DNA of 64,000 bases, taken from positions 32,001 to 96,000 of the IMG/VR virus record IMGVR_UViG_3300021424_000003; one strand, written 5' to 3'. Position 1 is the stretch's first letter. Each line of letters starts with the position of its first letter. The stretch comes from a virus. The position numbers were made by a program, and so were the translations under genes. Shown here piece after piece: positions 1 through 64,000 of this stretch. Under the pieces are notes generated by a model, which had not been told where the DNA came from, did not search any database, and was given only the letters and a program-made list of their open reading frames with translations.

Positions 1-3000
1 ATCTTCTGCATAACAACATTGGCTATTTCTTCTGGCGAACTATTGCCACCATTGATGTGGAATGTATATGTATTACCACCACTGCTTGAAGTGCCAGCGA
101 CAGCGGTGGAAGACATCGTATTAACAGATGGCGTCATTGCATCGCCTATCGCGCCAGGACCCGGGACGACGTGCAGATGTCTGCTGCCAGCTGTTCCATG
201 GAATTCAGCAAAACCACCCGACTGGCGAGTTAGCACTGCATACTGGCCAAGATTCTGACCAACAAGGTCTATCGCTCTCCCCGTTACATGGTCTGAGTTT
301 ATTGAGCCAAGATTCCCAGTCCTGTATGAGGAAGTAATTGTTCTGTTGCCAGTTAGTTGCGCATTTATTGCGCCATGGCGAGCCATTGTCTGCGATAGAC
401 GCGAAGAAGTTGTATCACCAACAGAAGAGCCACGAGGAGTTGATGTGTCAGCTTTTTCTGCAATAAGTTTTATAAACTTATTCGTCATCCACTCTGGTTT
501 GTTCGTACTGCTGAAGTATATAGCCATATTCTTCGAGAAGTTGTCCACAGCGGTTTTAAACGTTTCGCTGGCAGTATCCATCTTTTCAGCAACCAGATTT
601 GCCCCCTCGTCCATGTCGCTAAGGGAAAGCTTATTGTTTTGTCCGTACTGAGCAAATATTTTGCTAGCTTGAGCCGACATAAATTCAGATTCAGTTGCAA
701 AACCTGAATCTTTAATTAGCTTCTTTTTCTCTTCTTCTGTTTTATCAGCAAGAGGATTTTTAAAGTTAATCTTTCCAGCTTCATAGTCGGTAAGGAACTT
801 ACGTCTGTTATCGGCACTCATTCCAGATATGAGGCCGCCTATCTCTTTATCGTTAGACAGGAACCCAAGACCAGCCATCTGCGCCGATATGTCGGCAGAA
901 GCAGTGCCTATAAATCCCTGCTCTGTTCGTCTGTTTGAGGCATCAAGAGCATTTGTGACTCTATCTGTGAAGAAGTCCTTTGGGTCTATCCCGTACATAA
1001 AGCCACCAGGTTTAAATGCGGCTCCTGGGGCATCCTTTGTTCCTAGCTGGTCCTGCTGACCATAAAGCGCATCAATGGGGCTGTCGAACATAGAAAGTGA
1101 TGATTCCTGGAACTTCTTTAGCGCTTCAATAACAGCTATCGGGTCATTCCCGGAATCGACTGCACTAGCCAATGCAAAACCAGCTTCGTCGTATATTTGT
1201 GGGTCAACTATATTTTTTATGGCTTCGTCAAATGCACTTAAACCATCAGCAAATGAGTCGATGTTCATATTCTTTAGTTCTATCGCTGTTTTTCTAGTGG
1301 CAAATCCAAGGTCTGTAACAAGCTTGGTGAAGTCAACCATAGGGTCATAAAGGTCTATACCAAGTTTCTTTGCTAGTTGTTCAATTTCAGCGCCAGACTT
1401 ACCACTAGCCTCTTGTAGACGTTTCATTCTCACAGTCGTCTGCTCGTCTATGGTCTTCATTGCGTCGATTCTGTCCGGTAGACCTTTTTGCAGCTCTTTA
1501 AAACCAGAAGCCTCATCTTTGTCTAGCTTCTTAAGTTCTTCCTCTGAGAACAGGTCTTTAAATGCTGGGTCTTTTAGGGCGTCCTTGAAAACTGCTTTAT
1601 CTTTTTCTAGTTGCTTTTTACGCCCACCTCTATTGAATAGACCCTTCACTCCGCCAGCTATTCCGCCAACAAGACCGCCGATAGTCCCACCTATTGCTGC
1701 GCCTATTCCAGCCCCTATCGCTATGCCAAGTGGCCCGCCCACTGAACCTAATACTCCACCGGCAACCGTTCCCAAGCCTCCACCAATTTTTGCTCCCCCC
1801 TTAAACCCCCTCCCGGCTTGCTCCAAGGTTGAACCGGCGTACTTACCCTTGAATCCACCCTTCTGTAGTTTCTCCTGAAATCTTCCCAACTTGTCAGCAG
1901 TGTTTCCGGCCACACCACTCAAGCCCGCATCCATATTGGATATGTCGCCGCCTGCTGCCACGGTTGCTTCGATTCTTTTAATTCTTTCACCAGCGGCAAC
2001 AAATTCACTCATCATTATGTTGTCGAGGAATCCATTCATTGCTGCTTTAGCTTCTTTTGCACGTACGGCCATTCCGTTGGTGAATCCCCTAATTGCACCA
2101 GTTATGGTCCCCAGCGCTGCACCAACTGCAGTACCTATGCCAGGAGCAATCATCGTTCCTATTGCGGCACCAGCGCCAGCACCAGTTAATGCTCCAGCCT
2201 TAGCGCTTTGCGCATTAAGAGCTGCGCCTCCAAGACCAACAGCAAGACCGGCAAGCGGGTTGAATTGACCGACTATTCCTCCAAGAGCCATTGCACCCTG
2301 CATCTCTTCAGGCATAAATTGAGACGCAAGAGACATCCCCATACCTACGCCCATCTTTGCGCTCATTGAGTTGTTTATTCCGCCAATGCCAAGTTTTTCG
2401 TTGCCAAGGATTGCGGAGCCAAGTGCGCTTTCTCTTCTTGACCTGTTTGCCAGCCCGGCCATCCTCATGCGCGTCCCTACGCCTTCTCCTCTGCCGGAAA
2501 ATCCTTTTGTGGATACCTGACCAGCTTCGTTTATGGTTCCTATCTGTTGCCCAGTTTTAGTGCTAAGAATTCGACCAGTTGGAACCCTTACGTCATTCCC
2601 ATCGGCATCTTTTACAGTCGTCATTTCTTGGAATGCATACCTACGCCCGGTTGTCTTTGAGCGGAATAGGTCGTTTTCTCTTCCGTCTAGACCAAACGCC
2701 GGGTTGTATTGAGCACGATACATACGGGTTAGAAAATTAAGACGAGATGTTGCCCCAGTTGTTCCTGGTCCTCCAGCTCCCGGGGGCGCGGTGCCAGGTC
2801 CGCCTGTTCCACCGGACGGTGAACCTCCGGCACCAGGAGTCGTTCCAGCTGTGTATCCATTTCCAGGTCCACGTGCACCTGAAGAGAGTCTTTCTCCGCT
2901 ACCAGCGCCAGGGGTGACCCCCCTGGATGAAAGCCATGCGGCTGCTTGGTCTTTTTCCGGTCCAGGCGGGAGCAAGTCATATCTCCTTTGTATTGCTGCT

Positions 3001-4931
3001 ATTCTTGCTGGGCTAGCAGAAGACACGATTTTCGGCTGGGAGGTCGCAACAAGAGCGGAGCTTGTTGCAGTGCCTGTCATTGAACCAGGGCCAATCGCAC
3101 CCATAATTCTTGGACCCGGACCTATAGCCCCCATTGGTCTTGAACCTGGGCCCAACCCCGGATATATGGGCCCGGGTCCTATCGTTCCCCTTGGCTGCTG
3201 TCCGGGACCTATTGGGAGTGGACCGCGAGGTGGTGGGGTTCCTCCTGGTTGAGTAGGTATTGGTCTTCCACCAATATTTACGACCGGGGTATTGATGTTT
3301 ACAGTGTTCGGAGCCATGGCATTGTCTTTGCCCAGATATCCGCCTTTATGCCCCTTCATCTGGCGGAACATTATTGCTAGTGCCATCAGTCCAGCGCCAC
3401 CCTTGCCACCGAACATGTTCGTAAACATTCCAAATATGCTATTAAGCATCTTTACAACATCCGTGAGTCCCTTAACTAGGTCGTTTATAAATGGCAATGC
3501 GTCAAAGAATGCTTTTCTAAATGTTTTGGATATATCCATCACCGCATTAAGCAAATTTCCGATATTAGTACCAAGCTCCCCGAGGTCATCCTTGTATTTA
3601 ATTACCTGCTCATTGAATTGACCAAGGGCGTCTTTTATGCCTGCCTTAAGTTCTTTCCATATGTTGCCAAACATTCCCTCAATGGCCCTGGCGCCCTCGA
3701 TGTATGGCTTTAGGTTCTCTTTAGTTATTCTGAACCATCTACTTACTCTTTGCCACCAGTTCCCAATGTCTTTGAAAAATCCTTTTGTTTCGGGAAGCCA
3801 TTCACGTACAAGTTTTACAAAGAAATTAGACGTCTTCTCTATACCGCTGACAAGCGAGTCCATCATTGGTCCGCGACCGAATTCAGCAAGTGAGCCGGAT
3901 ACCCGAAGAAGGTCTTTCCTTATGATGCGATATATTTTCTCTATCGCTACCTTTGCTGGGCCGAGGAATTCCTGACCGAAATCTCCGAAATCTCCTCTAA
4001 GGAGAGTGAAATACTTTTTTATTGATGCAATAAGAGTTTGATTCACTGCTTCAAACTGACCGGCCACACCGCCCATTTTGGCTAGTTCGCCAGACATGAT
4101 TAGGGCTTTAAGTTCTTTCTTAGATGTAACTTTTGCCTTCTTGAGCGCAGCTTCCATTTCTGGGCCGAGTTCTTTAGCGGCAGCCTTAACATCAGTCATA
4201 CTCTTCTTTGAGTCATTTAGGGCGGCAATAACGGCACCGACCTGCTCAGCAGCCTGTGCTGGGTCCTTACCTGCTGCACCGAAATCCATAAGATTCTTTA
4301 GGAGCCCACTTGTCTTTGCTATCTGAGCAGAGTTCATTGACTTAGACATCGATGTATACGCTTTATTTATTGCTTCGACACCAAGGCCTGCCAGGTTTGC
4401 GTCCCTTTGCAAAGCTCGCATCGATGCTCTCGTTTGGTTGAGTCCTGCACCAAACGCAGGTGCGCCCTTGCCCTTGAAGGCATACATCGCTGCTTGCGAT
4501 TCACGTTGAGCAGCAGCAAAAGTTCCCAAAGCAACTGCGGCCGACGCCGCAGCACCAGCTATGGCAGTCATGCCAAATGCGTACGCTTTATGAAGATACT
4601 TTCCAGCAACAAATAGAGCGTGGATTCCGACTAGCGCAGCAGATAGTAGCGCCATCTGAATCAGGGTTCCCTTAATTGCCAGACCGAGAACCTTAGACAG
4701 GCCCATGCCCATCATCTTGATTCCTTTGTCCATTGAGTCGAAGACTTTTCTTGTCCTCGTAGCAGCAATCAGGAAGGTTGACATCTGTGTGCCAGCCACC
4801 TGAGCGCCAGAGGAAAGGCGCGACATCCTCCGCTCTAGGCCGGTTATGGCTTTATCGAGGGCTTTTACTTCGGCAGCGCCCTGTAACGCTCCCTTTACCT
4901 CAATATTAATTGTCGCTTCGGCCCTAGCCAT
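1..4931 (-). CDS. Tape measure protein (runs off the left edge, 3' end not in window) with C-terminal M15/LAS-type peptidase motifs
   Basis: Not in the ORF track because it has no stop in the window. ATG at 4931 (MARAEATINIEVKG...); the same frame was read at about 4800, 2890 and 180. Ala/Gly-rich helical sequence directly downstream of tail chaperone/tube/sheath. SDHVTGRAIDL...RHLHV at about 300-170. Confidence 0.9.
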   Translation of the reverse strand, partial: MARAEATINIEVKGALQGAAEVKALDKAITGLERRMSRLSSGAQVAGTQMSTFLIAATRTRKVFDSMDKGIKMMGMGLSKVLGLAIKGTLIQMALLSAALVGIHALFVAGKYLHKAYAFGMTAIAGAAASAAVALGTFAAAQRESQAAMYAFKGKGAPAFGAGLNQTRASMRALQRDANLAGLGVEAINKAYTSMSKSMNSAQIAKTSGLLKNLMDFGAAGKDPAQAAEQVGAVIAALNDSKKSMTDVKAAAKELGPEMEAALKKAKVTSKKELKALIMSGELAKMGGVAGQFEAVNQTLIASIKKYFTLLRGDFGDFGQEFLGPAKVAIEKIYRIIRKDLLRVSGSLAEFGRGPMMDSLVSGIEKTSNFFVKLVREWLPETKGFFKDIGNWWQRVSRWFRITKENLKPYIEGARAIEGMFGNIWKELKAGIKDALGQFNEQVIKYKDDLGELGTNIGNLLNAVMDISKTFRKAFFDALPFINDLVKGLTDVVKMLNSIFGMFTNMFGGKGGAGLMALAIMFRQMKGHKGGYLGKDNAMAPNTVNINTPVVNIGGRPIPTQPGGTPPPRGPLPIGPGQQPRGTIGPGPIYPGLGPGSRPMGAIGPGPRIMGAIGPGSMTGTATSSALVATSQPKIVSSASPARIAAIQRRYDLLPPGPEKDQAAAWLSSRGVTPGAGSGERLSSGARGPGNGYTAGTTPGAGGSPSGGTGGPGTAPPGAGGPGTTGATSRLNFLTRMYRAQYNPAFGLDGRENDLFRSKTTGRRYAFQEMTTVKDADGNDVRVPTGRILSTKTGQQIGTINEAGQVSTKGFSGRGEGVGTRMRMAGLANRSRRESALGSAILGNEKLGIGGINNSMSAKMGVGMGMSLASQFMPEEMQGAMALGGIVGQFNPLAGLAVGLGGAALNAQSAKAGALTGAGAGAAIGTMIAPGIGTAVGAALGTITGAIRGFTNGMAVRAKEAKAAMNGFLDNIMMSEFVAAGERIKRIEATVAAGGDISNMDAGLSGVAGNTADKLGRFQEKLQKGGFKGKYAGSTLEQAGRGFKGGAKIGGGLGTVAGGVLGSVGGPLGIAIGAGIGAAIGGTIGGLVGGIAGGVKGLFNRGGRKKQLEKDKAVFKDALKDPAFKDLFSEEELKKLDKDEASGFKELQKGLPDRIDAMKTIDEQTTVRMKRLQEASGKSGAEIEQLAKKLGIDLYDPMVDFTKLVTDLGFATRKTAIELKNMNIDSFADGLSAFDEAIKNIVDPQIYDEAGFALASAVDSGNDPIAVIEALKKFQESSLSMFDSPIDALYGQQDQLGTKDAPGAAFKPGGFMYGIDPKDFFTDRVTNALDASNRRTEQGFIGTASADISAQMAGLGFLSNDKEIGGLISGMSADNRRKFLTDYEAGKINFKNPLADKTEEEKKKLIKDSGFATESEFMSAQASKIFAQYGQNNKLSLSDMDEGANLVAEKMDTASETFKTAVDNFSKNMAIYFSSTNKPEWMTNKFIKLIAEKADTSTPRGSSVGDTTSSRLSQTMARHGAINAQLTGNRTITSSYRTGNLGSINSDHVTGRAIDLVGQNLGQYAVLTRQSGGFAEFHGTAGSRHLHVVPGPGAIGDAMTPSVNTMSSTAVAGTSSSGGNTYTFHINGGNSSPEEIANVVMQK

Positions 4932-4998
4932 AGGCGCTCCAACACTCTCAGACGATTTCTGTTTTAAAAAAATCGCGTGAGTGTAGGATGGCCAGGCT

Positions 4999-5190
4999 TT
5001 AGCCGGCGGCTTTCGCCCTACGCTCCTGCTCTTCGCGGTCGTTACTTATAACTTTAGCACAGGCAAGACGTATCAACCACTCCTCCTCAGAGGAGGCAAG
5101 AATAAGCACGGGGTCCGTGCCAAACAGTTCCCCAAGTCTGGCCGAAGATATGACCAGTGGGTCTTCAACTAATTCGTCGAAGACCCCTTC
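4999..5190 (-). CDS. -1 frameshift extension of the tail assembly chaperone (gpGT-like)
   Basis: Open -1 frame EGVFDELVEDPLVISSARLGELFGTDP...RAKAAG* with no ATG, overlapping the chaperone 3' end (GAC CCT ACG AAG GGG TCT) and ending just before the tape measure start. Confidence 0.7.
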   Translation of the reverse strand, partial: EGVFDELVEDPLVISSARLGELFGTDPVLILASSEEEWLIRLACAKVISNDREEQERRAKAAG

Positions 5191-5705
5191 GTAGGGTCCT
5201 CGACATCAACCGAATCGGAGTACCCGGCGGCGTCAAGAATCGAAAGAGCCGCAGCTTCGATGTGTGGGTCAACACCGAAGAACTCACGAACACAATCCGG
5301 AAGAGGCCTTGTCGTCTGAGTCATTTCGAGAATTGCGGGGGAGGCGAACGTCAGCTCATTGCCATTGTCGTCAAATACCTCTTCATCATCAAAGAGGAGA
5401 CCGATTGTTGTATGCCCAATAACTGAACATGCAAAACGTGTTGCATCCATGCCGTTTCTGGTGTCCTCACCAGCCTGCTTACGCCAGTTTTTCATCTGAT
5501 TTTGAGTGATGTTGGGGCTTATCTTTATCTTGACGCCAGGACGTTCTGGAACTGGGATATAGACAATGGGACGCTCCACTTTTTTCCTGATGACAGCAGA
5601 AAGCTTCTGGAGGGGGGTTTCGTTTGCCGGTAATTCGGCAGCCCTGCCCTTTGCCTTTGCGGGAGTCGGACTATCTGTTGTGTAAAGTTCAGTGTTATCG
5701 CTCAT
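5169..5705 (-). CDS. Tail assembly chaperone
   Basis: 178 aa between tube and tape measure, followed by an overlapping -1 frame. Confidence 0.75.
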   Translation of the reverse strand: MSDNTELYTTDSPTPAKAKGRAAELPANETPLQKLSAVIRKKVERPIVYIPVPERPGVKIKISPNITQNQMKNWRKQAGEDTRNGMDATRFACSVIGHTTIGLLFDDEEVFDDNGNELTFASPAILEMTQTTRPLPDCVREFFGVDPHIEAAALSILDAAGYSDSVDVEDPTKGSSTN

Positions 5706-5757
5706 AGCGGAGAAACTAGCACACGAATCTGTGCGCTGCGTGAACTAGATAAAATTA

Positions 5758-6237
5758 TCAGCCAGCAGCACCCGCGCCAGACTCCACGTCTGAAATTGCA
5801 AATGTGAGGGAAAATGTGGCTGGGGCACCCGAGGATGAGTCGCCGTCTGGCTCCGTTATTCCTACCAGCAGGGCCTTTGCGTACACGCGGTCTGTGCCGG
5901 GAACCTTGAGGTCGCAGTCGAAGGTCTCAACCGTGATGTCATATTCCGCACGGCCGACCAGCGGACGAAGGGAGGCGATTTTCTCACCAATACCGGTGTT
6001 CGAGTCGGAGGCGATACGGTCATCGTCGTAGTGAGCAGTAAGCGTAATGTCGCCAACTTCAGATGGAGCACAGAGAACCGTTGGGCGCAGCTTGCCGCCC
6101 TCATAAATCTTCTCCACCGATGCGGTAATTTCGCCACCGGACACTTGAGCAAAGTAAAAGCCCGTCCATTTGGGGTGCTTTTCCGGAGCGACCGGAACAA
6201 TGCTCGCTAGTACTTGACGCTGAGATACTTTTGCCAT
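5758..6237 (-). CDS. Tail tube protein
   Basis: 159 aa directly after the sheath; FAQVSGGEIT...YEGG...GDITLT pattern typical of contractile tail tubes. Confidence 0.8.
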   Translation of the reverse strand: MAKVSQRQVLASIVPVAPEKHPKWTGFYFAQVSGGEITASVEKIYEGGKLRPTVLCAPSEVGDITLTAHYDDDRIASDSNTGIGEKIASLRPLVGRAEYDITVETFDCDLKVPGTDRVYAKALLVGITEPDGDSSSGAPATFSLTFAISDVESGAGAAG

Positions 6238-6251
6238 ATTTCTATCCCTCT

Positions 6252-7772
6252 CTAGACGACGCTAGCTGTTAGGTTCGACTTAATGATGTCGACTTCGATT
6301 TTGTCGCCAACGCTGCTGGTGCGGACACCAACTTTTGCCTTCACCGTGCCGCCAGCGAGCTGGCTAACGGGGTTGAGGGCTGCGTCACACCGAACGGTGT
6401 AGCCATTGTCGATTTTCTTACCATTTGCATCAAACGCCTGGAATAGCGCACCCTGCTCGCGCATCGGAGCAAGAATCGCTATGAGTCTAGAAGTAATCGC
6501 CGAGAAGATGGTGTCACGACCATCGATTACGCCGAACACTAGGTCTTCCAGCGAGCGCTGTGACTCCACAACCACGTGGTTAACAATTTCCTGAGTGGTA
6601 ATGAATCTGAAGTTCTCGTCATCGAACGAAAGCGCACGGGCTCCATAGATTCTTACCGAGTTCTGAATAATTCTGATTGCATTGATGTTGTTTAAATCCA
6701 GATTGTCGCCTGTCACCTTGTTGATATCTGCAGCAACCCCAGTGATAAATCTTCCCGCAGAAACTAGGCCAGCCGCCGGAACGTGAGCACCAGATTGATT
6801 GTGTGCGAGAGAGCGCTTAGCAGCTACATAGCCATCGGGCGGGATTCTCCGGATAACACCAGCTGTCGCAGTTGGCGCATCGACCCATGGGTAGTACATC
6901 GCTGCATGCTCTGAGCCATCTTCGGTCGATAGTGTTAGGGACTTAGCAGCCGCCTCGGATACGCTGTCATCTATGCCAGCATGAATTATTGCAATTCTGT
7001 TGTATTCATTTGCGTGAGCAATCAGTGCGTTTGAAATTTCAGGTGAAGCTTTTGTATCGCCGTCGTAGTCTGTATATGGGCTTGCTCCAGTAACTCTTCC
7101 GGCAGTTTCGCCGTCGGGGATTGAAACGGCACCAGTACCGAATGCGTCGTTGAACAAATCAAGACCGCCAATCAGGGCTGCGTCGTCAACGCTCGCTAGG
7201 TCGTCGAGTCCAGCAGTTAGCGCCGTAGAAGCCAGTGGTTCTGGAATCGTTGTAGCTCCAGATACTACTTCCGCCGAAACGTAACGAGAGGCAACTGAGC
7301 TGAGGTTAATTCTGCCAGCAGCCTGAGCAACCGTTGCAACAGTTCCTGTTGAGTAGACAATAACATCGTCGTACGAAACACTGATTACGAATGTTGAAGA
7401 TGTTGGGTTTGTTACTGTCACTTTAATATTCGAGCTCCATGCACCAGGGCCGTTTGCTGAAATTGTTAGAACTGGGTCGTCATCTGCGTCCTGCAAGACC
7501 TTAGTACCCGTTGATGCACCGCTGCCCACTACGCGGGCTACGTAGCATTGTGTGCCGCCTTCCTCGAAAAACGTTTCGACAGTTGGATGTAGGTATGAAT
7601 AGGCGACATATTCACCGTAGATGCTTTCAAAGTCAGCAATACTCTGCACAAGAGTTGCAGAATCAACTGGGCCGCGTGGCGCGAGACCAACAAAGAAGGC
7701 CTGCGAAGACTCGCGAACTGTTGCTGATGATGGGCCCGTTCTAACTGCTGTTGAGATAACTACGCCTGGCAT
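6252..7772 (-). CDS. Tail sheath protein
   Basis: MPGVVI start, FFVG..PRGP, FFEEGGTQCYVARV, YYPWV, PPDGYVAA, INAIR..RIYGARAL motifs of contractile sheath proteins. Confidence 0.93.
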   Translation of the reverse strand: MPGVVISTAVRTGPSSATVRESSQAFFVGLAPRGPVDSATLVQSIADFESIYGEYVAYSYLHPTVETFFEEGGTQCYVARVVGSGASTGTKVLQDADDDPVLTISANGPGAWSSNIKVTVTNPTSSTFVISVSYDDVIVYSTGTVATVAQAAGRINLSSVASRYVSAEVVSGATTIPEPLASTALTAGLDDLASVDDAALIGGLDLFNDAFGTGAVSIPDGETAGRVTGASPYTDYDGDTKASPEISNALIAHANEYNRIAIIHAGIDDSVSEAAAKSLTLSTEDGSEHAAMYYPWVDAPTATAGVIRRIPPDGYVAAKRSLAHNQSGAHVPAAGLVSAGRFITGVAADINKVTGDNLDLNNINAIRIIQNSVRIYGARALSFDDENFRFITTQEIVNHVVVESQRSLEDLVFGVIDGRDTIFSAITSRLIAILAPMREQGALFQAFDANGKKIDNGYTVRCDAALNPVSQLAGGTVKAKVGVRTSSVGDKIEVDIIKSNLTASVV

Positions 7773-7893
7773 AAGACCTTCCTCTGTTTATATCGATGGG
7801 CAATGCCGTCTAACAAATTATATTGTACAGACGGTAATCCTCCAACTATTGCAACTGTTCTCAAAGAATAGTTCGATTTAAATAATAACACTT

Positions 7894-8520
7894 TTAGTCC
7901 GCCGTCAGCTCTGGTATCTGGTCGGTCAATTTACCGCCGACGACCGTGAACTGAATTTCGTTTGCAATTCCTATTGGCCTGCGAGAAACAACTTCGTCTA
8001 TGTCCATGTTGTACCCGATATAGGCGCCAGCCATTACTCTGTCGCCCTTAAGCAATGTCAAATCAGAAAATTCCTCCCTAAGCGTTCCCTCATCAATCAT
8101 GGCTCGGAAGGAATTTCTAGAGTCATATGCCTTCATGCACGGATAGTCGAGGATTGCCGCCCTCACTACGGTAGTAAGCCTGTCCCTCATAATTGTGGCC
8201 TCTTCGGGACCCTCTGTTTTGACCCAAACATATGTCCGCATGGCGTACCCGACGCGATAAAGGGGGTCAGGACCATCAAACCCAATACGCTCAAAGCCAG
8301 ATGTAGATATAGCCAAATTCACGACTAGCGGCCATGCATCTATGGCCAATGGTTCGTGAACTGTGTATTCTTCTGGCGAAGGAAGTGTTTGGTCGTCGAC
8401 GCCCCACCCGTTTCTATAATCAATAATTCTTACCGGGATGTCTTCTTTAAGATAATTATTGACATACGCTTTCGCAAACTGCGGGCCATGCATTAGTGGG
8501 TAGCCAGGTGCCTCAGCCAT
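7894..8520 (-). CDS. Probable tail completion/terminator protein
   Basis: 208 aa immediately upstream of the sheath in the neck cluster; call is positional. Confidence 0.5.
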   Translation of the reverse strand: MAEAPGYPLMHGPQFAKAYVNNYLKEDIPVRIIDYRNGWGVDDQTLPSPEEYTVHEPLAIDAWPLVVNLAISTSGFERIGFDGPDPLYRVGYAMRTYVWVKTEGPEEATIMRDRLTTVVRAAILDYPCMKAYDSRNSFRAMIDEGTLREEFSDLTLLKGDRVMAGAYIGYNMDIDEVVSRRPIGIANEIQFTVVGGKLTDQIPELTAD

Positions 8521-8993
8521 TATGCGGGCAGCCCTTCATTTCCTTCAGTAATATAATTCGCCATTTTTTCAGCGAGGTCATTAAGAAAAGTTTCATTAAT
8601 AAATACTATTTCGCGTTTTGGCATTTTGCTTGTTCCTGTTTGATGAAACTGAGCATATGGAACGCCGGTGCCAAAGGTGGCGGAAAGCTTGTCTATTTTG
8701 TTTACGAGGGGGTCGGATAGTTCTGCAACACTTCTGAACAGTCTTCCGCTCCGAACAAGAGTTGGTGCTCCAGGGTAGCGAGCTAGTTTCCATGATGCGT
8801 ACTCTGCGCTCAACGGTGCCCATCCACCAACCTCTAGCCCCTGTGAAGTGAAATTATCGGCGAAAGTTCTTTTAAGCTGCTGATGCGCCCATCTAAAAGC
8901 GGGCCTAACATCAGTTATTCTTGATTTCATTCCATCTATAAGGTCATCTACTTCGTCAGCTCTGACCTCAACTTGTATTCGTACTCTTCCCAT
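8520..8993 (-). CDS. Virion morphogenesis (neck) protein, Mu gpG-like
   Basis: F..QG...GWAPLS..Y...K, LVRSGRL, GTGVPYAQFHQTGT.KMPKR motifs. Confidence 0.8.
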   Translation of the reverse strand: MGRVRIQVEVRADEVDDLIDGMKSRITDVRPAFRWAHQQLKRTFADNFTSQGLEVGGWAPLSAEYASWKLARYPGAPTLVRSGRLFRSVAELSDPLVNKIDKLSATFGTGVPYAQFHQTGTSKMPKREIVFINETFLNDLAEKMANYITEGNEGLPA

Positions 8994-9640
8994 TATGAAA
9001 CTCTACTGCGTCTGTACTTCCTTATAGAAAGTAACTCTGAGTCCAAGAATCCGGTCACCAGTGGTCCGACGTTTCTAGTTTCTAAATCTTTCAACCCAAC
9101 CACATCGTCATGCATGTTTTGCATTTCACGAGATGCAGCCCGAAGAATTAAAAGCTTAAATATGGGTATATTGCCCCCGTCTAGCCCTGCAGTGTACGAA
9201 ATTGTTATCTTGTCACCATCTAGGGCGTAGTAATAGTCGATGCCAAATCTTCTTTTAACATAATCAACTTCCTCTATAAGTGTTCTTTCTGTGCTGCCTA
9301 CTGGCTTTACTTTTACCTCATCGACAGAAACAACTGGAGAGTTTCTAAGGTAGATAGTGTGTGGTGGTTCGGCATATTCCGACATTTCAACAGGGTTTGT
9401 ATTAACAAATGAATCTGTGTACTGAGACGTTGGAGTAGATAGGAACGAACCCATCGGCACGCCGCGAAAACCTGATTCAATTACGTACTCTTCTTCAAAT
9501 TCTTCAACTTCTACAGGCCTACGAAGGTAGCCCTCCATTTCTGACTGAAGGCCTGCAAGGACTATGTCTGCAGCATCCTGCTGACGTAAAGATAATTTTA
9601 TGTCCATGTATGTGATTAGGTCAGATTTATTAACCAACAT
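8993..9640 (-). CDS. Head-tail adaptor/connector
   Basis: LV...DL..Y N-terminus, E.YL.R, SPVVSVDEV, ITISYTAG and C-terminal L..YRR pattern. Confidence 0.7.
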   Translation of the reverse strand: MLVNKSDLITYMDIKLSLRQQDAADIVLAGLQSEMEGYLRRPVEVEEFEEEYVIESGFRGVPMGSFLSTPTSQYTDSFVNTNPVEMSEYAEPPHTIYLRNSPVVSVDEVKVKPVGSTERTLIEEVDYVKRRFGIDYYYALDGDKITISYTAGLDGGNIPIFKLLILRAASREMQNMHDDVVGLKDLETRNVGPLVTGFLDSELLSIRKYRRSRVS

Positions 9641-9673
9641 GCCTAGACTCCAGCGGTAGTCGTCATTTTGCGA

Positions 9674-10258
9674 CTACTTTTTTCTCTTAGGGGCTGCCTT
9701 CTTGGGCTTAGCGGCTTTCTTTGCTGTTTTCCTAGCAGCAGCTTTTTTCTTTAACTTTGCACGTGCCTTGGATGCAGCGTCTGTCTGCTTCTTGCGCTGT
9801 TTTCTAATTTCAGCAAGTATGGAGCCCTGCGAACCTCGACCAGCCCGCCTCCCGCGTGCTGTTGCTCTGGCGTAGTCGGCCCTGTCGGCTTCATCCATTG
9901 CCGGACGCGCTTTGTACCCCCGCCTACGACCGATGTCTTGCCTGCCTTCTGGACTTTCTGCGAGACCAAGAATTCCGGGCCCTCTCCTCTTCCTGTATAG
10001 GCTGCCGCCTACTGCGCGAACTTCTTCCTCTGAGGCATAGCCTTGACGGCTGAGCGAAGACTTGGCAAGGCGATTTCTGGTTTGCTTGTCGCCAAATACC
10101 CGGCTTGTATATTCCTCTATCGCCTTTAGCTTATTATTCAGCATGGTCCTTCTTGGGCCGGTCTTTAAGCCCCTTAGCTGTCTACGGATTTCTTTCTCAA
10201 AATCCATTGCAGCAGCGGCGTCGTCTGTTATATCTGGGCCATAACGCAGTCCTGGCAT
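9674..10258 (-). CDS. Highly basic protein with histone-like AKK C-terminal tail
   Basis: Arg/Lys-rich; ends KKKAAARKTAKKAAKPKKAAPKRKK. Confidence 0.6.
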   Translation of the reverse strand: MPGLRYGPDITDDAAAAMDFEKEIRRQLRGLKTGPRRTMLNNKLKAIEEYTSRVFGDKQTRNRLAKSSLSRQGYASEEEVRAVGGSLYRKRRGPGILGLAESPEGRQDIGRRRGYKARPAMDEADRADYARATARGRRAGRGSQGSILAEIRKQRKKQTDAASKARAKLKKKAAARKTAKKAAKPKKAAPKRKK

Positions 10259-10340
10259 AAATCCCCGCTTCAGTTAAAAAGGACTTTATGAACAGAGTAT
10301 ACCATTTTTGATATTTAGGGTACTAATAAAAACCCGCTGA

Positions 10341-10898
10341 TTATCTGTCGCTATTTGGTGGAGACTCAATTGCTATTCCGGAATCATCAGTTGTTCCAGG
10401 GGGTGCTTCAACTGGAACCCAGGCACGAGCGTAAGCGTGCTCTTTAATATTTCTAGACTTCAGAAGAGAGTTGTTAATCATGAGCGCATATTCCTCCCTT
10501 TTCATGCACAAAACTCTCTCCAGACTTGCTGCATCTTCTGATTTTGACATCACCAATTTTCTAATAATCTTTGACATTGGCTTGGCAACCAATGCTCCCC
10601 GTGAGCGATTGAAGCGTAGATGCATCAGCATGGCATCCAGCGAAGATACGTCGTGCTCTACCACTGGAATTTCGTCCCCAACCACATTTGAAATTCTGCT
10701 TACTTGTGTGGCCAGTAGGAATCTTTCTGAACCGTCAATTATTTCTCCGGTGGATTTACGAACCTGTATTGGTTGAGTAAATCCATAATCCATTAGAGAC
10801 GCAGACAGGGCCAGAAGGTCGGGCCGAAGAATATAGGTCGCCCTCCATTCTGGGACCACTAAATGGGAAGAATTTTTATAGATTATTTCAAGCTTCAT
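10341..10898 (-). CDS. ParB/Srx-like protein (IbrB-like)
   Basis: SLMDYGFTQPIQV..IIDGSER...HLRFNRSRG; translationally coupled to the PAPS-reductase-like gene. Confidence 0.75.
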   Translation of the reverse strand: MKLEIIYKNSSHLVVPEWRATYILRPDLLALSASLMDYGFTQPIQVRKSTGEIIDGSERFLLATQVSRISNVVGDEIPVVEHDVSSLDAMLMHLRFNRSRGALVAKPMSKIIRKLVMSKSEDAASLERVLCMKREEYALMINNSLLKSRNIKEHAYARAWVPVEAPPGTTDDSGIAIESPPNSDR

Positions 10899-12027
10899 GA
10901 GTCGTATCTATTCCTGCTTCTGTGATTCTTATTGAATCGGCTTTTGTTTTGGGCCCCACTGGAGTTGGTGAGTTTACGTCAATATCATTGAGTGCTAAAT
11001 TTCTAATAAGCCAACTAACGGGGTACCCATATGGGTCCTGCAAGTGTTTTTTTCTGAATCTTGAAACATATGCTTTTGCGTCTCTCTGGCGCCTTTCACC
11101 CATTAGATAGTCGTTGATGAACATGAGAGCCCCATCCCATCCATATGAAGAATATCTTGCTATCAATTTCTCAATATCAAATTCCGGCCACCACCGGCGT
11201 TGAGCGTCTATCTGAGGGAAGCACTCAAACAACCGGTCATAGAATTCCGGCTCTGTCGCAACAACATCCCCTATTCGTCTAATTGCTACGGAGTGAAGGG
11301 GAATGCCAACCCTGGTGTTGCTGCCGGTAAGTGCTGCAAGGTCGTAATACTCACAAAACTCTGCTCCGTGTTCCTCTGTTATAAATTTGAATACATCATT
11401 CGTGTTCCAGTCATAAATTATCTTTGCAAACTTCAAAGGGATTCCCGCCTTGAGTTTGTATGGAGTAACTATGTAGTTCTCGTGAAGTTTCTGAACAATA
11501 GACCTATAGCGAACCATTGATTCACTAGCACGAACTCCAGTAATAAAAGCGACATTGCCCCTCTTCCCTTGCATGGTGTAGTAATCGGTTTGTTCGGGCA
11601 ATGAGACATCATGAGTCAGACCGAAGTGCTCCCCAGTGATTGCCCACGGTGGGATATCCCTCACCAAGCGACCAATCTTTTTTCTGGCGTTACTCCATAA
11701 AAGTGTTGTCACCCTAGAACCAAGAACCCATATTTCTGCCGGATACGGAAGGCAATACCATTCCATATCCACCCAGTCATATTGACGTACACGCTCTGTG
11801 TATTCAATAACGGTTGGACTTACCATCTCTTCATCTCTGAAAATAACTTTTACTGGCCCAAGACAACGCTCTTCATGAACTTCTTTGGCAAGGTAGAGAA
11901 CCGCAGTGCTGTCCTTGCCTCCGGAAAATTGAATACAGACGGTGTCGAAGGTGTCGTAAACGTGTCTAATTCTTTGTCTTGCAGCCTCGACGCATGACAT
12001 GTCTAAAAACATTCTCTGCCTAGTCAT
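10888..12027 (-). CDS. PAPS-reductase-family PP-loop protein (IbrA-like)
   Basis: FSGGKDS PP-loop, FRDEE, WYCLP, TGVRASESMVR, IYDWNTNDVF. Confidence 0.85.
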   Translation of the reverse strand: MTRQRMFLDMSCVEAARQRIRHVYDTFDTVCIQFSGGKDSTAVLYLAKEVHEERCLGPVKVIFRDEEMVSPTVIEYTERVRQYDWVDMEWYCLPYPAEIWVLGSRVTTLLWSNARKKIGRLVRDIPPWAITGEHFGLTHDVSLPEQTDYYTMQGKRGNVAFITGVRASESMVRYRSIVQKLHENYIVTPYKLKAGIPLKFAKIIYDWNTNDVFKFITEEHGAEFCEYYDLAALTGSNTRVGIPLHSVAIRRIGDVVATEPEFYDRLFECFPQIDAQRRWWPEFDIEKLIARYSSYGWDGALMFINDYLMGERRQRDAKAYVSRFRKKHLQDPYGYPVSWLIRNLALNDIDVNSPTPVGPKTKADSIRITEAGIDTTHEA

Positions 12028-12197
12028 CAGTATTGCGCAATCTGTGAGAGTCTTTGAACCTCCGCCCTAAGCGAATCTATTTCAATAACAAGCCTGTCTC
12101 TTTCCCGTACGACCGCATCGTGATAATTGCTACATACGATAATTTTTTCCGGTTCGCAAAAGGCTAAACCACACAAACATTTATTCTGTTCGCTCAT
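12027..12197 (-). CDS. Small hypothetical protein (56 aa, Cys-rich N-terminus, coiled-coil C-terminus)
   Basis: Read by hand: MSEQNKCLCGLAFCE...SQIAQY*; fills the gap and has a TGATG overlap with the next gene. Confidence 0.6.
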   Translation of the reverse strand: MSEQNKCLCGLAFCEPEKIIVCSNYHDAVVRERDRLVIEIDSLRAEVQRLSQIAQY

Positions 12198-12998
12198 TTA
12201 GATTTCCGTATGCTGAGAGATGAAATCCAATAGTCGCTCTGCGGTAGTAGTCCCAACCACGACTGAATCGTTTCTTAGCCATCTAATGAACTCGTACCAC
12301 TTCGCCTGCTGGTCAGGACTATCAAAAACTATCGTGTACTGAACAACCGCCTGAGGCCTTTCCCCTTGAGCGGAAACAGTCGAACCCCTAACAGCAACAT
12401 CTGATTGATTGGCAGAAGGTGGTGCAATAATTCTGTTTTCTCCATTGGAATCTCTAGAGACCGTAAAAGATGGTTCCTGAACGTCGTCGTCTCCATCGGG
12501 TTCGATTCCTGGTTGAGAAACTAAAAAGGGGGGCACGTATTGGCCGGTTGCCGACAGCTCGCTACTGTTTCTTTCCATTTCCTGCTCATACTCAGCCATC
12601 TCAAACTCATCCCACCCAAGGCTCTCCATCAGCTCTGGGTAGTAGTCACTAACTTCTATGACTAATTCAAAAACTGCCTCACTGTCTGAATAACCCAATT
12701 CAACAGTTCTATTATCCGCGAGAGCGAAAGCTATTGCTCGGGAGTCGTCGCCCTCCAAGTAAACGACGGCAATTTTGTCCCATCCGAGCTCCTTTGCTGC
12801 TTCTATCTGGTGATTACCAGCGATAACAGTGGCTGTTCCGTCGTCGTTCTTTTTTGCAACGATTGGTTTTACTTGGCCAAACTCAGCATACGAAGCGACT
12901 ATTGCCGGGATGTCCCCGATACGAGGGTTCTTCGGCAACGGTACAAGTGTGTCTATGTCCACCGCCATGGAACGTAGGGATGGGTGTATTCCGTCCAT
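12198..12998 (-). CDS. ParB N-terminal domain protein
   Basis: LVPLPKNPR.GD...SYAEFGQVKPIV...VIAGNH...AA..LGW..IAVV...ALADNR. Confidence 0.85.
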   Translation of the reverse strand: MDGIHPSLRSMAVDIDTLVPLPKNPRIGDIPAIVASYAEFGQVKPIVAKKNDDGTATVIAGNHQIEAAKELGWDKIAVVYLEGDDSRAIAFALADNRTVELGYSDSEAVFELVIEVSDYYPELMESLGWDEFEMAEYEQEMERNSSELSATGQYVPPFLVSQPGIEPDGDDDVQEPSFTVSRDSNGENRIIAPPSANQSDVAVRGSTVSAQGERPQAVVQYTIVFDSPDQQAKWYEFIRWLRNDSVVVGTTTAERLLDFISQHTEI

Positions 12999-13297
12999 TA
13001 TTTATTTTCCCGACCAATAACTTCTCTGCACAAATCCTCAACCAGCTCATGAGTAAGGATTATGCTCCACGATGAGTATGGTTGTCTGCCGTTTTCGGCA
13101 ATCCATAGCCTTCTTTGGTCGCTGACGACAAGAAAATGCTCGATTGTTCTTGGTGAGGTTGACCATGGACATGGAGGGAGTTCCTCCTGATTAGTGTCAG
13201 GACTAAATACAGAATATTTTGTTGTGGTCGCAGTGGACGTTGAGGTTGAGTATTGAATCGGCGAATGCCTAATTTGTTTTCTTCTCCAGGGCCTCAT
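12998..13297 (-). CDS. Hypothetical protein
   Basis: 99-aa ORF tightly coupled to both neighbours. Confidence 0.5.
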   Translation of the reverse strand: MRPWRRKQIRHSPIQYSTSTSTATTTKYSVFSPDTNQEELPPCPWSTSPRTIEHFLVVSDQRRLWIAENGRQPYSSWSIILTHELVEDLCREVIGRENK

Positions 13298-13641
13298 GAT
13301 GTCTGAACCCTAACATTCGCATTGAGAGTTCTCAGCGCATCGATTGATGTTCGTAGTGAAAGTAGCTTTTCCCTCTTGGACTTAACGAGGGCTTCGGCAA
13401 TCTTGTGGTCGTAAGCAGCGTCATCCATTTTGTAGTCAGCCCAAGCTTCTCGCTCCTTTATGGAGCCTTTGGCCGATAGGTATTCTTTGGCCCAGTTTGC
13501 TTTATATAGGGCTTCCTTCTTTGCGGATTCTGTTGCCAGCACCTCAAAGGATTCTGTTTCTTCTTCGAGAATTTCCATGAGCCTCATAAGCTCGCCTTCA
13601 ATCTCGACCTGAGAAATAGGAGATGTCCTCGTGTTCCTCAA
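13294..13641 (-). CDS. Hypothetical coiled-coil protein
   Basis: 115 aa helical ORF with ATGA overlaps. Confidence 0.6.
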   Translation of the reverse strand: MRNTRTSPISQVEIEGELMRLMEILEEETESFEVLATESAKKEALYKANWAKEYLSAKGSIKEREAWADYKMDDAAYDHKIAEALVKSKREKLLSLRTSIDALRTLNANVRVQTS

Positions 13642-14171
13642 TGGTTTTCCTTTCTAATAAATTCATTCAGAGAAGACCAGTCAACCCTGTCAAGTGCAGA
13701 CATGTTGTTTGAGGGCCAATCATATTTTGATTTTCCGACCTTCGCAAGACCCATCTCTTCGAGAACCCACGCATCACACATGTCATCAGCGCCAGAACCA
13801 GACCAAACGATTCCAGTTTTTGCGGATATTGACGAGATAACTTCCCCCTTCCCCGCATTGCCTCTTCCGGTCGCAAACTTGGCCCTGCAGGTGGGGGGAA
13901 TTTCCACAAATCCTATGCCAGACTCCCAAAGCTTCATTCTTACGCATCCGCCCAATTCGCCAATGCTATGAGCCTGGCTATTTCTGGAGGCAAAAGAATA
14001 TCCTTCAATTAATACAAAACAGCTTTTTATGTTTATGCAGTAATTTAAAATTTGAGTAGAAATATGAAAAAGTCTTTCAGTTCCCCTCGATTTAGTGCTA
14101 ATTATCGACGGGGAGCCAAGGCTGCATATCCCGGTGGAGGTCAAAGAAAGGTCTACTCCGACAAAATTCAC
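13638..14171 (-). CDS. RuvC-like Holliday junction resolvase
   Basis: VGVDLSLTSTG, LIEGYS, ELGG, KFATG.GNA.K, DAWVL catalytic pattern. Confidence 0.85.
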   Translation of the reverse strand: MNFVGVDLSLTSTGICSLGSPSIISTKSRGTERLFHISTQILNYCINIKSCFVLIEGYSFASRNSQAHSIGELGGCVRMKLWESGIGFVEIPPTCRAKFATGRGNAGKGEVISSISAKTGIVWSGSGADDMCDAWVLEEMGLAKVGKSKYDWPSNNMSALDRVDWSSLNEFIRKENH

Positions 14172-14189
14172 GAATGAACCCTACTACAT

Positions 14190-14230
14190 GAACGAGCCCG
14201 CACCGATTAATGACTGGTGCGGGCCCGTTC
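14190..14230 (-). terminator. Strong hairpin, likely terminator
   Basis: 15-bp stem gaacgggcccgcacc/ggtgcgggctcgttc on the minus strand (one G-U pair). Confidence 0.5.
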
Positions 14231-14297
14231 ACCTATAGCGGCCCTAAGGTATAAAAAGCACGCAAATAATATTAAAGCATAAAAATAATCACTTGAT

Positions 14298-14339
14298 AAA
14301 AGCAAACGACCGCCAGTCCTGCAGAGACTGAACGGTCGT
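14298..14339 (-). terminator. Intrinsic terminator-like hairpin
   Basis: acgaccg...cggtcgt stem with inner cagtc/gactg, followed by ttgctttt on the minus strand. Confidence 0.55.
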
Positions 14340-14527
14340 AGGCAGCGAACGAGCTCGGGGTCTCAGGTGGCCGCCGCCTCCTTTGCCGTGGTAACTCCAC
14401 TAGACACTTGGACCACTCTCCCTTCTTTGCCGATTTATGCGGAATTCAGGTACCTGTTAGTAGATAATACCGCGACTAGGATTGGCTCGCCTATTAATAA
14501 TTGGGCGAATTTTCAAAACCTATTAAA

Positions 14528-14884
14528 TTAATTTTCCCAATTGTGCAAAGATAGGCCTAGTTCAAAGGCCAAACCCGGGTTCTCTCCGATTCTCCTGTGG
14601 CAGGGGCGACAGACACAAATGAGGTTTGACTCCTCCGTTATCGAACCGCCCTGAGAGCGACGCACAAGTTCGTGAACGTCTACCGATTGCCTTCTTGCGT
14701 AGGCGACCAGACCATCATGCTTCGCGAATATCGGGCACGCTTCACAATACGGTCTTTCGGACAGAAGTTTTTTTACAAGAGGTATTCTCTCGTTCTTGTA
14801 CTTGCTCGCCATTTTAGATGAGCGTCTTTTCAAGGGAGACCGCTTCATCGGTTTTGTCGAACGCCTTAGAGGCTTTCTTTTCAT
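14528..14884 (-). CDS. HNH endonuclease
   Basis: CEAC...DVHE..RRSQGGS...NL..VCRPCH; start placed at ATG 14884 (TAATG overlap). Confidence 0.85.
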   Translation of the reverse strand: MKRKPLRRSTKPMKRSPLKRRSSKMASKYKNERIPLVKKLLSERPYCEACPIFAKHDGLVAYARRQSVDVHELVRRSQGGSITEESNLICVCRPCHRRIGENPGLAFELGLSLHNWEN

Positions 14885-15393
14885 TAAATGGTGGAAGCGT
14901 CTATCGAGTCGAAAAGCCACTTATTTTCAAGGGTGGCCCATAACGCCCTGTCGATTGCTGTGTCCTCGAGGTCGTACTCACGAAGCATCGCCCTATGCTT
15001 AATGATTGCTCGACGTAGTGTGTCTGCTTCGCTTGGTGCGGAAGGCGATTCCATTCGCGTTCCCGTATCAATCATTTTTACAACTTGGTCAAGCTTTTTA
15101 TCCACATAGAACTTAAAGCGCGAAATCTTCTTTTTTCTTTCGGCATAAACCCTGGATGCTTCAGCCATAAGGACCTTGCCTTCCCTGCCGAGGTCTTCAA
15201 ATCTTTGTTTGTCGGCCTCTTCATCCAAGTCGATGTCTTCAATTTGCTCTCCGAGGTTTTCTAGGAGAGACAGAAGTGCTTCCTTCCACCTCAACCAATT
15301 CTCCTTTTCCAGGAGAAACTCTCGCTGCTCTCGTGAAATTTGGTTTTTCACGTCGTCAGCGACCATTTTTGCAAATCTGTAATCGTCAATCAT
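14884..15393 (-). CDS. Hypothetical helical protein
   Basis: ORF in a coupled operon; ATG at 15393. Confidence 0.6.
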   Translation of the reverse strand: MIDDYRFAKMVADDVKNQISREQREFLLEKENWLRWKEALLSLLENLGEQIEDIDLDEEADKQRFEDLGREGKVLMAEASRVYAERKKKISRFKFYVDKKLDQVVKMIDTGTRMESPSAPSEADTLRRAIIKHRAMLREYDLEDTAIDRALWATLENKWLFDSIDASTI

Positions 15394-15401
15394 CTTTTCT
15401 C

Positions 15402-16175
15402 TCAATTCCACGCTGGACAAATGCTTTTGTAACTACACCAGTTGCACAAAATGGATGTAACTGGCTCAAAGTTTCCCGAAGAACATCTGCTATCAATATC
15501 TGATTTCGCTTCTTGCACAATCTCAATCGTATTAATTTTATCGTCCTCTTCCGCTTTTCTTGCTATTTTGACTCCATCTTTTAGGTAGAGAAGTTCAAGT
15601 TCTTCGACACCGCCTGCGCCCATTCCCTCAAGAAGGCTTGCATAAATATACAGTTGGAAAAACTTTTCGTCCAAGTACTGAGGTTTTGGTGTTTTGCCGG
15701 TCTTATAGTCGCTAACGATTATCTGACCAGTTTTCTCGGACGTAGAATATCTATCTATAAAGCCCTTTATCACTACACCACCAATCAAACCATAAACTTC
15801 AAACTCAAGACCGTCTGGTTCAATTTTTTGTGGGTTCTCTATCTTCCATAGATTCTCTATGCACCACCATGCCTGCCATCTGAACATTTTTAGTTGTTCG
15901 GCATTGTGAATATAGGGAGAGACTTGCTGTTTCCACGACAAATCCCACATGTTTTTCGCAATGGTTTTTGCCACCCCTAGAGTTCTATCCTCCGGAGGAA
16001 GGCCGTAAAGATTTTCCAGAGCGTCGTGAACAAAGTTTCCCAACATCGCGGCCTCGCCGGGCTCTTCGGGAATTTGGTCAATCTTGCTGAACTTAAATTT
16101 AAGTGGGCATTGCCGAAATGTGCCTATAGAGGAAGCAGAAAGGTGTGGTGGTGGTGTTAGTGCAGAATCACTCAT
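15402..16175 (-). CDS. PD-(D/E)XK RecB/Cas4-like exonuclease with Fe-S cysteines
   Basis: HLSASSI..F.QCP..F, GFIDR, DYKTG, QL.IYA, CNWCSYKSIC. Confidence 0.88.
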   Translation of the reverse strand: MSDSALTPPPHLSASSIGTFRQCPLKFKFSKIDQIPEEPGEAAMLGNFVHDALENLYGLPPEDRTLGVAKTIAKNMWDLSWKQQVSPYIHNAEQLKMFRWQAWWCIENLWKIENPQKIEPDGLEFEVYGLIGGVVIKGFIDRYSTSEKTGQIIVSDYKTGKTPKPQYLDEKFFQLYIYASLLEGMGAGGVEELELLYLKDGVKIARKAEEDDKINTIEIVQEAKSDIDSRCSSGNFEPVTSILCNWCSYKSICPAWN

Positions 16176-16845
16176 CTGATGCGCTCGGGGAATCGAATTT
16201 GATTTTGATGATTTCAGCAATCAACTCATCGAGTTCCTCATGCGTGGCGCTGGTCTTTGTCGGCTTTGGTTTGCCACCACTGAAGCTTTCCCAGTGGGCA
16301 TTCAGCTTGTTTTTCTGTTCGGAATCTAGGCTCTTTGCAAGTCCCATGAAGTTTTCCCACTTCTGGATTCTCTCGCCTTCTTCTTGCGATACAGGAGAAG
16401 TTGAGGCAGCGATTACCTCCTCGACCTCCATCGCATCTTCGGAACGGGCTAGATAGAGGCCAACACCCATGGTCTGAGCGGCCTTCTTGAGGGCATCAGA
16501 AACAGCGCCCTTCATCTCGTCGCCAAGGTCAACGATGTCGCCCTGCCTGGTTCGCTTTATCTTCTGACCGCCGTAGCCGTCGCGGTGAACTGCACTTACC
16601 GAACCTGACGTATTCGCATGCCAGGTCAATCTGACATGGGCAACGATGTAGTCGGGGTCAATGGAATCACGTTGACAAGAAACAATTTCGAAAGACCATT
16701 GGTCAACGCCGAGAACTTTATTAAGTCTCGCAATCACTTCACTAACAGGAATATATGTAAGTGAAGCACCCCCCTTTTTCAATATGCGCTCCATTTCTGG
16801 GGGGAATGGCTCAGAGAGCATTTGCATGATGTTTGCGCTTGTCAT
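16168..16845 (-). CDS. Rad52/Rad22-family single-strand annealing protein (Sak-like)
   Basis: L.EPFP, LTYI...VIARLNKVLG...W, KGAVSDALKKAA..MGVGLYL; paired with the exonuclease. Confidence 0.88.
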   Translation of the reverse strand: MTSANIMQMLSEPFPPEMERILKKGGASLTYIPVSEVIARLNKVLGVDQWSFEIVSCQRDSIDPDYIVAHVRLTWHANTSGSVSAVHRDGYGGQKIKRTRQGDIVDLGDEMKGAVSDALKKAAQTMGVGLYLARSEDAMEVEEVIAASTSPVSQEEGERIQKWENFMGLAKSLDSEQKNKLNAHWESFSGGKPKPTKTSATHEELDELIAEIIKIKFDSPSASDE

Positions 16846-17339
16846 TGGTTATCTCCTTTTCTGACGATGATGCTTGTTTTAAGCTGCCCCGTCTCGCAGT
16901 ACATATCGGGATTGATTCCAATATTGTTGAGTTCTTTGACCCGCCAGTAGGAGGGTGCACAGTATGTAAAAATTTGCATTGCAATGTCTTCGGGGGAATT
17001 TAGAATTTCCCCCGTATCCATGTCAACCGACATTTGGGAAAGCCTGTCAACAACGGCACGAGCAAGGTCTTTGTGTTGCCATGCCTTACGCTCGTACGAA
17101 CTCTTCTTCTCAATGAGGGCGTTACCATCAAGTGTGACTACAGACTCCCCGGCCATCATCTCTCCAAACTTTGCCGAAAATGAGTCGTAGATAATGGAGA
17201 GGTCTCTCTTAATGAGGTTAAGAGCAAGCAGGGTATTCCCCACTTCGACAACATCTCCGGACGACTCCAGCAGTTTGGTGAGGTCGGAATCTAGGGATAA
17301 AATAAGTTCCTTGATTTCGTCAATCTTTTCCATAGACAA
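16842..17339 (-). CDS. Hypothetical protein
   Basis: 165-aa ORF coupled to the annealase gene. Confidence 0.6.
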   Translation of the reverse strand: MSMEKIDEIKELILSLDSDLTKLLESSGDVVEVGNTLLALNLIKRDLSIIYDSFSAKFGEMMAGESVVTLDGNALIEKKSSYERKAWQHKDLARAVVDRLSQMSVDMDTGEILNSPEDIAMQIFTYCAPSYWRVKELNNIGINPDMYCETGQLKTSIIVRKGDNQ

Positions 17340-17397
17340 CGTTTAGTAGCGCTTTCTTGTAGGTAGGTGGGTAGGTATTGCCGGCGATAATTCCGAC

Positions 17398-18726
17398 CTA
17401 GAGGACTATAGCAATCCTTCTTTTAGATGGCAACCCCAATTCGGCAAGATGTGTAAAAGCCCCCACGGCGGAGTCAACCTGGTCATCATGGTCACAGGCC
17501 TCCGGGAAAGAGGAAAGCTCGTCCATCCAGGCGGTAAGCCACGGCCCCCTGATAATTCTCACGTTCCCATTGGCGACGGCTGCGGCAAATGGCCTAGCCC
17601 TGGTTACCTTGTCCCCAGTGGCCCTAGCCCCCATAAAGTCATAGCCAGGAAGCACATATCTGGCATATTGGTCCAGGAGGGCCTTCCCGGAGGAGCCCGG
17701 CTCCTGTTCCATTCTAATTGGGACACTTGGGCCGTCCTCATAGGCGGTCTGGGCTATCAATTGCTCGACTTTTTCGCCCCTCAGGCGCCCCCGCTTGATG
17801 TCCAAAATATAGACAATTCCGTCGGAAAACATCATCAAAGTCCCAACCGTCCAGTCGGGGTCAGGGTTTGAGTGACTCGGCTCGGTGGCTGCAAGGTCCC
17901 AAAATCGCACAATTCTTGCATTTGGGTCATTTTTGGGCACATCCGCCATGTCTATAATTTCCACAGATTCCCGCTCAAAAAGGGTTCCAAGGGTGGTGCT
18001 CCACCAGTCTCCCTCCTCAAGTCTGCGCCTTTCGATGGGGTCAAGGGCGGAAAGTGCCTGACGGTAGGAAACGGCGTCAATTCCTGGGTTATCAGCAAGC
18101 TTGCTGGGTACAAATATTCTGCCATCCTCCATTCCCTCGACAATAAAACGCTGCCTAACCCAGTTGGGGGCAGGGTTTGAGGCGCACCTCATCCTAAGGG
18201 GCACCTGAGAAAGTGGTCCACTAGCAGGGCGACGAAGGCGGGAAAACATGTATCTATAGTCTGCTTCACGGATTTCCGTTACTTCGTCCATGCCTATGAA
18301 TTGGAATTCTGAACCCTTGTATCTCAGGTAGTCGTTTTGATTGTTTAGGTAACCAAAGGAAATTCTTGCCCCCGATGGAAACGTGCCAACAAAGCTGTTG
18401 TTATTCCAGTGGACACCGTCGTAAAGATTTATCCAGCTTTTAAATCTGTCCATTAGGGCGCCGGGGAGAGATAGGTCGGCAAATGTACGCCTAAATAATA
18501 TTGCAGAATAATTCGGTATGTCTACATATTGAAGTGCCGACATCAATAGCGCCGACGACTTACCGCCCCCGGCCGCCCCACCGAATAGTGCTTCGATAGC
18601 ATTGGTGCGGAGAAAAACCTTCTGCGTTGTTGAGGGGTCCTCGGGGCAGAAGGGGGGGACACGCGGCTGAAGATATTCGAGTATCTTGCTCCACTTTTCT
18701 TCCTCTGCACTGCTCATATCTACCAC
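17398..18726 (-). CDS. terL: Terminase large subunit
   Basis: Walker A GGAAGGGKS, Walker B IGMDE, ASNP motif, nuclease WDLA...DWTVG...HDDQVD. Confidence 0.95.
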   Translation of the reverse strand: MVDMSSAEEEKWSKILEYLQPRVPPFCPEDPSTTQKVFLRTNAIEALFGGAAGGGKSSALLMSALQYVDIPNYSAILFRRTFADLSLPGALMDRFKSWINLYDGVHWNNNSFVGTFPSGARISFGYLNNQNDYLRYKGSEFQFIGMDEVTEIREADYRYMFSRLRRPASGPLSQVPLRMRCASNPAPNWVRQRFIVEGMEDGRIFVPSKLADNPGIDAVSYRQALSALDPIERRRLEEGDWWSTTLGTLFERESVEIIDMADVPKNDPNARIVRFWDLAATEPSHSNPDPDWTVGTLMMFSDGIVYILDIKRGRLRGEKVEQLIAQTAYEDGPSVPIRMEQEPGSSGKALLDQYARYVLPGYDFMGARATGDKVTRARPFAAAVANGNVRIIRGPWLTAWMDELSSFPEACDHDDQVDSAVGAFTHLAELGLPSKRRIAIVL

Positions 18727-18769
18727 GCCTTAATACTGCAGGCCATCACAATAGGCTAGTGTATAGCAC

Positions 18770-18949
18770 ATGCCAAAACTTATAGAAAAAGTCCGGGCAA
18801 AGACGACTCGGGCATTGTTCGCTTATATTTTCATGCTTTCATTTATACTATTAACCAGTATTGGCGCTGCGTTAATATACCCTCCTGCCGGCTTACTGGT
18901 GGGAGGGACAACGTGTGGTCTTTTTGGCTACCTCCTAGGTCGTGAGTAG
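18770..18949 (+). CDS. Small membrane protein upstream of portal (59 aa)
   Basis: Read by hand: MPKLIEKVRAKTTRALFAYIFMLSFILLTSIGAALIYPPAGLLVGG...GRE*; two hydrophobic segments. Confidence 0.65.
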   Translation: MPKLIEKVRAKTTRALFAYIFMLSFILLTSIGAALIYPPAGLLVGGTTCGLFGYLLGRE

Positions 18950-18954
18950 GAAAT

Positions 18955-21057
18955 ATGGCTTGGAATTCTCCGGTAAATAAATCCCTTTCCAATGAGAGTA
19001 ATAAAGAAATAGGCCCAGGAGCACCAGTAGCCAACAATCCCGGACTTGCGGGGAGGGCATATAGGGATTCCTGGGACATTGAAAGGGCATACCGAGAAGG
19101 GATGCAGAAAGTCACGTGGGTGGCTAGATGTATCGACGCAATTGCCGGGAACCAGGCAAGACTCCCAATAATCCTCAGAAAAGATAACTCTCCAGATGGC
19201 GAGATTCTTTCAAAAAGGGCTTCTCAAAACTCCGAGTTAATGGAGATTCTCAATACAAAATCGAACATCGGAGAAAACGCCTTCATCTTCAGATACAGAC
19301 TTTCGGCACAGATACTTCTTGGAACTCGCGGTGCATTTGTGGAGAAGGTGCGAGGAAGGGACGGCGGGATAGTTGGACTGAACCTTCTTCCCGCACAGTC
19401 AACGGCGCCAATACCAGATGCAAAAAAGTTTGTTTCTGGTTATGAGGTGACAATGCCGTATGGACAAAAAGTCATACTGAAAAAAGAGGACGTAACCTGG
19501 ATTAGAAGGCCTCATCCACTCGACCCATACCTGTCCTTAACTCCCCTTGAATCAGCTGGCGTTGCTATAGAGATAGAAAATCTAGCGAAGCTCTACAACA
19601 GAAACTATCTCCTGAACGACGGCAGACCTGGCGGGCTGCTTGTTCTCCGTGGGGAAATAGATGATGACGACAAAGAAGAGCTGCGCAGCAGATTCAGGGG
19701 GAACCTATCGCGTGTTGGATATACATCCGTTATCTCTTCTGATGATGGCGTTGATTATGTAGACACATCCGCAAATCCAAGAGACGCTGCCTACATACAG
19801 ATGAGGCAGTTAACTAAGGAGGAAATTCTTGCATCATTCGGAGTTCCAGAGTCTGTTATTGGAAACGCTTCCGGTAGAACGTTTAGCAATGCTTCGGAAG
19901 AGATTCGTGTCTTTTGGATGGAGACGATGCTTCCCCATTTGGAGATTCTTTCACGGGGTCTAGACGAACTAGACGATAAGAACTACGTCGATTTCGACAC
20001 AAGCGAAGTTCCAATCCTGATGCTCTACAAGCAGGAAAGACATCGCTATTTGATGGATGAATTCCAAAACGGCCTAATCAGCAACAACGAGTACAGAATT
20101 CTTTCCGGAAGAAAAGAAACAGAGTCAGACCTTGCTGATTCGCTATTGCTCAATCCAAACCTGATTCCGATTGCCAATACTAAGAAGAAAATGGAGGATA
20201 AAGCTTCCGCGACCGTCCCTGGTGCTCCAGGTATGCCGGGGATGCCTCCGGGTATGCCGGGGATGCCCCCAGGTATGCCGGGGATGCCTCCGGGTCCAGA
20301 GCAGATGGTGCCAGGTGCCGATGGCCAACCACTTGACCCAAATACTATGGCTGGGGCAATGGCGGAAGTTACGGCGCAGGGTGGCGGGGAGTTGGCACAA
20401 GCGCCGATACCGGGTCTACCCACTCCCCCGCAGCCAGAAGCAATGCCAGCAGGAATGTCAACGGGAATGGCACCAGTTCCATCGGGAGCAGCCTCAATCG
20501 ATAATGCGGATATTCAGACCAAATCAGAGCAAGAAGTTGAGGTGCAGAGATGGGAAGAGATTCTCTATCGGAGCATAGAGAGGGTTCTTGAAAGACAGCA
20601 GCGCGTTGTTCTCGAGAAGTCGAGCGGTGCAAAGGCCAAAAAAGCACTTGTGGCCGGAACTATCGATATTCCATCAATACTTCACTCCGAGACATGGGAT
20701 AGACAATTTGAGGACGACATCAAGCCGGTCATAACAGCAATAATCAAGGAATCTCAGGCAGCATCGGGTGTGAAGATTTCTAGGAAATCCTCCAAAAATC
20801 ATTTAATTGAATCTGATGTTTCTGTTCAGGTTGAGTCTCAGATGGAGAGAATCAAGTCGATTAACTCCGAAATGACATCAGAAATAACAAATATCATGCT
20901 TGCCTCTCTTTCAGTTATCGGTGAAGAGCAGAGAGTGAGCACATTTAGGTCGAATATCGTCTCGCTGTACACCAATTTGCTTGGGAAAAGACTCCCAGAG
21001 ATTGCCGAGGACGAAACTCGTAGGGCCTGGCTATTCGGCCAACACTTAACTAGATAA
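18955..21057 (+). CDS. HK97-family portal protein with Pro/Met/Gly-rich linker and C-terminal extension
   Basis: V.RCIDAIA, G.AF, LTPLE, N.GRPGGLL, I...FGVP..VIG, NE.R; PGMPGMP linker follows. Confidence 0.92.
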   Translation: MAWNSPVNKSLSNESNKEIGPGAPVANNPGLAGRAYRDSWDIERAYREGMQKVTWVARCIDAIAGNQARLPIILRKDNSPDGEILSKRASQNSELMEILNTKSNIGENAFIFRYRLSAQILLGTRGAFVEKVRGRDGGIVGLNLLPAQSTAPIPDAKKFVSGYEVTMPYGQKVILKKEDVTWIRRPHPLDPYLSLTPLESAGVAIEIENLAKLYNRNYLLNDGRPGGLLVLRGEIDDDDKEELRSRFRGNLSRVGYTSVISSDDGVDYVDTSANPRDAAYIQMRQLTKEEILASFGVPESVIGNASGRTFSNASEEIRVFWMETMLPHLEILSRGLDELDDKNYVDFDTSEVPILMLYKQERHRYLMDEFQNGLISNNEYRILSGRKETESDLADSLLLNPNLIPIANTKKKMEDKASATVPGAPGMPGMPPGMPGMPPGMPGMPPGPEQMVPGADGQPLDPNTMAGAMAEVTAQGGGELAQAPIPGLPTPPQPEAMPAGMSTGMAPVPSGAASIDNADIQTKSEQEVEVQRWEEILYRSIERVLERQQRVVLEKSSGAKAKKALVAGTIDIPSILHSETWDRQFEDDIKPVITAIIKESQAASGVKISRKSSKNHLIESDVSVQVESQMERIKSINSEMTSEITNIMLASLSVIGEEQRVSTFRSNIVSLYTNLLGKRLPEIAEDETRRAWLFGQHLTR
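20227..20295 (+). repeat. 21-bp tandem repeat x3 (PGMPGMP) inside portal
   Basis: ccaggtatgccggggatgcct / ccgggtatgccggggatgccc / ccaggtatgccggggatgcct. Confidence 0.9.
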
Positions 21058-21082
21058 TTTTTAGTAAATAGTTTACTAAAAA
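21058..21082. promoter_or_regulatory. Perfect 11-bp inverted repeat between portal and giant gene
   Basis: tttttagtaaa-tag-tttactaaaaa. Confidence 0.45.
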
Positions 21083-21157
21083 CACTGCAAAAACACCGAA
21101 ACTTTCAATGAGCACGAGCTTTCGTCGTTTATTATCTTTCTTTGACAAAGGAGTCTC

Positions 21158-24100
21158 ATGTCAAAATCCTTCGTGAATCCTGAAATTCAGTACAAAGCTG
21201 CCACTCAGGGTGCAATAAACCTAGACGAAGCCAGGGGCATAGTCGAGTGTTTCGTGGCAGGAATTGGCAACAAGGACTCCGTTGGCGATGTTTGCGCCCC
21301 TGGGGCATTCGCCAAAAGCCTATTGCGCCGGAAACCAAGAGTTGTGTGGGGCCATAACTGGAACGACCCAATCGGCAAGGTTCTAGAAATTTACGAAGTT
21401 CCAGCAAACGACCCAAGACTTCCGAGCAAGATGAGAGCAGCGGGTATTGGTGGGCTCTACGCAAAAGTTCAATTCAACCTAATGTCAGAAAAAGGCAAGG
21501 AAGCATTTGCGAGTGTTGCATTCTTTGGCGAAGAGCAGGAATGGTCAATTGGGTATAAGACAATCAACGCAAAATTTGACCAGCAGATGCAGGCGAATGT
21601 TCTATTTGAGGTAGAGCTTTACGAGGTGAGCCCTGTTCTTCACGGTGCAAATCAATTGACTGGAACAATATCTGTTAAGTCGGATGAAAATAATGCCACC
21701 GCAGTGATGGAAAGGGCTGTTAGTTCCATCGCGAATGCCGATAGTGAAAATTCTCCGGAACTAAAAGAGGTTCTATACGCACTCAGAAATATTGCTTCCA
21801 TGATTTCCGATAACGAGAAGCATGAGTATGGAATGCCCTCAGTAATGCCTTCAGCAAATAGACAACCTATTCCATCAATGCCAAGCCCTGCTCCGTCCAC
21901 GGCGCCGAGGTCAGTAGTCAAGCCAACAAGACCATCTATCCCTGAAAACCCCATGGTAGTTGCTCTTCGCCGTGAGCTGGTCGCAAGAACTGGGTCGAAC
22001 ATAATTGTCCGCTCTGCTGGAGACAATGTTGTTGTATTTGACCGAATTATGAGCGACGGTTCGTCTTGCACGTACAGACTTGCGTATCACTATGCAGATG
22101 GTGAATTCATGTTTGGTAAGCCAGAGAAGGTCAACGCGCAGACCGTTTACACTCCCGAGACTCCTGGGGCACCAGGAGATGCATACTGGGGAGACGATTA
22201 CTCAGAAACACCAAAGTCATTGCAATCTGGTGATTTTTGGAGTGCCGGTTTTTATAGCGAGCTGACCTCGCAGCCAGACACAAGCAATGCCCTCATGGAG
22301 GTGATAGAGAGTCTTCAACATCTAATCAATGAAAAATCGGAATACGTAATACCAGTAGAGCCGGCAGAGGCTTTTGAGTTAAGGCAAATGATTGACCCAG
22401 TTCTCGAGTATTACAACGCTGACGCCAGAGTAACCGAGGAGGGGATTGTAGTTAAGTCAGCACACAATCCAGAGCTAATTGAAGCTCTTGATGTCGCGAC
22501 TAAGTCCGTGCTGGGAAAAATCCGAAGGGGCATTGGCGCTGGAAGGCGTCTTGATGCTCCAAACATTGGTGGCGGTAAAGGTCGTAGCAGAGCAGCGCGA
22601 GCAATTGGCGCAGCAACTGGCGGTGTAGCTGGAAATCTAGACCCTTCAAAAATATCTCTCAACGACCCGGACGGAGACGGGTGGGCCAGAGAGGGTTCAA
22701 GAAATCCTGTTTGGGTTGGGTTTAAAAAAGCAGTAGAAAAAATTGCGGGCAGCGTTGGCCGGAAGAAGAAGCCATCAAAAGACAAGCAAAGGGCCCGCTC
22801 TGCTGTTAATGCAGATAAACCCGGTCCGCCGAGAGTAAGGTCCGGAGCGCCGTGGGATGCTCCATTAACTCCTGCTCCGCCTCGTCCTAGCAGAGTGACG
22901 CTTACAGATGATGCTGGAGCAAGACTAAGAGAACTCGGCAAAGAAAGAGCCAGAGAGCTTGGCTTTGACAGAAACATTGACCCCGTCCTTCCAAGACCGC
23001 GCAAGAAACTTACAAACCAAGTATCCGCTGCCCCACGCCCTGGAGAGGGCAGAAGTAGGGCATCGGGCGAATCAATTGCGAATGCAATACGTCGCTCAAA
23101 GAGCGCACCAAACCCTGTCCTTGGCCAGGAAATGGCAAATGATGTAGCTAAGTTCGGCTACCCGGAAGAGATGTCAACGGATGACCTAGTGAGAACGGTC
23201 GGCAAATTTAGAGGAGAAATAGCCAAGGCTAGAGAGAATCTAGAAAAGATTCAGGCAGATAGAGACTCTGGCAAAAAAGTATCTTCTTCAGAAATCGGAA
23301 AAGCTAGACAAAGTGTCGACTCCCTCCGTCAGAGAGCGTCTGTTTACTCATCCGAAATATCAAAGCGCGACAAAATAAAAGGTTCCGACAGATTCTCTTC
23401 AGGAAAAGCCATTACCCCAGAAGACAGACGCAAAAGAAGACATGCTCCGCTGGGTACAACTGGAGAATTTGACCTTCCAGACGAAGTTGCCACAAGAAAT
23501 AAGCACGAAGAGTTTGTAGCAGAATTTAGAAAAAACAACGGATTTTGGCTGGATATCCCAAGAGAGGGAACCGTCGCTTCAATGAATACGTCGGAGGAGT
23601 GGCAGAGGGCTAGAGAAATAGCAACAAACGTCGGGATTCTTGAGTGGCAGGAAAATGAAAGAAATAGAAGGCCGAAGGGTTTTAGCGAAAAAGCGCGTTC
23701 GTCCATGGACTACCTAACATGGTTCGGTGGATATACAAAGCGCCTTGGTGACTATCTCGATAGGGAAGAGTCCAGTGAAAATGTAACCGATGACGAACTT
23801 GCTGGTGCAAGGGCGGCAGTACTAGATGCATTGGCATTCAGAATGGCAACGCCAACTGGTCCAGAAAGCCAAAATACGCTTGCGGCAATGCTCGCAGACG
23901 CCGGATTCGGTCCAAATGGAAAACACGAAAAAGCATTCGGTGGGCGCAAGAAATCCAGCGTTGTTGGATTCTCTTCTGGTCGCGGAAACAGAGTAGACAC
24001 TCGAGTGCTAGACCAACTTATGAACGATGGTAAAGAGGTCAGCGACGATGACGTGAAGGCAATACTTATGCCTAACGCCGGCATATTGATGCATCCAGAA

Positions 24101-27100
24101 TATAACGACAGAACCGGCGAGGTATCTCTTGGCTGGAAGAACGTCCTAGAATCCTCATTAGAGGACAGGAGTTTCAATAGGGGTTCCCAGAGGGCGATGA
24201 TTCGCCTTGACGATGAGGGTTATCAAAAATTTACAGAGGCACTAGAAGCAGCAAATGGAGAGCTGACCCCATCGGACGGCCTGCCATCTAGCTCAAGAAG
24301 CGTAAGGGACAGGGAATACCCATATTCATGGGGCAAGTCTCGAATGGGGGCTTTTTCATCTGGGCGCAAGTATCCACCAGAAATAGAAGACGAGCTTGTA
24401 TTCGATTCCGAACTGGGCGGCAATAGAGCAGCAGACAGAATCAATACCGAAAATGTCGACATGGAGATAGTTCCATCTTCCGATATTGGCCTTGATGGTC
24501 CAGATGATGGAGCATGGACTGTTGTCGGCATGTACAGGGGAGAAGACTATGGCTCCGTCGACTACATCTATGAACTAGATACTTTTGATTCGGTAGAAGA
24601 AGCAAGACGCTTCATAGAGACATTTGACAGATTGATAGATGAGGAAATTAGACCTGGCGACCCAGATTTCTTCCTCGATATAGATAACTACAACAAAGAC
24701 AACAAAATATCCCTGGATGATGACCTTGACTCCGCTATATCTAAGGCTGTTCAGTCAAGAAAAGATAGAGAGAACGACCCATACGACTATGGCAGTCTCC
24801 TGTCATCAGTTCTTTCCGACAGGTCATTAAACCTTTTTGGTGATGGAGAATCAAGATTCTCTTCCGGAAGAAACAAAGCAGAAAGACGCCAATCTGTCAA
24901 GAGAGTCATGGCAGAAGATATGGCCGATAGAGAGGTCAATCTAGGAATACTTTCTCGCCGCATGAAGGGTGAAACCCTGGACGAAGTAGGTAGAGCATAC
25001 GGAATAGACAGGGGAACAGTCCGCCAAATGGAGATGCGCGAGATGAAGCGTCTCAGGGATGGAGCAACACCAAGCGAAATACTTGCCTACAGAATGACAG
25101 GCCTCACACTCGACGATATGGGCAGAATGCTCGGCATGTCCCGTGAAGAGGTTAGAAGAATCGAGTCTAGAGAAATAGCACGGATGAGACTCGGCGGTCG
25201 CGACGGAAGCGACGCGATATTCGAGGGTCGTAAAGCTGGTCTAAGCCGCAATTCAATCAAAAAGCTAACTGGCATGTCTATGGATGACATAGCGACTAAG
25301 GAAAGAAAAGGATTTGAGAGGGCCGTAACACGAGAAGATGTCTCTCATCAGATATTTGACAAATACGTAACTAGATTCGGCGAAGACGAACTAACTGATG
25401 CGGAACTTGCGGAGGAGCTAGGGGTTAGCGAAAGAATTGTTTCCGAAGTTCGCGCGGGGGCAAAGAAAGACATACTCGATGCCCGTCGTGGCATGGACGA
25501 ACACTACAGCAGCCTTCCGGAGCCAACCGACGAAGAGCTTCAGGAGATGGCAGACTACTATGCAAATGATTTTGCTAGAGAGCAGGGTTTTGGCTCCTAT
25601 GCGGAGTATAAGGATTATGTTTCCAGTGTCGGCAGGGAAGACGATGGAGAGAGGCTGTCTTCTGGAGCAGGTAAGCGCGACCTTACATTTAGTCAAAAAG
25701 TTGGTCAAAGAGTATTTGAGGAAGCAGAAAAGATAGCCAAAGAAGACAATAGGGACATTTTCGACACCCTGGATTCGCTCGTCTTTGATAAGCGCATGGA
25801 TTCAACGAATCGTAGAAAAGATTTCGATGTAGCAGAGATGTATTCTCACATTAATTCCCTTCTTTTCCCAGAGGGTGCTAGAGAAAGCAGGAAGCGCAGA
25901 CTCTGGAGAAGAGAAAGACTCTCCTCTGGCAGAACCGGTAGAGGTCGGAAGAATCGGCGACAGGGCAAATCAAATCAGGGAGCATGGTCAGAAGAGGACC
26001 TTCAGAGATTCCGCGATAGAAATGTTCTACGCGCCAAAACTCGTCCCGGAAAGCGCAAGGATGGCCCATCAGCGGAAGAATTCTCTTCTGGACGCAAGAG
26101 AATAGATACGGCCGGTAGTTCAGCGCTGACTGGAGCATTCTACGATGCCGACAACAAAAGGCTTGTTGTCGGATTCAACAAGGGTGGGGTATATGCCTAT
26201 GACGGCGTAACCCCAGAAGACATAGAAGAGATGCACAATGCCGAAAGCAAAGGTGCAGCTATGGCTTCTATCAAGAAGAAGTACAAAGGCGTAAGACTTT
26301 CAGAAGCGGACGACAGCTTTAAGGCCACCAAACAGGGTGACGAATGGGTTGTAAATCCAGATAACGAAACGACTTACTCAATATCCGAAGACGGTGGAGA
26401 GTTCTTTGTTCTGAGAACTTCTGGAAGCTACGCACGCGATGGCGGCCAGTCTGGAGATGAGTACTACCATCCAGAGTCGTTTAAGAATATGGACTCCGCG
26501 ATGAAGTGGGTCGAGCAGGACTTCCTGCCATCAATAACTCCAGAACCGTGGGACGAAGATGACTACGATGTAGACAGGCTTTCATCTGGTGGGCCAGCTC
26601 GCGCCGCAGCCCAGATGCAATTTGATACTCGTAGAAGTAGAAAAGCGACAGAAATGACATACGACCCGCAAGACGGTCGTGTTGGAATAACTTATAACGA
26701 TGGAAAGCAGAGATTCTTCTCCGAGGTGCCTTACGAGGTTGCTAGGGCGGCAGGCAATCCATCAAAAGATATAGACAACTTCATTGATGACCTAGAGCGC
26801 GGGAAAGTGGGCAAGGAGGGCGGAAGATTTAGTTCCGGTGCAAGCTCGGTGCCTCGCACTGACTTTGATTACTCCTATCAGAAGTTCCCACCGACAGAAG
26901 AGCAGGCAGTCATTGCGGATGCGGTGGCGACTGGCGAGAACGTAATTGTAAGAGCATTCGCCGGCACTGGCAAAACTTCTACTCTTGTAATGATTGCTGA
27001 GAGACTGAAGCGTCAGGACCCAAAGAAGAAAATCGTCTACATGGCGTTCAACAAGGACATCCAGCTTGAGGCTGAGGGAAAGTTCCCTGGTAATACAGAG

Positions 27101-30100
27101 TCACGAACAGGCGACTCCATATCGTGGAACTGGGTCAAGCAGACAATGGGCGAAGCCTTCACGGACAGAATGAAGGGCAACCCACCAGAAAGAGTGAAGT
27201 CAAAGGGAACAAGAAACAAGGATATATCTATTCATTTCAAGATTAAACAAATGGAGCATCCGGACGGGCTAAAAGATGAGAAAACCGGAAACCCCATAGT
27301 CCTTGATGCTGTTGATGTTACAAAGCTTGTAAGAGAAGCGGTTAAAGAATTCCTTATTTCGGAAGACGATGAGATAGGCACACAGCACTTTAAGAAAATA
27401 CAGAATGTTCCACCAGCTCTTTTGGGACATGCCAAAGCTATATGGGATGACATGAACGACCCTGATGGCGTGATGAAATTGGATAACTCCGTATTCACCA
27501 AGATGTGGGCACTATCTAGGCCTCAGCTCAGTGACGGTGTCGGTCTATTCAAAGGAAAGCCATCAGTAATATTCTTTGACGAAGCTCAGGACATAAACCC
27601 AGTAATGGCAAAAGTCATGCGGGAACAGAACATCCAAGTTATATTTGTTGGAGATAGTTACCAGGCTATTTACGGATTCCGTGGAGCATCGGACAGTCTC
27701 GAGAAAGCGGAAGCCACATATGACTTGCCTCTCACTGGGTCATGGAGATTCGACAGCAAGATAGCTGGATACGCAAACAGATTCCTAGCGTACATGGGTT
27801 CAAAAGATAGAATTCGTGGCGTAGGAAAGCCGGGTGATGGTGTTGTTGAACCAGAGTCGATGGTTGACCCAGATGCAATTCTGACAAGAAGTAACGGTGG
27901 GGCGCTACGTGCAGTTGTTGAGCAAATAAAAAACGGAAGAATCGTAGGGACTTCGGAAAACTTCAAGAAAGACCTAACGAAATTCGCATGGCACGCAATA
28001 AGTCTCAAGGCCGATAAGCCAGTAAAAAATCCACATCCAGAACTAGAGGAATTCTCTTCATGGCAGGAGGTTACAGATGCAGCCAACGCCGAGGATGCAA
28101 GCCCTCGACTAAGAATGCTTGTACAGCTATTCAATGACACACCAAACATTATCGAGATACTGGACCAAGTCGTTGTCGGTGGCAAGCTCAGGGGGGAATC
28201 TGGTGGAGGCTCCGGCAAGAGGATTCTTCCTAGCGAAGTAACAGATGGCTTTGAGATGTCCATAGACCCAAGCAGTCTGGGTAAATGGGCAGGAGACAAA
28301 AAGACATCCGTTTTGTACAAAAATGGAAAACTGTTCTTTCAGTTGCCATACACAGCAAAAGGCTCATCTGGTGATGACAGCAAAAAGAGCTGGATTAAAG
28401 AAAACTTAGGAAAAATCAATCGCTTTGAGTATGGCAAGCCAGAAGAGACTGGCGGCAAGTTTGCAGTATTCGTAGACGCAACACCAGAACAGGCTGCAAA
28501 ACTTCTCTCCGGAATAACATCGGGTGATGCTCAGGAAGTAGACGTCATGGTAATGACGGCACACAGGTCAAAGGGTCTTGAGTTCGGAAAAGTTCAGCTT
28601 TACGGAGACTTCCCAAGACCAAGAAAGAACAAGAATACCGGTGAGATGGAGTACCCAGCTCCGGAAGAGCAAAGACTTCAGTACGTTGCATCAACTAGGG
28701 CCATACGCGAACTAGACCCAGGCCCAACTTCATGGATATATAACGAAACATCTGAAGATGACGAAAGCCCAGGCGTACCTAGTGGTTTCTCGTCTGGCGC
28801 AAAAGGTAACCCAATGCCGAGCGCCATTGGTAAGGACATGGTTCTAGAAGACGGCGGCACATACGAAGACAACATGTTTAGGGGCACGTACGTTGCCGAC
28901 TTTAATGGCGGGAAGATGGTAATCCAGCCGGCAGGCAGGGATTCGTGGGCTGTTTACAGGGCAGACTTTATGGGCGGCGAAGATGGGCCTTCTTACAACT
29001 TCAGCTATGGTCCACCAACGGACGAGTCTGAGTTCAGTTCACTCGCAGACGCATACGAGCATGTTCTCAATTATGTAAAAGACAACGACATAACGCTTGA
29101 CCAGATGGATGGAAGTCGCCGCTCAAAGGGGAGTGAGTCCTTCTCGGTGGCAAAAATCGGAAACTCCGGTTCTGGAATATCTGAAAGATTTAGCTCAGGT
29201 CGCAAGAATGCCGATAAAAGATTAAAGGCAGCTAGAAAATTTTCAAGGGGGGGAGATGCCGATGATGATGGTCGTCTGTCTTCTGGAAAGAGAGATTCTG
29301 ACGAAGGGTTCGCATCGGGCCGAATACTGTCTCGACTTCGCGGCCGAGAAGAAACCACTCAGAAAGAAGCAGATGAACTCTATAAATGGGCGGCGGAAGC
29401 AAGCAAGAAGCGTCCCGACGACGAATACTTGAGTCGCGTTGTTGGTAAGGGCTCAGAATACGGAGAAGGTCTAGACGAAAAAGACTTCGAATACATACGC
29501 CAACAACAGCTCATTGATTTTATAGTCGATAACGACCTGCACCTACGCGACCCGGAAGGAGCTGGTCGAATATTAGATATATGGACCGGTGAAAGCCGGG
29601 GAAGAATTAAAGATAAAGACTGGGAGGCCCTGTCGGAACTCCGATACCGGCGCCAACAGAGAGAGGACGACGCATTTAATCGTGAAGCATTAAAGGACGT
29701 TGCCGAATCGCAAGGCATGCCACGTGACGACCAGCAAAAACTTGCCATTTTTGCGTGGGCGGCTTCTCGATTTGGGAAATATCCACTGGTAGAAGACGTC
29801 GTGAGAGGTGGGAGAACAAACATCCCAAACAGCCTCGACGACAGAGAATGGAAATTTCTTAAAACCGAATGGCTCAACAGCGACGCTCCAGACCCACAAC
29901 CACTCAACACTAGAATGACCAATGGTGACATGGGCCCAGATAGGTATCTAGAACAAGACTATCTAGCGTACATGCGCGAGAGCGGTATGACCGGCTTGCT
30001 GGAAAAGTACCAGACGCGAGGTGGACTGACCGGCAAAGATTGGGCTTATGTAAAGAAGTTACACGACGACCTTGGCCCAAGGGGATGGCGAAATCCAAAG

Positions 30101-33100
30101 AGTGCCTCATACAGGGGAATAACTAGAAAAGAAAGAAGGGAAATTGACAAAAAAACTGGACGCCTGAGTGATTGGGATGTTCTGACCGAGGCACAAAGAG
30201 CTTCACTAGAGAAGCGCAAGGAAAAATTCAACCTTACAGAATCAATGGCCAACGCGCTTTCTTCAGGCCGTACCACCCCGAATAAGCCCAAACAGGATGA
30301 TGGTCGTTTGTCTTCTGGCGGTGACCCTACTCCTGAACAGATTGAAGCGGAAGACAGAGAAAATAGGGCTGACTTCTACAAGAACAGCTCTGGTCTTTAT
30401 GAAAATGAACTTGCCGAATGGCTGGATGCAAATCCAAGCAAGACAGAAAAAGACTATGAGTCAAGCCCTGAATTTGCAGAGAGACTTGACGATATGGACA
30501 GCATCATGGGCGATTTCGCCGATGCTGAGGCAGAACGTCGTCTAGATGATTATGCAAATCGCATGTCGTCCGGGGGAAAGCCACCCCGTTATCCACGACC
30601 CCCCACGCTCGGAGCGTTTCTCGGTTCTACGGATGACTTATTCAAAAATGTAGATTCATGGGAAGATTTCAGGAATATATACAACGACCAAGAAATCATA
30701 TTTTTTGATTACGAAACTACCGGTTTAGTATTTGATGAATTCGGCAGAGCGACTAGCAACGGAGCACCAGTTCAGTTTGGTGCAGTAAAAATTAAAAACG
30801 GCAAAGAAATAGGCCGAATAAACCTATTCATGAACCCCGGCGAGTCGCTCGGAGAATGGTCGCGAAACAATCTCAAAGACATAGACGGAAATCCACTAAC
30901 AGATGACTGGCTTGGTGGACAGATTTCCGTTGAAGATGCTCACAAACAGCTAATCGAGTTCGCTGGGGCTGATGCAATATTCGGAGTTCAAAATGCAACG
31001 TTTGATAAAGCTGTTTTGGACGATGTGTTATCAAAAATGAAATCGGACTGGAGGCCGTCAGGCTACATAGATACACGAGAGCTCGCAAGCCTTGTGCTCC
31101 CCAGATGGACACCAGAAACAGAAGATGGGCCATTTCAGACAAACAAAGATGGTGAAAAGGTCCCTTCCTCAAGTCTTGCCGCAATTACTGAATATCTTGA
31201 CGTTGAGCTTGGAGATGGCCACCACAACGCAGATGTTGATGCTTTCGCAGCAAGCGAAGTAATGAGAAAAATGATTGATGGGGCAATCGAAAATGATTGG
31301 TCGCGAGATGCCCTATCAAAAGAAAAACGTGATTCTCGTCATGCGGAAACGATTGCAAAATTTGAAGAGAGCGTTCGGCAATTTGAGTCAGAATTAAGCC
31401 AGTATGGTCTATCTTCTGGGCGCCGCCAGCGGCCATCTGATGAGGAGATTTATAACCTCAGAATGTCTGGCCCAACCCTAGAGGAAGTCGGGGAGAAGTA
31501 TGGAATGACGCGCCAAGAAGTGCGCGCTGCAGAAATGCGCCATATCAGGAAAATGCGTGATGCCGACTTTGAGGCAACTGGGGCACAGACATCTAGAAGA
31601 GAGCGTCGTCTATCTTCTGGAGGGAGACCCACACGCGCCGGTTCAGCAAAACAAAGAGGGAAAGTAGTCCTCACAAGCCAAGAACCAGGCGGTAAGTGGA
31701 CTGACGTACCAGAAAACCAACTAAGTCGAAAAGACGATTTCTTTGACAATGAAACAGCTTCAAGAATATTGGATAACCCACTAGAGAATTACAACGACCA
31801 AACCGGCTGGCCAGTAGCTGCTAGGGATTTCTTCCAAAGCCTAGTTTTGCAGCAAGAAGGAAGAGACATTCCTGTAATGGATGAAGATGGAAGGTTCACG
31901 CCTGAAGGACGCAACCAAGTCAAGAAGATGCTTTTCGGCTCTAATGAAGCAAGGGAAAAATTCCTAGACCAAATAGAGTCAGGCGATGTATCTCATATGC
32001 AGGCCGTTGCGGCTATCACAATTCTCGAAAAGCTTGGCGACGATAATACAAAACTGGGCCCAAGGGGTGCTTCAGACCACATGTTGGAAACATTTGGGTT
32101 TAAGTCTGCACCAGTCTGGGTTTCTGGCCTGGATTCAAGAGACCCCGACTACGACCTTATAAGAGGAGAGGTCAACTGGACTCCGTTGTCCGAAGAGCAG
32201 TGGCTTGATGAGGTCAAGCAGGCGTATGTTGATAACAAAAACATAACCAACTATGTTGGAAATAGAAGAGATTGGGTTACAAAGAATAAGGGCAAGTCTG
32301 AAAAAGACTACGAATCAAGTCCTGAATTCATCGCAGACGCTAAGCGCGCATACTTGGAGAACAAGAACACCATTGGTCCTGCAGAAGTCTACTCTCACCC
32401 ATTCACACATTTCTATGGGATGCGTGAAGAGCAAAAAGATACAGTCAAGAAGAATTGGCTTTCCCAGAACCCTGGCAAAACAGACGCTGATTACGACAAA
32501 GCAATGTCGTGGGACGGAGAGGGTGACCCTGACAAGTCAACGGAAGCTGGAAGTTGGGGATTTGGAGACCCACGCAGTCTTGGTGGGAAACCATCTACAC
32601 AGGCAGATGGTGCTTCTAGTAAGAGGCCGACTTCAGCACGGGGTACGACTAAGAGGCCGACTTCAGCACGGGGTACGACTACTTCTTCATTGCCGCCGGA
32701 AACGACACAGAAGCTATTCCAAGCCATAAAGCTCGATACGATTCTGTCGGCGCTTGGTATAAAAGACGATGTTACCAGAGAAGAACAAAGAAAGAAGCTT
32801 TCTGAACTTATTGGATTTACGATAACGGAGGACTCATTCAAGGGCTACAAGCGCACGGGTCCGAGGCCAAGAATTATTCTGGAACTTCTACGCAGGGGTC
32901 ACATTAAGGACCTAGATTCGCTACGCGAAGCCGACAGGACAGATGCAAACCTGGGGAACCTTGTCAATCAAGCAAGAGACTCAGTTTTCATTGCTACCGC
33001 ATACGGAAGACTGCGTGAAGCAGCAAGAGGTGCTGGTTTGTCTGAGGATTCATTTGGAGCAAGGCTTTGGGGGAGACTCGGGAAAGAATACGAAGACCAT

Positions 33101-35368
33101 GTTATTAATGGTAAGGGGCAGCCAAGAAGCAGGATGGCTGACGGTGCAATTCCAAAAACGTTTAACCTAAGCAAACTAGACCTTATTGGGGAAACGGAAC
33201 TGTCAGAACTTGTTGACGGCCTAAATGCAATGGCTGAATCAGAGGGCTCTTCTGCTCGGTTTACGATTGACGATATATTCCCCAAGAACGATAGAGGTTA
33301 CATCGATGCATTCGGTGAATCAAAGATAAGAATGAGCAGCGGAAAACCATCTACGCAAAAGGGACAGAGATTCGTTGCCAAGCCTAAGGGGAATAGGCTA
33401 ACCAGTGCTGCAAATGACACTGCTGAAATGAGATTCTCCTCGGCGGCTAGACCAACGTACAGAACACCTGGCGGAGGAATCGACAAAGATGCAATGTCTG
33501 CAGATATTGAAGATGCGATTCGCGGTCCTCGACTTGGCGCTGTTGCAATAACTTCTGCAAATGCAGAAACGGTCGGCAGAGAGCAAGTAGATAATCTCAC
33601 TAGAGCCATAACTCTTCGTCAGCACATAGCAGACATGTTCCCAAGCGTTGTTAACGATAGAACACAGGTCTCCTACGATATAGAGCCTCTCCTGACGGAG
33701 CAAGGCATAAGTCCAAAAGATGCAGAAAAACTGACAGACCTAGTTAACGACCTAGATGAATACATCGACGGGATAGTTAAGCAGTTCGAGGACGAGGGTG
33801 ACAAGCTAGAAAGCGGTCTGCGCGAAATGACAGACATGCTCGACGAGGTATCTGAGCTACGTAAGTATCGCAAAGAGACAATCGACAAGTATGGCGAAGA
33901 TGACGCAAGAAACTTGATAGACAGACTTGACGAAAAGATAAATAAACTTACGACATCAATTGATGACAAGTATCAGGCTACCATAGGTAGCAACAGAACA
34001 AACATGGCAAAACTTCGCGATGAAGCGCTTGCCTTGGTTGACGAAAATCCAGGGTTTGACAGGCCAAAGAAGGGCGGCGACAAGCCGCGCCTATCAAGCG
34101 GCGCCAACTCCCTGTCGTCGAAGCTGATAGGCATTGAAATGGCCATGGGCCGAGCCGAAGAAGGCGGTCTACCTAAATACAAGCCGGTCAGCAAGATGGA
34201 CATGAACCTTCCAAACGGAACGCGCCTGTCTTCTGGCAAGGCTGACGAATGGTACGAGAACCTGACAGCGAAGCTTGTAGAGCAGATTGAAAAGATTCAG
34301 GCATCGGGCGGGGACAAGTGGGAATTCCCATGGCATCGAACTGGGGCCATGCCGAAGAACGCAATCAGCGGCCACGTTTTCTCTGGTATGAACCCATTTG
34401 TCCTGTTGCTTGCTGCTGATGAAAAGGGTTACTCAACACACCGCTGGGCTACATACAAGCAGTGGCAGAGCGTGGGTGGAAATGTAATGAAGAACGAAAA
34501 GGGCCAGACACTCCTGAAGCCAGTTTTCAAGAAGGTTAAGGACCCAGACACAGGTAAAGAAGAGACAAAGCTTGTCAACTGGAGCGCATATACCGTGTTC
34601 AACGTTGCCCAGGTGGAGGGAATAAATCCAGAAGATTACGACGACAAGCCCAAAGACCTTCTTGATGAGGCAGCCAGAGTGGAGAGGGCCGAAAAAGCAT
34701 TCGCCATAGTCGGTGCAGACATAGAAACCGGAGATGGCTCACGTGCTTACTACAGCCCGTCAAACGATAAGATAGTTATGCCGCCGTTTGCTTACTTCAA
34801 GACCCCAGAGGGCTACTACGCGACCCTTGGCCATGAGCTTGTTCACTGGACTGGACACTCCTCCAGACTTGATAGGCCAAACATGAACCGCTTCGGCACC
34901 CCTGCATACGCTCGGGAGGAATTGGTTGCAGAGCTTGGCTCGGCTTTCTTGATGGCCAATTTCGGCATGGCTGCAGAGCCACGAGAAGACCACGCTCACT
35001 ACCTGGCCAACTGGCTAAAGGTTTTGCGCGAGGAGCCAAAGGCCCTACAAGAAGCAGCAAGAGAGGCCCAAAAGGCGTCGAAGCTTCTCATCGAAAAGAT
35101 GAGGGAAGTGCTTGAGGGTGCCGAAGTAGCCGAAGAAACGCTTGATGATGTTGACGGGACGAAGAGCGCATGGGTCGGAATGTCTGACGACATTGGGAGA
35201 GAATCACTGCTCCAGGTTGCAGGCATTCTTCCCGCATACCTACGCATGGAGGTGGAAGCGGCCATTAAAAGCACCGCCCCAGGGGGACCCCTATCAACTA
35301 AGGTTATTAACAGAATTTCAAAAACAATTGAACTTCTAGAGACATTCTCAAAGCAAAAAGGTATTTGA
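21158..35368 (+). CDS. 4736-aa polyvalent protein: N-terminal HK97-type prohead protease plus multiple cargo domains
   Basis: Protease at about aa 1-175 (DSVGD..APGAF, WGHNW..PIG, EWSIGY, LYEVSPV..GAN). Then sigma-r4-like HTHs, KTSC, SF1 helicase, DEDDh exonuclease and ArdC plus HELVH zincin, separated by [FLM]SSG motifs. Confidence 0.9.
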   Translation: MSKSFVNPEIQYKAATQGAINLDEARGIVECFVAGIGNKDSVGDVCAPGAFAKSLLRRKPRVVWGHNWNDPIGKVLEIYEVPANDPRLPSKMRAAGIGGLYAKVQFNLMSEKGKEAFASVAFFGEEQEWSIGYKTINAKFDQQMQANVLFEVELYEVSPVLHGANQLTGTISVKSDENNATAVMERAVSSIANADSENSPELKEVLYALRNIASMISDNEKHEYGMPSVMPSANRQPIPSMPSPAPSTAPRSVVKPTRPSIPENPMVVALRRELVARTGSNIIVRSAGDNVVVFDRIMSDGSSCTYRLAYHYADGEFMFGKPEKVNAQTVYTPETPGAPGDAYWGDDYSETPKSLQSGDFWSAGFYSELTSQPDTSNALMEVIESLQHLINEKSEYVIPVEPAEAFELRQMIDPVLEYYNADARVTEEGIVVKSAHNPELIEALDVATKSVLGKIRRGIGAGRRLDAPNIGGGKGRSRAARAIGAATGGVAGNLDPSKISLNDPDGDGWAREGSRNPVWVGFKKAVEKIAGSVGRKKKPSKDKQRARSAVNADKPGPPRVRSGAPWDAPLTPAPPRPSRVTLTDDAGARLRELGKERARELGFDRNIDPVLPRPRKKLTNQVSAAPRPGEGRSRASGESIANAIRRSKSAPNPVLGQEMANDVAKFGYPEEMSTDDLVRTVGKFRGEIAKARENLEKIQADRDSGKKVSSSEIGKARQSVDSLRQRASVYSSEISKRDKIKGSDRFSSGKAITPEDRRKRRHAPLGTTGEFDLPDEVATRNKHEEFVAEFRKNNGFWLDIPREGTVASMNTSEEWQRAREIATNVGILEWQENERNRRPKGFSEKARSSMDYLTWFGGYTKRLGDYLDREESSENVTDDELAGARAAVLDALAFRMATPTGPESQNTLAAMLADAGFGPNGKHEKAFGGRKKSSVVGFSSGRGNRVDTRVLDQLMNDGKEVSDDDVKAILMPNAGILMHPEYNDRTGEVSLGWKNVLESSLEDRSFNRGSQRAMIRLDDEGYQKFTEALEAANGELTPSDGLPSSSRSVRDREYPYSWGKSRMGAFSSGRKYPPEIEDELVFDSELGGNRAADRINTENVDMEIVPSSDIGLDGPDDGAWTVVGMYRGEDYGSVDYIYELDTFDSVEEARRFIETFDRLIDEEIRPGDPDFFLDIDNYNKDNKISLDDDLDSAISKAVQSRKDRENDPYDYGSLLSSVLSDRSLNLFGDGESRFSSGRNKAERRQSVKRVMAEDMADREVNLGILSRRMKGETLDEVGRAYGIDRGTVRQMEMREMKRLRDGATPSEILAYRMTGLTLDDMGRMLGMSREEVRRIESREIARMRLGGRDGSDAIFEGRKAGLSRNSIKKLTGMSMDDIATKERKGFERAVTREDVSHQIFDKYVTRFGEDELTDAELAEELGVSERIVSEVRAGAKKDILDARRGMDEHYSSLPEPTDEELQEMADYYANDFAREQGFGSYAEYKDYVSSVGREDDGERLSSGAGKRDLTFSQKVGQRVFEEAEKIAKEDNRDIFDTLDSLVFDKRMDSTNRRKDFDVAEMYSHINSLLFPEGARESRKRRLWRRERLSSGRTGRGRKNRRQGKSNQGAWSEEDLQRFRDRNVLRAKTRPGKRKDGPSAEEFSSGRKRIDTAGSSALTGAFYDADNKRLVVGFNKGGVYAYDGVTPEDIEEMHNAESKGAAMASIKKKYKGVRLSEADDSFKATKQGDEWVVNPDNETTYSISEDGGEFFVLRTSGSYARDGGQSGDEYYHPESFKNMDSAMKWVEQDFLPSITPEPWDEDDYDVDRLSSGGPARAAAQMQFDTRRSRKATEMTYDPQDGRVGITYNDGKQRFFSEVPYEVARAAGNPSKDIDNFIDDLERGKVGKEGGRFSSGASSVPRTDFDYSYQKFPPTEEQAVIADAVATGENVIVRAFAGTGKTSTLVMIAERLKRQDPKKKIVYMAFNKDIQLEAEGKFPGNTESRTGDSISWNWVKQTMGEAFTDRMKGNPPERVKSKGTRNKDISIHFKIKQMEHPDGLKDEKTGNPIVLDAVDVTKLVREAVKEFLISEDDEIGTQHFKKIQNVPPALLGHAKAIWDDMNDPDGVMKLDNSVFTKMWALSRPQLSDGVGLFKGKPSVIFFDEAQDINPVMAKVMREQNIQVIFVGDSYQAIYGFRGASDSLEKAEATYDLPLTGSWRFDSKIAGYANRFLAYMGSKDRIRGVGKPGDGVVEPESMVDPDAILTRSNGGALRAVVEQIKNGRIVGTSENFKKDLTKFAWHAISLKADKPVKNPHPELEEFSSWQEVTDAANAEDASPRLRMLVQLFNDTPNIIEILDQVVVGGKLRGESGGGSGKRILPSEVTDGFEMSIDPSSLGKWAGDKKTSVLYKNGKLFFQLPYTAKGSSGDDSKKSWIKENLGKINRFEYGKPEETGGKFAVFVDATPEQAAKLLSGITSGDAQEVDVMVMTAHRSKGLEFGKVQLYGDFPRPRKNKNTGEMEYPAPEEQRLQYVASTRAIRELDPGPTSWIYNETSEDDESPGVPSGFSSGAKGNPMPSAIGKDMVLEDGGTYEDNMFRGTYVADFNGGKMVIQPAGRDSWAVYRADFMGGEDGPSYNFSYGPPTDESEFSSLADAYEHVLNYVKDNDITLDQMDGSRRSKGSESFSVAKIGNSGSGISERFSSGRKNADKRLKAARKFSRGGDADDDGRLSSGKRDSDEGFASGRILSRLRGREETTQKEADELYKWAAEASKKRPDDEYLSRVVGKGSEYGEGLDEKDFEYIRQQQLIDFIVDNDLHLRDPEGAGRILDIWTGESRGRIKDKDWEALSELRYRRQQREDDAFNREALKDVAESQGMPRDDQQKLAIFAWAASRFGKYPLVEDVVRGGRTNIPNSLDDREWKFLKTEWLNSDAPDPQPLNTRMTNGDMGPDRYLEQDYLAYMRESGMTGLLEKYQTRGGLTGKDWAYVKKLHDDLGPRGWRNPKSASYRGITRKERREIDKKTGRLSDWDVLTEAQRASLEKRKEKFNLTESMANALSSGRTTPNKPKQDDGRLSSGGDPTPEQIEAEDRENRADFYKNSSGLYENELAEWLDANPSKTEKDYESSPEFAERLDDMDSIMGDFADAEAERRLDDYANRMSSGGKPPRYPRPPTLGAFLGSTDDLFKNVDSWEDFRNIYNDQEIIFFDYETTGLVFDEFGRATSNGAPVQFGAVKIKNGKEIGRINLFMNPGESLGEWSRNNLKDIDGNPLTDDWLGGQISVEDAHKQLIEFAGADAIFGVQNATFDKAVLDDVLSKMKSDWRPSGYIDTRELASLVLPRWTPETEDGPFQTNKDGEKVPSSSLAAITEYLDVELGDGHHNADVDAFAASEVMRKMIDGAIENDWSRDALSKEKRDSRHAETIAKFEESVRQFESELSQYGLSSGRRQRPSDEEIYNLRMSGPTLEEVGEKYGMTRQEVRAAEMRHIRKMRDADFEATGAQTSRRERRLSSGGRPTRAGSAKQRGKVVLTSQEPGGKWTDVPENQLSRKDDFFDNETASRILDNPLENYNDQTGWPVAARDFFQSLVLQQEGRDIPVMDEDGRFTPEGRNQVKKMLFGSNEAREKFLDQIESGDVSHMQAVAAITILEKLGDDNTKLGPRGASDHMLETFGFKSAPVWVSGLDSRDPDYDLIRGEVNWTPLSEEQWLDEVKQAYVDNKNITNYVGNRRDWVTKNKGKSEKDYESSPEFIADAKRAYLENKNTIGPAEVYSHPFTHFYGMREEQKDTVKKNWLSQNPGKTDADYDKAMSWDGEGDPDKSTEAGSWGFGDPRSLGGKPSTQADGASSKRPTSARGTTKRPTSARGTTTSSLPPETTQKLFQAIKLDTILSALGIKDDVTREEQRKKLSELIGFTITEDSFKGYKRTGPRPRIILELLRRGHIKDLDSLREADRTDANLGNLVNQARDSVFIATAYGRLREAARGAGLSEDSFGARLWGRLGKEYEDHVINGKGQPRSRMADGAIPKTFNLSKLDLIGETELSELVDGLNAMAESEGSSARFTIDDIFPKNDRGYIDAFGESKIRMSSGKPSTQKGQRFVAKPKGNRLTSAANDTAEMRFSSAARPTYRTPGGGIDKDAMSADIEDAIRGPRLGAVAITSANAETVGREQVDNLTRAITLRQHIADMFPSVVNDRTQVSYDIEPLLTEQGISPKDAEKLTDLVNDLDEYIDGIVKQFEDEGDKLESGLREMTDMLDEVSELRKYRKETIDKYGEDDARNLIDRLDEKINKLTTSIDDKYQATIGSNRTNMAKLRDEALALVDENPGFDRPKKGGDKPRLSSGANSLSSKLIGIEMAMGRAEEGGLPKYKPVSKMDMNLPNGTRLSSGKADEWYENLTAKLVEQIEKIQASGGDKWEFPWHRTGAMPKNAISGHVFSGMNPFVLLLAADEKGYSTHRWATYKQWQSVGGNVMKNEKGQTLLKPVFKKVKDPDTGKEETKLVNWSAYTVFNVAQVEGINPEDYDDKPKDLLDEAARVERAEKAFAIVGADIETGDGSRAYYSPSNDKIVMPPFAYFKTPEGYYATLGHELVHWTGHSSRLDRPNMNRFGTPAYAREELVAELGSAFLMANFGMAAEPREDHAHYLANWLKVLREEPKALQEAAREAQKASKLLIEKMREVLEGAEVAEETLDDVDGTKSAWVGMSDDIGRESLLQVAGILPAYLRMEVEAAIKSTAPGGPLSTKVINRISKTIELLETFSKQKGI
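26093..26824 (+). other. KTSC-like domains (one clear, one weaker) within the giant protein
   Basis: SSALTGAFYDADNKRLVVGFNKGGVYAYDGV...AESKG; second copy ATEMTYDPQDGRVGITYNDG...FSEVP. Confidence 0.7.
26840..28783 (+). other. UvrD/SF1 helicase module within the giant protein
   Basis: PTEEQ, AFAGTGKTST, FDEAQD, VGDSYQAIYGFRGA, LTGSWRF, TAHRSKGLEF, YVASTRA. Confidence 0.92.
30575..31405 (+). other. DnaQ-like DEDDh 3'-5' exonuclease module within the giant protein
   Basis: FFDYETTG, QNATFD, YIDT, HNADVD. Confidence 0.88.
32620..32679 (+). repeat. Exact 30-bp tandem duplication (KRPTSARGTT x2)
   Basis: taagaggccgacttcagcacggggtacgac repeated twice. Confidence 0.95.
34238..35110 (+). other. ArdC-like antirestriction module (ssDNA-binding N-domain plus zincin) within the giant protein
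   Basis: W.FPW..P.N..SG..FSG.N...L, WATYKQW...GG.V.K.EKG, TVFNVAQ, AYYSP..D.I.MP, HELVHWTGH..RL.R, YAREELVAELGSAFL, HA.YL..W. Confidence 0.9.
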
Positions 35369-35455
35369 CATTAGCGGATATATGCCGCAATACATACTCG
35401 AATGATAGTTTAGAGTATAATTTTACGGCAGTGACAATATAGGAGACCGTCTTTT

Positions 35456-37033
35456 ATGGACAAAGAAATGCAGAACACTCTCAGTGTTGACGTCGACGGG
35501 AATGTACTTAAGTGCGCGAAGGGTGCCGACGTCTCTGCCTGCGGCTTCGAGGCCGACTCGAAAATATGCGGTAAATGCGGCGCTATTCCTGTTCAGGCCA
35601 AAATTGTACCAGTAGATGAAGAGATGCCAGAGGACGAGGAAGCACAAGACGAGAAAGCATCTGAAGAGGAGTTGCCCGAGAACGAGGAAGACGAAGAAAT
35701 GGACTCCGAAGAGGAAAAAATGATGGGTTCGTATAACCCTCCGTCCAAACTTCGTCGGAAACCCGCCAAGGGGATGCGTACCGACGGAGATATGTCGGAA
35801 GACGTAATGGAAGAGGAAGACGACTCTGAAGACGAGGAGTCGATGAACGAGGAAAAGTACTCCTACTACAAGAAGTACGGCTTTGATAGGTATGTAAAGA
35901 AATATGGCAAGAAGCCTTGGGCTCCCGACATGGAGGACGAGGAAGAGGACATGGAAGAGGAAATGTCCAAGAAAGAAATGAACGAAGAGGACATGTCGGA
36001 GGATGACATGGACGAAGATGCCATGGACGACGAAGAGGACATGCAGTACGACGAAGATGAAGAGGAAGACGAAGACGAAGACGAAGACGAAGAGGATATG
36101 AAAGGCGCTATGGACCGTGCGTATAAGCGCCGCCTACAGACAATGGGCATCAAATCAGCCGATATTGGCTCCTCCGGATATCTTTGCGCTCTTGACAGAA
36201 AGGCATATGCGGGACATATTCCCGTGTGTGACAACTGTGAGGGCGGTTGCGCTTCAGAAAAAGGTATGCCTGGTCTTATTCACGCCGAGGGAATGGCCGA
36301 AGAGATTATTGACGGCGTAACCGTGGCTTCTGGCTATTCAGTTCTTAACGATTTATTTGTCGTTGATGTTCAAAAGAAGTCGGGCAAGACATACGAGGTT
36401 TTCTACGAGGCTTCGACCGGGGAGCTACTGGGCTTCCATAAACTTGAGGACACCCTTAGTATCAAGTCAGCACTTGATGACCTGAGAGTAATTACTATGT
36501 TTGAGGCTGCTGATATTGCCGTAAAGGCGATTGACGGTCACGTAATTGCGGTTGAGGGAGATTCATTCGAGGGAATAGATGCGTTTGCAGTAGAGGTTGA
36601 CGGCTTTGATGGCAAATCATATGACGTTTTCGTTTCACTGGACGGCGAATTGCTTGGATATGACAAGTACGAGATGGATGAGGCTGAGGAAATTGAAGCA
36701 GAGGCTGCCGAAATTGCTTTGAAGCGCGCATTTAGCGATGATAAGAGACAGGCGATGGCCAAAGAGGGCACGGCAATGCCGGATGGTTCCTACCCAATAG
36801 CGGGTGAGGAAGACCTCAAGAATGCAATCCAGGCGTTTGGTCGAGCCAAAGATAAAGAAGCAACCAAGCGCCACATCATGAAGAGAGCTAAGGAAATGGG
36901 CAAAGAAAGCCTGATTCCTACAAACTGGGTGATGGGCGGAGACTCTGAGAAGAAGTCCTCTGAAGTTGACGCAGAGCTAATGGCATCGCTAATTGAGTTC
37001 GAGCTTCTTCAGGCCGAAACAGAAATCAACTAA
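35456..37033 (+). CDS. Acidic head-region protein with Cys clusters, PepSY-like repeat(s) and a PDGSYPI domain (possible scaffold)
   Basis: CGKCG and CDNCEGGC clusters; long D/E/M tract; ITMFEAADIAVKAIDGHVIAVE...YDVFVSLDGELL is PepSY-like; C-terminal AMPDGSYPI...LKNAIQAFGR. Confidence 0.6.
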   Translation: MDKEMQNTLSVDVDGNVLKCAKGADVSACGFEADSKICGKCGAIPVQAKIVPVDEEMPEDEEAQDEKASEEELPENEEDEEMDSEEEKMMGSYNPPSKLRRKPAKGMRTDGDMSEDVMEEEDDSEDEESMNEEKYSYYKKYGFDRYVKKYGKKPWAPDMEDEEEDMEEEMSKKEMNEEDMSEDDMDEDAMDDEEDMQYDEDEEEDEDEDEDEEDMKGAMDRAYKRRLQTMGIKSADIGSSGYLCALDRKAYAGHIPVCDNCEGGCASEKGMPGLIHAEGMAEEIIDGVTVASGYSVLNDLFVVDVQKKSGKTYEVFYEASTGELLGFHKLEDTLSIKSALDDLRVITMFEAADIAVKAIDGHVIAVEGDSFEGIDAFAVEVDGFDGKSYDVFVSLDGELLGYDKYEMDEAEEIEAEAAEIALKRAFSDDKRQAMAKEGTAMPDGSYPIAGEEDLKNAIQAFGRAKDKEATKRHIMKRAKEMGKESLIPTNWVMGGDSEKKSSEVDAELMASLIEFELLQAETEIN

Positions 37034-37049
37034 AGAAAGCGGACCCCAA

Positions 37050-40000
37050 ATGGCGGGTACGTTTACGCACAAGACGAGAACACTTGTTTCTCCACGTTTT
37101 GTATCTCCACTTGCAGGAAGAAAAAACTTTATAGAGTCTGCTCAATCGTTCAGACTCTCGATTGGTGCCTCTTCAAAAACACTCACTCTTGACCCGGACT
37201 ATGCAGTCAAGGCTGCTATGGCTGGTGGTATGGCCCTGCCCGGCCAAACTGACGATAAGAAGCGGGAGAATAAGGGGGGGCCGCCGGGAATGAAGCATGA
37301 GGTCGACGGTTACAGGTTGATGCCTAACGAAACTGCTGGCCCGGGAAAAGTTCTTCGTTTATTTCCATCATTTGAATCAAGGAATTCAGCGAAGATGGAG
37401 CCCAACTTCGGCTTTCTGCCAAAATCTAAACCAGTTTCCGTGGAGGAAATGAAGCGAAAGCTTGCAGAATCTCCGCTTATTCGCATGGAGAAGTATCAAA
37501 TAAATCCAAGAAACGGAGAAAAAATAGAGGGTTCAGAGAAACTGATGGACCCACTGTACTTCAATAGGGAACTAGATAGAGACAGAAATCCAGACCTCGA
37601 TGGCATCGAAGGTAAAAGTCTTGGTGACTCGATAGGCAAAATCGCTCGCGGGAATAGCCTCATTGGCAGAGTTGCGCAGGGTATAGGTGTGGTCTTTGAC
37701 GAATTAGGTAAAATGAGATGTCCTCCGGGCACTCCAGCCGCTAACCAATTTACTGACGCAAACGGTTCTAACTGCTTCGGCGTGAGCCTCCCGAAGCTTG
37801 TTGGCAAACTTGTTGAACTAGCTAGGGAAGCCGCGCCAGAGGGTGAAGAAAGAAGAAGCGCAAAAAGTCTCCAAAAGAGAATTGCCAATTTTATATTTGA
37901 CTTCGATAACAGCAGATTCGGCAGAGTTTCGTGGTATGACGAAAACGGCAAGCGAATGGGTTTCGGCGAGTACAGAAAGTACCGCGACAAGGGCGGGGTT
38001 GCAGAGGGCGAGCGCTGGTTCGTCAATGCAATGGTTCGAGCCGAGGAGGAGTTTAGACGTCAAGGCGAAAGAGTAAGGGAGCTCCAGGAAAGGCTAGGAA
38101 TAGATTCCTCTGATGCCAAAAGAGCAACAAACGCAGACCTCGTAGAGACAATCGACAAACTCCGAGAAAATGGGGTCATTAATACAAGACTAAAAAACAG
38201 AGATACTCCCGACATTGTCGAGGCAAGAATCAGGGCTCGACTGGAAGCTGACCCAACATACAAGTCCTTGTCAAGAGAGGATAAAGAGATTCTTGTTAAG
38301 GGTGACATAGCTAGGTATTACGAGACAGAAAGAGCCTCACTCGAGGCGTTCATAGACGAGGTAATCAAAAACCCGGAGCACATAAAGGACGTAATTGACT
38401 CCATCAGTTATGTCAATGGTAGAGATGAGGACGACGGAGCTTTCTCTATAGGAGGAATAGTTGGCGGAGAAAAGCTTTTAGGGAACATAGACCTAGATAT
38501 AACCCACATGATGGGCAGACAAGAAAGCGAAATGCCCAATCTTAAAACGAATGAGCGCTTAAGAATATATGCAGAAGGTGGAAAAACTGAAGCAGAGAGA
38601 GTTGCACATCTGCACGACTTTTTAGTTAACTCAAATGCTTTTGCCACCAATATGGCATGCATGGTTGAGGGGCCTTCTGGCATAGGTCGCCATACGATGA
38701 AGCACGAAATAGCGCACTCAATACAAGCCAAAGCACTTCACGAATACGTTAAGAACATGCTTGCTACTGGTGGAAGCATCAAGATTGGAAGAAGGGAAAT
38801 AACCGACCCGTCAAAGCTCACGGCCGGAGATATACTCAAAATAATGCGGGGGGAGACAAGCGTTCCTCTCGACGCAATTAAGGGCCTCCAGACCAGGGGT
38901 GAAGCAGTCTCCTTCCTGGCTGGAAGATATATATGGGAAGCAAACCCAGAAGGCACGTCAAGCCGCTCGATGGAGATAGGCGCGGAGCTATGGGCTCTCA
39001 GAAGCCTTGGTCTTATTTTTGGAGATGACGTAGACGCCGCACTTGAGTACATGGACGACTTCGCCTATGGAAAAACTTTCTCAGATAGGGCCGCATCTGA
39101 CGCTGATGCCATTAGAGCGGTGGCTGATTCCTATTATGACGCCGGTAGCAGAATAGCTAGAGATAGGGCTGAAAGAGTAAAAGAGCGCTATATAGAGGCC
39201 AAGAATGACGAGATAAAGCGTCTAAAAGAGCGTGCAAAAACGATGTCAGAAGACGACATTATCGACATGCTTCTCACTCTGAACGAAGACCTCAATGTGA
39301 TGGATGAGGCGCTTGAAGGGTCTGACGAGACTGCAGACTCACTGTGGCGCGAGGTAGCGGATAGAGACGCCGCAATAAGAATGATTCACGAACTGACAAA
39401 GGCTTGGGCCAAGAGGTTTACCGTCTTGCCATCACGTGAGGCAATGGAAAGGCTCGAAGAGCTTCTTGCCGACAAGATGGCAGATAGGGGAACTCTTCCT
39501 CCTGACAAGGTTAAAGAGCGCGCAGAGGCAGTTTTCATGGAGACCATCAGGACCGATGCCTCGTCTATGTCCATGGACGACCTGGTCAATGCATTCGTAG
39601 ACGCTGAGCTTTCTAGGAAAGCGGAAGGCTTGTCTACCGAAGAGCGCGATGTCCTAAAGAAAATGGCAGGAATATATAGGGACGAGTACATAAAGAGAAG
39701 AACATCCGGAGTTGACTCAGTTGACAGAGAGGATGCTGTAAAAGAGCTAAAGGGAAAACTCAAGGAAAAATCAAAGCCAGAAACTATCGGTGGAGATGAA
39801 AGTGGTGGTTTTTCCGGAACAGGGCCAAAGAAGAAAAAGCCAGCAAAGAAATTTGACTCCCATAATGGGAAAAATGGTGCGCGCACTCATGCAATAAGCG
39901 AAAGAGAAAAACTTCTCGAGCAGGCAACTGCCGCCGAAAGGGATGCTCTCGTTGAGATGGGCGACGCTGAAAACGACACCGGGAAACTCCTAGACCCAGA

Positions 40001-43000
40001 AACTGTCATGGGGGCAATTGCTGCCATAGCCAGAAGACGCAGAAGAGCGCAAAAGCTCGGAATTAAAGATGACCCAAAGAATAGATACATAGCAGACCTT
40101 GAGCAGCAGCTAGAAAATATATTGATTCCGTTCCTGGAGTTGATGGATAAATCATCACTTTCCGAGACCATAGAAATAGAGGCAACAGAAGGAATACCTG
40201 ATGAGATAATTCAGGAAATACTCAGGGGAGAATTAACTGAGCTAGAGCACAGCCTGTTGACTGGCCGAGTTCCTACGTCGTCTAATCCAGTTGGCCCTGG
40301 AAAGGTAGTAATTCGCGTACCGGAGGGAAGCAAGGGCATTTATCCTGACTGGTCATTTGATAAGGAAAAGGACGACGGGATACAAAGGATAGTCCTTCCA
40401 AGTGGAGATGTCCGTGTTGCAGAAATAAGAGAAGACGGCACCATTGTTCTAGAGGTAGTTTCTCAGAAAGATACAGAAGCAGCCCTGGACGACCTAGTTA
40501 AGAGCGTAGCCCCTGGAGATGGAAGTCCTGATACTAAGGATTGGGCGCAACGCAAGGGCGCAGAAAAGAAGATAAAGAGAGTCGTTGATAAGCACATCAA
40601 CAAGCGGCGTGAAGAAGGGCGGTACTCAGAACCAAGAGTTGCCGAGCCAGAAAAGACACGCATAGAAGACGACAACGATTCCGTATTGGATATATTCGAT
40701 TTTCCTGATGAGCCTTCAGATTCAGACCCATCTCCAGATAAACCAAAGCCGAAGCCCAGCAACCCATCTGGCGGCGGGGGTTCTGCTGGTGAAGAAAAGC
40801 CGTTTTCGTGGGAAGATTTTGGTAAACCAAAACCAAAACCGGAAACTCCAAAGCCAAAGAACAGGCCTTCATATGGCAGGGAAAGAAGAAATTCAACGGC
40901 AGCGATTAATAGAGTTGTCGAAGCCGGTAAGAGAGATAGATTTCCGGGCCCTGGCTCTGTTGCTAGAGATGAACTGCAAAGAATACAGGAACAACTAGAC
41001 GGCACAAGATACACAAATTACAGTTCTTCCGCAAGAAAAGTCACCTCGTTGATGAGGGAAAAGTTTGGTACGGACCAATTATCGGACCTTACTGATGAAC
41101 AGTTAAGCGAACTGATAGATGATGTCAAAAAAATTGCTGATGGTATCACTGGGGACAAGAGGTCGAGAAGCGGAGAAATATCACTAAACCAAAAGCAGTC
41201 AATGAGTAGACTTGCATCTTCGCTGCATGACTTTTTGGACATACGCAGCATGATAAAGAACAATAACTATTCGGACCCATACGAAGGTCCTTCTCGCGGT
41301 TATCTGATTGACTGGGACAACATCCCAGAGATTAAGCCATATATGGGTGGCGGGGACAGAATGTCATCCGGGAAAAAATGGGGCTCTGCTCCTTCCGGCG
41401 AAGTGTTAAACAGGGCGAAAAAGTCATCAAGAACTGACGAGCTAGATGAAATTTTTGGCATGCCTCAAAGCCGGACCGAAAGAATAGGAATGATGCATGA
41501 ACAAAGAAACAGCGTCCTGGCTTCTTTGAGAGACATGCTAGACAGGGTTCCGGGAGCAGAAGAAGAGCTCGGCCTTAACTCCGGCGGAATAGACCCAGTA
41601 GTTCTCGATTTGATTAAAAATTCTTCCGATGAAGAAATTTCTGAAATTCTAAATACGGCTGCCAAGAGGTTCCATTCCCAGATTGACTCAAGACCGAGAG
41701 TCAGGATGCGTACAGAAGAGCTTGACGCATTTGTTGATAATGGTAGATATGGAAGAGAATCAAGATTTAGTTCTGGAGGAAAATCACGCCCAGATATAGC
41801 CGGAGTTGTGCTAAAGGGCGGACTAAAGAAGAGAGCAAAAGACGCAGCCATCAGCAAGGTCATAGAGAGATTCGACCTTAGCGAGGAAGAGCGCGATGTT
41901 GCTGAGATAATTCTTGATACAACCCTAAACCTGAGATATGGGCCACAAGCAGCTCTTACTGGTTTGGCCATAGAACTAGCAAGACGAGGTGGCAGAGAAG
42001 TAGCGGAAAGAACGCTAGACAAGCTTGTAGAGAACGGAAAAATCACTAGAGCTCAAGCTGATTCTGTTCTTTCAAAGATAGGCAGAATTGCTCCAGATGG
42101 ACTGCCGGATAGGGCTGTTGATGCTGCGGTCGACAGCCTAAAGAGGGCAACAGAGAAAGCCAAAGAGCTAGCCGAAAGTGACTCCGTTAGGGCTGCTGGA
42201 GAGAAAGCCAAAGAAGTTGCTGGTGCAGCTGGAGATAAAGCGCGGGATGCCGCCAGTGCGGCGCGCGACAAAACCAGAAGTGTTGTTGGCAGATTGAGCA
42301 GGAGGGCCAAGGGCGACCGCTCGGTGGCAGACATAGAGGCTCTTGATTCACCAGAAACCGCCTTCACAGTTGGCGACGTAATAGATGACCCGTTTGGTTT
42401 ACCCCCATCAGATAGTTCAAGATTCTCATCTGGGGCAACTAGGCGCAAGGTTAAAAATGGTTCTGTAAACAAAGAAACAGAAACTCTAACGACACCAGTT
42501 CTTAGCGATACAACTGATGATGTTTATGGCATTAGAACTCAGAAAAGATTTTCCTACCCGGTACACACAATAGACGGTCAAAAAGTTTCATTTGGTGGCC
42601 CCAAGGAGGGTATTGCTGATGATGTGGAAAGATTACCGATAAACCCATATGCCATAAGTGGTTTAGACAGAACGACAAAAGAAGGTCGCGATATGGCTAG
42701 AAAATGGATTACTGCAAGGGCATATCACAGAGAGTATGGGGATAAAAATACCGAACCAACATACGTAGACGCCCTCCTATATGCGGCATCGCGAGGAGAC
42801 AGCGACGCAGCAAAAGAATTGGATGAACTATCAGAAGCTGGTGAAAAAATAATAGCGAGAATGAAAGGGGAACAAAAAGAATTCCAACTTTCTCGCTTCT
42901 CAGACCAGGCGTCAAGCGCTAGAGCTTTTGGAGCAAAGAAAGAAGACCTATTTTTCGTACATGCCGTACCAGCAAAGTTTGAACCAGAAGAAGACGAAGC

Positions 43001-43634
43001 CGGAAATGTAATAATTCGTCCGCTCGGCGACCATGAGCTAAAGAAGGTGGACGGCACCCCTGGCGAGCACCACAGAGGAACTATTCACTTTGCGGTAAAT
43101 CATTATGTAGGTGGACACGAAGAAAGAACGGGTGGAGCTTCTACGGTAATCATCGTTCCAATGACGGAAATGATTGATTCAAATCCAGACTCTCTTGAAA
43201 ACCTATATCCAATAGATTCGTGGATGGTCCCACCGCCTGGTTCCGGTCTTAAGGTTCCAAAAGGAAAATTTAAAATAGTTAAAACAAATGGAGACAATGG
43301 CGACCAGAAAATAGTTGACGATGCTCTCGTTGAGATGGGGATGAAGCACCCCATAGAGCCGGGAAGGCTAGAAACAAATACTCGTGGAGCCGCTAAAGCG
43401 CTTAATGACATCGCAGCTGAGCTTGGGGCAACCTCCGGGATACACAATGGTGCGAGTGTCTCTTCAATGTACGAGGGGGTTACGTTCGATAATGGCTACC
43501 CTCTTTATATTTCCCTAGAGGAAATTTCCCGGATAAGCCCGAACGGCTCCATAAGAATTGCTGATGGTGATAGATGGACGTCAGCAAAGCCGGCAGATAT
43601 AACAGAGAACACAAGAGGGGGGATTGATTTCTGA
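37050..43634 (+). CDS. ~2200-aa multidomain protein with zincin HExxH, degenerate ART-like segment and three R[FM]SSG motifs
   Basis: Start moved to ATG 37050 to avoid overlap with the upstream gene. HEIAH at 38703 with downstream EIGAE; RCPPG..FTD..C motif near the N-terminus. Confidence 0.75.
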   Translation: MAGTFTHKTRTLVSPRFVSPLAGRKNFIESAQSFRLSIGASSKTLTLDPDYAVKAAMAGGMALPGQTDDKKRENKGGPPGMKHEVDGYRLMPNETAGPGKVLRLFPSFESRNSAKMEPNFGFLPKSKPVSVEEMKRKLAESPLIRMEKYQINPRNGEKIEGSEKLMDPLYFNRELDRDRNPDLDGIEGKSLGDSIGKIARGNSLIGRVAQGIGVVFDELGKMRCPPGTPAANQFTDANGSNCFGVSLPKLVGKLVELAREAAPEGEERRSAKSLQKRIANFIFDFDNSRFGRVSWYDENGKRMGFGEYRKYRDKGGVAEGERWFVNAMVRAEEEFRRQGERVRELQERLGIDSSDAKRATNADLVETIDKLRENGVINTRLKNRDTPDIVEARIRARLEADPTYKSLSREDKEILVKGDIARYYETERASLEAFIDEVIKNPEHIKDVIDSISYVNGRDEDDGAFSIGGIVGGEKLLGNIDLDITHMMGRQESEMPNLKTNERLRIYAEGGKTEAERVAHLHDFLVNSNAFATNMACMVEGPSGIGRHTMKHEIAHSIQAKALHEYVKNMLATGGSIKIGRREITDPSKLTAGDILKIMRGETSVPLDAIKGLQTRGEAVSFLAGRYIWEANPEGTSSRSMEIGAELWALRSLGLIFGDDVDAALEYMDDFAYGKTFSDRAASDADAIRAVADSYYDAGSRIARDRAERVKERYIEAKNDEIKRLKERAKTMSEDDIIDMLLTLNEDLNVMDEALEGSDETADSLWREVADRDAAIRMIHELTKAWAKRFTVLPSREAMERLEELLADKMADRGTLPPDKVKERAEAVFMETIRTDASSMSMDDLVNAFVDAELSRKAEGLSTEERDVLKKMAGIYRDEYIKRRTSGVDSVDREDAVKELKGKLKEKSKPETIGGDESGGFSGTGPKKKKPAKKFDSHNGKNGARTHAISEREKLLEQATAAERDALVEMGDAENDTGKLLDPETVMGAIAAIARRRRRAQKLGIKDDPKNRYIADLEQQLENILIPFLELMDKSSLSETIEIEATEGIPDEIIQEILRGELTELEHSLLTGRVPTSSNPVGPGKVVIRVPEGSKGIYPDWSFDKEKDDGIQRIVLPSGDVRVAEIREDGTIVLEVVSQKDTEAALDDLVKSVAPGDGSPDTKDWAQRKGAEKKIKRVVDKHINKRREEGRYSEPRVAEPEKTRIEDDNDSVLDIFDFPDEPSDSDPSPDKPKPKPSNPSGGGGSAGEEKPFSWEDFGKPKPKPETPKPKNRPSYGRERRNSTAAINRVVEAGKRDRFPGPGSVARDELQRIQEQLDGTRYTNYSSSARKVTSLMREKFGTDQLSDLTDEQLSELIDDVKKIADGITGDKRSRSGEISLNQKQSMSRLASSLHDFLDIRSMIKNNNYSDPYEGPSRGYLIDWDNIPEIKPYMGGGDRMSSGKKWGSAPSGEVLNRAKKSSRTDELDEIFGMPQSRTERIGMMHEQRNSVLASLRDMLDRVPGAEEELGLNSGGIDPVVLDLIKNSSDEEISEILNTAAKRFHSQIDSRPRVRMRTEELDAFVDNGRYGRESRFSSGGKSRPDIAGVVLKGGLKKRAKDAAISKVIERFDLSEEERDVAEIILDTTLNLRYGPQAALTGLAIELARRGGREVAERTLDKLVENGKITRAQADSVLSKIGRIAPDGLPDRAVDAAVDSLKRATEKAKELAESDSVRAAGEKAKEVAGAAGDKARDAASAARDKTRSVVGRLSRRAKGDRSVADIEALDSPETAFTVGDVIDDPFGLPPSDSSRFSSGATRRKVKNGSVNKETETLTTPVLSDTTDDVYGIRTQKRFSYPVHTIDGQKVSFGGPKEGIADDVERLPINPYAISGLDRTTKEGRDMARKWITARAYHREYGDKNTEPTYVDALLYAASRGDSDAAKELDELSEAGEKIIARMKGEQKEFQLSRFSDQASSARAFGAKKEDLFFVHAVPAKFEPEEDEAGNVIIRPLGDHELKKVDGTPGEHHRGTIHFAVNHYVGGHEERTGGASTVIIVPMTEMIDSNPDSLENLYPIDSWMVPPPGSGLKVPKGKFKIVKTNGDNGDQKIVDDALVEMGMKHPIEPGRLETNTRGAAKALNDIAAELGATSGIHNGASVSSMYEGVTFDNGYPLYISLEEISRISPNGSIRIADGDRWTSAKPADITENTRGGIDF

Positions 43635-43834
43635 TGGATAACAAAATACCATCAACCCCAGAAGACGTTCCATTTGGCGACTGGAATCCATTCACAGTGT
43701 CTTCAGAGCCGTCGGGGGCTTCTTCACGGAGACTTGACAGAAGAACAGCATTCAAGAATCCCAAAAAAGAAATTCGCAAAAGGAAAGGAATGGTGGCCAA
43801 AAGGACATCGTTCACTGGTAACAAAGATGACTGA
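43634..43834 (+). CDS. Small hypothetical protein (66 aa)
   Basis: TGATG coupling to the upstream gene and ATGACTGA overlap with the downstream gene. Confidence 0.5.
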   Translation: MDNKIPSTPEDVPFGDWNPFTVSSEPSGASSRRLDRRTAFKNPKKEIRKRKGMVAKRTSFTGNKDD

Positions 43835-44822
43835 GTACATAAGGAAGAGATACGAGTCAAGACTCGGCATACCGGATGGGGCCCCAGACGAACTAAGACC
43901 AGTTATCGGCTATGTGCGCAATAAGTCAAACGACAAAAAAGTTGAGTCGAACGCAAAAAGAGACACCAATCCGTGGAGTACTGCCCCAATAGAAGAGGGG
44001 GATATTTCACCAAATGGTGAAGTCACGCTTCAGGGCGAAATAGAAGTAATACTGAAGCCAGAAATTTCTGGAAGAACAGCCTACATGCGCGGCGACAGCA
44101 TGGAAACTGGCGGAAGACCAGTGGCGATGCGTTCGGAAGATTCTGAAGAAATACTCGACGCCCTAATACATGACGATGGCGCAGACTCTAAGAAGAATAT
44201 GGCTAGAACAATTATCGGACTGCTAAAGGCGTCTATCGACGATGACTTCTCTGGTCTAAATGCCCTCCCCGACAAAGAGGGAAGAATGCCACCGGTAGGC
44301 AAAGATGACCCATCTAAAGACAGAGCGCATGAAACCTACGAAGCACAAATACTTGGCGGCTTCCTTAAAGAAGACGTTCAGGGAATACACTTCCCCTATA
44401 CGAAAGTTTCTCAAATAGCGGAATCATTGGACATATCAGATTTCGCTAATGACAAGTTGTTCATGGACAGGGCAAAGCGTCTAGCCCCATCAATAGAGCC
44501 ATCACTCATAGTTTCGGCCATAACCGAAAAGGGTCCAATAAACACCCCTTCTATGCAGAAGTTGCGTGAATATAGAACAGCCAGAAACGTACGGAAAAAG
44601 TATGAAAAGTCTGGAATTGGCTATATCAAGTTTTCGCACCCGGAGGGTAGAAATATAGAGGACCCTAGAAACTACGACAAAATGGCTAGACCGTCAGACG
44701 ACGTAGAGACAATCATCAAGTCCTTGATAGTCAAGGAGATTGACGACATGATTAAAAGCTCCATATCCAAGGGGTTTGGCTTTGAAGGCAAAGTAAAAAA
44801 ACCAGAAGGGGCTAAGAAATGA
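43827..44822 (+). CDS. DUF3626-like (predicted ART-fold) protein
   Basis: R..E..LG....RPVIGY, GEIEVILKPEI..RTAY.RGDS, YEAQILGG...DV..I pattern recalled from that family; start at ATG 43827. Confidence 0.55.
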   Translation: MTEYIRKRYESRLGIPDGAPDELRPVIGYVRNKSNDKKVESNAKRDTNPWSTAPIEEGDISPNGEVTLQGEIEVILKPEISGRTAYMRGDSMETGGRPVAMRSEDSEEILDALIHDDGADSKKNMARTIIGLLKASIDDDFSGLNALPDKEGRMPPVGKDDPSKDRAHETYEAQILGGFLKEDVQGIHFPYTKVSQIAESLDISDFANDKLFMDRAKRLAPSIEPSLIVSAITEKGPINTPSMQKLREYRTARNVRKKYEKSGIGYIKFSHPEGRNIEDPRNYDKMARPSDDVETIIKSLIVKEIDDMIKSSISKGFGFEGKVKKPEGAKK

Positions 44823-45265
44823 ACAAAGTTTTAGTCGCTTATGTCGGTGATTCAAAGCTCTACTACATAGTCGGCACTAGTCCAGGAGAAAAGGATGGCT
44901 CCCTCGTCGGCAGGGACGGCAAGAGTAAGGATGTAAACGTATTTTCTTACCTATCGAAGACATCGGGGATAACCAAAATCTCTTCCTCCCCTTTTCATAA
45001 GTTCTTCTGGGATGGTGATTCTGACCCAAGGAAACGCGCGATGTGGAAAGAGGTGTTTGTCCTCAAAATAGAAGACATACCAAAAGAGATGCTTGAAGGG
45101 GTAGTCGTATCAGACGGCAAGTCGCAAAAAAGAAAAGCCGTCATAGACAAAAAGGCCGCAGACTTTGCCAACGGGAATATCCGTGTTCTCGTTAATGACA
45201 GACTAATATCGTCTAAAATGATTAAATCAGAAGTTTTACGCTCGGAAAATATGAGGCGGGACTAA
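44819..45265 (+). CDS. Hypothetical protein
   Basis: 148-aa ORF with ATGA overlap. Confidence 0.65.
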   Translation: MNKVLVAYVGDSKLYYIVGTSPGEKDGSLVGRDGKSKDVNVFSYLSKTSGITKISSSPFHKFFWDGDSDPRKRAMWKEVFVLKIEDIPKEMLEGVVVSDGKSQKRKAVIDKKAADFANGNIRVLVNDRLISSKMIKSEVLRSENMRRD

Positions 45266-45904
45266 ATGTCAATAGAATTTGAGAAAAAGGCACCCGGCGA
45301 AGGGGTGCTCCCAGATTTCATCCCGCAGGAGCTCATAACCGGCGACATTCTGAGGGGCTACGGTCCTCGCCGTGGGAATCTAGAGAGACTTCTCCGCTAT
45401 TGGAGACCAATCATGAGAAAACCTGGCGGGTTCCGCAGGTGCAGGGTCATTCTCGCGAACCATCCTGAACTATATCCACTAGAAAGAATTTGCGCCTGGC
45501 TCCACCACGAAACAACTGGACTTTGGCCAAATGAGGGCTGTCACCACCCGGGGATGAAGAATTGTAAAGGCAAACTAAGGAAGAGGAACTGGGGTAATGC
45601 CCAGTTTAATGCCCGTCTAAGGAAGCTCAGGGGCGGCAAAAAGAAGGACGCATTCGGGGAGGAGATGTTCTTTTCCGACTTCTACGAATACAAGAGCGAC
45701 GAAATGCAAAATTACGTTGTAACAGAGGCGGATTTTAAGCATGCCATTTCTGTTCTTCTTGACTTTGTGGAACTTGAACCGGTATTTGTGAAAGAACTAC
45801 GCGATGTTTCTAACTGGGAAATTGAGGCAGAATTAGACAACGGCGAATTTAAAATTCTGCCATTCGATTACGAAATGATTGAAGACTGCTGCGATGAAAA
45901 ATGA
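45266..45904 (+). CDS. Head-region protein with Cys/His domain
   Basis: L.RYW...PGGF.RC...L.....CAWLHH..TG.WP; resembles a motif I recall from actinophage head genes. Confidence 0.6.
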   Translation: MSIEFEKKAPGEGVLPDFIPQELITGDILRGYGPRRGNLERLLRYWRPIMRKPGGFRRCRVILANHPELYPLERICAWLHHETTGLWPNEGCHHPGMKNCKGKLRKRNWGNAQFNARLRKLRGGKKKDAFGEEMFFSDFYEYKSDEMQNYVVTEADFKHAISVLLDFVELEPVFVKELRDVSNWEIEAELDNGEFKILPFDYEMIEDCCDEK

Positions 45905-47927
45905 GGACTTCTCGGAATGTTGCGGAGAAAAGCCTGCAACTATAACAAGATTTATAGTCGCTGACCTTTCGAAAAAGGCACTTAACGTTTTTAAGGACGT
46001 TGCCTCGTCGAATAAGTCAGTAGTCGAATATAAGGCTTCCGTTAACCGGTCTAGCTCAATGCGTTCGTACTCCAGAAAAACTATTACCGCAGAGTCTGGG
46101 ATAGAGACGAAAATTACAGCGCGGCAGGTTGGCCGCTCTATTGTCTCCACAATAATTCCGGGCGACGTTAGCCCAATTCGTTCACCAATCCGCTCCGCAG
46201 TGTGGAGAACAATCACCCCAGGACTACCTGGTGGTGGTGGAGGGGGAACTGTTCCTGGCCGCAATAGGGGGTACAGATGTCCCGAGGGATATCAGTACGG
46301 TGGAAGGTTTACCGACTCAAGACTTTCAACATGCGGCGCAAAGCTATTTGACATACCTTCACCATTGGGGTTGGCGTTATCTGCGGTCAGGAGAGCAATT
46401 CGTGGCCCTGCAGCAATGCCGGGAGTCACTGGTGAAATATTGGGGGGCGCTCCATCTCCAGGGAACATAATAGTTTCACGCGACCCTAATACGGTTATTC
46501 CTAAAGTTTCTGCCTATAACCAAAAAGCGGCGCTCGCCCGTATAAAAGAGATGGTAGAAGGTCTATCTAACCATAGGTCTCGAGCCGCAAGAATGGTTAG
46601 AAGAGATGGTTTTGTTCTTGAGCCAGTAGTGCCAGCAAGAGTTCTTCGCTCCGTCCCGGACAACAGGGATATGGAGGGGGCTACCTATCTCCTATCTGCC
46701 TTTTCCGCCAAGGATTTTGGCAACGACGAAATGGGGCTCCTATCCAACACTGGGATTAGTTCAGTGATGTATGTAATGCCCGGGGGTTCTGTAATTTCCC
46801 TATCTAAAGCCCGTGAATTGACTGTTGGGGAAAGAAGAAAACTGGGCAAAACAATCAAGGTTGCCGAACGCATGATTAATAGCAAAGACCCAGCAGCACG
46901 CCTCAAGTATGTTGCTGATGAAATGGGCGACGGTATTTCCTATTCTGAAAAGTTCGTCGGAATAAAAAATCCAAACGAAATAATAAACGGCAAGCCAAAT
47001 TGGACAAAATACGCATTTGATATGTCCAGGATGAAGTCTCCCAAAAAGGCTCCCAACTTTGAGTCAACGAAAGATACAGATAGTGCGAGGGCTGCCGGTT
47101 CAAAAATAAAATCTGTTGATGAAGCGCTTGAGCATGTAGCAAATGGCGGCTCCCTATCGGATATTGATTCTTCAATACTGGGAACTGTTCTCGCTAAATC
47201 AGACACCATAGCTAAACAGCGAATAGATGCGAAGCAAACAGTTGTAGTGGTAGGCAATAGAAAGTACGTTTTCTATACAAGACCTGACTATAAATTCCAG
47301 CACCTTGCTGAGCGTTTTGCTTCAGACGTACAGCAGCATCTTGGACTCGAGTCTCCAGATGTTCTTTTTGTTGGTAAGGCTGGTGACAGGAGGCAGTACC
47401 TAAGAGAAGATATAGAAACATCTATACCTGGGGCAACATTCAACCCAAATGCAAAAATGTCAGATTTTAAACCGCAAGACGTAGCAAGAATGATGATTTC
47501 TGACATTCTTACAGACCAGCGCGGCAGGCCGATGACTTCAGTTTATGGAGTAACAACAATGGACGGCGAAGTACCGGTCCTTGCGCAGAACTTCACTTCC
47601 GGTCTCGTTGACTTAAGCAAAATAGAAATTACAAAACGCATGAAGCTAGGAATAGCTGGTCTTTATGGCGTAGAGGGCACAGTTGACTACTCTAAATACT
47701 ATAAAGAACTAAAAATAGAGCAACAAATAGTCTTCAGAAAATTCCTTGATTCGCTCATCAGGAGAGCAAGAGAGTTTGAAGTAAGAGAACTAAGGAGAAA
47801 ACTAAATATCGGGGGCCTATCGGACGGGGAGAAACAGCATCTTGAGATAATCGGAAAAATATACGCTATAAGACTCGATTTATTGACCTCGAGCAAGCGC
47901 TCAATTATTGATTATTTGCGAGGATAA
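45894..47927 (+). CDS. Multidomain head-region protein with RCPxG motif and possible degenerate JAB-like and kinase-like regions
   Basis: RCPEGYQYGGRFTDSRLSTC; AERFASDVQQHLGLESPDV...ISDILTDQRGR. Confidence 0.55.
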   Translation: MKNEDFSECCGEKPATITRFIVADLSKKALNVFKDVASSNKSVVEYKASVNRSSSMRSYSRKTITAESGIETKITARQVGRSIVSTIIPGDVSPIRSPIRSAVWRTITPGLPGGGGGGTVPGRNRGYRCPEGYQYGGRFTDSRLSTCGAKLFDIPSPLGLALSAVRRAIRGPAAMPGVTGEILGGAPSPGNIIVSRDPNTVIPKVSAYNQKAALARIKEMVEGLSNHRSRAARMVRRDGFVLEPVVPARVLRSVPDNRDMEGATYLLSAFSAKDFGNDEMGLLSNTGISSVMYVMPGGSVISLSKARELTVGERRKLGKTIKVAERMINSKDPAARLKYVADEMGDGISYSEKFVGIKNPNEIINGKPNWTKYAFDMSRMKSPKKAPNFESTKDTDSARAAGSKIKSVDEALEHVANGGSLSDIDSSILGTVLAKSDTIAKQRIDAKQTVVVVGNRKYVFYTRPDYKFQHLAERFASDVQQHLGLESPDVLFVGKAGDRRQYLREDIETSIPGATFNPNAKMSDFKPQDVARMMISDILTDQRGRPMTSVYGVTTMDGEVPVLAQNFTSGLVDLSKIEITKRMKLGIAGLYGVEGTVDYSKYYKELKIEQQIVFRKFLDSLIRRAREFEVRELRRKLNIGGLSDGEKQHLEIIGKIYAIRLDLLTSSKRSIIDYLRG

Positions 47928-47930
47928 ATT

Positions 47931-48662
47931 ATGAAACTTTTCTCACTTATTTATGACCCGATAACATCGTCGCCATTCGCAGTAATGATTAAGTCGTCAC
48001 CAAACGATGAATCAATACTTGCGATAACAGATAGAGCTAAAGAGACATATTTTTCCTATGGTTACTCTTTTGTTCCAGAGGGAATGGTAAAGACTCCATA
48101 TGGACCGCTAACGGCGAAAGCTCAAGAAAAAGTCTCATCCATGATTGCCGGCGATGATTTTTTTCCCCTTTCGGAAATTAGAGAAATGCTAAGTCCCACA
48201 TATGTGTATGTTGGTAGAAAAATGACGAACATTACAGCGAACGAGAAATCGGTGAACTTCAAAAGGAATAGTCATGGATTCTCGCAGGGCAGCCTCGATT
48301 ATAGAACTACGCTATTTATCACTCATAGCAAGCAAATTTCAGCATTGTCACACATGAAAGCGTCGCATGTGTTCTTCGACCCCATAACAAATAGGCCTTC
48401 TGTTTTACCAAACGATGCTGGCTATGGATATGAAGGAGAGAGAATAGAGACATCGGTTGGTCGGTCTTCTGCAAGAAGAATGGGGCTCGCATCAAAGAAT
48501 TACCTGCCAGTCCCATACTCAACAAATAGCCGCATAAATCGAAGGGTAAAAAGTCTCATAGGTGTCGATTACGTCGTCGGACAGGGAAAATCGATACAGG
48601 CGAGAATCTTTGAATCAAAAATCGAATACTCCAGACGTAGGGGCAGAAATGGCCAGGGATAA
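47931..48662 (+). CDS. Hypothetical protein
   Basis: 243-aa ORF in the head operon. Confidence 0.6.
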   Translation: MKLFSLIYDPITSSPFAVMIKSSPNDESILAITDRAKETYFSYGYSFVPEGMVKTPYGPLTAKAQEKVSSMIAGDDFFPLSEIREMLSPTYVYVGRKMTNITANEKSVNFKRNSHGFSQGSLDYRTTLFITHSKQISALSHMKASHVFFDPITNRPSVLPNDAGYGYEGERIETSVGRSSARRMGLASKNYLPVPYSTNSRINRRVKSLIGVDYVVGQGKSIQARIFESKIEYSRRRGRNGQG

Positions 48663-49299
48663 GAACAAGAAGAAAAGAGTCCTTTCTGGCGATTTAGCTA
48701 AAAAGGAAGCAATCAGAATGGCCGAAATACTCGGATGTTCTGGAATTCATCAGGACAAAAATGGAAACTGGGTGCCGTGCTCTTCTCATGAGGAATTACA
48801 GAAAATTTCTAACGCTGCTGAGTCTGACGAGACTTTCAAGGAAAACAAGGACTCGGGATACGGCGGAAAATCCGAAAAACCAAAAAGATTCAGAAGAGGC
48901 AAAAAAGCAAGAAGAAGAGGTGACGACTGGGAGAACCTTGAGGAAAGGGGTCCAATATCAATTGACACGCTTCCCGGCGGGGGCCTTGTTTCCGGGGGCC
49001 TTGTCAGCAAGGCGGAATCTCGCAAGGGGCCGGAATATGTTAGAGACAACGACCCAGACGTATTTGTGGACCCGGAGTCGGCTAAATTCCGCTCGAGACA
49101 GCTTGGGTGTATAGGGATAAGCAGAAGAATATCCAAAACAGGCAGAGCAGTATGGATGCCATGCAGCAACATGAGCGACTATGCCCGTGTCGCAGGCTCA
49201 ACTTCGTTGGGCAGGAGGGGAAGAGTGGCGGAATTTGAGCGTTCCGTGAGAACAATAGTCTCGCGAGAACTAGATAAGCGTAAGAAAAAAAATCGCTAA
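48649..49299 (+). CDS. Protein with two LGCxG...W[VM]PC repeats (DUF3721-like)
   Basis: AEILGCSGIH...WVPCSSH and RQLGCIGIS...WMPCSNM. Confidence 0.6.
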   Translation: MARDKNKKKRVLSGDLAKKEAIRMAEILGCSGIHQDKNGNWVPCSSHEELQKISNAAESDETFKENKDSGYGGKSEKPKRFRRGKKARRRGDDWENLEERGPISIDTLPGGGLVSGGLVSKAESRKGPEYVRDNDPDVFVDPESAKFRSRQLGCIGISRRISKTGRAVWMPCSNMSDYARVAGSTSLGRRGRVAEFERSVRTIVSRELDKRKKKNR

Positions 49300-49300
49300 A

Positions 49301-49355
49301 AGATTTACACACAAAAGTTGTAAATTTAAGTAGTTACACTAATAGGTGTAAATCT
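49301..49355. promoter_or_regulatory. Inverted repeat upstream of capsid gene
   Basis: agatttacac (49301-49310) and gtgtaaatct (49346-49355) in an AT-rich intergenic region. Confidence 0.45.
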
Positions 49356-49439
49356 CTGTTATGTTTATCTAACAGCGCTGGGTGCTTACCTAAGCCGAAG
49401 CAAAAATCCACCCATCTCACTTCACAAGAGGTAAACACA

Positions 49440-50771
49440 ATGTCGCAAGACAAATCAAGAATCGATGAGCTCCAAGCAGCTCTCCGTCAGAAAATGTCAG
49501 ACAACAAGGCAATCGCCGACTCCTTCAGAATCGAAGACGGCGCTGTTGTTGTTTCTGCTGAGCAGAAGTCAGCGTTCGACAAGAACATGGCCGACATCAA
49601 GGAAATCAAGAGCCTAATCTCTGGACTTGAGGACATGTCGCAGGTTACTGCGTGGTCAGCAGAGCCACAAGAGACAGTTTCCGGTGCATTTGCTGCCGCG
49701 CAAAGCGAAATGCAGCAACTCACATCACGCGAAATCAAGACCATCGGTGAGATGTTCCTTGATTCACCAGAGTTCAAGTCACTGAACAATGGTCGTAATG
49801 GCGCAAACATGTCCGCTCCGTGGCAGGCTGGCGTTTCGCTGACCGGCTATAACGTCAAGGATGTCTTCTCGGCACTGCCGACTGGCACCCCTGGTTCATT
49901 CGGCACAATCCAGCGTGACCCGATGGTTACTCCTCCAATGCGCACAAAGCGTGTTCGCGACCTGTTCCCAGTTCGCACCACGACCGCAGCGGTTATCGAG
50001 TACTTCCGTCAGCTCGGCTTCACTACCATTTCGGGGGGCGGCACAAACAATGCTGCCGCAGTCGCTGAAAGAACCGGCGCCGCTTTTGCACTTAAGCCGC
50101 AGTCGTCGTTCCAGTTCGTTGGTGAGCAGGCTCCAGTTCGCACCCTTGCGCACTGGGAGGCAGCACACCGCAACGTTCTGGCTGATGAACCGCAGCTGCG
50201 TTCAATCATCGACAACGAGCTGATGTACGGTCTACGTCTCCTTGAGGACTCGCAAATTCTCAACGGCAGCGGCACCGGCGAGAACCTGACTGGTGTTCTT
50301 CAGACCTCAGGCATCCAGGAGTACGACTGGTCAGACGGTGCGTCAACTCCGGTTGCAGACACGAAAGCTGACGCTCTGCGTCGCGCGGCGACACTGTCGT
50401 TCCTCGCGTACTACGAGCCAACCGGCATCGTTCTTCACCCGAACGACTGGGAAGACATCGAGCTAGCCAAGGATGCCAACGGCCAGTACCTCATCGCGGT
50501 TTCGGTCGCGTTGGGTGGCGAGCCGAAGGTTTGGCGTATGCCAATCGTCGACACTCCGGCCATGACCGAGGGCACGGCTCTCGTCGGCGCCTTCGGCACC
50601 GGCGCTCAGCTGTACGACCGCGAGCAGGCAAGCATCCGAATCTCAGAGCAGCACTCGGACTTCTTCGTCCGTAACGCCATCGTCATCCTCGCGGAGCAAA
50701 GACTGGCACTCGCCGTCAAGCGCCCAGAGGCTTTCGTTAAGGTGACGTTCGACGAGGCACCTGGGGCCTGA
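49440..50771 (+). CDS. HK97-fold major capsid protein with N-terminal delta domain
   Basis: Coiled-coil N-terminus, VRDLFPV, AAAVAE...KPQS, D.PQL.S.I...L, ILNG.G, HPNDW..I...KD.NG.Y, F.RN...I.AE.R. Confidence 0.95.
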   Translation: MSQDKSRIDELQAALRQKMSDNKAIADSFRIEDGAVVVSAEQKSAFDKNMADIKEIKSLISGLEDMSQVTAWSAEPQETVSGAFAAAQSEMQQLTSREIKTIGEMFLDSPEFKSLNNGRNGANMSAPWQAGVSLTGYNVKDVFSALPTGTPGSFGTIQRDPMVTPPMRTKRVRDLFPVRTTTAAVIEYFRQLGFTTISGGGTNNAAAVAERTGAAFALKPQSSFQFVGEQAPVRTLAHWEAAHRNVLADEPQLRSIIDNELMYGLRLLEDSQILNGSGTGENLTGVLQTSGIQEYDWSDGASTPVADTKADALRRAATLSFLAYYEPTGIVLHPNDWEDIELAKDANGQYLIAVSVALGGEPKVWRMPIVDTPAMTEGTALVGAFGTGAQLYDREQASIRISEQHSDFFVRNAIVILAEQRLALAVKRPEAFVKVTFDEAPGA

Positions 50772-50793
50772 GCCTAAATAATTAATAGCGAGA

Positions 50794-50830
50794 GCCCCAC
50801 CGAAGCTGAAAAGCGGAGGTGGGGCCTTTC
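50794..50830 (+). terminator. Intrinsic terminator after capsid gene
   Basis: gccccacc...ggtggggc stem followed by ctttc. Confidence 0.65.
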
Positions 50831-50917
50831 GCATTTATGGGACATTTATACTGATGTTTATGGGATAATGTTTTACCCGTGCACACCACTTAACGGTCAT
50901 AGGCAGGAAGCGCTTCG

Positions 50918-52171
50918 ATGGATGATATAGATAGCGAAATAAAAGAGCTGGAATCCTTGAAGTTGATTACAGTTCGCGTTAAAACGGAAGAGGAAGAACT
51001 CTTTGCAGATTTCCCCATGCCGCAGATATGGGAAGACTATTCTGATGAAGCTCTCTTTGGGGATGAGGATGGACTTGATGCCTATGATTCAAAATCCCTG
51101 AAACAGTGGTTTAAAGAGAAATGGGTAGACATTTCCAGGCCAAAGCCTGGCGGTGGGTTTGAGCCGTGTGGGAGAGATAAGGCCGGCAAGGGTAAATACC
51201 CCAAATGCGTTCCAGCATCACGAGCAGCAAAAATGAAGCCATCCGAGATTGCCTCAGCAGTAAGGCGCAAAAGAAAAGCGGAGTCCACCCAGCAAAGGGA
51301 CGGGAAAAAGCCCATATATGTCTCGACAATGAAAAAAGACGCCAGAGGTGAGGATTTCGGTGAGAAGGCCGCTATTCCAACAAATAGGGCGCTTTACGAG
51401 AGAGTTAAGGCGGAAGCAAAAGCCAAGTTCGATGTTTACCCATCGGCCTATGCAAACGCCTGGCTTGTAAGAGAATATAAAAAGCGTGGTGGTGGGTACA
51501 GAGAAGGCGCAAAAGAAATGGACGCCGACTACGTGGATGAGGTGGAGGAATTAAGCGAAAAACAACTCTCTGACTTCATAGATTGGGTTGACGAAAAGGC
51601 AGCGAAGAGAAATCCTCGCTTAAAAGACCCCAAAGGTGGCCTCACGGCGGCCGGTAGGGCGTACTTTAAGAGGACTCAAGGGGCAAACCTGAAACCGGGG
51701 GTTCGTGGACCGGCAGATACTCCGGAAAAAATGCGCCGTAAGGGTTCTTTTTTGACAAGATTTTTTACCAATCCTTCTGGCCCCATGGTCGACGATAAGG
51801 GCAGAGCCACTCGGCTTGCGCTATCTGCTGCGGCGTGGGGCGAACCTGTTCCCAAGAACGCGGAGGATGCGGCTCGTCTAGCAGCAAAAGGCAGAAGGCT
51901 TCTAGACAGGTATGAGAATACAAAAAAACGTAAAAAAGACGACGCTCCCAATGTGGAACCTCAGTCAATTTCAATGTCCAACGAAGATATGGCTCAAAAA
52001 TTCATAGACGGCCTATCCGACGATGATTTTGAGAAGATATTCCCAGAAGGTAGCGAGTGGGTAATACCGACAGAAGAAAAGTGGCTGTTTGACGTCGCAG
52101 GTGCATTTTTGCGTCGCAGCATAACCAACAGAAGGAAAAGGAAACGCAAAAAGCGGAGAATGTTCCTATGA
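50918..52171 (+). CDS. Multidomain protein of small basic phage domains joined by acidic linkers
   Basis: LKQWFKEKWVD..CGR..YPKCVP; YPSAYANAWLVREYKKRGG; DPKGGLTAAGR..NLKPGV..RKGSF. Confidence 0.65.
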   Translation: MDDIDSEIKELESLKLITVRVKTEEEELFADFPMPQIWEDYSDEALFGDEDGLDAYDSKSLKQWFKEKWVDISRPKPGGGFEPCGRDKAGKGKYPKCVPASRAAKMKPSEIASAVRRKRKAESTQQRDGKKPIYVSTMKKDARGEDFGEKAAIPTNRALYERVKAEAKAKFDVYPSAYANAWLVREYKKRGGGYREGAKEMDADYVDEVEELSEKQLSDFIDWVDEKAAKRNPRLKDPKGGLTAAGRAYFKRTQGANLKPGVRGPADTPEKMRRKGSFLTRFFTNPSGPMVDDKGRATRLALSAAAWGEPVPKNAEDAARLAAKGRRLLDRYENTKKRKKDDAPNVEPQSISMSNEDMAQKFIDGLSDDDFEKIFPEGSEWVIPTEEKWLFDVAGAFLRRSITNRRKRKRKKRRMFL

Positions 52172-52578
52172 GTAGCAGATTTTGGTATGGAGCGACCACG
52201 CTTGGGATTGTTGACGGTGACACAATAGACCTGATGATTGACCTTGGCTTCAATATCCACCACAAAATCAGAGTCCGGCTCTATGGCGTGAATGCCCCAG
52301 AATCAAGGACAAAAGACCTTGCCGAGAAAGAACTAGGTTTGAAAGCGAAAAAGTTCACCGAGGAATGGCTTACTCAGAACAAGTGGATTTATGTCAACAC
52401 AATCCCAGACAAAAATGACAAATACGGAAGAATTCTGGCCAAAATATATACAGACGAAAACATCTACAGACCAGAGGTGAAGTGCCTCAACGAGGACATC
52501 ATTAAGTCGGGATTTGCCCGCGAGTACTACGGTGTTGGCGATAAAACGTGGGCAGAATTCAAGAAGAAAGGGTCGTAG
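52168..52578 (+). CDS. Thermonuclease (SNase-like)
   Basis: IVDGDTID, RVRLYGVNAPE, DKYGRILA. Confidence 0.9.
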   Translation: MSSRFWYGATTLGIVDGDTIDLMIDLGFNIHHKIRVRLYGVNAPESRTKDLAEKELGLKAKKFTEEWLTQNKWIYVNTIPDKNDKYGRILAKIYTDENIYRPEVKCLNEDIIKSGFAREYYGVGDKTWAEFKKKGS

Positions 52579-53336
52579 TGGAAGAGAAAAACATACTCGC
52601 AATGCTCATGTCTGGCATGCCTATTCGCATTGTTTCAGACAGCAAACCGGAACATCATTCGCTTGCCCCTGAAGAGAGAGAGCTTGCAGATTCGCTAGTG
52701 CGAATAGCCGAAAAATTCGGGAAATTCAACGAAGACGGCAAGGGAATCTGGGCTGGATACAAGCCCGCATCGAGCAACACCAAAGCCTCAATCGGGGTCA
52801 AATGCTCAAACTGTGTTCTTTATTTGGGCGGCGGCCAGTGCAGGATAATACAAAATACCGTTGAGCCGGAAGGAAAGTGCCGTTTTGCTGTAATTCCAGA
52901 CGGAGTTGTTGAGGGTTATAAATCAGCGGAGGACGGCATCGAGTATAAAGTGGGCGACAAGTGCCCCACCGCCACACGCGACATAGCCGTAAACCTCAAG
53001 AATAGAGGTAAGGCAATCAAGACAGCAATGTATGGGCCCCTGAATCCATCAGAAGAAAATAACGAATACTGGGCGAAGATTGGCTCAGAATGGGATGTCA
53101 CTGCTGATGAGGCAAGAAAGCAGAGATGCGGAAATTGCGCCGTCTTTATAGTCACACCAGAAATGAAGGACTGTATCAAAACAGGCCTAACCGAAGAGAA
53201 CAAAATGGACGATTGGGATTCAATTGACGCGGCGGGTGAACTTGGGTACTGCGAGGCTTTTGATTTTAAATGCGCATCCAAGAGGACATGTAGGGCCTGG
53301 GTCACGGGCGGACCAGTAACTCGGACTAAGAAGTAA
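52578..53336 (+). CDS. Protein with two Cys-rich (CxNC) metal-binding domains
   Basis: CSNCVLY...C.I...G.C and CGNCAVF...GYCEAFDFKC...TC..W; GTG start overlapping the upstream TAG. Confidence 0.65.
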   Translation: MEEKNILAMLMSGMPIRIVSDSKPEHHSLAPEERELADSLVRIAEKFGKFNEDGKGIWAGYKPASSNTKASIGVKCSNCVLYLGGGQCRIIQNTVEPEGKCRFAVIPDGVVEGYKSAEDGIEYKVGDKCPTATRDIAVNLKNRGKAIKTAMYGPLNPSEENNEYWAKIGSEWDVTADEARKQRCGNCAVFIVTPEMKDCIKTGLTEENKMDDWDSIDAAGELGYCEAFDFKCASKRTCRAWVTGGPVTRTKK

Positions 53337-53338
53337 AC

Positions 53339-55264
53339 CTACTTAATTGGGCATGCCCCTGTAGCACAGTTCTCTGCATCGATATCTTCGCCGACTTTAG
53401 AAACGTAAAGCGGTACGGAGAAGTCGACTTTAGCAAGCATCTTTTCGTATGAATCTTTTGTTATTTCCTCATATGGAGCAAGAGCAAAATTGTGCTCTGA
53501 ATGGAGAAGGAAAGAAACAGATTTAACGGAAGAGTCGTAGTTCTTCTCAAGCCATTCTTTTATGTCCGTTAGCTCCTCTTTTCGGTAGTAAACAGTCACA
53601 GAAACGGCGTTATCTGCCCACACGGTCTGCATCATCTTAACCCACTCAAGTTGTTCAATTGCTGTCATTTCTGCTGCGAGCACCGCGTTCGCTGGAGACT
53701 CACACGGGAATTCGACGACGTACCTTGTGTGGTCTTCGCGGCCGTCAATACCAATATCCCACTGAACCCTGTATCCACGCTTGCGGCAAGCCTCAACCAG
53801 GGGGTCAGCCGAACCAAATCGAACTCTTCTTATGTAATACCTAGCGTAGGCTGGGTGCACCCCTGGAGTTATGCCCGGCAAGAGCGAAAGAGTTCCGGAC
53901 GGCTGAACAGTAGTAAGCCTTACAGACTTGGGGAAATTATTTTCTTTTGAGTAATTCTCATCAAATTCGCGAAGGTTTCTATAAACGGAATCTAGCCATG
54001 AAGTCTGTTCTTCTGATGCCTGAAGAATGCCAGTTACTGACTGCCCCAGTCGTGCGTTCTGCTTAACAATATTGGTTGTCTTCTCATACGGGTAGTTCAT
54101 TCGTGTTATCTGCTTCTGGACCTTATACAGCAGAATGCTTATTTCCTGAAACTGCTCAATCGAATCTATATTCGGCAAGAAAATTGTTGCAAGGTTGCAA
54201 GATTCACCATCGGCAAGACCTATTTCTGCGCAAGGGTTGAACCCGTCTACTGTGTTGTCTTGCCTCTTTTCACCTAGACGTCCATATGTACGCGCAAGGC
54301 GACGATTTAGCAGACCGTATGGTTCCCCCGAGCCATCATACCCCTTCCATAGTTCAGGCATTATTTCATCAAAATGGTCTGCATAAATACTGTTATTGGA
54401 ATTAGCCCTCCATGCGGGGACGTTCCCTGATGACCAATTCTTTGCACGAAGGAAAAGAACGTCATCGGGGTCACCCATCGCTATTTGCGCTGACCGCCTT
54501 GACGAGCCGGAAACAACAATGCGACCAATAATGTTGCAAATATCCAAAACATCAACAGACCTCAATTTCTTGCCAATACGATTATCTAGAACTTTACAGA
54601 TGTCAGTAATTCCTTCAATCAACGCACCAGGACCGGAAGCTGTGCCCCCGAATGTTTTTAGCGGAGCACCAAACTCTCTAATTAATAGCGTGGAATACGT
54701 GAAAGACCGTCCAGTATCAAAGTAAGACTTTAAAACACTATGTAGGAGTCGGCGCCACCCGGTTCGACTATCTGGAACAATAATATCTGCATCATTCGTG
54801 CGCTCATGCGCAATCACAACGCCAGCCTTGACTTTAGGGAGCTCGTGAATTTTCGAGCGCTCTACCGAAAACCCAACCCCGCCACCGAGCATGAGATAAT
54901 CGAAAAGCATTTCGAAGTCCTCAATTTTTTCTATGTTTGTGAAGTAGCAGTTATTCAGCGATGTTGCATTGAATTTGTTAACGAGAGGCGTACCAAGCTG
55001 CCATAGCGAACGGCCGGAAAATGAGCACCGGAGATTAAAGCAATGGTCAAACAGCTTCTCTGCTTCTTTCTCTGATAATGGGACTCCAATTTCAAGAGCG
55101 CCATTTATCACACGCTCAAGCGTTTCAGTCCATGTTTCATTATTTCCATTATCGTTCCGTCTGCTATATGTGCGAAGAAAAACTATTTCCCCCAAGCCGT
55201 TAAAGCCCCACGGGGGTGTTTTTAGGGAATATGAATCTACAAAATCTCTTCCTAGCTGCATCAT
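53339..55264 (-). CDS. nrdJ: Class II (B12-dependent) ribonucleotide reductase, monomeric RTPR type
   Basis: RTYSR, NCYF, LM.GGGVG, RRSAQI, NPCAE, ESCNL, TTVQPSGT, C-terminal CATGACP. Confidence 0.92.
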   Translation of the reverse strand: MMQLGRDFVDSYSLKTPPWGFNGLGEIVFLRTYSRRNDNGNNETWTETLERVINGALEIGVPLSEKEAEKLFDHCFNLRCSFSGRSLWQLGTPLVNKFNATSLNNCYFTNIEKIEDFEMLFDYLMLGGGVGFSVERSKIHELPKVKAGVVIAHERTNDADIIVPDSRTGWRRLLHSVLKSYFDTGRSFTYSTLLIREFGAPLKTFGGTASGPGALIEGITDICKVLDNRIGKKLRSVDVLDICNIIGRIVVSGSSRRSAQIAMGDPDDVLFLRAKNWSSGNVPAWRANSNNSIYADHFDEIMPELWKGYDGSGEPYGLLNRRLARTYGRLGEKRQDNTVDGFNPCAEIGLADGESCNLATIFLPNIDSIEQFQEISILLYKVQKQITRMNYPYEKTTNIVKQNARLGQSVTGILQASEEQTSWLDSVYRNLREFDENYSKENNFPKSVRLTTVQPSGTLSLLPGITPGVHPAYARYYIRRVRFGSADPLVEACRKRGYRVQWDIGIDGREDHTRYVVEFPCESPANAVLAAEMTAIEQLEWVKMMQTVWADNAVSVTVYYRKEELTDIKEWLEKNYDSSVKSVSFLLHSEHNFALAPYEEITKDSYEKMLAKVDFSVPLYVSKVGEDIDAENCATGACPIK

Positions 55265-55365
55265 TTCTTCCTTTGGAGACCGTGGGTGGCTTTAGAGATA
55301 CGATTGTATCTCATTGGAAAATACTGAAACCGTCCAGTGTCCCCGGAAGTTTGACCGTTCAGTTT

Positions 55366-55704
55366 TTATAGAGATTTTGGATTCTTGACTATTCCAAGAC
55401 GAAGTGCTTCAGAAAAGGGAACATACTTTCCCTTGCTGTGGATAAGAACATCTGCCTTAACGTATGGATTTATATGTCGCTCTTCATAAATGTCCTCTTC
55501 TACGAGAATCATCTGCGACTCCATTAATGTTTCGCTTATTCCTAGACCAAATATAATTTTCGGTGCAGACTCTTCTGAGCCGGGACAGTCCCCTGTTGGG
55601 TGTCCGCAAATCGGACATGGCCCTCTATCTCCGCTCAGGATTGTTGTGTCGGGGAATACCCTCCTGTTCCCCCCATCATTCGGCGTGTTATAAAAGGAAT
55701 TCAT
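55366..55704 (-). CDS. Hypothetical protein with CPICGH..GDC motif
   Basis: 112-aa ORF; TATAAT 6 nt upstream of ATG. Confidence 0.6.
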   Translation of the reverse strand: MNSFYNTPNDGGNRRVFPDTTILSGDRGPCPICGHPTGDCPGSEESAPKIIFGLGISETLMESQMILVEEDIYEERHINPYVKADVLIHSKGKYVPFSEALRLGIVKNPKSL

Positions 55705-55721
55705 TGGATAATTATACAGTA

Positions 55722-56357
55722 TTACATTTCCTGTACGAAAAATCCGTTCCTGACCATCGCCATCATCAACTCGTCGAAGGCCTCGGGTGGTAACTCTTCA
55801 GAATTTATATCCTGAGAAATGGCCATGCCAAGCATCTTGGGATATGTGTATTCTCTCATAACTTTTTCCCCGCCGCCAGGGTGAATAAGCATGTCGAGCC
55901 ATGTAATTTTCCTTCCCTCGCCATAGACGTACGGAACTGCAACAACATCGACACGAGGCTCGCCATCTATGAGAGATGCGTGAGATATTGTCACACACTC
56001 ATGAACTCCAGAAATACTGTCATCTGCAAATATTTTAGCTAGGTCTAATTCATGAGTTTTTTCTTTATCGAATGAGCAAAACCCCTCCGCGACCATTGTT
56101 ATGTCCGTTGCGCCCCAGAATTTACGGAGCGCCACGCACAGGGAGCCGCATTGAGCCAGTCTGTCAGCCGGGGGCATTCTCATGTATTCCCTCTGAAGTT
56201 GAGCCACGATAGACAGACGACCGTCCGCCCAGCCAAAAAAATTGAAATTTAGGTCTTCGCCGAGCCCGTATTCCGTTACGGACAGGGCTTTTGCTAGTTG
56301 GGCAGACGTTACGGACAGCGCTATTTTACTAAAAATGTTGTCATAATTTCCGTCCAT
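55722..56357 (-). CDS. Hypothetical protein
   Basis: 211-aa ORF; TAGAAT 7 nt upstream of ATG. Confidence 0.65.
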   Translation of the reverse strand: MDGNYDNIFSKIALSVTSAQLAKALSVTEYGLGEDLNFNFFGWADGRLSIVAQLQREYMRMPPADRLAQCGSLCVALRKFWGATDITMVAEGFCSFDKEKTHELDLAKIFADDSISGVHECVTISHASLIDGEPRVDVVAVPYVYGEGRKITWLDMLIHPGGGEKVMREYTYPKMLGMAISQDINSEELPPEAFDELMMAMVRNGFFVQEM

Positions 56358-56434
56358 TTAAAAAATTCTAGTATATTTTTCCTACATTTCAGGACATCCC
56401 CTGGGGCCGCGCTTCTACTACTAATATTGGCGAT

Positions 56435-56836
56435 ATGAGCAACACTAAGAAAAAAACAGTCAAAAAGACAACGGCCAAAAAAGCACCCGCGAAAAAGCAG
56501 GTAGCCAAAAAAGCCGCAGCACCCAAAGCCCCCGTGAAAAAGCAGGCGGCCAAGAAGGCTGCACCAGCTAAGAAGGCTGCACCGGCTAAGAAAAATAAAA
56601 ACCTTATTGATTCAATCGAAAACAAAATTGAGGCAGCTACGGGCATTGAAATTCCTCAGTCCGTAATTAAAGAAGTTAAAGAAATGCACAACGCTTTGAG
56701 CGAGATGGATATGCCAAAGTTTTCGACAACAAAAACCAGCAACGGCGATGTAAATGTAAGTGTGTCATTTTCTACTCCCCCATCGCTAAAAAAGCTCTCC
56801 TGGTTTAAAAGAATATTTGGTCCTAAAAAAAAGTAA
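56435..56836 (+). CDS. Histone-like protein with AKKAAP repeats
   Basis: KKTTAKKAPAKKQVAKKAAAPKAPVKKQAAKKAAPAKKAAPAKK. Confidence 0.7.
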   Translation: MSNTKKKTVKKTTAKKAPAKKQVAKKAAAPKAPVKKQAAKKAAPAKKAAPAKKNKNLIDSIENKIEAATGIEIPQSVIKEVKEMHNALSEMDMPKFSTTKTSNGDVNVSVSFSTPPSLKKLSWFKRIFGPKKK

Positions 56837-56845
56837 ACTTCGCCC

Positions 56846-57250
56846 GTGACGACGGAGCACAGGAAAGCCCCAAGGCGGAAAATAGTATCCGTTAAAAGAA
56901 CGGGCCGATGGGGTCAATATCAGCACGAGCACAGGCTTAGCTGCGGTCACGTTGAATTACGCCCAAGAAAAGCGTCTACCCCCACCCTCGCGTGCGCATG
57001 GTGCTATAGGGCGGCAAGGATGCAAATTGAACTTTCGTCGCTGGGAAAAAATGAACAGCAGCAACTTGACGAGGGCGATGACCCGACTGTAGAGTCGCGC
57101 ATCAGTCAGATACGGGCATCAATAGCTGCGAGATTTTCTGTTCCGCTGGAAGCAGTGGACATAGTTTCGAGCATTGCGACTGGGGAAGTTGTTGTGAGTT
57201 ATGCAACTGTTTTTCTTTCGCAAAACGACATACGCCGCATATCTGAGTAA
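56846..57250 (+). CDS. Hypothetical Zn-finger protein
   Basis: LSCGH...CAWC; GTG start 6 nt after TAAACT. Confidence 0.6.
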   Translation: MTTEHRKAPRRKIVSVKRTGRWGQYQHEHRLSCGHVELRPRKASTPTLACAWCYRAARMQIELSSLGKNEQQQLDEGDDPTVESRISQIRASIAARFSVPLEAVDIVSSIATGEVVVSYATVFLSQNDIRRISE

Positions 57251-57275
57251 AGCATCTACGGCATGGGTGGGAAAT

Positions 57276-57641
57276 TTGGGAGACAAATTCGATGAAGCAC
57301 CAGAAAATGGGAGATGCAGCGGGGAAGACCCAAACATATGGTTCCCTGTATTCAGCAGGTCGCCAAGCAAGCGGGAACGCACGGCGGTAAACAAAAGAAT
57401 AGCGATAGCAAAATCGTTCTGTTCAACCTGCGAGCACTCAGTCCAGTGTCTCGAATACTCCTTGCGTCACGAACCCCTAGGCATATGGGGGGGAATGACG
57501 GAGCTGGAGAGGGCCAAGTTGAGGTCAGCGCGCGGAATCAATCTCTCCCGTGAGGGTAGGATATTTTTTCCTGGTGTCGGCATGAGGAATGCCAACGGCA
57601 CAAGTGCTAGCTACAGGGCAAAGATAGATATCGATGGCTAG
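57276..57641 (+). CDS. whiB: WhiB-family transcription factor
   Basis: C...DP.IWFP...AK..C..C.....CLEYSL..E..GIWGGMT..ER; start uncertain (TTG 57276 chosen). Confidence 0.92.
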   Translation: MGDKFDEAPENGRCSGEDPNIWFPVFSRSPSKRERTAVNKRIAIAKSFCSTCEHSVQCLEYSLRHEPLGIWGGMTELERAKLRSARGINLSREGRIFFPGVGMRNANGTSASYRAKIDIDG

Positions 57642-59376
57642 CGCTCAATATAAACACACGCAAACGCTCCTCAGCAGACTCGTCGGTGTCAGGTCGACCC
57701 CTGCGGGGTGGGAGGCCTCATGCCCCTGCAGGGACGATGACAGGAATCCTTCCCTATCCGTGGCGGAGGGTGACGATGGGAAGGTATTGCTCCACTGTCA
57801 CAGGGGGAACGGGTGCGATGTGGACAAAATATGCTCATCGATTGGCCTGACCACATCTGACCTATGGCCACCGAAAGAACCAGAGCCGATTAAAGAAAAA
57901 GACAAGCTTACTTTTGTCAAGTCTTACGACTATCTAGGCGAAGACGGAAACTTACTGTTTCAAAAAGTTAGATATGTAAATCAATATGGGGTAAAAACAT
58001 TTAGGCAACGAAAGCCGTCAGGAAGAGGAGAGTGGACCTATTCCTTGGGCGACACTCCAAAGGTTCTATATAACCTTCCGACGGTATTAAAAGCCGTTAA
58101 GGGCGGCGACCCAATCTGGATTGTCGAGGGCGAAAAGGATGCAGACACCCTCACCGAGATGGGTGCGACAGCAACAACTGCCCCAGGTGGCGCCGGCAAG
58201 TGGCTAGACATACATACAGCAGCTCTTGCTGGTGCAACGATTGACATAATTGCAGACAACGACACACCAGGGAAAGAGCATGCCGCACTCGTCTGCTCGG
58301 AGTTAGAAAAAGTCGGGTGCGACGTTCAGGTATGGATATGCCCAGACGTAAAAGACATTACAGAGCATCTTAATTCTGGTAAGGGCATAGATGACTTGGT
58401 TTTTTTTGATGTATCTACGGTGGAAAAAACAAATACATCAACTGGGCTGGACCAGGGCGAAGGAGCCAGCGATGGTGAGGTCGTATTATCGAAAATATCT
58501 ACTCTTCTAAACAGGGACGACCTAACTATCGAACAGAAGATAGTCAAGGTGTCGAATGCTATTCATTCCTATTCCTCCACAGAATTAACGCTGGACGCTG
58601 GCCGCCTTGTTAATTGGGAGGAATTCCTAAAAGAGTCATCCAGTGATAATTATGACTGGGTAATACCGTGGCTTCTTGAAAAGTCGGAGCGAGTTATCGT
58701 TGTCGCAGCAGAGGGCGTTGGCAAAACAATGCTTGCGAGACAGGTCGCCATACTCACCGCGACTGGAATGCACCCTTTTACGTATCAAAGAATTAGTCCT
58801 GTCCGGACTCTTACCGTGGACCTGGAAAACCCAGAAAAAATTATCAGACGAACCTCTCGGTCTATTCAGGCCCAAGCCCTCAGCTATGGATTCGAGAGAA
58901 AATCTCTGGCCGAGCTCTTTATTAAGCCATCTGGCATTGACCTGTTGAGAGTAAGCGACAGAATGCTTCTTGAGGAGCAGATAGAGAAAACTCAGCCGCA
59001 GATACTCGTAATGGGACCTCTTTATAAGTCATTTGTCGACCCTGGTGGAAGAACGTCGGAGGCGATAGCAGTTGAGGTGGCCAAGTATCTTGACTACATC
59101 AGAACCGTCTATGGGTGCGCATTGTGGCTGGAGCACCATGCCCCCCTCGGCCAGACTACGTCTACAAGAGACCTTAGGCCATTCGGCTCGGCAGTATGGT
59201 CTCGGTGGCCGGAATTTGGAATATCACTCCAGCCAGATTTCGGTGCTTCAACGCCATACACATATGATGTTCGACATTTCCGTGGTGCCAGAGATGAGCG
59301 CCCATGGCCTACTAAAATAAAGAGGGGTAAACGATTCCCGTTTGAGGTCATCGAATTCTCCGGAAGCTCCACATAG
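57634..59376 (+). CDS. Primase-helicase (Zn-binding + TOPRIM + RecA-type helicase)
   Basis: CPC.DD..PSLSV...HCH..C; IVEGEKDAD, IADND..G; AAEGVGKT, DLEN, LEHH. Confidence 0.9.
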   Translation: MASAQYKHTQTLLSRLVGVRSTPAGWEASCPCRDDDRNPSLSVAEGDDGKVLLHCHRGNGCDVDKICSSIGLTTSDLWPPKEPEPIKEKDKLTFVKSYDYLGEDGNLLFQKVRYVNQYGVKTFRQRKPSGRGEWTYSLGDTPKVLYNLPTVLKAVKGGDPIWIVEGEKDADTLTEMGATATTAPGGAGKWLDIHTAALAGATIDIIADNDTPGKEHAALVCSELEKVGCDVQVWICPDVKDITEHLNSGKGIDDLVFFDVSTVEKTNTSTGLDQGEGASDGEVVLSKISTLLNRDDLTIEQKIVKVSNAIHSYSSTELTLDAGRLVNWEEFLKESSSDNYDWVIPWLLEKSERVIVVAAEGVGKTMLARQVAILTATGMHPFTYQRISPVRTLTVDLENPEKIIRRTSRSIQAQALSYGFERKSLAELFIKPSGIDLLRVSDRMLLEEQIEKTQPQILVMGPLYKSFVDPGGRTSEAIAVEVAKYLDYIRTVYGCALWLEHHAPLGQTTSTRDLRPFGSAVWSRWPEFGISLQPDFGASTPYTYDVRHFRGARDERPWPTKIKRGKRFPFEVIEFSGSST

Positions 59377-59384
59377 TAGGAATA

Positions 59385-60029
59385 ATGACAAACGACAAAA
59401 ACAAGCCCATATCTCGAGAATTCCTCAGTGAAAGAGATGCTCGCATATTTAAGATGCGGCAGGCCGGAACATCGACTTCAGAAATAGCGAGACGGTTCGG
59501 GGTGACAACTAGGGCAGTCTCTAAGGCCATTCAGCGCCAGCTAGAGAAGATGAATCAAGAAACGATGATGGCATACCCAGAGGTCCTCAGAATGGAGCTA
59601 GAGCGCTTAGACAGCCTCCAGCAGGCAATATGGCCGATGACTCAGCATCGTAAGGTCAAAATGGACGACGGCTCAGAGGTGCCCGTTGAGCCGGATATGA
59701 AAGCGATTCAACAAGTTCTTTCTATTATGGATAGAAGAACGAAATTGCTCGGTATGGACCACGTAAATCTAAACGTGCAGATGGATATGAACCAAATAAA
59801 TTCCGACCCAATTAAGGTCACTCTTGCCGGTGCCCTGGGAAATCAGGAAAGCGAAAAATTTGACCCCGAATCGGAGGCCAAAAAACTGCTCGAACTTATG
59901 GGCGCTTCAGGGATACTCCCACCGGCTATGGTTAAGAAACTGCTTGATGGCGATAGCGATGTAATAGACGCAGACATCGTCGAAGACGAAATGGTCGCTG
60001 AGGGAGAATTAATAACTGAGGATGAGTGA
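59385..60029 (+). CDS. Probable terminase small subunit (HTH protein)
   Basis: HTH (MRQAG.STSEIARRFGV) then ELERLD.L...IW...AI..VL.IMDRR.KLLG, a pattern typical of actinophage TerS. Confidence 0.6.
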   Translation: MTNDKNKPISREFLSERDARIFKMRQAGTSTSEIARRFGVTTRAVSKAIQRQLEKMNQETMMAYPEVLRMELERLDSLQQAIWPMTQHRKVKMDDGSEVPVEPDMKAIQQVLSIMDRRTKLLGMDHVNLNVQMDMNQINSDPIKVTLAGALGNQESEKFDPESEAKKLLELMGASGILPPAMVKKLLDGDSDVIDADIVEDEMVAEGELITEDE

Positions 60030-60360
60030 GAAAAACTCTATGAGAAAAGCTATGGACAAGGTAGTTGGCGAAATGCCCAATCTATCCGTTGCACCAATGA
60101 CCAAAGACGACGATGGGCCAGTAGACAAGCAGGTTCTAATCCGCGTAAACGAAAAAGACCGAGCGAAATGGAAAAAAGCAGCCGAAGTAAGCGGAGTGAA
60201 TTTATCAACCTGGATTAGGCACGTTCTGAACGCAGCGGCCACCGATTTGCTTGAGTGCGGACACCCCATTAATCGACGGAAATACTATCCATGGGCGGAG
60301 TTCTGCCTAGATTGTGGTATGCGTCTTTCCGAAAAGCGACCTTCCGCTAGCAAACTATAA
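60022..60360 (+). CDS. Ribbon-helix-helix protein with C-terminal Zn finger
   Basis: VLIRV....RAKWKKAAE..G.NLSTWIR..LN; CGH...CLDCG. Confidence 0.7.
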   Translation: MSEKNSMRKAMDKVVGEMPNLSVAPMTKDDDGPVDKQVLIRVNEKDRAKWKKAAEVSGVNLSTWIRHVLNAAATDLLECGHPINRRKYYPWAEFCLDCGMRLSEKRPSASKL

Positions 60361-60382
60361 TTAAAAGTACAATGCATTCGTT

Positions 60383-61456
60383 ATGGAAAAAAACAATTCC
60401 GGCCAACCACGTCGCCGCAGCATAGTCTCCGTTGACCCGGAAGCCCCTCGAAGAAAAATAACCGGCAAAAGAATGCCGAATATCAATATTGAGAGAAAAT
60501 CAATAGAACCATCTCTTATAAAAGCCTTAGATTCGGCCGAGAGGACAGTCGCGCCGATAACTAGGCCGCCCCTCGCCGATGGACGGTCAATGTATTTTGG
60601 AATGACACCATCAGAGATATCAAAGATGTGTGTTCCTATGTCAAGAGACGAGCAATTTACCTCTCTGGTAAAGATGAATTCGCTCGATAAATCAAATAAA
60701 GAAATAATTGAACCGTTTAGAAAAAGATTCGATAAATGGGCAGAAAATAAGTCTAACGCCGTTGATTTTTCCACTGGCCCCCTATCGCAGCTGCGCACCG
60801 CAGTCGAAAGGGCACTACTGGAATCAAGCGAGTTTCTAAATGCCGTGCACAAATATGGCATGCCATCACTCGTTATTCGTTCTGAATCTGCAGAGAAAAG
60901 TTTGATGGAAACAGGATTTATCAAAGAACATCTTGATGCAGCAGAAAAATCAGACCAGAGCATTGATTTCGTTCATTCAGTATTTGACCCGTTTGGCAAT
61001 GAAATAAGTTTTTCCCCCAAATCTCTAATACCGAGGGAGGCACTCGACGGCTCCCCAGAAAGCGGAGACATACAAATAGATTCGTCATTCTCTGGACACC
61101 TGCGTCATGAGTGGGGCCACTATTTGCACATAGCGGTCCTCAATGACTCTGAAAGGTCTGTTGGCATAGGGTCGCTCAAGAACAGGGAAAGTTCTCGACT
61201 GCTTGAAATAGCGGAAAAATATTGCTCGAATCAACCGCTATCTAAATACAGGGCAATACCGTTCGGGGATACGCCGGATACGCCGAGAGCCATATCGCAG
61301 CTTTCTCACGAAAGTCTTCTGGAAATGTTTGCGGAGGGCATATCCGCCTACTTGCATCCAGACGCAGAAGTAGGGCGGAAATCAATCAACTCTGTTTTGC
61401 GTAAAGACATAGAAACTATTCTGGGAGTCGTCCCGGATGAGCCTGAAATTCAATAA
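60383..61456 (+). CDS. Zincin-like metallopeptidase
   Basis: RHEWGHYLH plus downstream EMFAEG. Confidence 0.7.
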   Translation: MEKNNSGQPRRRSIVSVDPEAPRRKITGKRMPNINIERKSIEPSLIKALDSAERTVAPITRPPLADGRSMYFGMTPSEISKMCVPMSRDEQFTSLVKMNSLDKSNKEIIEPFRKRFDKWAENKSNAVDFSTGPLSQLRTAVERALLESSEFLNAVHKYGMPSLVIRSESAEKSLMETGFIKEHLDAAEKSDQSIDFVHSVFDPFGNEISFSPKSLIPREALDGSPESGDIQIDSSFSGHLRHEWGHYLHIAVLNDSERSVGIGSLKNRESSRLLEIAEKYCSNQPLSKYRAIPFGDTPDTPRAISQLSHESLLEMFAEGISAYLHPDAEVGRKSINSVLRKDIETILGVVPDEPEIQ

Positions 61457-61635
61457 TGACCATGCCACGCTTTGAGGATAGTGACGACCTCTACGATGAA
61501 TACCAGCGCTATGCACAGGGGGCTCATGGTGAGCCGGAAGATTACGACACGTGGCTTGAATCGGAATACGGCAGAACCAAGCGTAAACGCCCTAAAAAGC
61601 AAAAGCCCATAAGGTTTGATAGGGACGGTGACTAA
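61456..61635 (+). CDS. Small hypothetical protein (59 aa; acidic then basic)
   Basis: Read by hand: MTMPRFEDSDDLYDEY...FDRDGD*; TAATG overlap. Confidence 0.55.
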   Translation: MTMPRFEDSDDLYDEYQRYAQGAHGEPEDYDTWLESEYGRTKRKRPKKQKPIRFDRDGD

Positions 61636-61638
61636 ACT

Positions 61639-61827
61639 ATGTCAACAATTTTCGGCTCAACCAAGGAGCCAAACTCAACCGCCCTGATTCGAATACTGAA
61701 CTCTCAAATGCTCAGACAAAACGACTCGCTGATGGACGCGATAGCCATCGACGAGAGCGAATCCAAGAGTAAGCTTCCATCTCGAGAAGAGCGACTTAAG
61801 ATGTCCCTAACAGAGACAAAAGAGTAG
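61639..61827 (+). CDS. Hypothetical protein
   Basis: 62-aa ORF in operon. Confidence 0.45.
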   Translation: MSTIFGSTKEPNSTALIRILNSQMLRQNDSLMDAIAIDESESKSKLPSREERLKMSLTETKE

Positions 61828-61837
61828 GAACTAAGTT

Positions 61838-62047
61838 CTACTTTTCTGCCTTCATTAGTTCCTTGAGTTCGGCCGCAAGAATATTCTCGTAGTCCTCTGG
61901 GTAACGATGCTGCAAAACGATGAGGGCACGGCGACGAGCCTCCTGTCGGATGGTCATGAGACGCTTCCGTTCGGCCCTTTCGCCTTCGGACAGCCTCGGC
62001 CGACCCCTGTGAAGCCCCTTGTTCTTGAGCTTGCTGTACTCGGACAT
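61838..62047 (-). CDS. Small basic DNA-binding protein (RGRP motif)
   Basis: HRGRPRLSE; aggag RBS upstream. Confidence 0.6.
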   Translation of the reverse strand: MSEYSKLKNKGLHRGRPRLSEGERAERKRLMTIRQEARRRALIVLQHRYPEDYENILAAELKELMKAEK

Positions 62048-62147
62048 TGAAATTCCTCCGTTTTATGTAGGTGGTAAGAATATATGCCATCTAAATACCC
62101 GATGCAACCCCCAACCGAGATTTTTTTTCTACTAATATCTCGCTACT

Positions 62148-62333
62148 ATGACTGAACTAGACAAATACCTAACAGAATTATCTGAAATGTATGTTTATGA
62201 CCAATTCTTTAGAGTTTCTATCTCAAGTGTTATAGATAGGCTTTTGGAGATAAGAAACAGCCTAGAACAGAATGCGGTTGTAATGGACGGGGACGAAATG
62301 GTGAAGCATTTTAACCGAAAGGGCCCCAAATGA
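62148..62333 (+). CDS. Hypothetical protein
   Basis: 61-aa ORF coupled to the next gene. Confidence 0.55.
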   Translation: MTELDKYLTELSEMYVYDQFFRVSISSVIDRLLEIRNSLEQNAVVMDGDEMVKHFNRKGPK

Positions 62334-62560
62334 CAGAGTTGCAGTGGTCCTGGCTGCTCGCCGGGATGGGCGTTATGGGGATGTACTTCGTTGGGAAAAA
62401 GAGGTGGGAGGCATTTCTCTGGCTAATCGTTATGGAGTGCCTCTGGGTAGTCTTTGCCATACAAACCCGGACATATGGGTTTATATTGGGGTCAATTGCC
62501 TATATTCTCGTTTACCTGAGAAACGTCAAACACTGGAGGAGCGGTGGAACAGGTCGCTAA
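62330..62560 (+). CDS. Small membrane protein
   Basis: Three hydrophobic segments. Confidence 0.65.
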   Translation: MTELQWSWLLAGMGVMGMYFVGKKRWEAFLWLIVMECLWVVFAIQTRTYGFILGSIAYILVYLRNVKHWRSGGTGR

Positions 62561-62768
62561 TGTCTGGATTATATTTTTTCTCGCTGTTTTTTACCTGTTG
62601 ATGAAGTCTTCGTCTGGCGATAGCTGGAAAGACTAGCGACCCTACGGTGGGCTCTTCTTTTCCTATCGCTACTGAGGTGGGCGTAAGTTTCGTTTAGTAA
62701 AAATTCCATTGGACAATGGTATTGAGAAGTGATAAACCACAGTGTAAGTTTCGTGTGACATGGCACAC

Positions 62769-62848
62769 GGGCTTGTGGCGGAACTGGCAGACGCGCAGGA
62801 TTTAGGTTCCTGTTCTACGGAGTGAGGGTTCGACTCCCTCCAGGCCCA
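62769..62848 (+). tRNA. tRNA-Leu(TAG)
   Basis: gggcttg/caggccc acceptor, cagga-tttaggt-tcctg anticodon arm, gttcga T-loop. Confidence 0.9.
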
Positions 62849-62867
62849 CCGAACAATCAGAGGAACA

Positions 62868-63065
62868 ATGAGCGACAATTTCAAAGAAGAGACCTTCATC
62901 ACGGAAGATGTGGAATGGCTTTCTGCAAGCCTTTACTTCTCAAAAAAAATAAAATCCCTTGAAGAGAGAATTAAAAGTCTTGAGTCGTCTCTTATGAATG
63001 CGAAAGATAGGGCCATAACGGCTGAAGAAATGATAAGAAAGATAGAGAGGGCCCTAAGTGAGTGA
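62868..63065 (+). CDS. Small coiled-coil protein
   Basis: 65 aa with gagg RBS. Confidence 0.55.
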   Translation: MSDNFKEETFITEDVEWLSASLYFSKKIKSLEERIKSLESSLMNAKDRAITAEEMIRKIERALSE

Positions 63066-63252
63066 ATACAGTATGGACGAGCTCGGAGAAGACCTTCGAC
63101 TCTTAATTAAGGCCGGTCTTGTCGATATTTCGATTAAGGAAAATGGCGATTGGGTGTACAGAGCCGTCGATGGGGTTTCCGATATTTCTACCGAACAAAT
63201 TCTTGCGGCCATCAATGCAGTAATAGAAGAAGAAGAATCAGAAGGTGTTTAA
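63058..63252 (+). CDS. Small hypothetical protein (winged-helix-like fragment)
   Basis: L..LIKAGLVDI....G.WVY. Confidence 0.5.
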   Translation: MSEYSMDELGEDLRLLIKAGLVDISIKENGDWVYRAVDGVSDISTEQILAAINAVIEEEESEGV

Positions 63253-63257
63253 TACGC

Positions 63258-63331
63258 CCGAACGTGGCGCAGCTTGGTAGCGCACCTGCTTTGGGAGCAG
63301 GGGGCCGCAGGTTCAAATCCTGCCGTTCGGA
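63258..63331 (+). tRNA. tRNA-Pro(TGG)
   Basis: ccgaacg/cgttcgg acceptor; cctgc-tttggga-gcagg anticodon arm. Confidence 0.92.
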
Positions 63332-63340
63332 CTGGCGCAA

Positions 63341-63414
63341 CCGAACATAGCCCAATTGGCAGAGGCAGGGGACTTAAAATCCCCTCAGTGCAGGTTCGAG
63401 TCCTGCTGTTCGGA
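63341..63414 (+). tRNA. tRNA-Leu(TAA) with short variable loop
   Basis: ccgaaca/tgttcgg acceptor; gggga-cttaaaa-tcccc anticodon arm; 5-nt variable region. Confidence 0.85.
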
Positions 63415-63439
63415 CACATGGCACGTAGAATGAACGCTG

Positions 63440-63745
63440 ATGAATAACATAAAAGTCATCTTCATCTTTTTTGGGAAGATTTTTTTAGCCATTAAAACCA
63501 TGTCCTCACCGTCCTATTGGACGCGCGCCAACACCCTGGAGGCATGTGGATTTGCCACAAAAATTGCAATTATCTTTCCTGGTCTTCTATTTGGCAAACA
63601 GTTCTGGTGGATATACATTTTTGCAATTATTTCCAGCATTGCACTCATCTGGACATCCACAGTAAAAACGCTCCCCACCATAATCATTTTCAACGTTTTA
63701 TGGGTAGTCCTTGCTTCCACGGCAATAATAAAACATTTCTCCTAG
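63440..63745 (+). CDS. Membrane protein
   Basis: Several hydrophobic segments; TAGAAT 8 nt upstream of ATG. Confidence 0.65.
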   Translation: MNNIKVIFIFFGKIFLAIKTMSSPSYWTRANTLEACGFATKIAIIFPGLLFGKQFWWIYIFAIISSIALIWTSTVKTLPTIIIFNVLWVVLASTAIIKHFS

Positions 63746-63750
63746 CTCGA

Positions 63751-63823
63751 GCCCCTATAGCTCAGTTGGTAGAGCAGCGGACTTTTAATCCGTGGGTCGC
63801 AGGTTCGAGCCCTGCTGGGGGTA
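63751..63823 (+). tRNA. tRNA-Lys(TTT)
   Basis: gccccta/tgggggt acceptor; gcgga-cttttaa-tccgt anticodon arm. Confidence 0.92.
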
Positions 63824-63927
63824 CAAAATAAAACATAAAATTGCTTATTATTCGGTTGAACTATCCTGATGAATAAGATATGGTTGCGTCGCTTGATGGG
63901 GAAATTTCGAACGTAAAAGCGAAAAGG

Positions 63928-64000
<73 letters not shown>

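What the first reader, a model, noticed from the sequence alone, without database searches (positions are those of the whole stretch)
21158..35368. Giant prohead-protease polyprotein punctuated by 20 copies of x-[FLM]-S-S-G at domain boundaries
Seen: after the N-terminal protease, the 4736-aa ORF has x[FLM]SSG starting at nt 23390, 23966, 24350, 24854, 25652, 25916, 26078, 26576, 26825, 28784, 29186, 29273, 30254, 30305, 30560, 31406, 31607, 33329, 34088 and 34223. x is R in 14 of the 20. Variants GFASG (29306) and RFSSA (33431) also occur. The copies use different codons (both TCN and AGY for Ser), so conservation is at the protein level. They bracket the recognisable domains (helicase 26825-28784, exonuclease 30560-31406, HTHs 24854-25652 and 31406-31607, KTSC, ArdC after 34223), and none falls inside one. 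Established: HK97-type proteases are packaged in the prohead, and phage 'polyvalent proteins' carry strings of anti-host domains. Inference: this is a virus-style polyprotein in which the protease tows about 20 cargo modules into the head and a dedicated motif marks where they are cut apart. I do not know of a description of this motif.
Basis: partly seen in the sequence, partly recalled or inferred. Interest (0 to 1): 0.95.

Follow-up and report, generated by a model that had tools for sequence, protein, structure and literature searches.

The report
Tag-punctuated phage protease cargo polyprotein
An uncultured 119-kb tailed phage fuses its capsid-maturation protease to about twenty unrelated protein modules joined by one strict five-residue tag (Arg-Leu/Phe-Ser-Ser-Gly), which looks like a cutting signal that frees proteins delivered with the DNA, although no cut has been observed.

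Summary
All 26 giant homologues carry 11-21 copies. Across 388 unique sites the consensus is acidic/Gly - R - L/F/M - S - S - G - basic. Inter-tag segments behave as modules that are shuffled, gained and lost. R[FLM]SSG occurs in only three proteins of this genome: this ORF, a second 2213-aa head-region ORF and the tail tape measure. New here: sister clades with 62-84% identical proteases use other tags (DGFASRG, GLASS[ST], GMRS[RS], GLSSG) sharing the core Phi-x-Ser. One 91%-complete relative carries 16 tags but no recognisable zinc protease. Best reading: cleavage sites, most likely read by the fused assemblin-fold S78 protease. That step is inferred. The tape-measure sites and the tag-free 745-residue N-terminal region argue against a purely in-prohead cut. 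No paper describing the tag was found. This scan has already found the same system on other genomes.

The parts
21158..35368 (+). 4736-aa protease-led polyvalent polyprotein
   Evidence: ORF; identical protein on record (P0002); Pfam and PHROG domains
21239..21673 (+). Peptidase_S78 (HK97-type, assemblin-fold) prohead protease domain, residues 28-172; H66, S130, H162 invariant
   Evidence: PF04586 35.2 bits against cut-off 21; invariant columns in 40 sequences; AF2 model matches T4 gp21 with Z 11.4
21158..23392 (+). tag-free N-terminal unit (residues 1-745): protease plus conserved post-protease domains, possibly scaffold or capsid-binding
   Evidence: first tag at residue 746 here and at 544-742 in the 23 homologues that are complete at the N-terminus; one module family present in 24 proteins
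23390..23404 (+). tag 1 RFSSG
23966..23980 (+). tag 2 GFSSG
24350..24364 (+). tag 3 AFSSG
24854..24868 (+). tag 4 RFSSG
25652..25666 (+). tag 5 RLSSG
25916..25930 (+). tag 6 RLSSG
26078..26092 (+). tag 7 EFSSG, at the end of a 54-aa basic module present in 24 proteins
26576..26590 (+). tag 8 RLSSG
26825..26839 (+). tag 9 RFSSG (before the helicase module)
28784..28798 (+). tag 10 GFSSG (after the helicase module)
29186..29200 (+). tag 11 RFSSG
29273..29287 (+). tag 12 RLSSG
30254..30268 (+). tag 13 ALSSG
30305..30319 (+). tag 14 RLSSG
30560..30574 (+). tag 15 RMSSG (before the exonuclease module)
31406..31420 (+). tag 16 GLSSG (after the exonuclease module)
31607..31621 (+). tag 17 RLSSG
33329..33343 (+). 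tag 18 RMSSG
34088..34102 (+). tag 19 RLSSG
34223..34237 (+). tag 20 RLSSG (directly before the ArdC unit)
26897..28717 (+). UvrD-type SF1 helicase module
   Evidence: PF00580, PF13361, PF13245; phrog_1967
30698..31261 (+). RNase_T / DEDD exonuclease module; the surrounding modules are absent from the closest homologues P0003 and P0004
34250..35062 (+). ArdC-N ssDNA-binding domain plus MPTase-PolyVal zincin; the two are not separated by a tag
   Evidence: PF08401 7.9e-24 and PF18818 2.4e-44; phrog_7245
36993..43634 (+). second giant head-region ORF (2213 aa). About 1450 residues at the N-terminus carry no tag, then come three R[MF]SSG tags at nt 41358-41372, 41763-41777 and 42420-42434
   Evidence: no Pfam or PHROG match; 43% identical over 1779 aa to a 3490-aa ORF of G005 that carries 7 tags
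3..4931 (-). tail tape measure protein (1655 aa; its stop lies beyond the window start) with two RLSSG tags at nt 4820-4806 and 2891-2877
   Evidence: phrog_167; lies downstream of sheath, tube and chaperone genes; tags; both sites aligned in the G005 homologue
18955..21057 (+). portal protein (context)
   Evidence: tblastn to annotated portals, 1e-80
49440..50771 (+). major capsid protein (context); carries no tag
   Evidence: phrog_10 1.6e-65

Best explanation
The ORF is a phage polyprotein. An N-terminal HK97-type (S78, assemblin-fold) capsid-maturation protease and its tag-free companion region (residues 1-745) are followed by about 20 cargo modules. These include HTH/sigma-r4 domains, KTSC, a UvrD helicase, a DEDD exonuclease, many modules of unknown function, and ArdC with its zincin. 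The modules are joined by exposed linkers that carry the tag [acidic/Gly]-R-[L/F/M]-S-S-G-[basic]. The tag is a proteolytic cleavage signal that acts genome-wide, in cis and in trans: it also marks a second giant head-region protein and the tape measure. The most likely reader is the fused S78 protease, recognising the clade-invariant core Phi-x-Ser. That core has the same shape as the Phi-x-small rule of herpesvirus assemblins and the (L/I)-x-E rule of T4 gp21 (both rules recalled, not tested here). [quoted passage not shown] Shown here: the tag, its statistics, its conservation, its position at module boundaries, its clade-specific variants, the protease fold and its conserved His/Ser/His. 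Inferred: packaging, cutting, which enzyme cuts, which bond is cut, and delivery into the host. The confidence given (0.55) is for the whole statement including the S78 protease as reader; that the tag is a cleavage site at all I hold at about 0.8.
For: 1. There are 20 tags where 0.34 are expected. 26 of 26 giant homologues have 11-21 where 0.3-0.6 are expected. Three unrelated giant UvrD proteins have 0, 1 and 1.
2. The tag is strict. After R[LFM], Ser/Ser/Gly occupy 248 of 252, 248 of 252 and 248 of 253 unique sites. The codons differ.
3. The tags lie in linkers. Flanks are poor in hydrophobic residues and no tag falls in a Pfam match. 462 inter-tag segments fall into 57 multi-member module families that are reordered, duplicated and lost between proteins. 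34% of 279 BLAST HSP ends lie within 15 residues of a tag, against 14% of random points.
4. The tag acts in trans. All 19 R[FLM]SSG of the 119-kb genome lie in three proteins. The same three-protein pattern occurs in the complete relative G005. In L033, L067 and L080 separate cargo ORFs carry the tag of their own genome.
5. The tags are clade-specific and share a core: PhiSSG, PhiASR, PhiAS[ST], PhiRS[RS]. On the protease tree, 42 of the 44 rows of one clade (support 100/98) are PhiSSG. All classes together need 11 label changes, against 35.8 when labels are shuffled.
6. The tag does not need the zincin. G003 (136 kb, 91% complete) has 16 tags in five proteins (0.38 expected, maximum 3 in 2000 shuffles). 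It has no PF18818 match and no hit to my local ArdC/MPT HMM. S78 is the only peptidase that Pfam finds in its tagged ORFs and in two of its other HExxH-bearing ORFs (3355 aa and 521 aa; two short frames of 119 and 106 aa were not scanned). Four stop-terminated polyproteins (L023, L055, L056, L057) have 8-10 GLSSG and no ArdC/MPT in 11.7-20.6 kb of sequence held. Conversely, 106 more distant ArdC/MPTase proteins (100,556 aa) hold only 4 PhiSSG in all.
7. The protease looks intact. H66, S130 and H162 are invariant in 40 sequences. The AF2 model (pLDDT 74) matches T4 gp21 at Z 11.4, rmsd 2.6 A over 126 residues, then VZV protease (Z 7.2) and HCMV protease (Z 5.8). Protease positions 46-47, 84, 86, 93-94, 137-139 and 150 differ by tag class.
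Against: No cut, no virion protein and no neo-terminus has been observed; everything rests on sequence. The tape measure carries two conserved tags, and a tail protein is not exposed to a protease confined to the prohead. Residues about 200-745, which should include any scaffold-like part that a prohead protease normally shreds, hold no tag in any homologue, and the major capsid protein holds none. So the tag may be a second code read by another enzyme. Most PhiSSG-class polyproteins do carry an intact HExxH zincin. The agreement between tag class and protease tree and the class-specific protease residues are also what plain vertical inheritance would give. G003 is 91% complete, not 100%, and an unrecognised protease cannot be excluded. 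61 of 152 HSPs run across a tag, so many neighbouring modules are inherited together. Two earlier follow-ups of this scan, on other genomes, preferred a zinc protease.
Confidence: 0.55

Rival explanations
1. The tag is a cleavage site, but it is read by a second phage protease: the ArdC-type MPTase zincin of the polyprotein, or another zinc or unknown protease. This could act in the cytoplasm or after ejection. The S78 protease would then only mature the capsid.
For: This protein carries an MPTase-PolyVal domain (E 2.4e-44) with the HELVH motif visible in the printed translation. Iyer et al. 2017 proposed MPTases as the processing enzymes of polyvalent proteins (passages read). The tags in the tape measure and the tag-free scaffold-like region fit an enzyme that is not confined to the prohead. 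Earlier follow-ups of this scan reached this view on other genomes.
Against: G003 (91% complete) and four complete polyproteins carry tags with no recognisable MPTase or other zincin. 106 other MPTase-bearing proteins lack the tag. ArdC-N plus MPTase is an ordinary stand-alone unit elsewhere and is not split by a tag here.
Confidence: 0.2
2. The tag is not a cleavage site. It is a recognition or modification signal shared by proteins that leave the virion, for example for loading, threading through the tail, chaperone binding or Ser phosphorylation.
For: The three tagged proteins are all plausibly ejected: head cargo, a second head-region protein and the tape measure. R-x-S resembles the sites of basophilic kinases (recalled, not tested).
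Against: The tag sits at module boundaries and often in closely spaced pairs 17, 29 and 45 residues apart. Sister clades use tags without Arg. Tagged cargo in this family is always linked to a protease gene, fused or adjacent. Modules such as ArdC work as free proteins elsewhere.
Confidence: 0.12
3. The tag is cut by a host protease after delivery, and the clade-specific tags reflect different hosts.
For: The tape-measure sites and the trans action need an enzyme outside the capsid. The host is unknown: only binned metagenome contigs hold close relatives.
Against: The tag class follows the phage protease tree closely. A strict five-residue site that changes between close phage clades is more simply explained by a phage-encoded reader. 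No host candidate was identified.
Confidence: 0.05

Closest known systems
Polyvalent proteins of phages and conjugative elements (Iyer, Burroughs, Anand, de Souza, Aravind 2017, PMC5512222; abstract and passages read)
   Same: One polypeptide combines many disparate domains, including ArdC-N, an MPTase zincin and helicases. It is encoded with virion genes. That class was predicted to be delivered with the DNA and proteolytically processed.
   Different: [quoted passage not shown] Here the protease is N-terminal, the chain has about 20 modules, and a strict tag punctuates it. The paper's supplementary architecture lists were not seen and could hold related forms.
Prohead-protease processing of head and ejection proteins in T4 (gp21), phiKZ (gp175) and SPN3US (gp245) (PMC5694885, passages read)
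   Same: A capsid protease of the same fold (Z 11.4 to gp21) cuts many head-internal and ejected proteins at one short consensus. Multiple sites per substrate are common.
   Different: Those substrates are separate gene products with N-terminal propeptides, and their motifs end in Glu (AXE, S/A/G-X-E). Here the cargo is one chain fused to the protease, the tag is R-Phi-S-S-G with no Glu, and a tail protein is tagged too.
Herpesvirus assemblin and its (V/L/I)-x-Ala|Ser sites (recalled; structures matched)
   Same: Same fold, and a conserved His/Ser/His set at similar spacing (H66, S130, H162). The site shape, hydrophobic - any - small residue, matches the clade-invariant core Phi-x-Ser.
   Different: Assemblin is fused only to its scaffold and cuts two sites. 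The correspondence of subsites is an analogy, not a test.
Cultured actinophage relatives (Gordonia phage Gray, Streptomyces phage Gilgamesh)
   Same: Portal and protease are 38-45% identical. The space between portal and protease holds cargo-like genes: an RNA ligase, an ADP-ribosyltransferase, an HTH protein, and a 4624-aa gp48 in Gilgamesh.
   Different: The protease is a separate gene. No tag is present: gp48 has 1 PhiSSG in 4624 aa and no over-represented 4-mer above 5 copies.

Membership tests
Peptidase S78 / HK97-type prohead protease (assemblin fold) | Sequence match to the family profile above the curated cut-off | tested here: met
   PF04586 35.2 bits against cut-off 21, residues 28-172; phrog_3244 head maturation protease 4.7e-14; tblastn 1e-29 to annotated capsid maturation proteases
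Peptidase S78 / HK97-type prohead protease (assemblin fold) | Assemblin / gp21 fold | tested here: met
   AF2 model with pLDDT 74.2. VIA-align gives T4 gp21 5jbl_A Z 11.4, rmsd 2.6 A, 126 aligned; VZV protease Z 7.2; HCMV protease Z 5.8. Foldseek alone was weak, with E >= 0.043.
Peptidase S78 / HK97-type prohead protease (assemblin fold) | Conserved catalytic His and Ser (plus a second His) | tested here: met
   H66, S130 and H162 are invariant in 40 sequences. Their assignment as catalytic residues is by analogy (recalled).
Peptidase S78 / HK97-type prohead protease (assemblin fold) | Gene lies between portal and major capsid protein | tested here: met
   Portal 18955-21057; MCP 49440-50771
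Peptidase S78 / HK97-type prohead protease (assemblin fold) | Incorporated into proheads and proteolytically active there | not testable with these tools
   No virion data exist; no close cultured relative is in the phage collection
Polyvalent proteins (Iyer et al. 2017) | Several domains of disparate biochemistry in one polypeptide of a phage or plasmid | tested here: met
   S78, sigma-r4 HTH, KTSC, UvrD helicase, RNase_T, ArdC-N and MPTase
Polyvalent proteins (Iyer et al. 2017) | Delivered into the host with the DNA | not testable with these tools
   Inferred only from the position in the head gene module
Virus-style polyprotein with dedicated cleavage sites | A conserved linear motif recurs at domain boundaries, with a protease in the same chain | tested here: met
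Virus-style polyprotein with dedicated cleavage sites | Cleavage products observed | not testable with these tools
   No proteomic data could be reached
T4 / phiKZ-type prohead protease substrates | Cleavage motif of the form x-x-Glu | tested here: not met
   The logo of 388 sites has S-S-G at 100% and no Glu in the core. The system works like these but is not of this motif class.
ArdC anti-restriction protein | ArdC-N ssDNA-binding domain followed by a zincin with HExxH | tested here: met
   PF08401 and PF18818; HELVH seen in the translation; function not tested

The most novel reading that the evidence does not exclude
A large family of uncultured phages (at least 561 IMG/VR contigs) uses a private, clade-specific proteolytic punctuation code (core Phi-x-Ser) to build and rebuild its arsenals of injected proteins as polyproteins. 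The tag works as a universal joint that lets any module be inserted or swapped. Because the tape measure is tagged too, the cut may happen not in the prohead but on or after ejection, carried out by a protease that travels with its substrates. That would be a delivery-triggered activation of about 20 effectors, and a natural, portable protease-and-tag pair.
Probability: 0.25. Interest if true: 0.9.

Novelty: new variant of a known kind. Interest (0 to 1): 0.8.

Why it matters
If the tag is cut, this would be a polyprotein strategy, typical of RNA viruses, used by a tailed dsDNA phage to load or deliver about 20 proteins stoichiometrically. It would also show how such arsenals evolve by module exchange at a standard joint. 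It would define a new specificity (Phi-x-Ser) for the HK97/assemblin protease superfamily, with natural variants in sister clades, which makes specificity evolution directly testable. It would give boundaries for dozens of unknown modules (57 recurrent module families here), each a candidate early-infection or counter-defence protein. The tagged tape measure bears on the old question of how and when tape measures are processed.

Tried and rejected
- **DNA-level repeat as the cause.** Rejected: the 20 sites are 20 different 15-mers.
- **General feature of ArdC/MPTase proteins.** Rejected: 106 distant ones hold 4 PhiSSG in 100,556 aa.
- **Feature of the nearest cultured relatives.** Rejected: Gordonia phage Gray head-region proteins and Streptomyces phage Gilgamesh gp48 lack it. 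Actinomycete prophage proteases 33-41% identical are ordinary 490-857-aa ORFs without tags.
- **Sequence search of the protease profile against PDB chains.** No match at E <= 1.
- **Foldseek alone.** No match at E <= 0.001. The fold was settled by VIA-align.
- **Complex prediction, protease domain with a 40-residue tag linker.** No verdict: score 0.00, controls not run. This is evidence neither way.
- **ESM Atlas on the universal 574-aa module.** No usable hit.
- **Pfam and PHROG on the 2213-aa ORF and neighbouring head-region ORFs.** Nothing found except DUF3721 in the 245-aa ORF.
- **Host identification.** Close relatives occur only in binned metagenome contigs assigned to unrelated phyla, so the host is left open.
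- **Second AF2 job on a multi-module stretch to show disordered linkers.** Not run. No collinear deep alignment could be built, and single-sequence models would be uninformative.
- **Literature.** Seven searches found no description of the tag or of an N-terminal protease-led polyprotein. Supplements were not opened, and subscription journals are not covered.
Full report
**The observation.** The window holds an uninterrupted ORF at 21158..35368 (+), 4736 codons long. The identical protein is on record from two contigs (P0002). That residue is R in 14, G in 3, A in 2 and E in 1. The two near-variants, GFASG and RFSSA, are present. Composition predicts 0.34 copies, and 2000 shuffles gave a mean of 0.33 and a maximum of 3. 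The 20 sites are 20 different 15-mers that use TCN and AGY serine codons and all four Gly codons. So the signal is selected at protein level and is not a DNA repeat.

**Identity of the protein.** Pfam finds these domains:

| Domain | Residues |
|---|---|
| Peptidase_S78 | 28-172 |
| Sigma70_r4 | 1267-1300 (best of two stretches) |
| KTSC | 1654-1703 |
| UvrD-type helicase | 1914-2520 |
| RNase_T | 3181-3368 |
| ArdC-N | 4365-4481 |
| MPTase-PolyVal | 4509-4635 |

PHROGs agrees. No tag lies inside any of these matches. The helicase, exonuclease, KTSC and ArdC units are each bracketed by tags.

The gene sits between the portal (18955-21057) and the major capsid protein (49440-50771). On the other strand lie the large terminase, tail sheath, tail tube, tail assembly chaperone and a 1655-aa tape measure. 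The genome is one 119,344-bp contig of a contractile-tailed phage.

In an alignment of 40 protease domains H66, S130 and H162 are invariant. An AF2 model (pLDDT 74.2) matches T4 gp21 with Z 11.4 (rmsd 2.6 A, 126 residues), then VZV protease (Z 7.2) and HCMV protease (Z 5.8). Foldseek alone gave only E >= 0.043 for the same families, and a sequence search of PDB chains found nothing.

**The tag is a family property and marks module joints.** A search with the whole protein returned 26 giant homologues (2937-4759 aa; three are cut at the N-terminus). All 26 carry 11-21 [FLMIV]SSG where 0.3-0.6 are expected, and none before residue 544 in the N-terminally complete ones. Three unrelated giant UvrD proteins from the same search have 0, 1 and 1.

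From 388 unique sites the logo is as follows:
- Positions -5 to -2: acidic, Gly or Ser.
- Position -1: R 66%, K 8%.
- Hydrophobic position: L 60%, F 33%, M 6%.
- Then S, S, G, each at 100% by construction.
- Positions +4 and +5: R/A/K, then R/K.

When only R[LFM] is fixed, the next three positions are S, S and G in 248 of 252, 248 of 252 and 248 of 253 unique sites. Flanks are poor in hydrophobic residues: 13.7% against 26.6% within 8 residues, and no resample of 5000 was as low.

I cut the 27 proteins at their tags, which gives 462 segments. With at least 60% reciprocal coverage these fall into 127 clusters. 57 clusters have several members and 70 are singletons. Their order differs between proteins. 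For example, the ArdC unit is terminal here but lies mid-chain in P0017-P0028. Modules are also duplicated or missing. The five segments 2680-3419, which include the exonuclease, are absent from the 80%-identical P0003 and P0004. BLAST HSP ends between this protein and 24 homologues lie within 15 residues of a tag in 34% of 279 cases, against 14% for random points. However, 61 of 152 HSPs run through a tag, so blocks of modules are often inherited together.

**The tag acts genome-wide.** In six-frame ORFs of the whole genome, R[FLM]SSG occurs 19 times, and all 19 lie in three proteins:
- this ORF (14 copies);
- a 2213-aa ORF just downstream (36993-43634; 3 copies, all in its last third);
- the tape measure (2 copies).

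Strict [FLM]SSG without R and without the charged flanks occurs once each in a 357-aa ORF and a 646-aa ORF and in some short or antisense frames. I take these as chance.

The complete relative G005 (148 kb, terminal repeats) shows the same pattern: its polyprotein, a 3490-aa ORF (7 tags; 43% identical to the 2213-aa ORF over 1779 residues) and the tape measure (2 tags, aligned with those here; the proteins are 54% identical).

**Sister clades use other tags.** This is the main new result. A full scan of 1.84 billion representative proteins with the protease domain gave 296 hits at E <= 1e-30. The 150 best are 62-90% identical (62-84% outside the PhiSSG homologues already found) and up to 5358 aa long. 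IMG/VR holds at least 561 contigs that encode a relative.

Many long members have no PhiSSG at all but are punctuated by something else:
- DGFASRG (21 copies of GFAS in P0065, 17 in P0068, 19 in P0074);
- RGLASG or GLAS[ST] (P0034, P0090, P0096; 12 in P0107);
- GMRS[RS] (13 in P0073);
- SLRSSG (L080);
- GLSSG (P0039, P0041, L023, L055).

Of 83 proteins of at least 1500 aa, 58 show one of my five patterns at least four times, and 25 show none of them. The shared core is hydrophobic - [S/A/R] - Ser.

On a tree of the protease domain, 42 of the 44 rows of one clade (support 100/98) are PhiSSG. PhiASR fills a 6-row clade (5 of 6 rows; 100/98). Three PhiAS[ST] rows form their own clade (100/99). 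All labels together need 11 changes, against 35.8 after shuffling. Vertical inheritance alone would also give this result.

In some relatives the protease ORF is short (about 1100-1230 aa), and separate cargo ORFs carry that genome's own tag (L067, L080). In L033 the chain is broken into two ORFs.

**Which enzyme reads the tag.** The protein holds two proteases. Iyer et al. 2017 proposed MPTase zincins as the processing enzymes of polyvalent proteins. The same paper states that assemblin-like peptidases are always C-terminal in them (passages read).

Tests made here:
- **G003.** This record (136 kb, CheckV 91%) has 16 G/R/S-[FLM]-[ARS]-S-S tags in five proteins: the tape measure, a 1225-aa protease ORF, and ORFs of 3039, 2206 and 877 aa. 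0.38 are expected, and the maximum in 2000 shuffles was 3. It has no PF18818 match and no hit to a local ArdC/MPT HMM. In its tagged ORFs and in two of its other HExxH-bearing ORFs (3355 aa and 521 aa), Pfam finds RNase_T, KTSC, sigma-r4, Zeta_toxin and DUF3721, and S78 as the only peptidase. Two short HExxH-bearing frames (119 and 106 aa) were not scanned.
- **Complete polyproteins without the zincin.** Four stop-terminated polyproteins (L023, L055-L057) have 8-10 GLSSG and no ArdC/MPT in the 11.7-20.6 kb held. Two of their records were searched with PF18818 and are about 30% complete.
- **The reverse control.** Of 120 ArdC/MPTase proteins of 663-2000 aa, tags occur in the closest ones, which are fragments of this same phage family. 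The 106 most distant (100,556 aa) hold 4 PhiSSG in all.
- **Room for a change of specificity.** The protease is highly conserved, but positions 46-47, 84, 86, 93-94, 137-139 and 150 differ by tag class. This is confounded by phylogeny.
- **Shape of the site.** The invariant core Phi-x-Ser has the shape of known sites of this protease superfamily: (V/L/I)-x-Ala|Ser for assemblins and (L/I)-x-Glu| for gp21 (recalled). SPN3US and phiKZ use AXE and S/A/G-X-E (passages read).

Against the S78 reading:
- The tape measure is tagged at conserved places.
- The 745-residue N-terminal unit and the capsid protein have no tag.
- Earlier follow-ups of this scan on other genomes favoured a zinc protease.

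A complex prediction of the protease with a tag linker gave no verdict.

**Reading.** I hold with about 0.8 confidence that the tag is a proteolytic processing site, and with about 0.55 that the fused S78 protease reads it. The scissile bond is unknown. Ser|Gly would make the invariant Ser the P1 residue, and Ser|Ser would make it P1'. Cutting at all 20 sites would give products of 748, 192, 128, 168, 266, 88, 54, 166, 83, 653, 134, 29, 327, 17, 85, 282, 67, 574, 253, 45 and 377 residues. Where and when cutting happens (prohead, cytoplasm or after ejection) is open. The tape-measure sites suggest that at least some of it happens outside the prohead.

**Comparison and novelty.** The system works like the prohead-protease processing of T4, phiKZ and SPN3US ejection proteins. 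Its protein belongs to Iyer's polyvalent class. It differs in four ways: the protease leads the chain, the cargo is one polyprotein, the tag is new, strict and clade-specific, and a tail protein is tagged.

The nearest cultured relatives are actinophages with 38-45% identical portal and protease. They keep cargo-like genes as separate ORFs in the same place and lack the tag.

Seven full-text searches found no description of the tag. Supplements and subscription journals were not covered.

Within this scan the same system was already reported on other genomes, with tags L/F-SSG, GLSSG, DGFASR, GMRS and LGSR. I looked these up after my own analysis. They prompted the extra zincin and protease-residue checks.

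Noticed in passing
L033:17400-17470: In a relative, the polyprotein ORF stops 7 codons after a GLSSG tag, at A_AAA_AAA GGG TAA. It continues in the -1 frame with the conserved basic module and, further on, ArdC. This is either a programmed -1 frameshift that sets the ratio of short to long forms, or a homopolymer sequencing error.
   Followed up: partly
window 25928-26092 (residues 1591-1645): A 54-aa strongly basic module (with a conserved W-S-x-E-D-x-Q-x-F and a P-G-K-R stretch) is present in 24 of 27 family proteins. It always ends in an atypical tag with Glu before Phe (EFSSG). Its function is unknown; it may bind nucleic acid.
   Followed up: no
window 31616-33337 (residues 3487-4060): A 574-aa module of unknown function is present in all 27 family proteins. 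It has no Pfam or PHROG match and no ESM Atlas hit. Apart from the ArdC unit (27 of 27) and the protease unit (24 of 27), it is the only universal part.
   Followed up: partly
window 48562-49299: A 245-aa ORF just upstream of the capsid gene carries DUF3721. In G003 the same domain heads a tagged 877-aa ORF that also has a sigma-r4 HTH and a Zeta-toxin-like kinase domain. The same modules are therefore free genes in one phage and polyprotein parts in another.
   Followed up: no
window 10888-12027 (-) and 12198-12998 (-): A PAPS-reductase-like gene (phrog_2302, 6e-73) and a ParB-like nuclease or partition gene sit between the terminase and the tail genes.
   Followed up: no
L002 (Streptomyces phage Gilgamesh) 4979-18853: The cultured relative has a 4624-aa hypothetical protein (gp48) between portal and protease. 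It carries no tag of this kind. It may be an untagged counterpart of the cargo chain.
   Followed up: partly
window 18955-21057: Only residues about 9-387 of the 700-aa portal ORF match known portals. The C-terminal 300 residues are unassigned. The Gilgamesh counterpart is annotated as a portal-MuF fusion.
   Followed up: no
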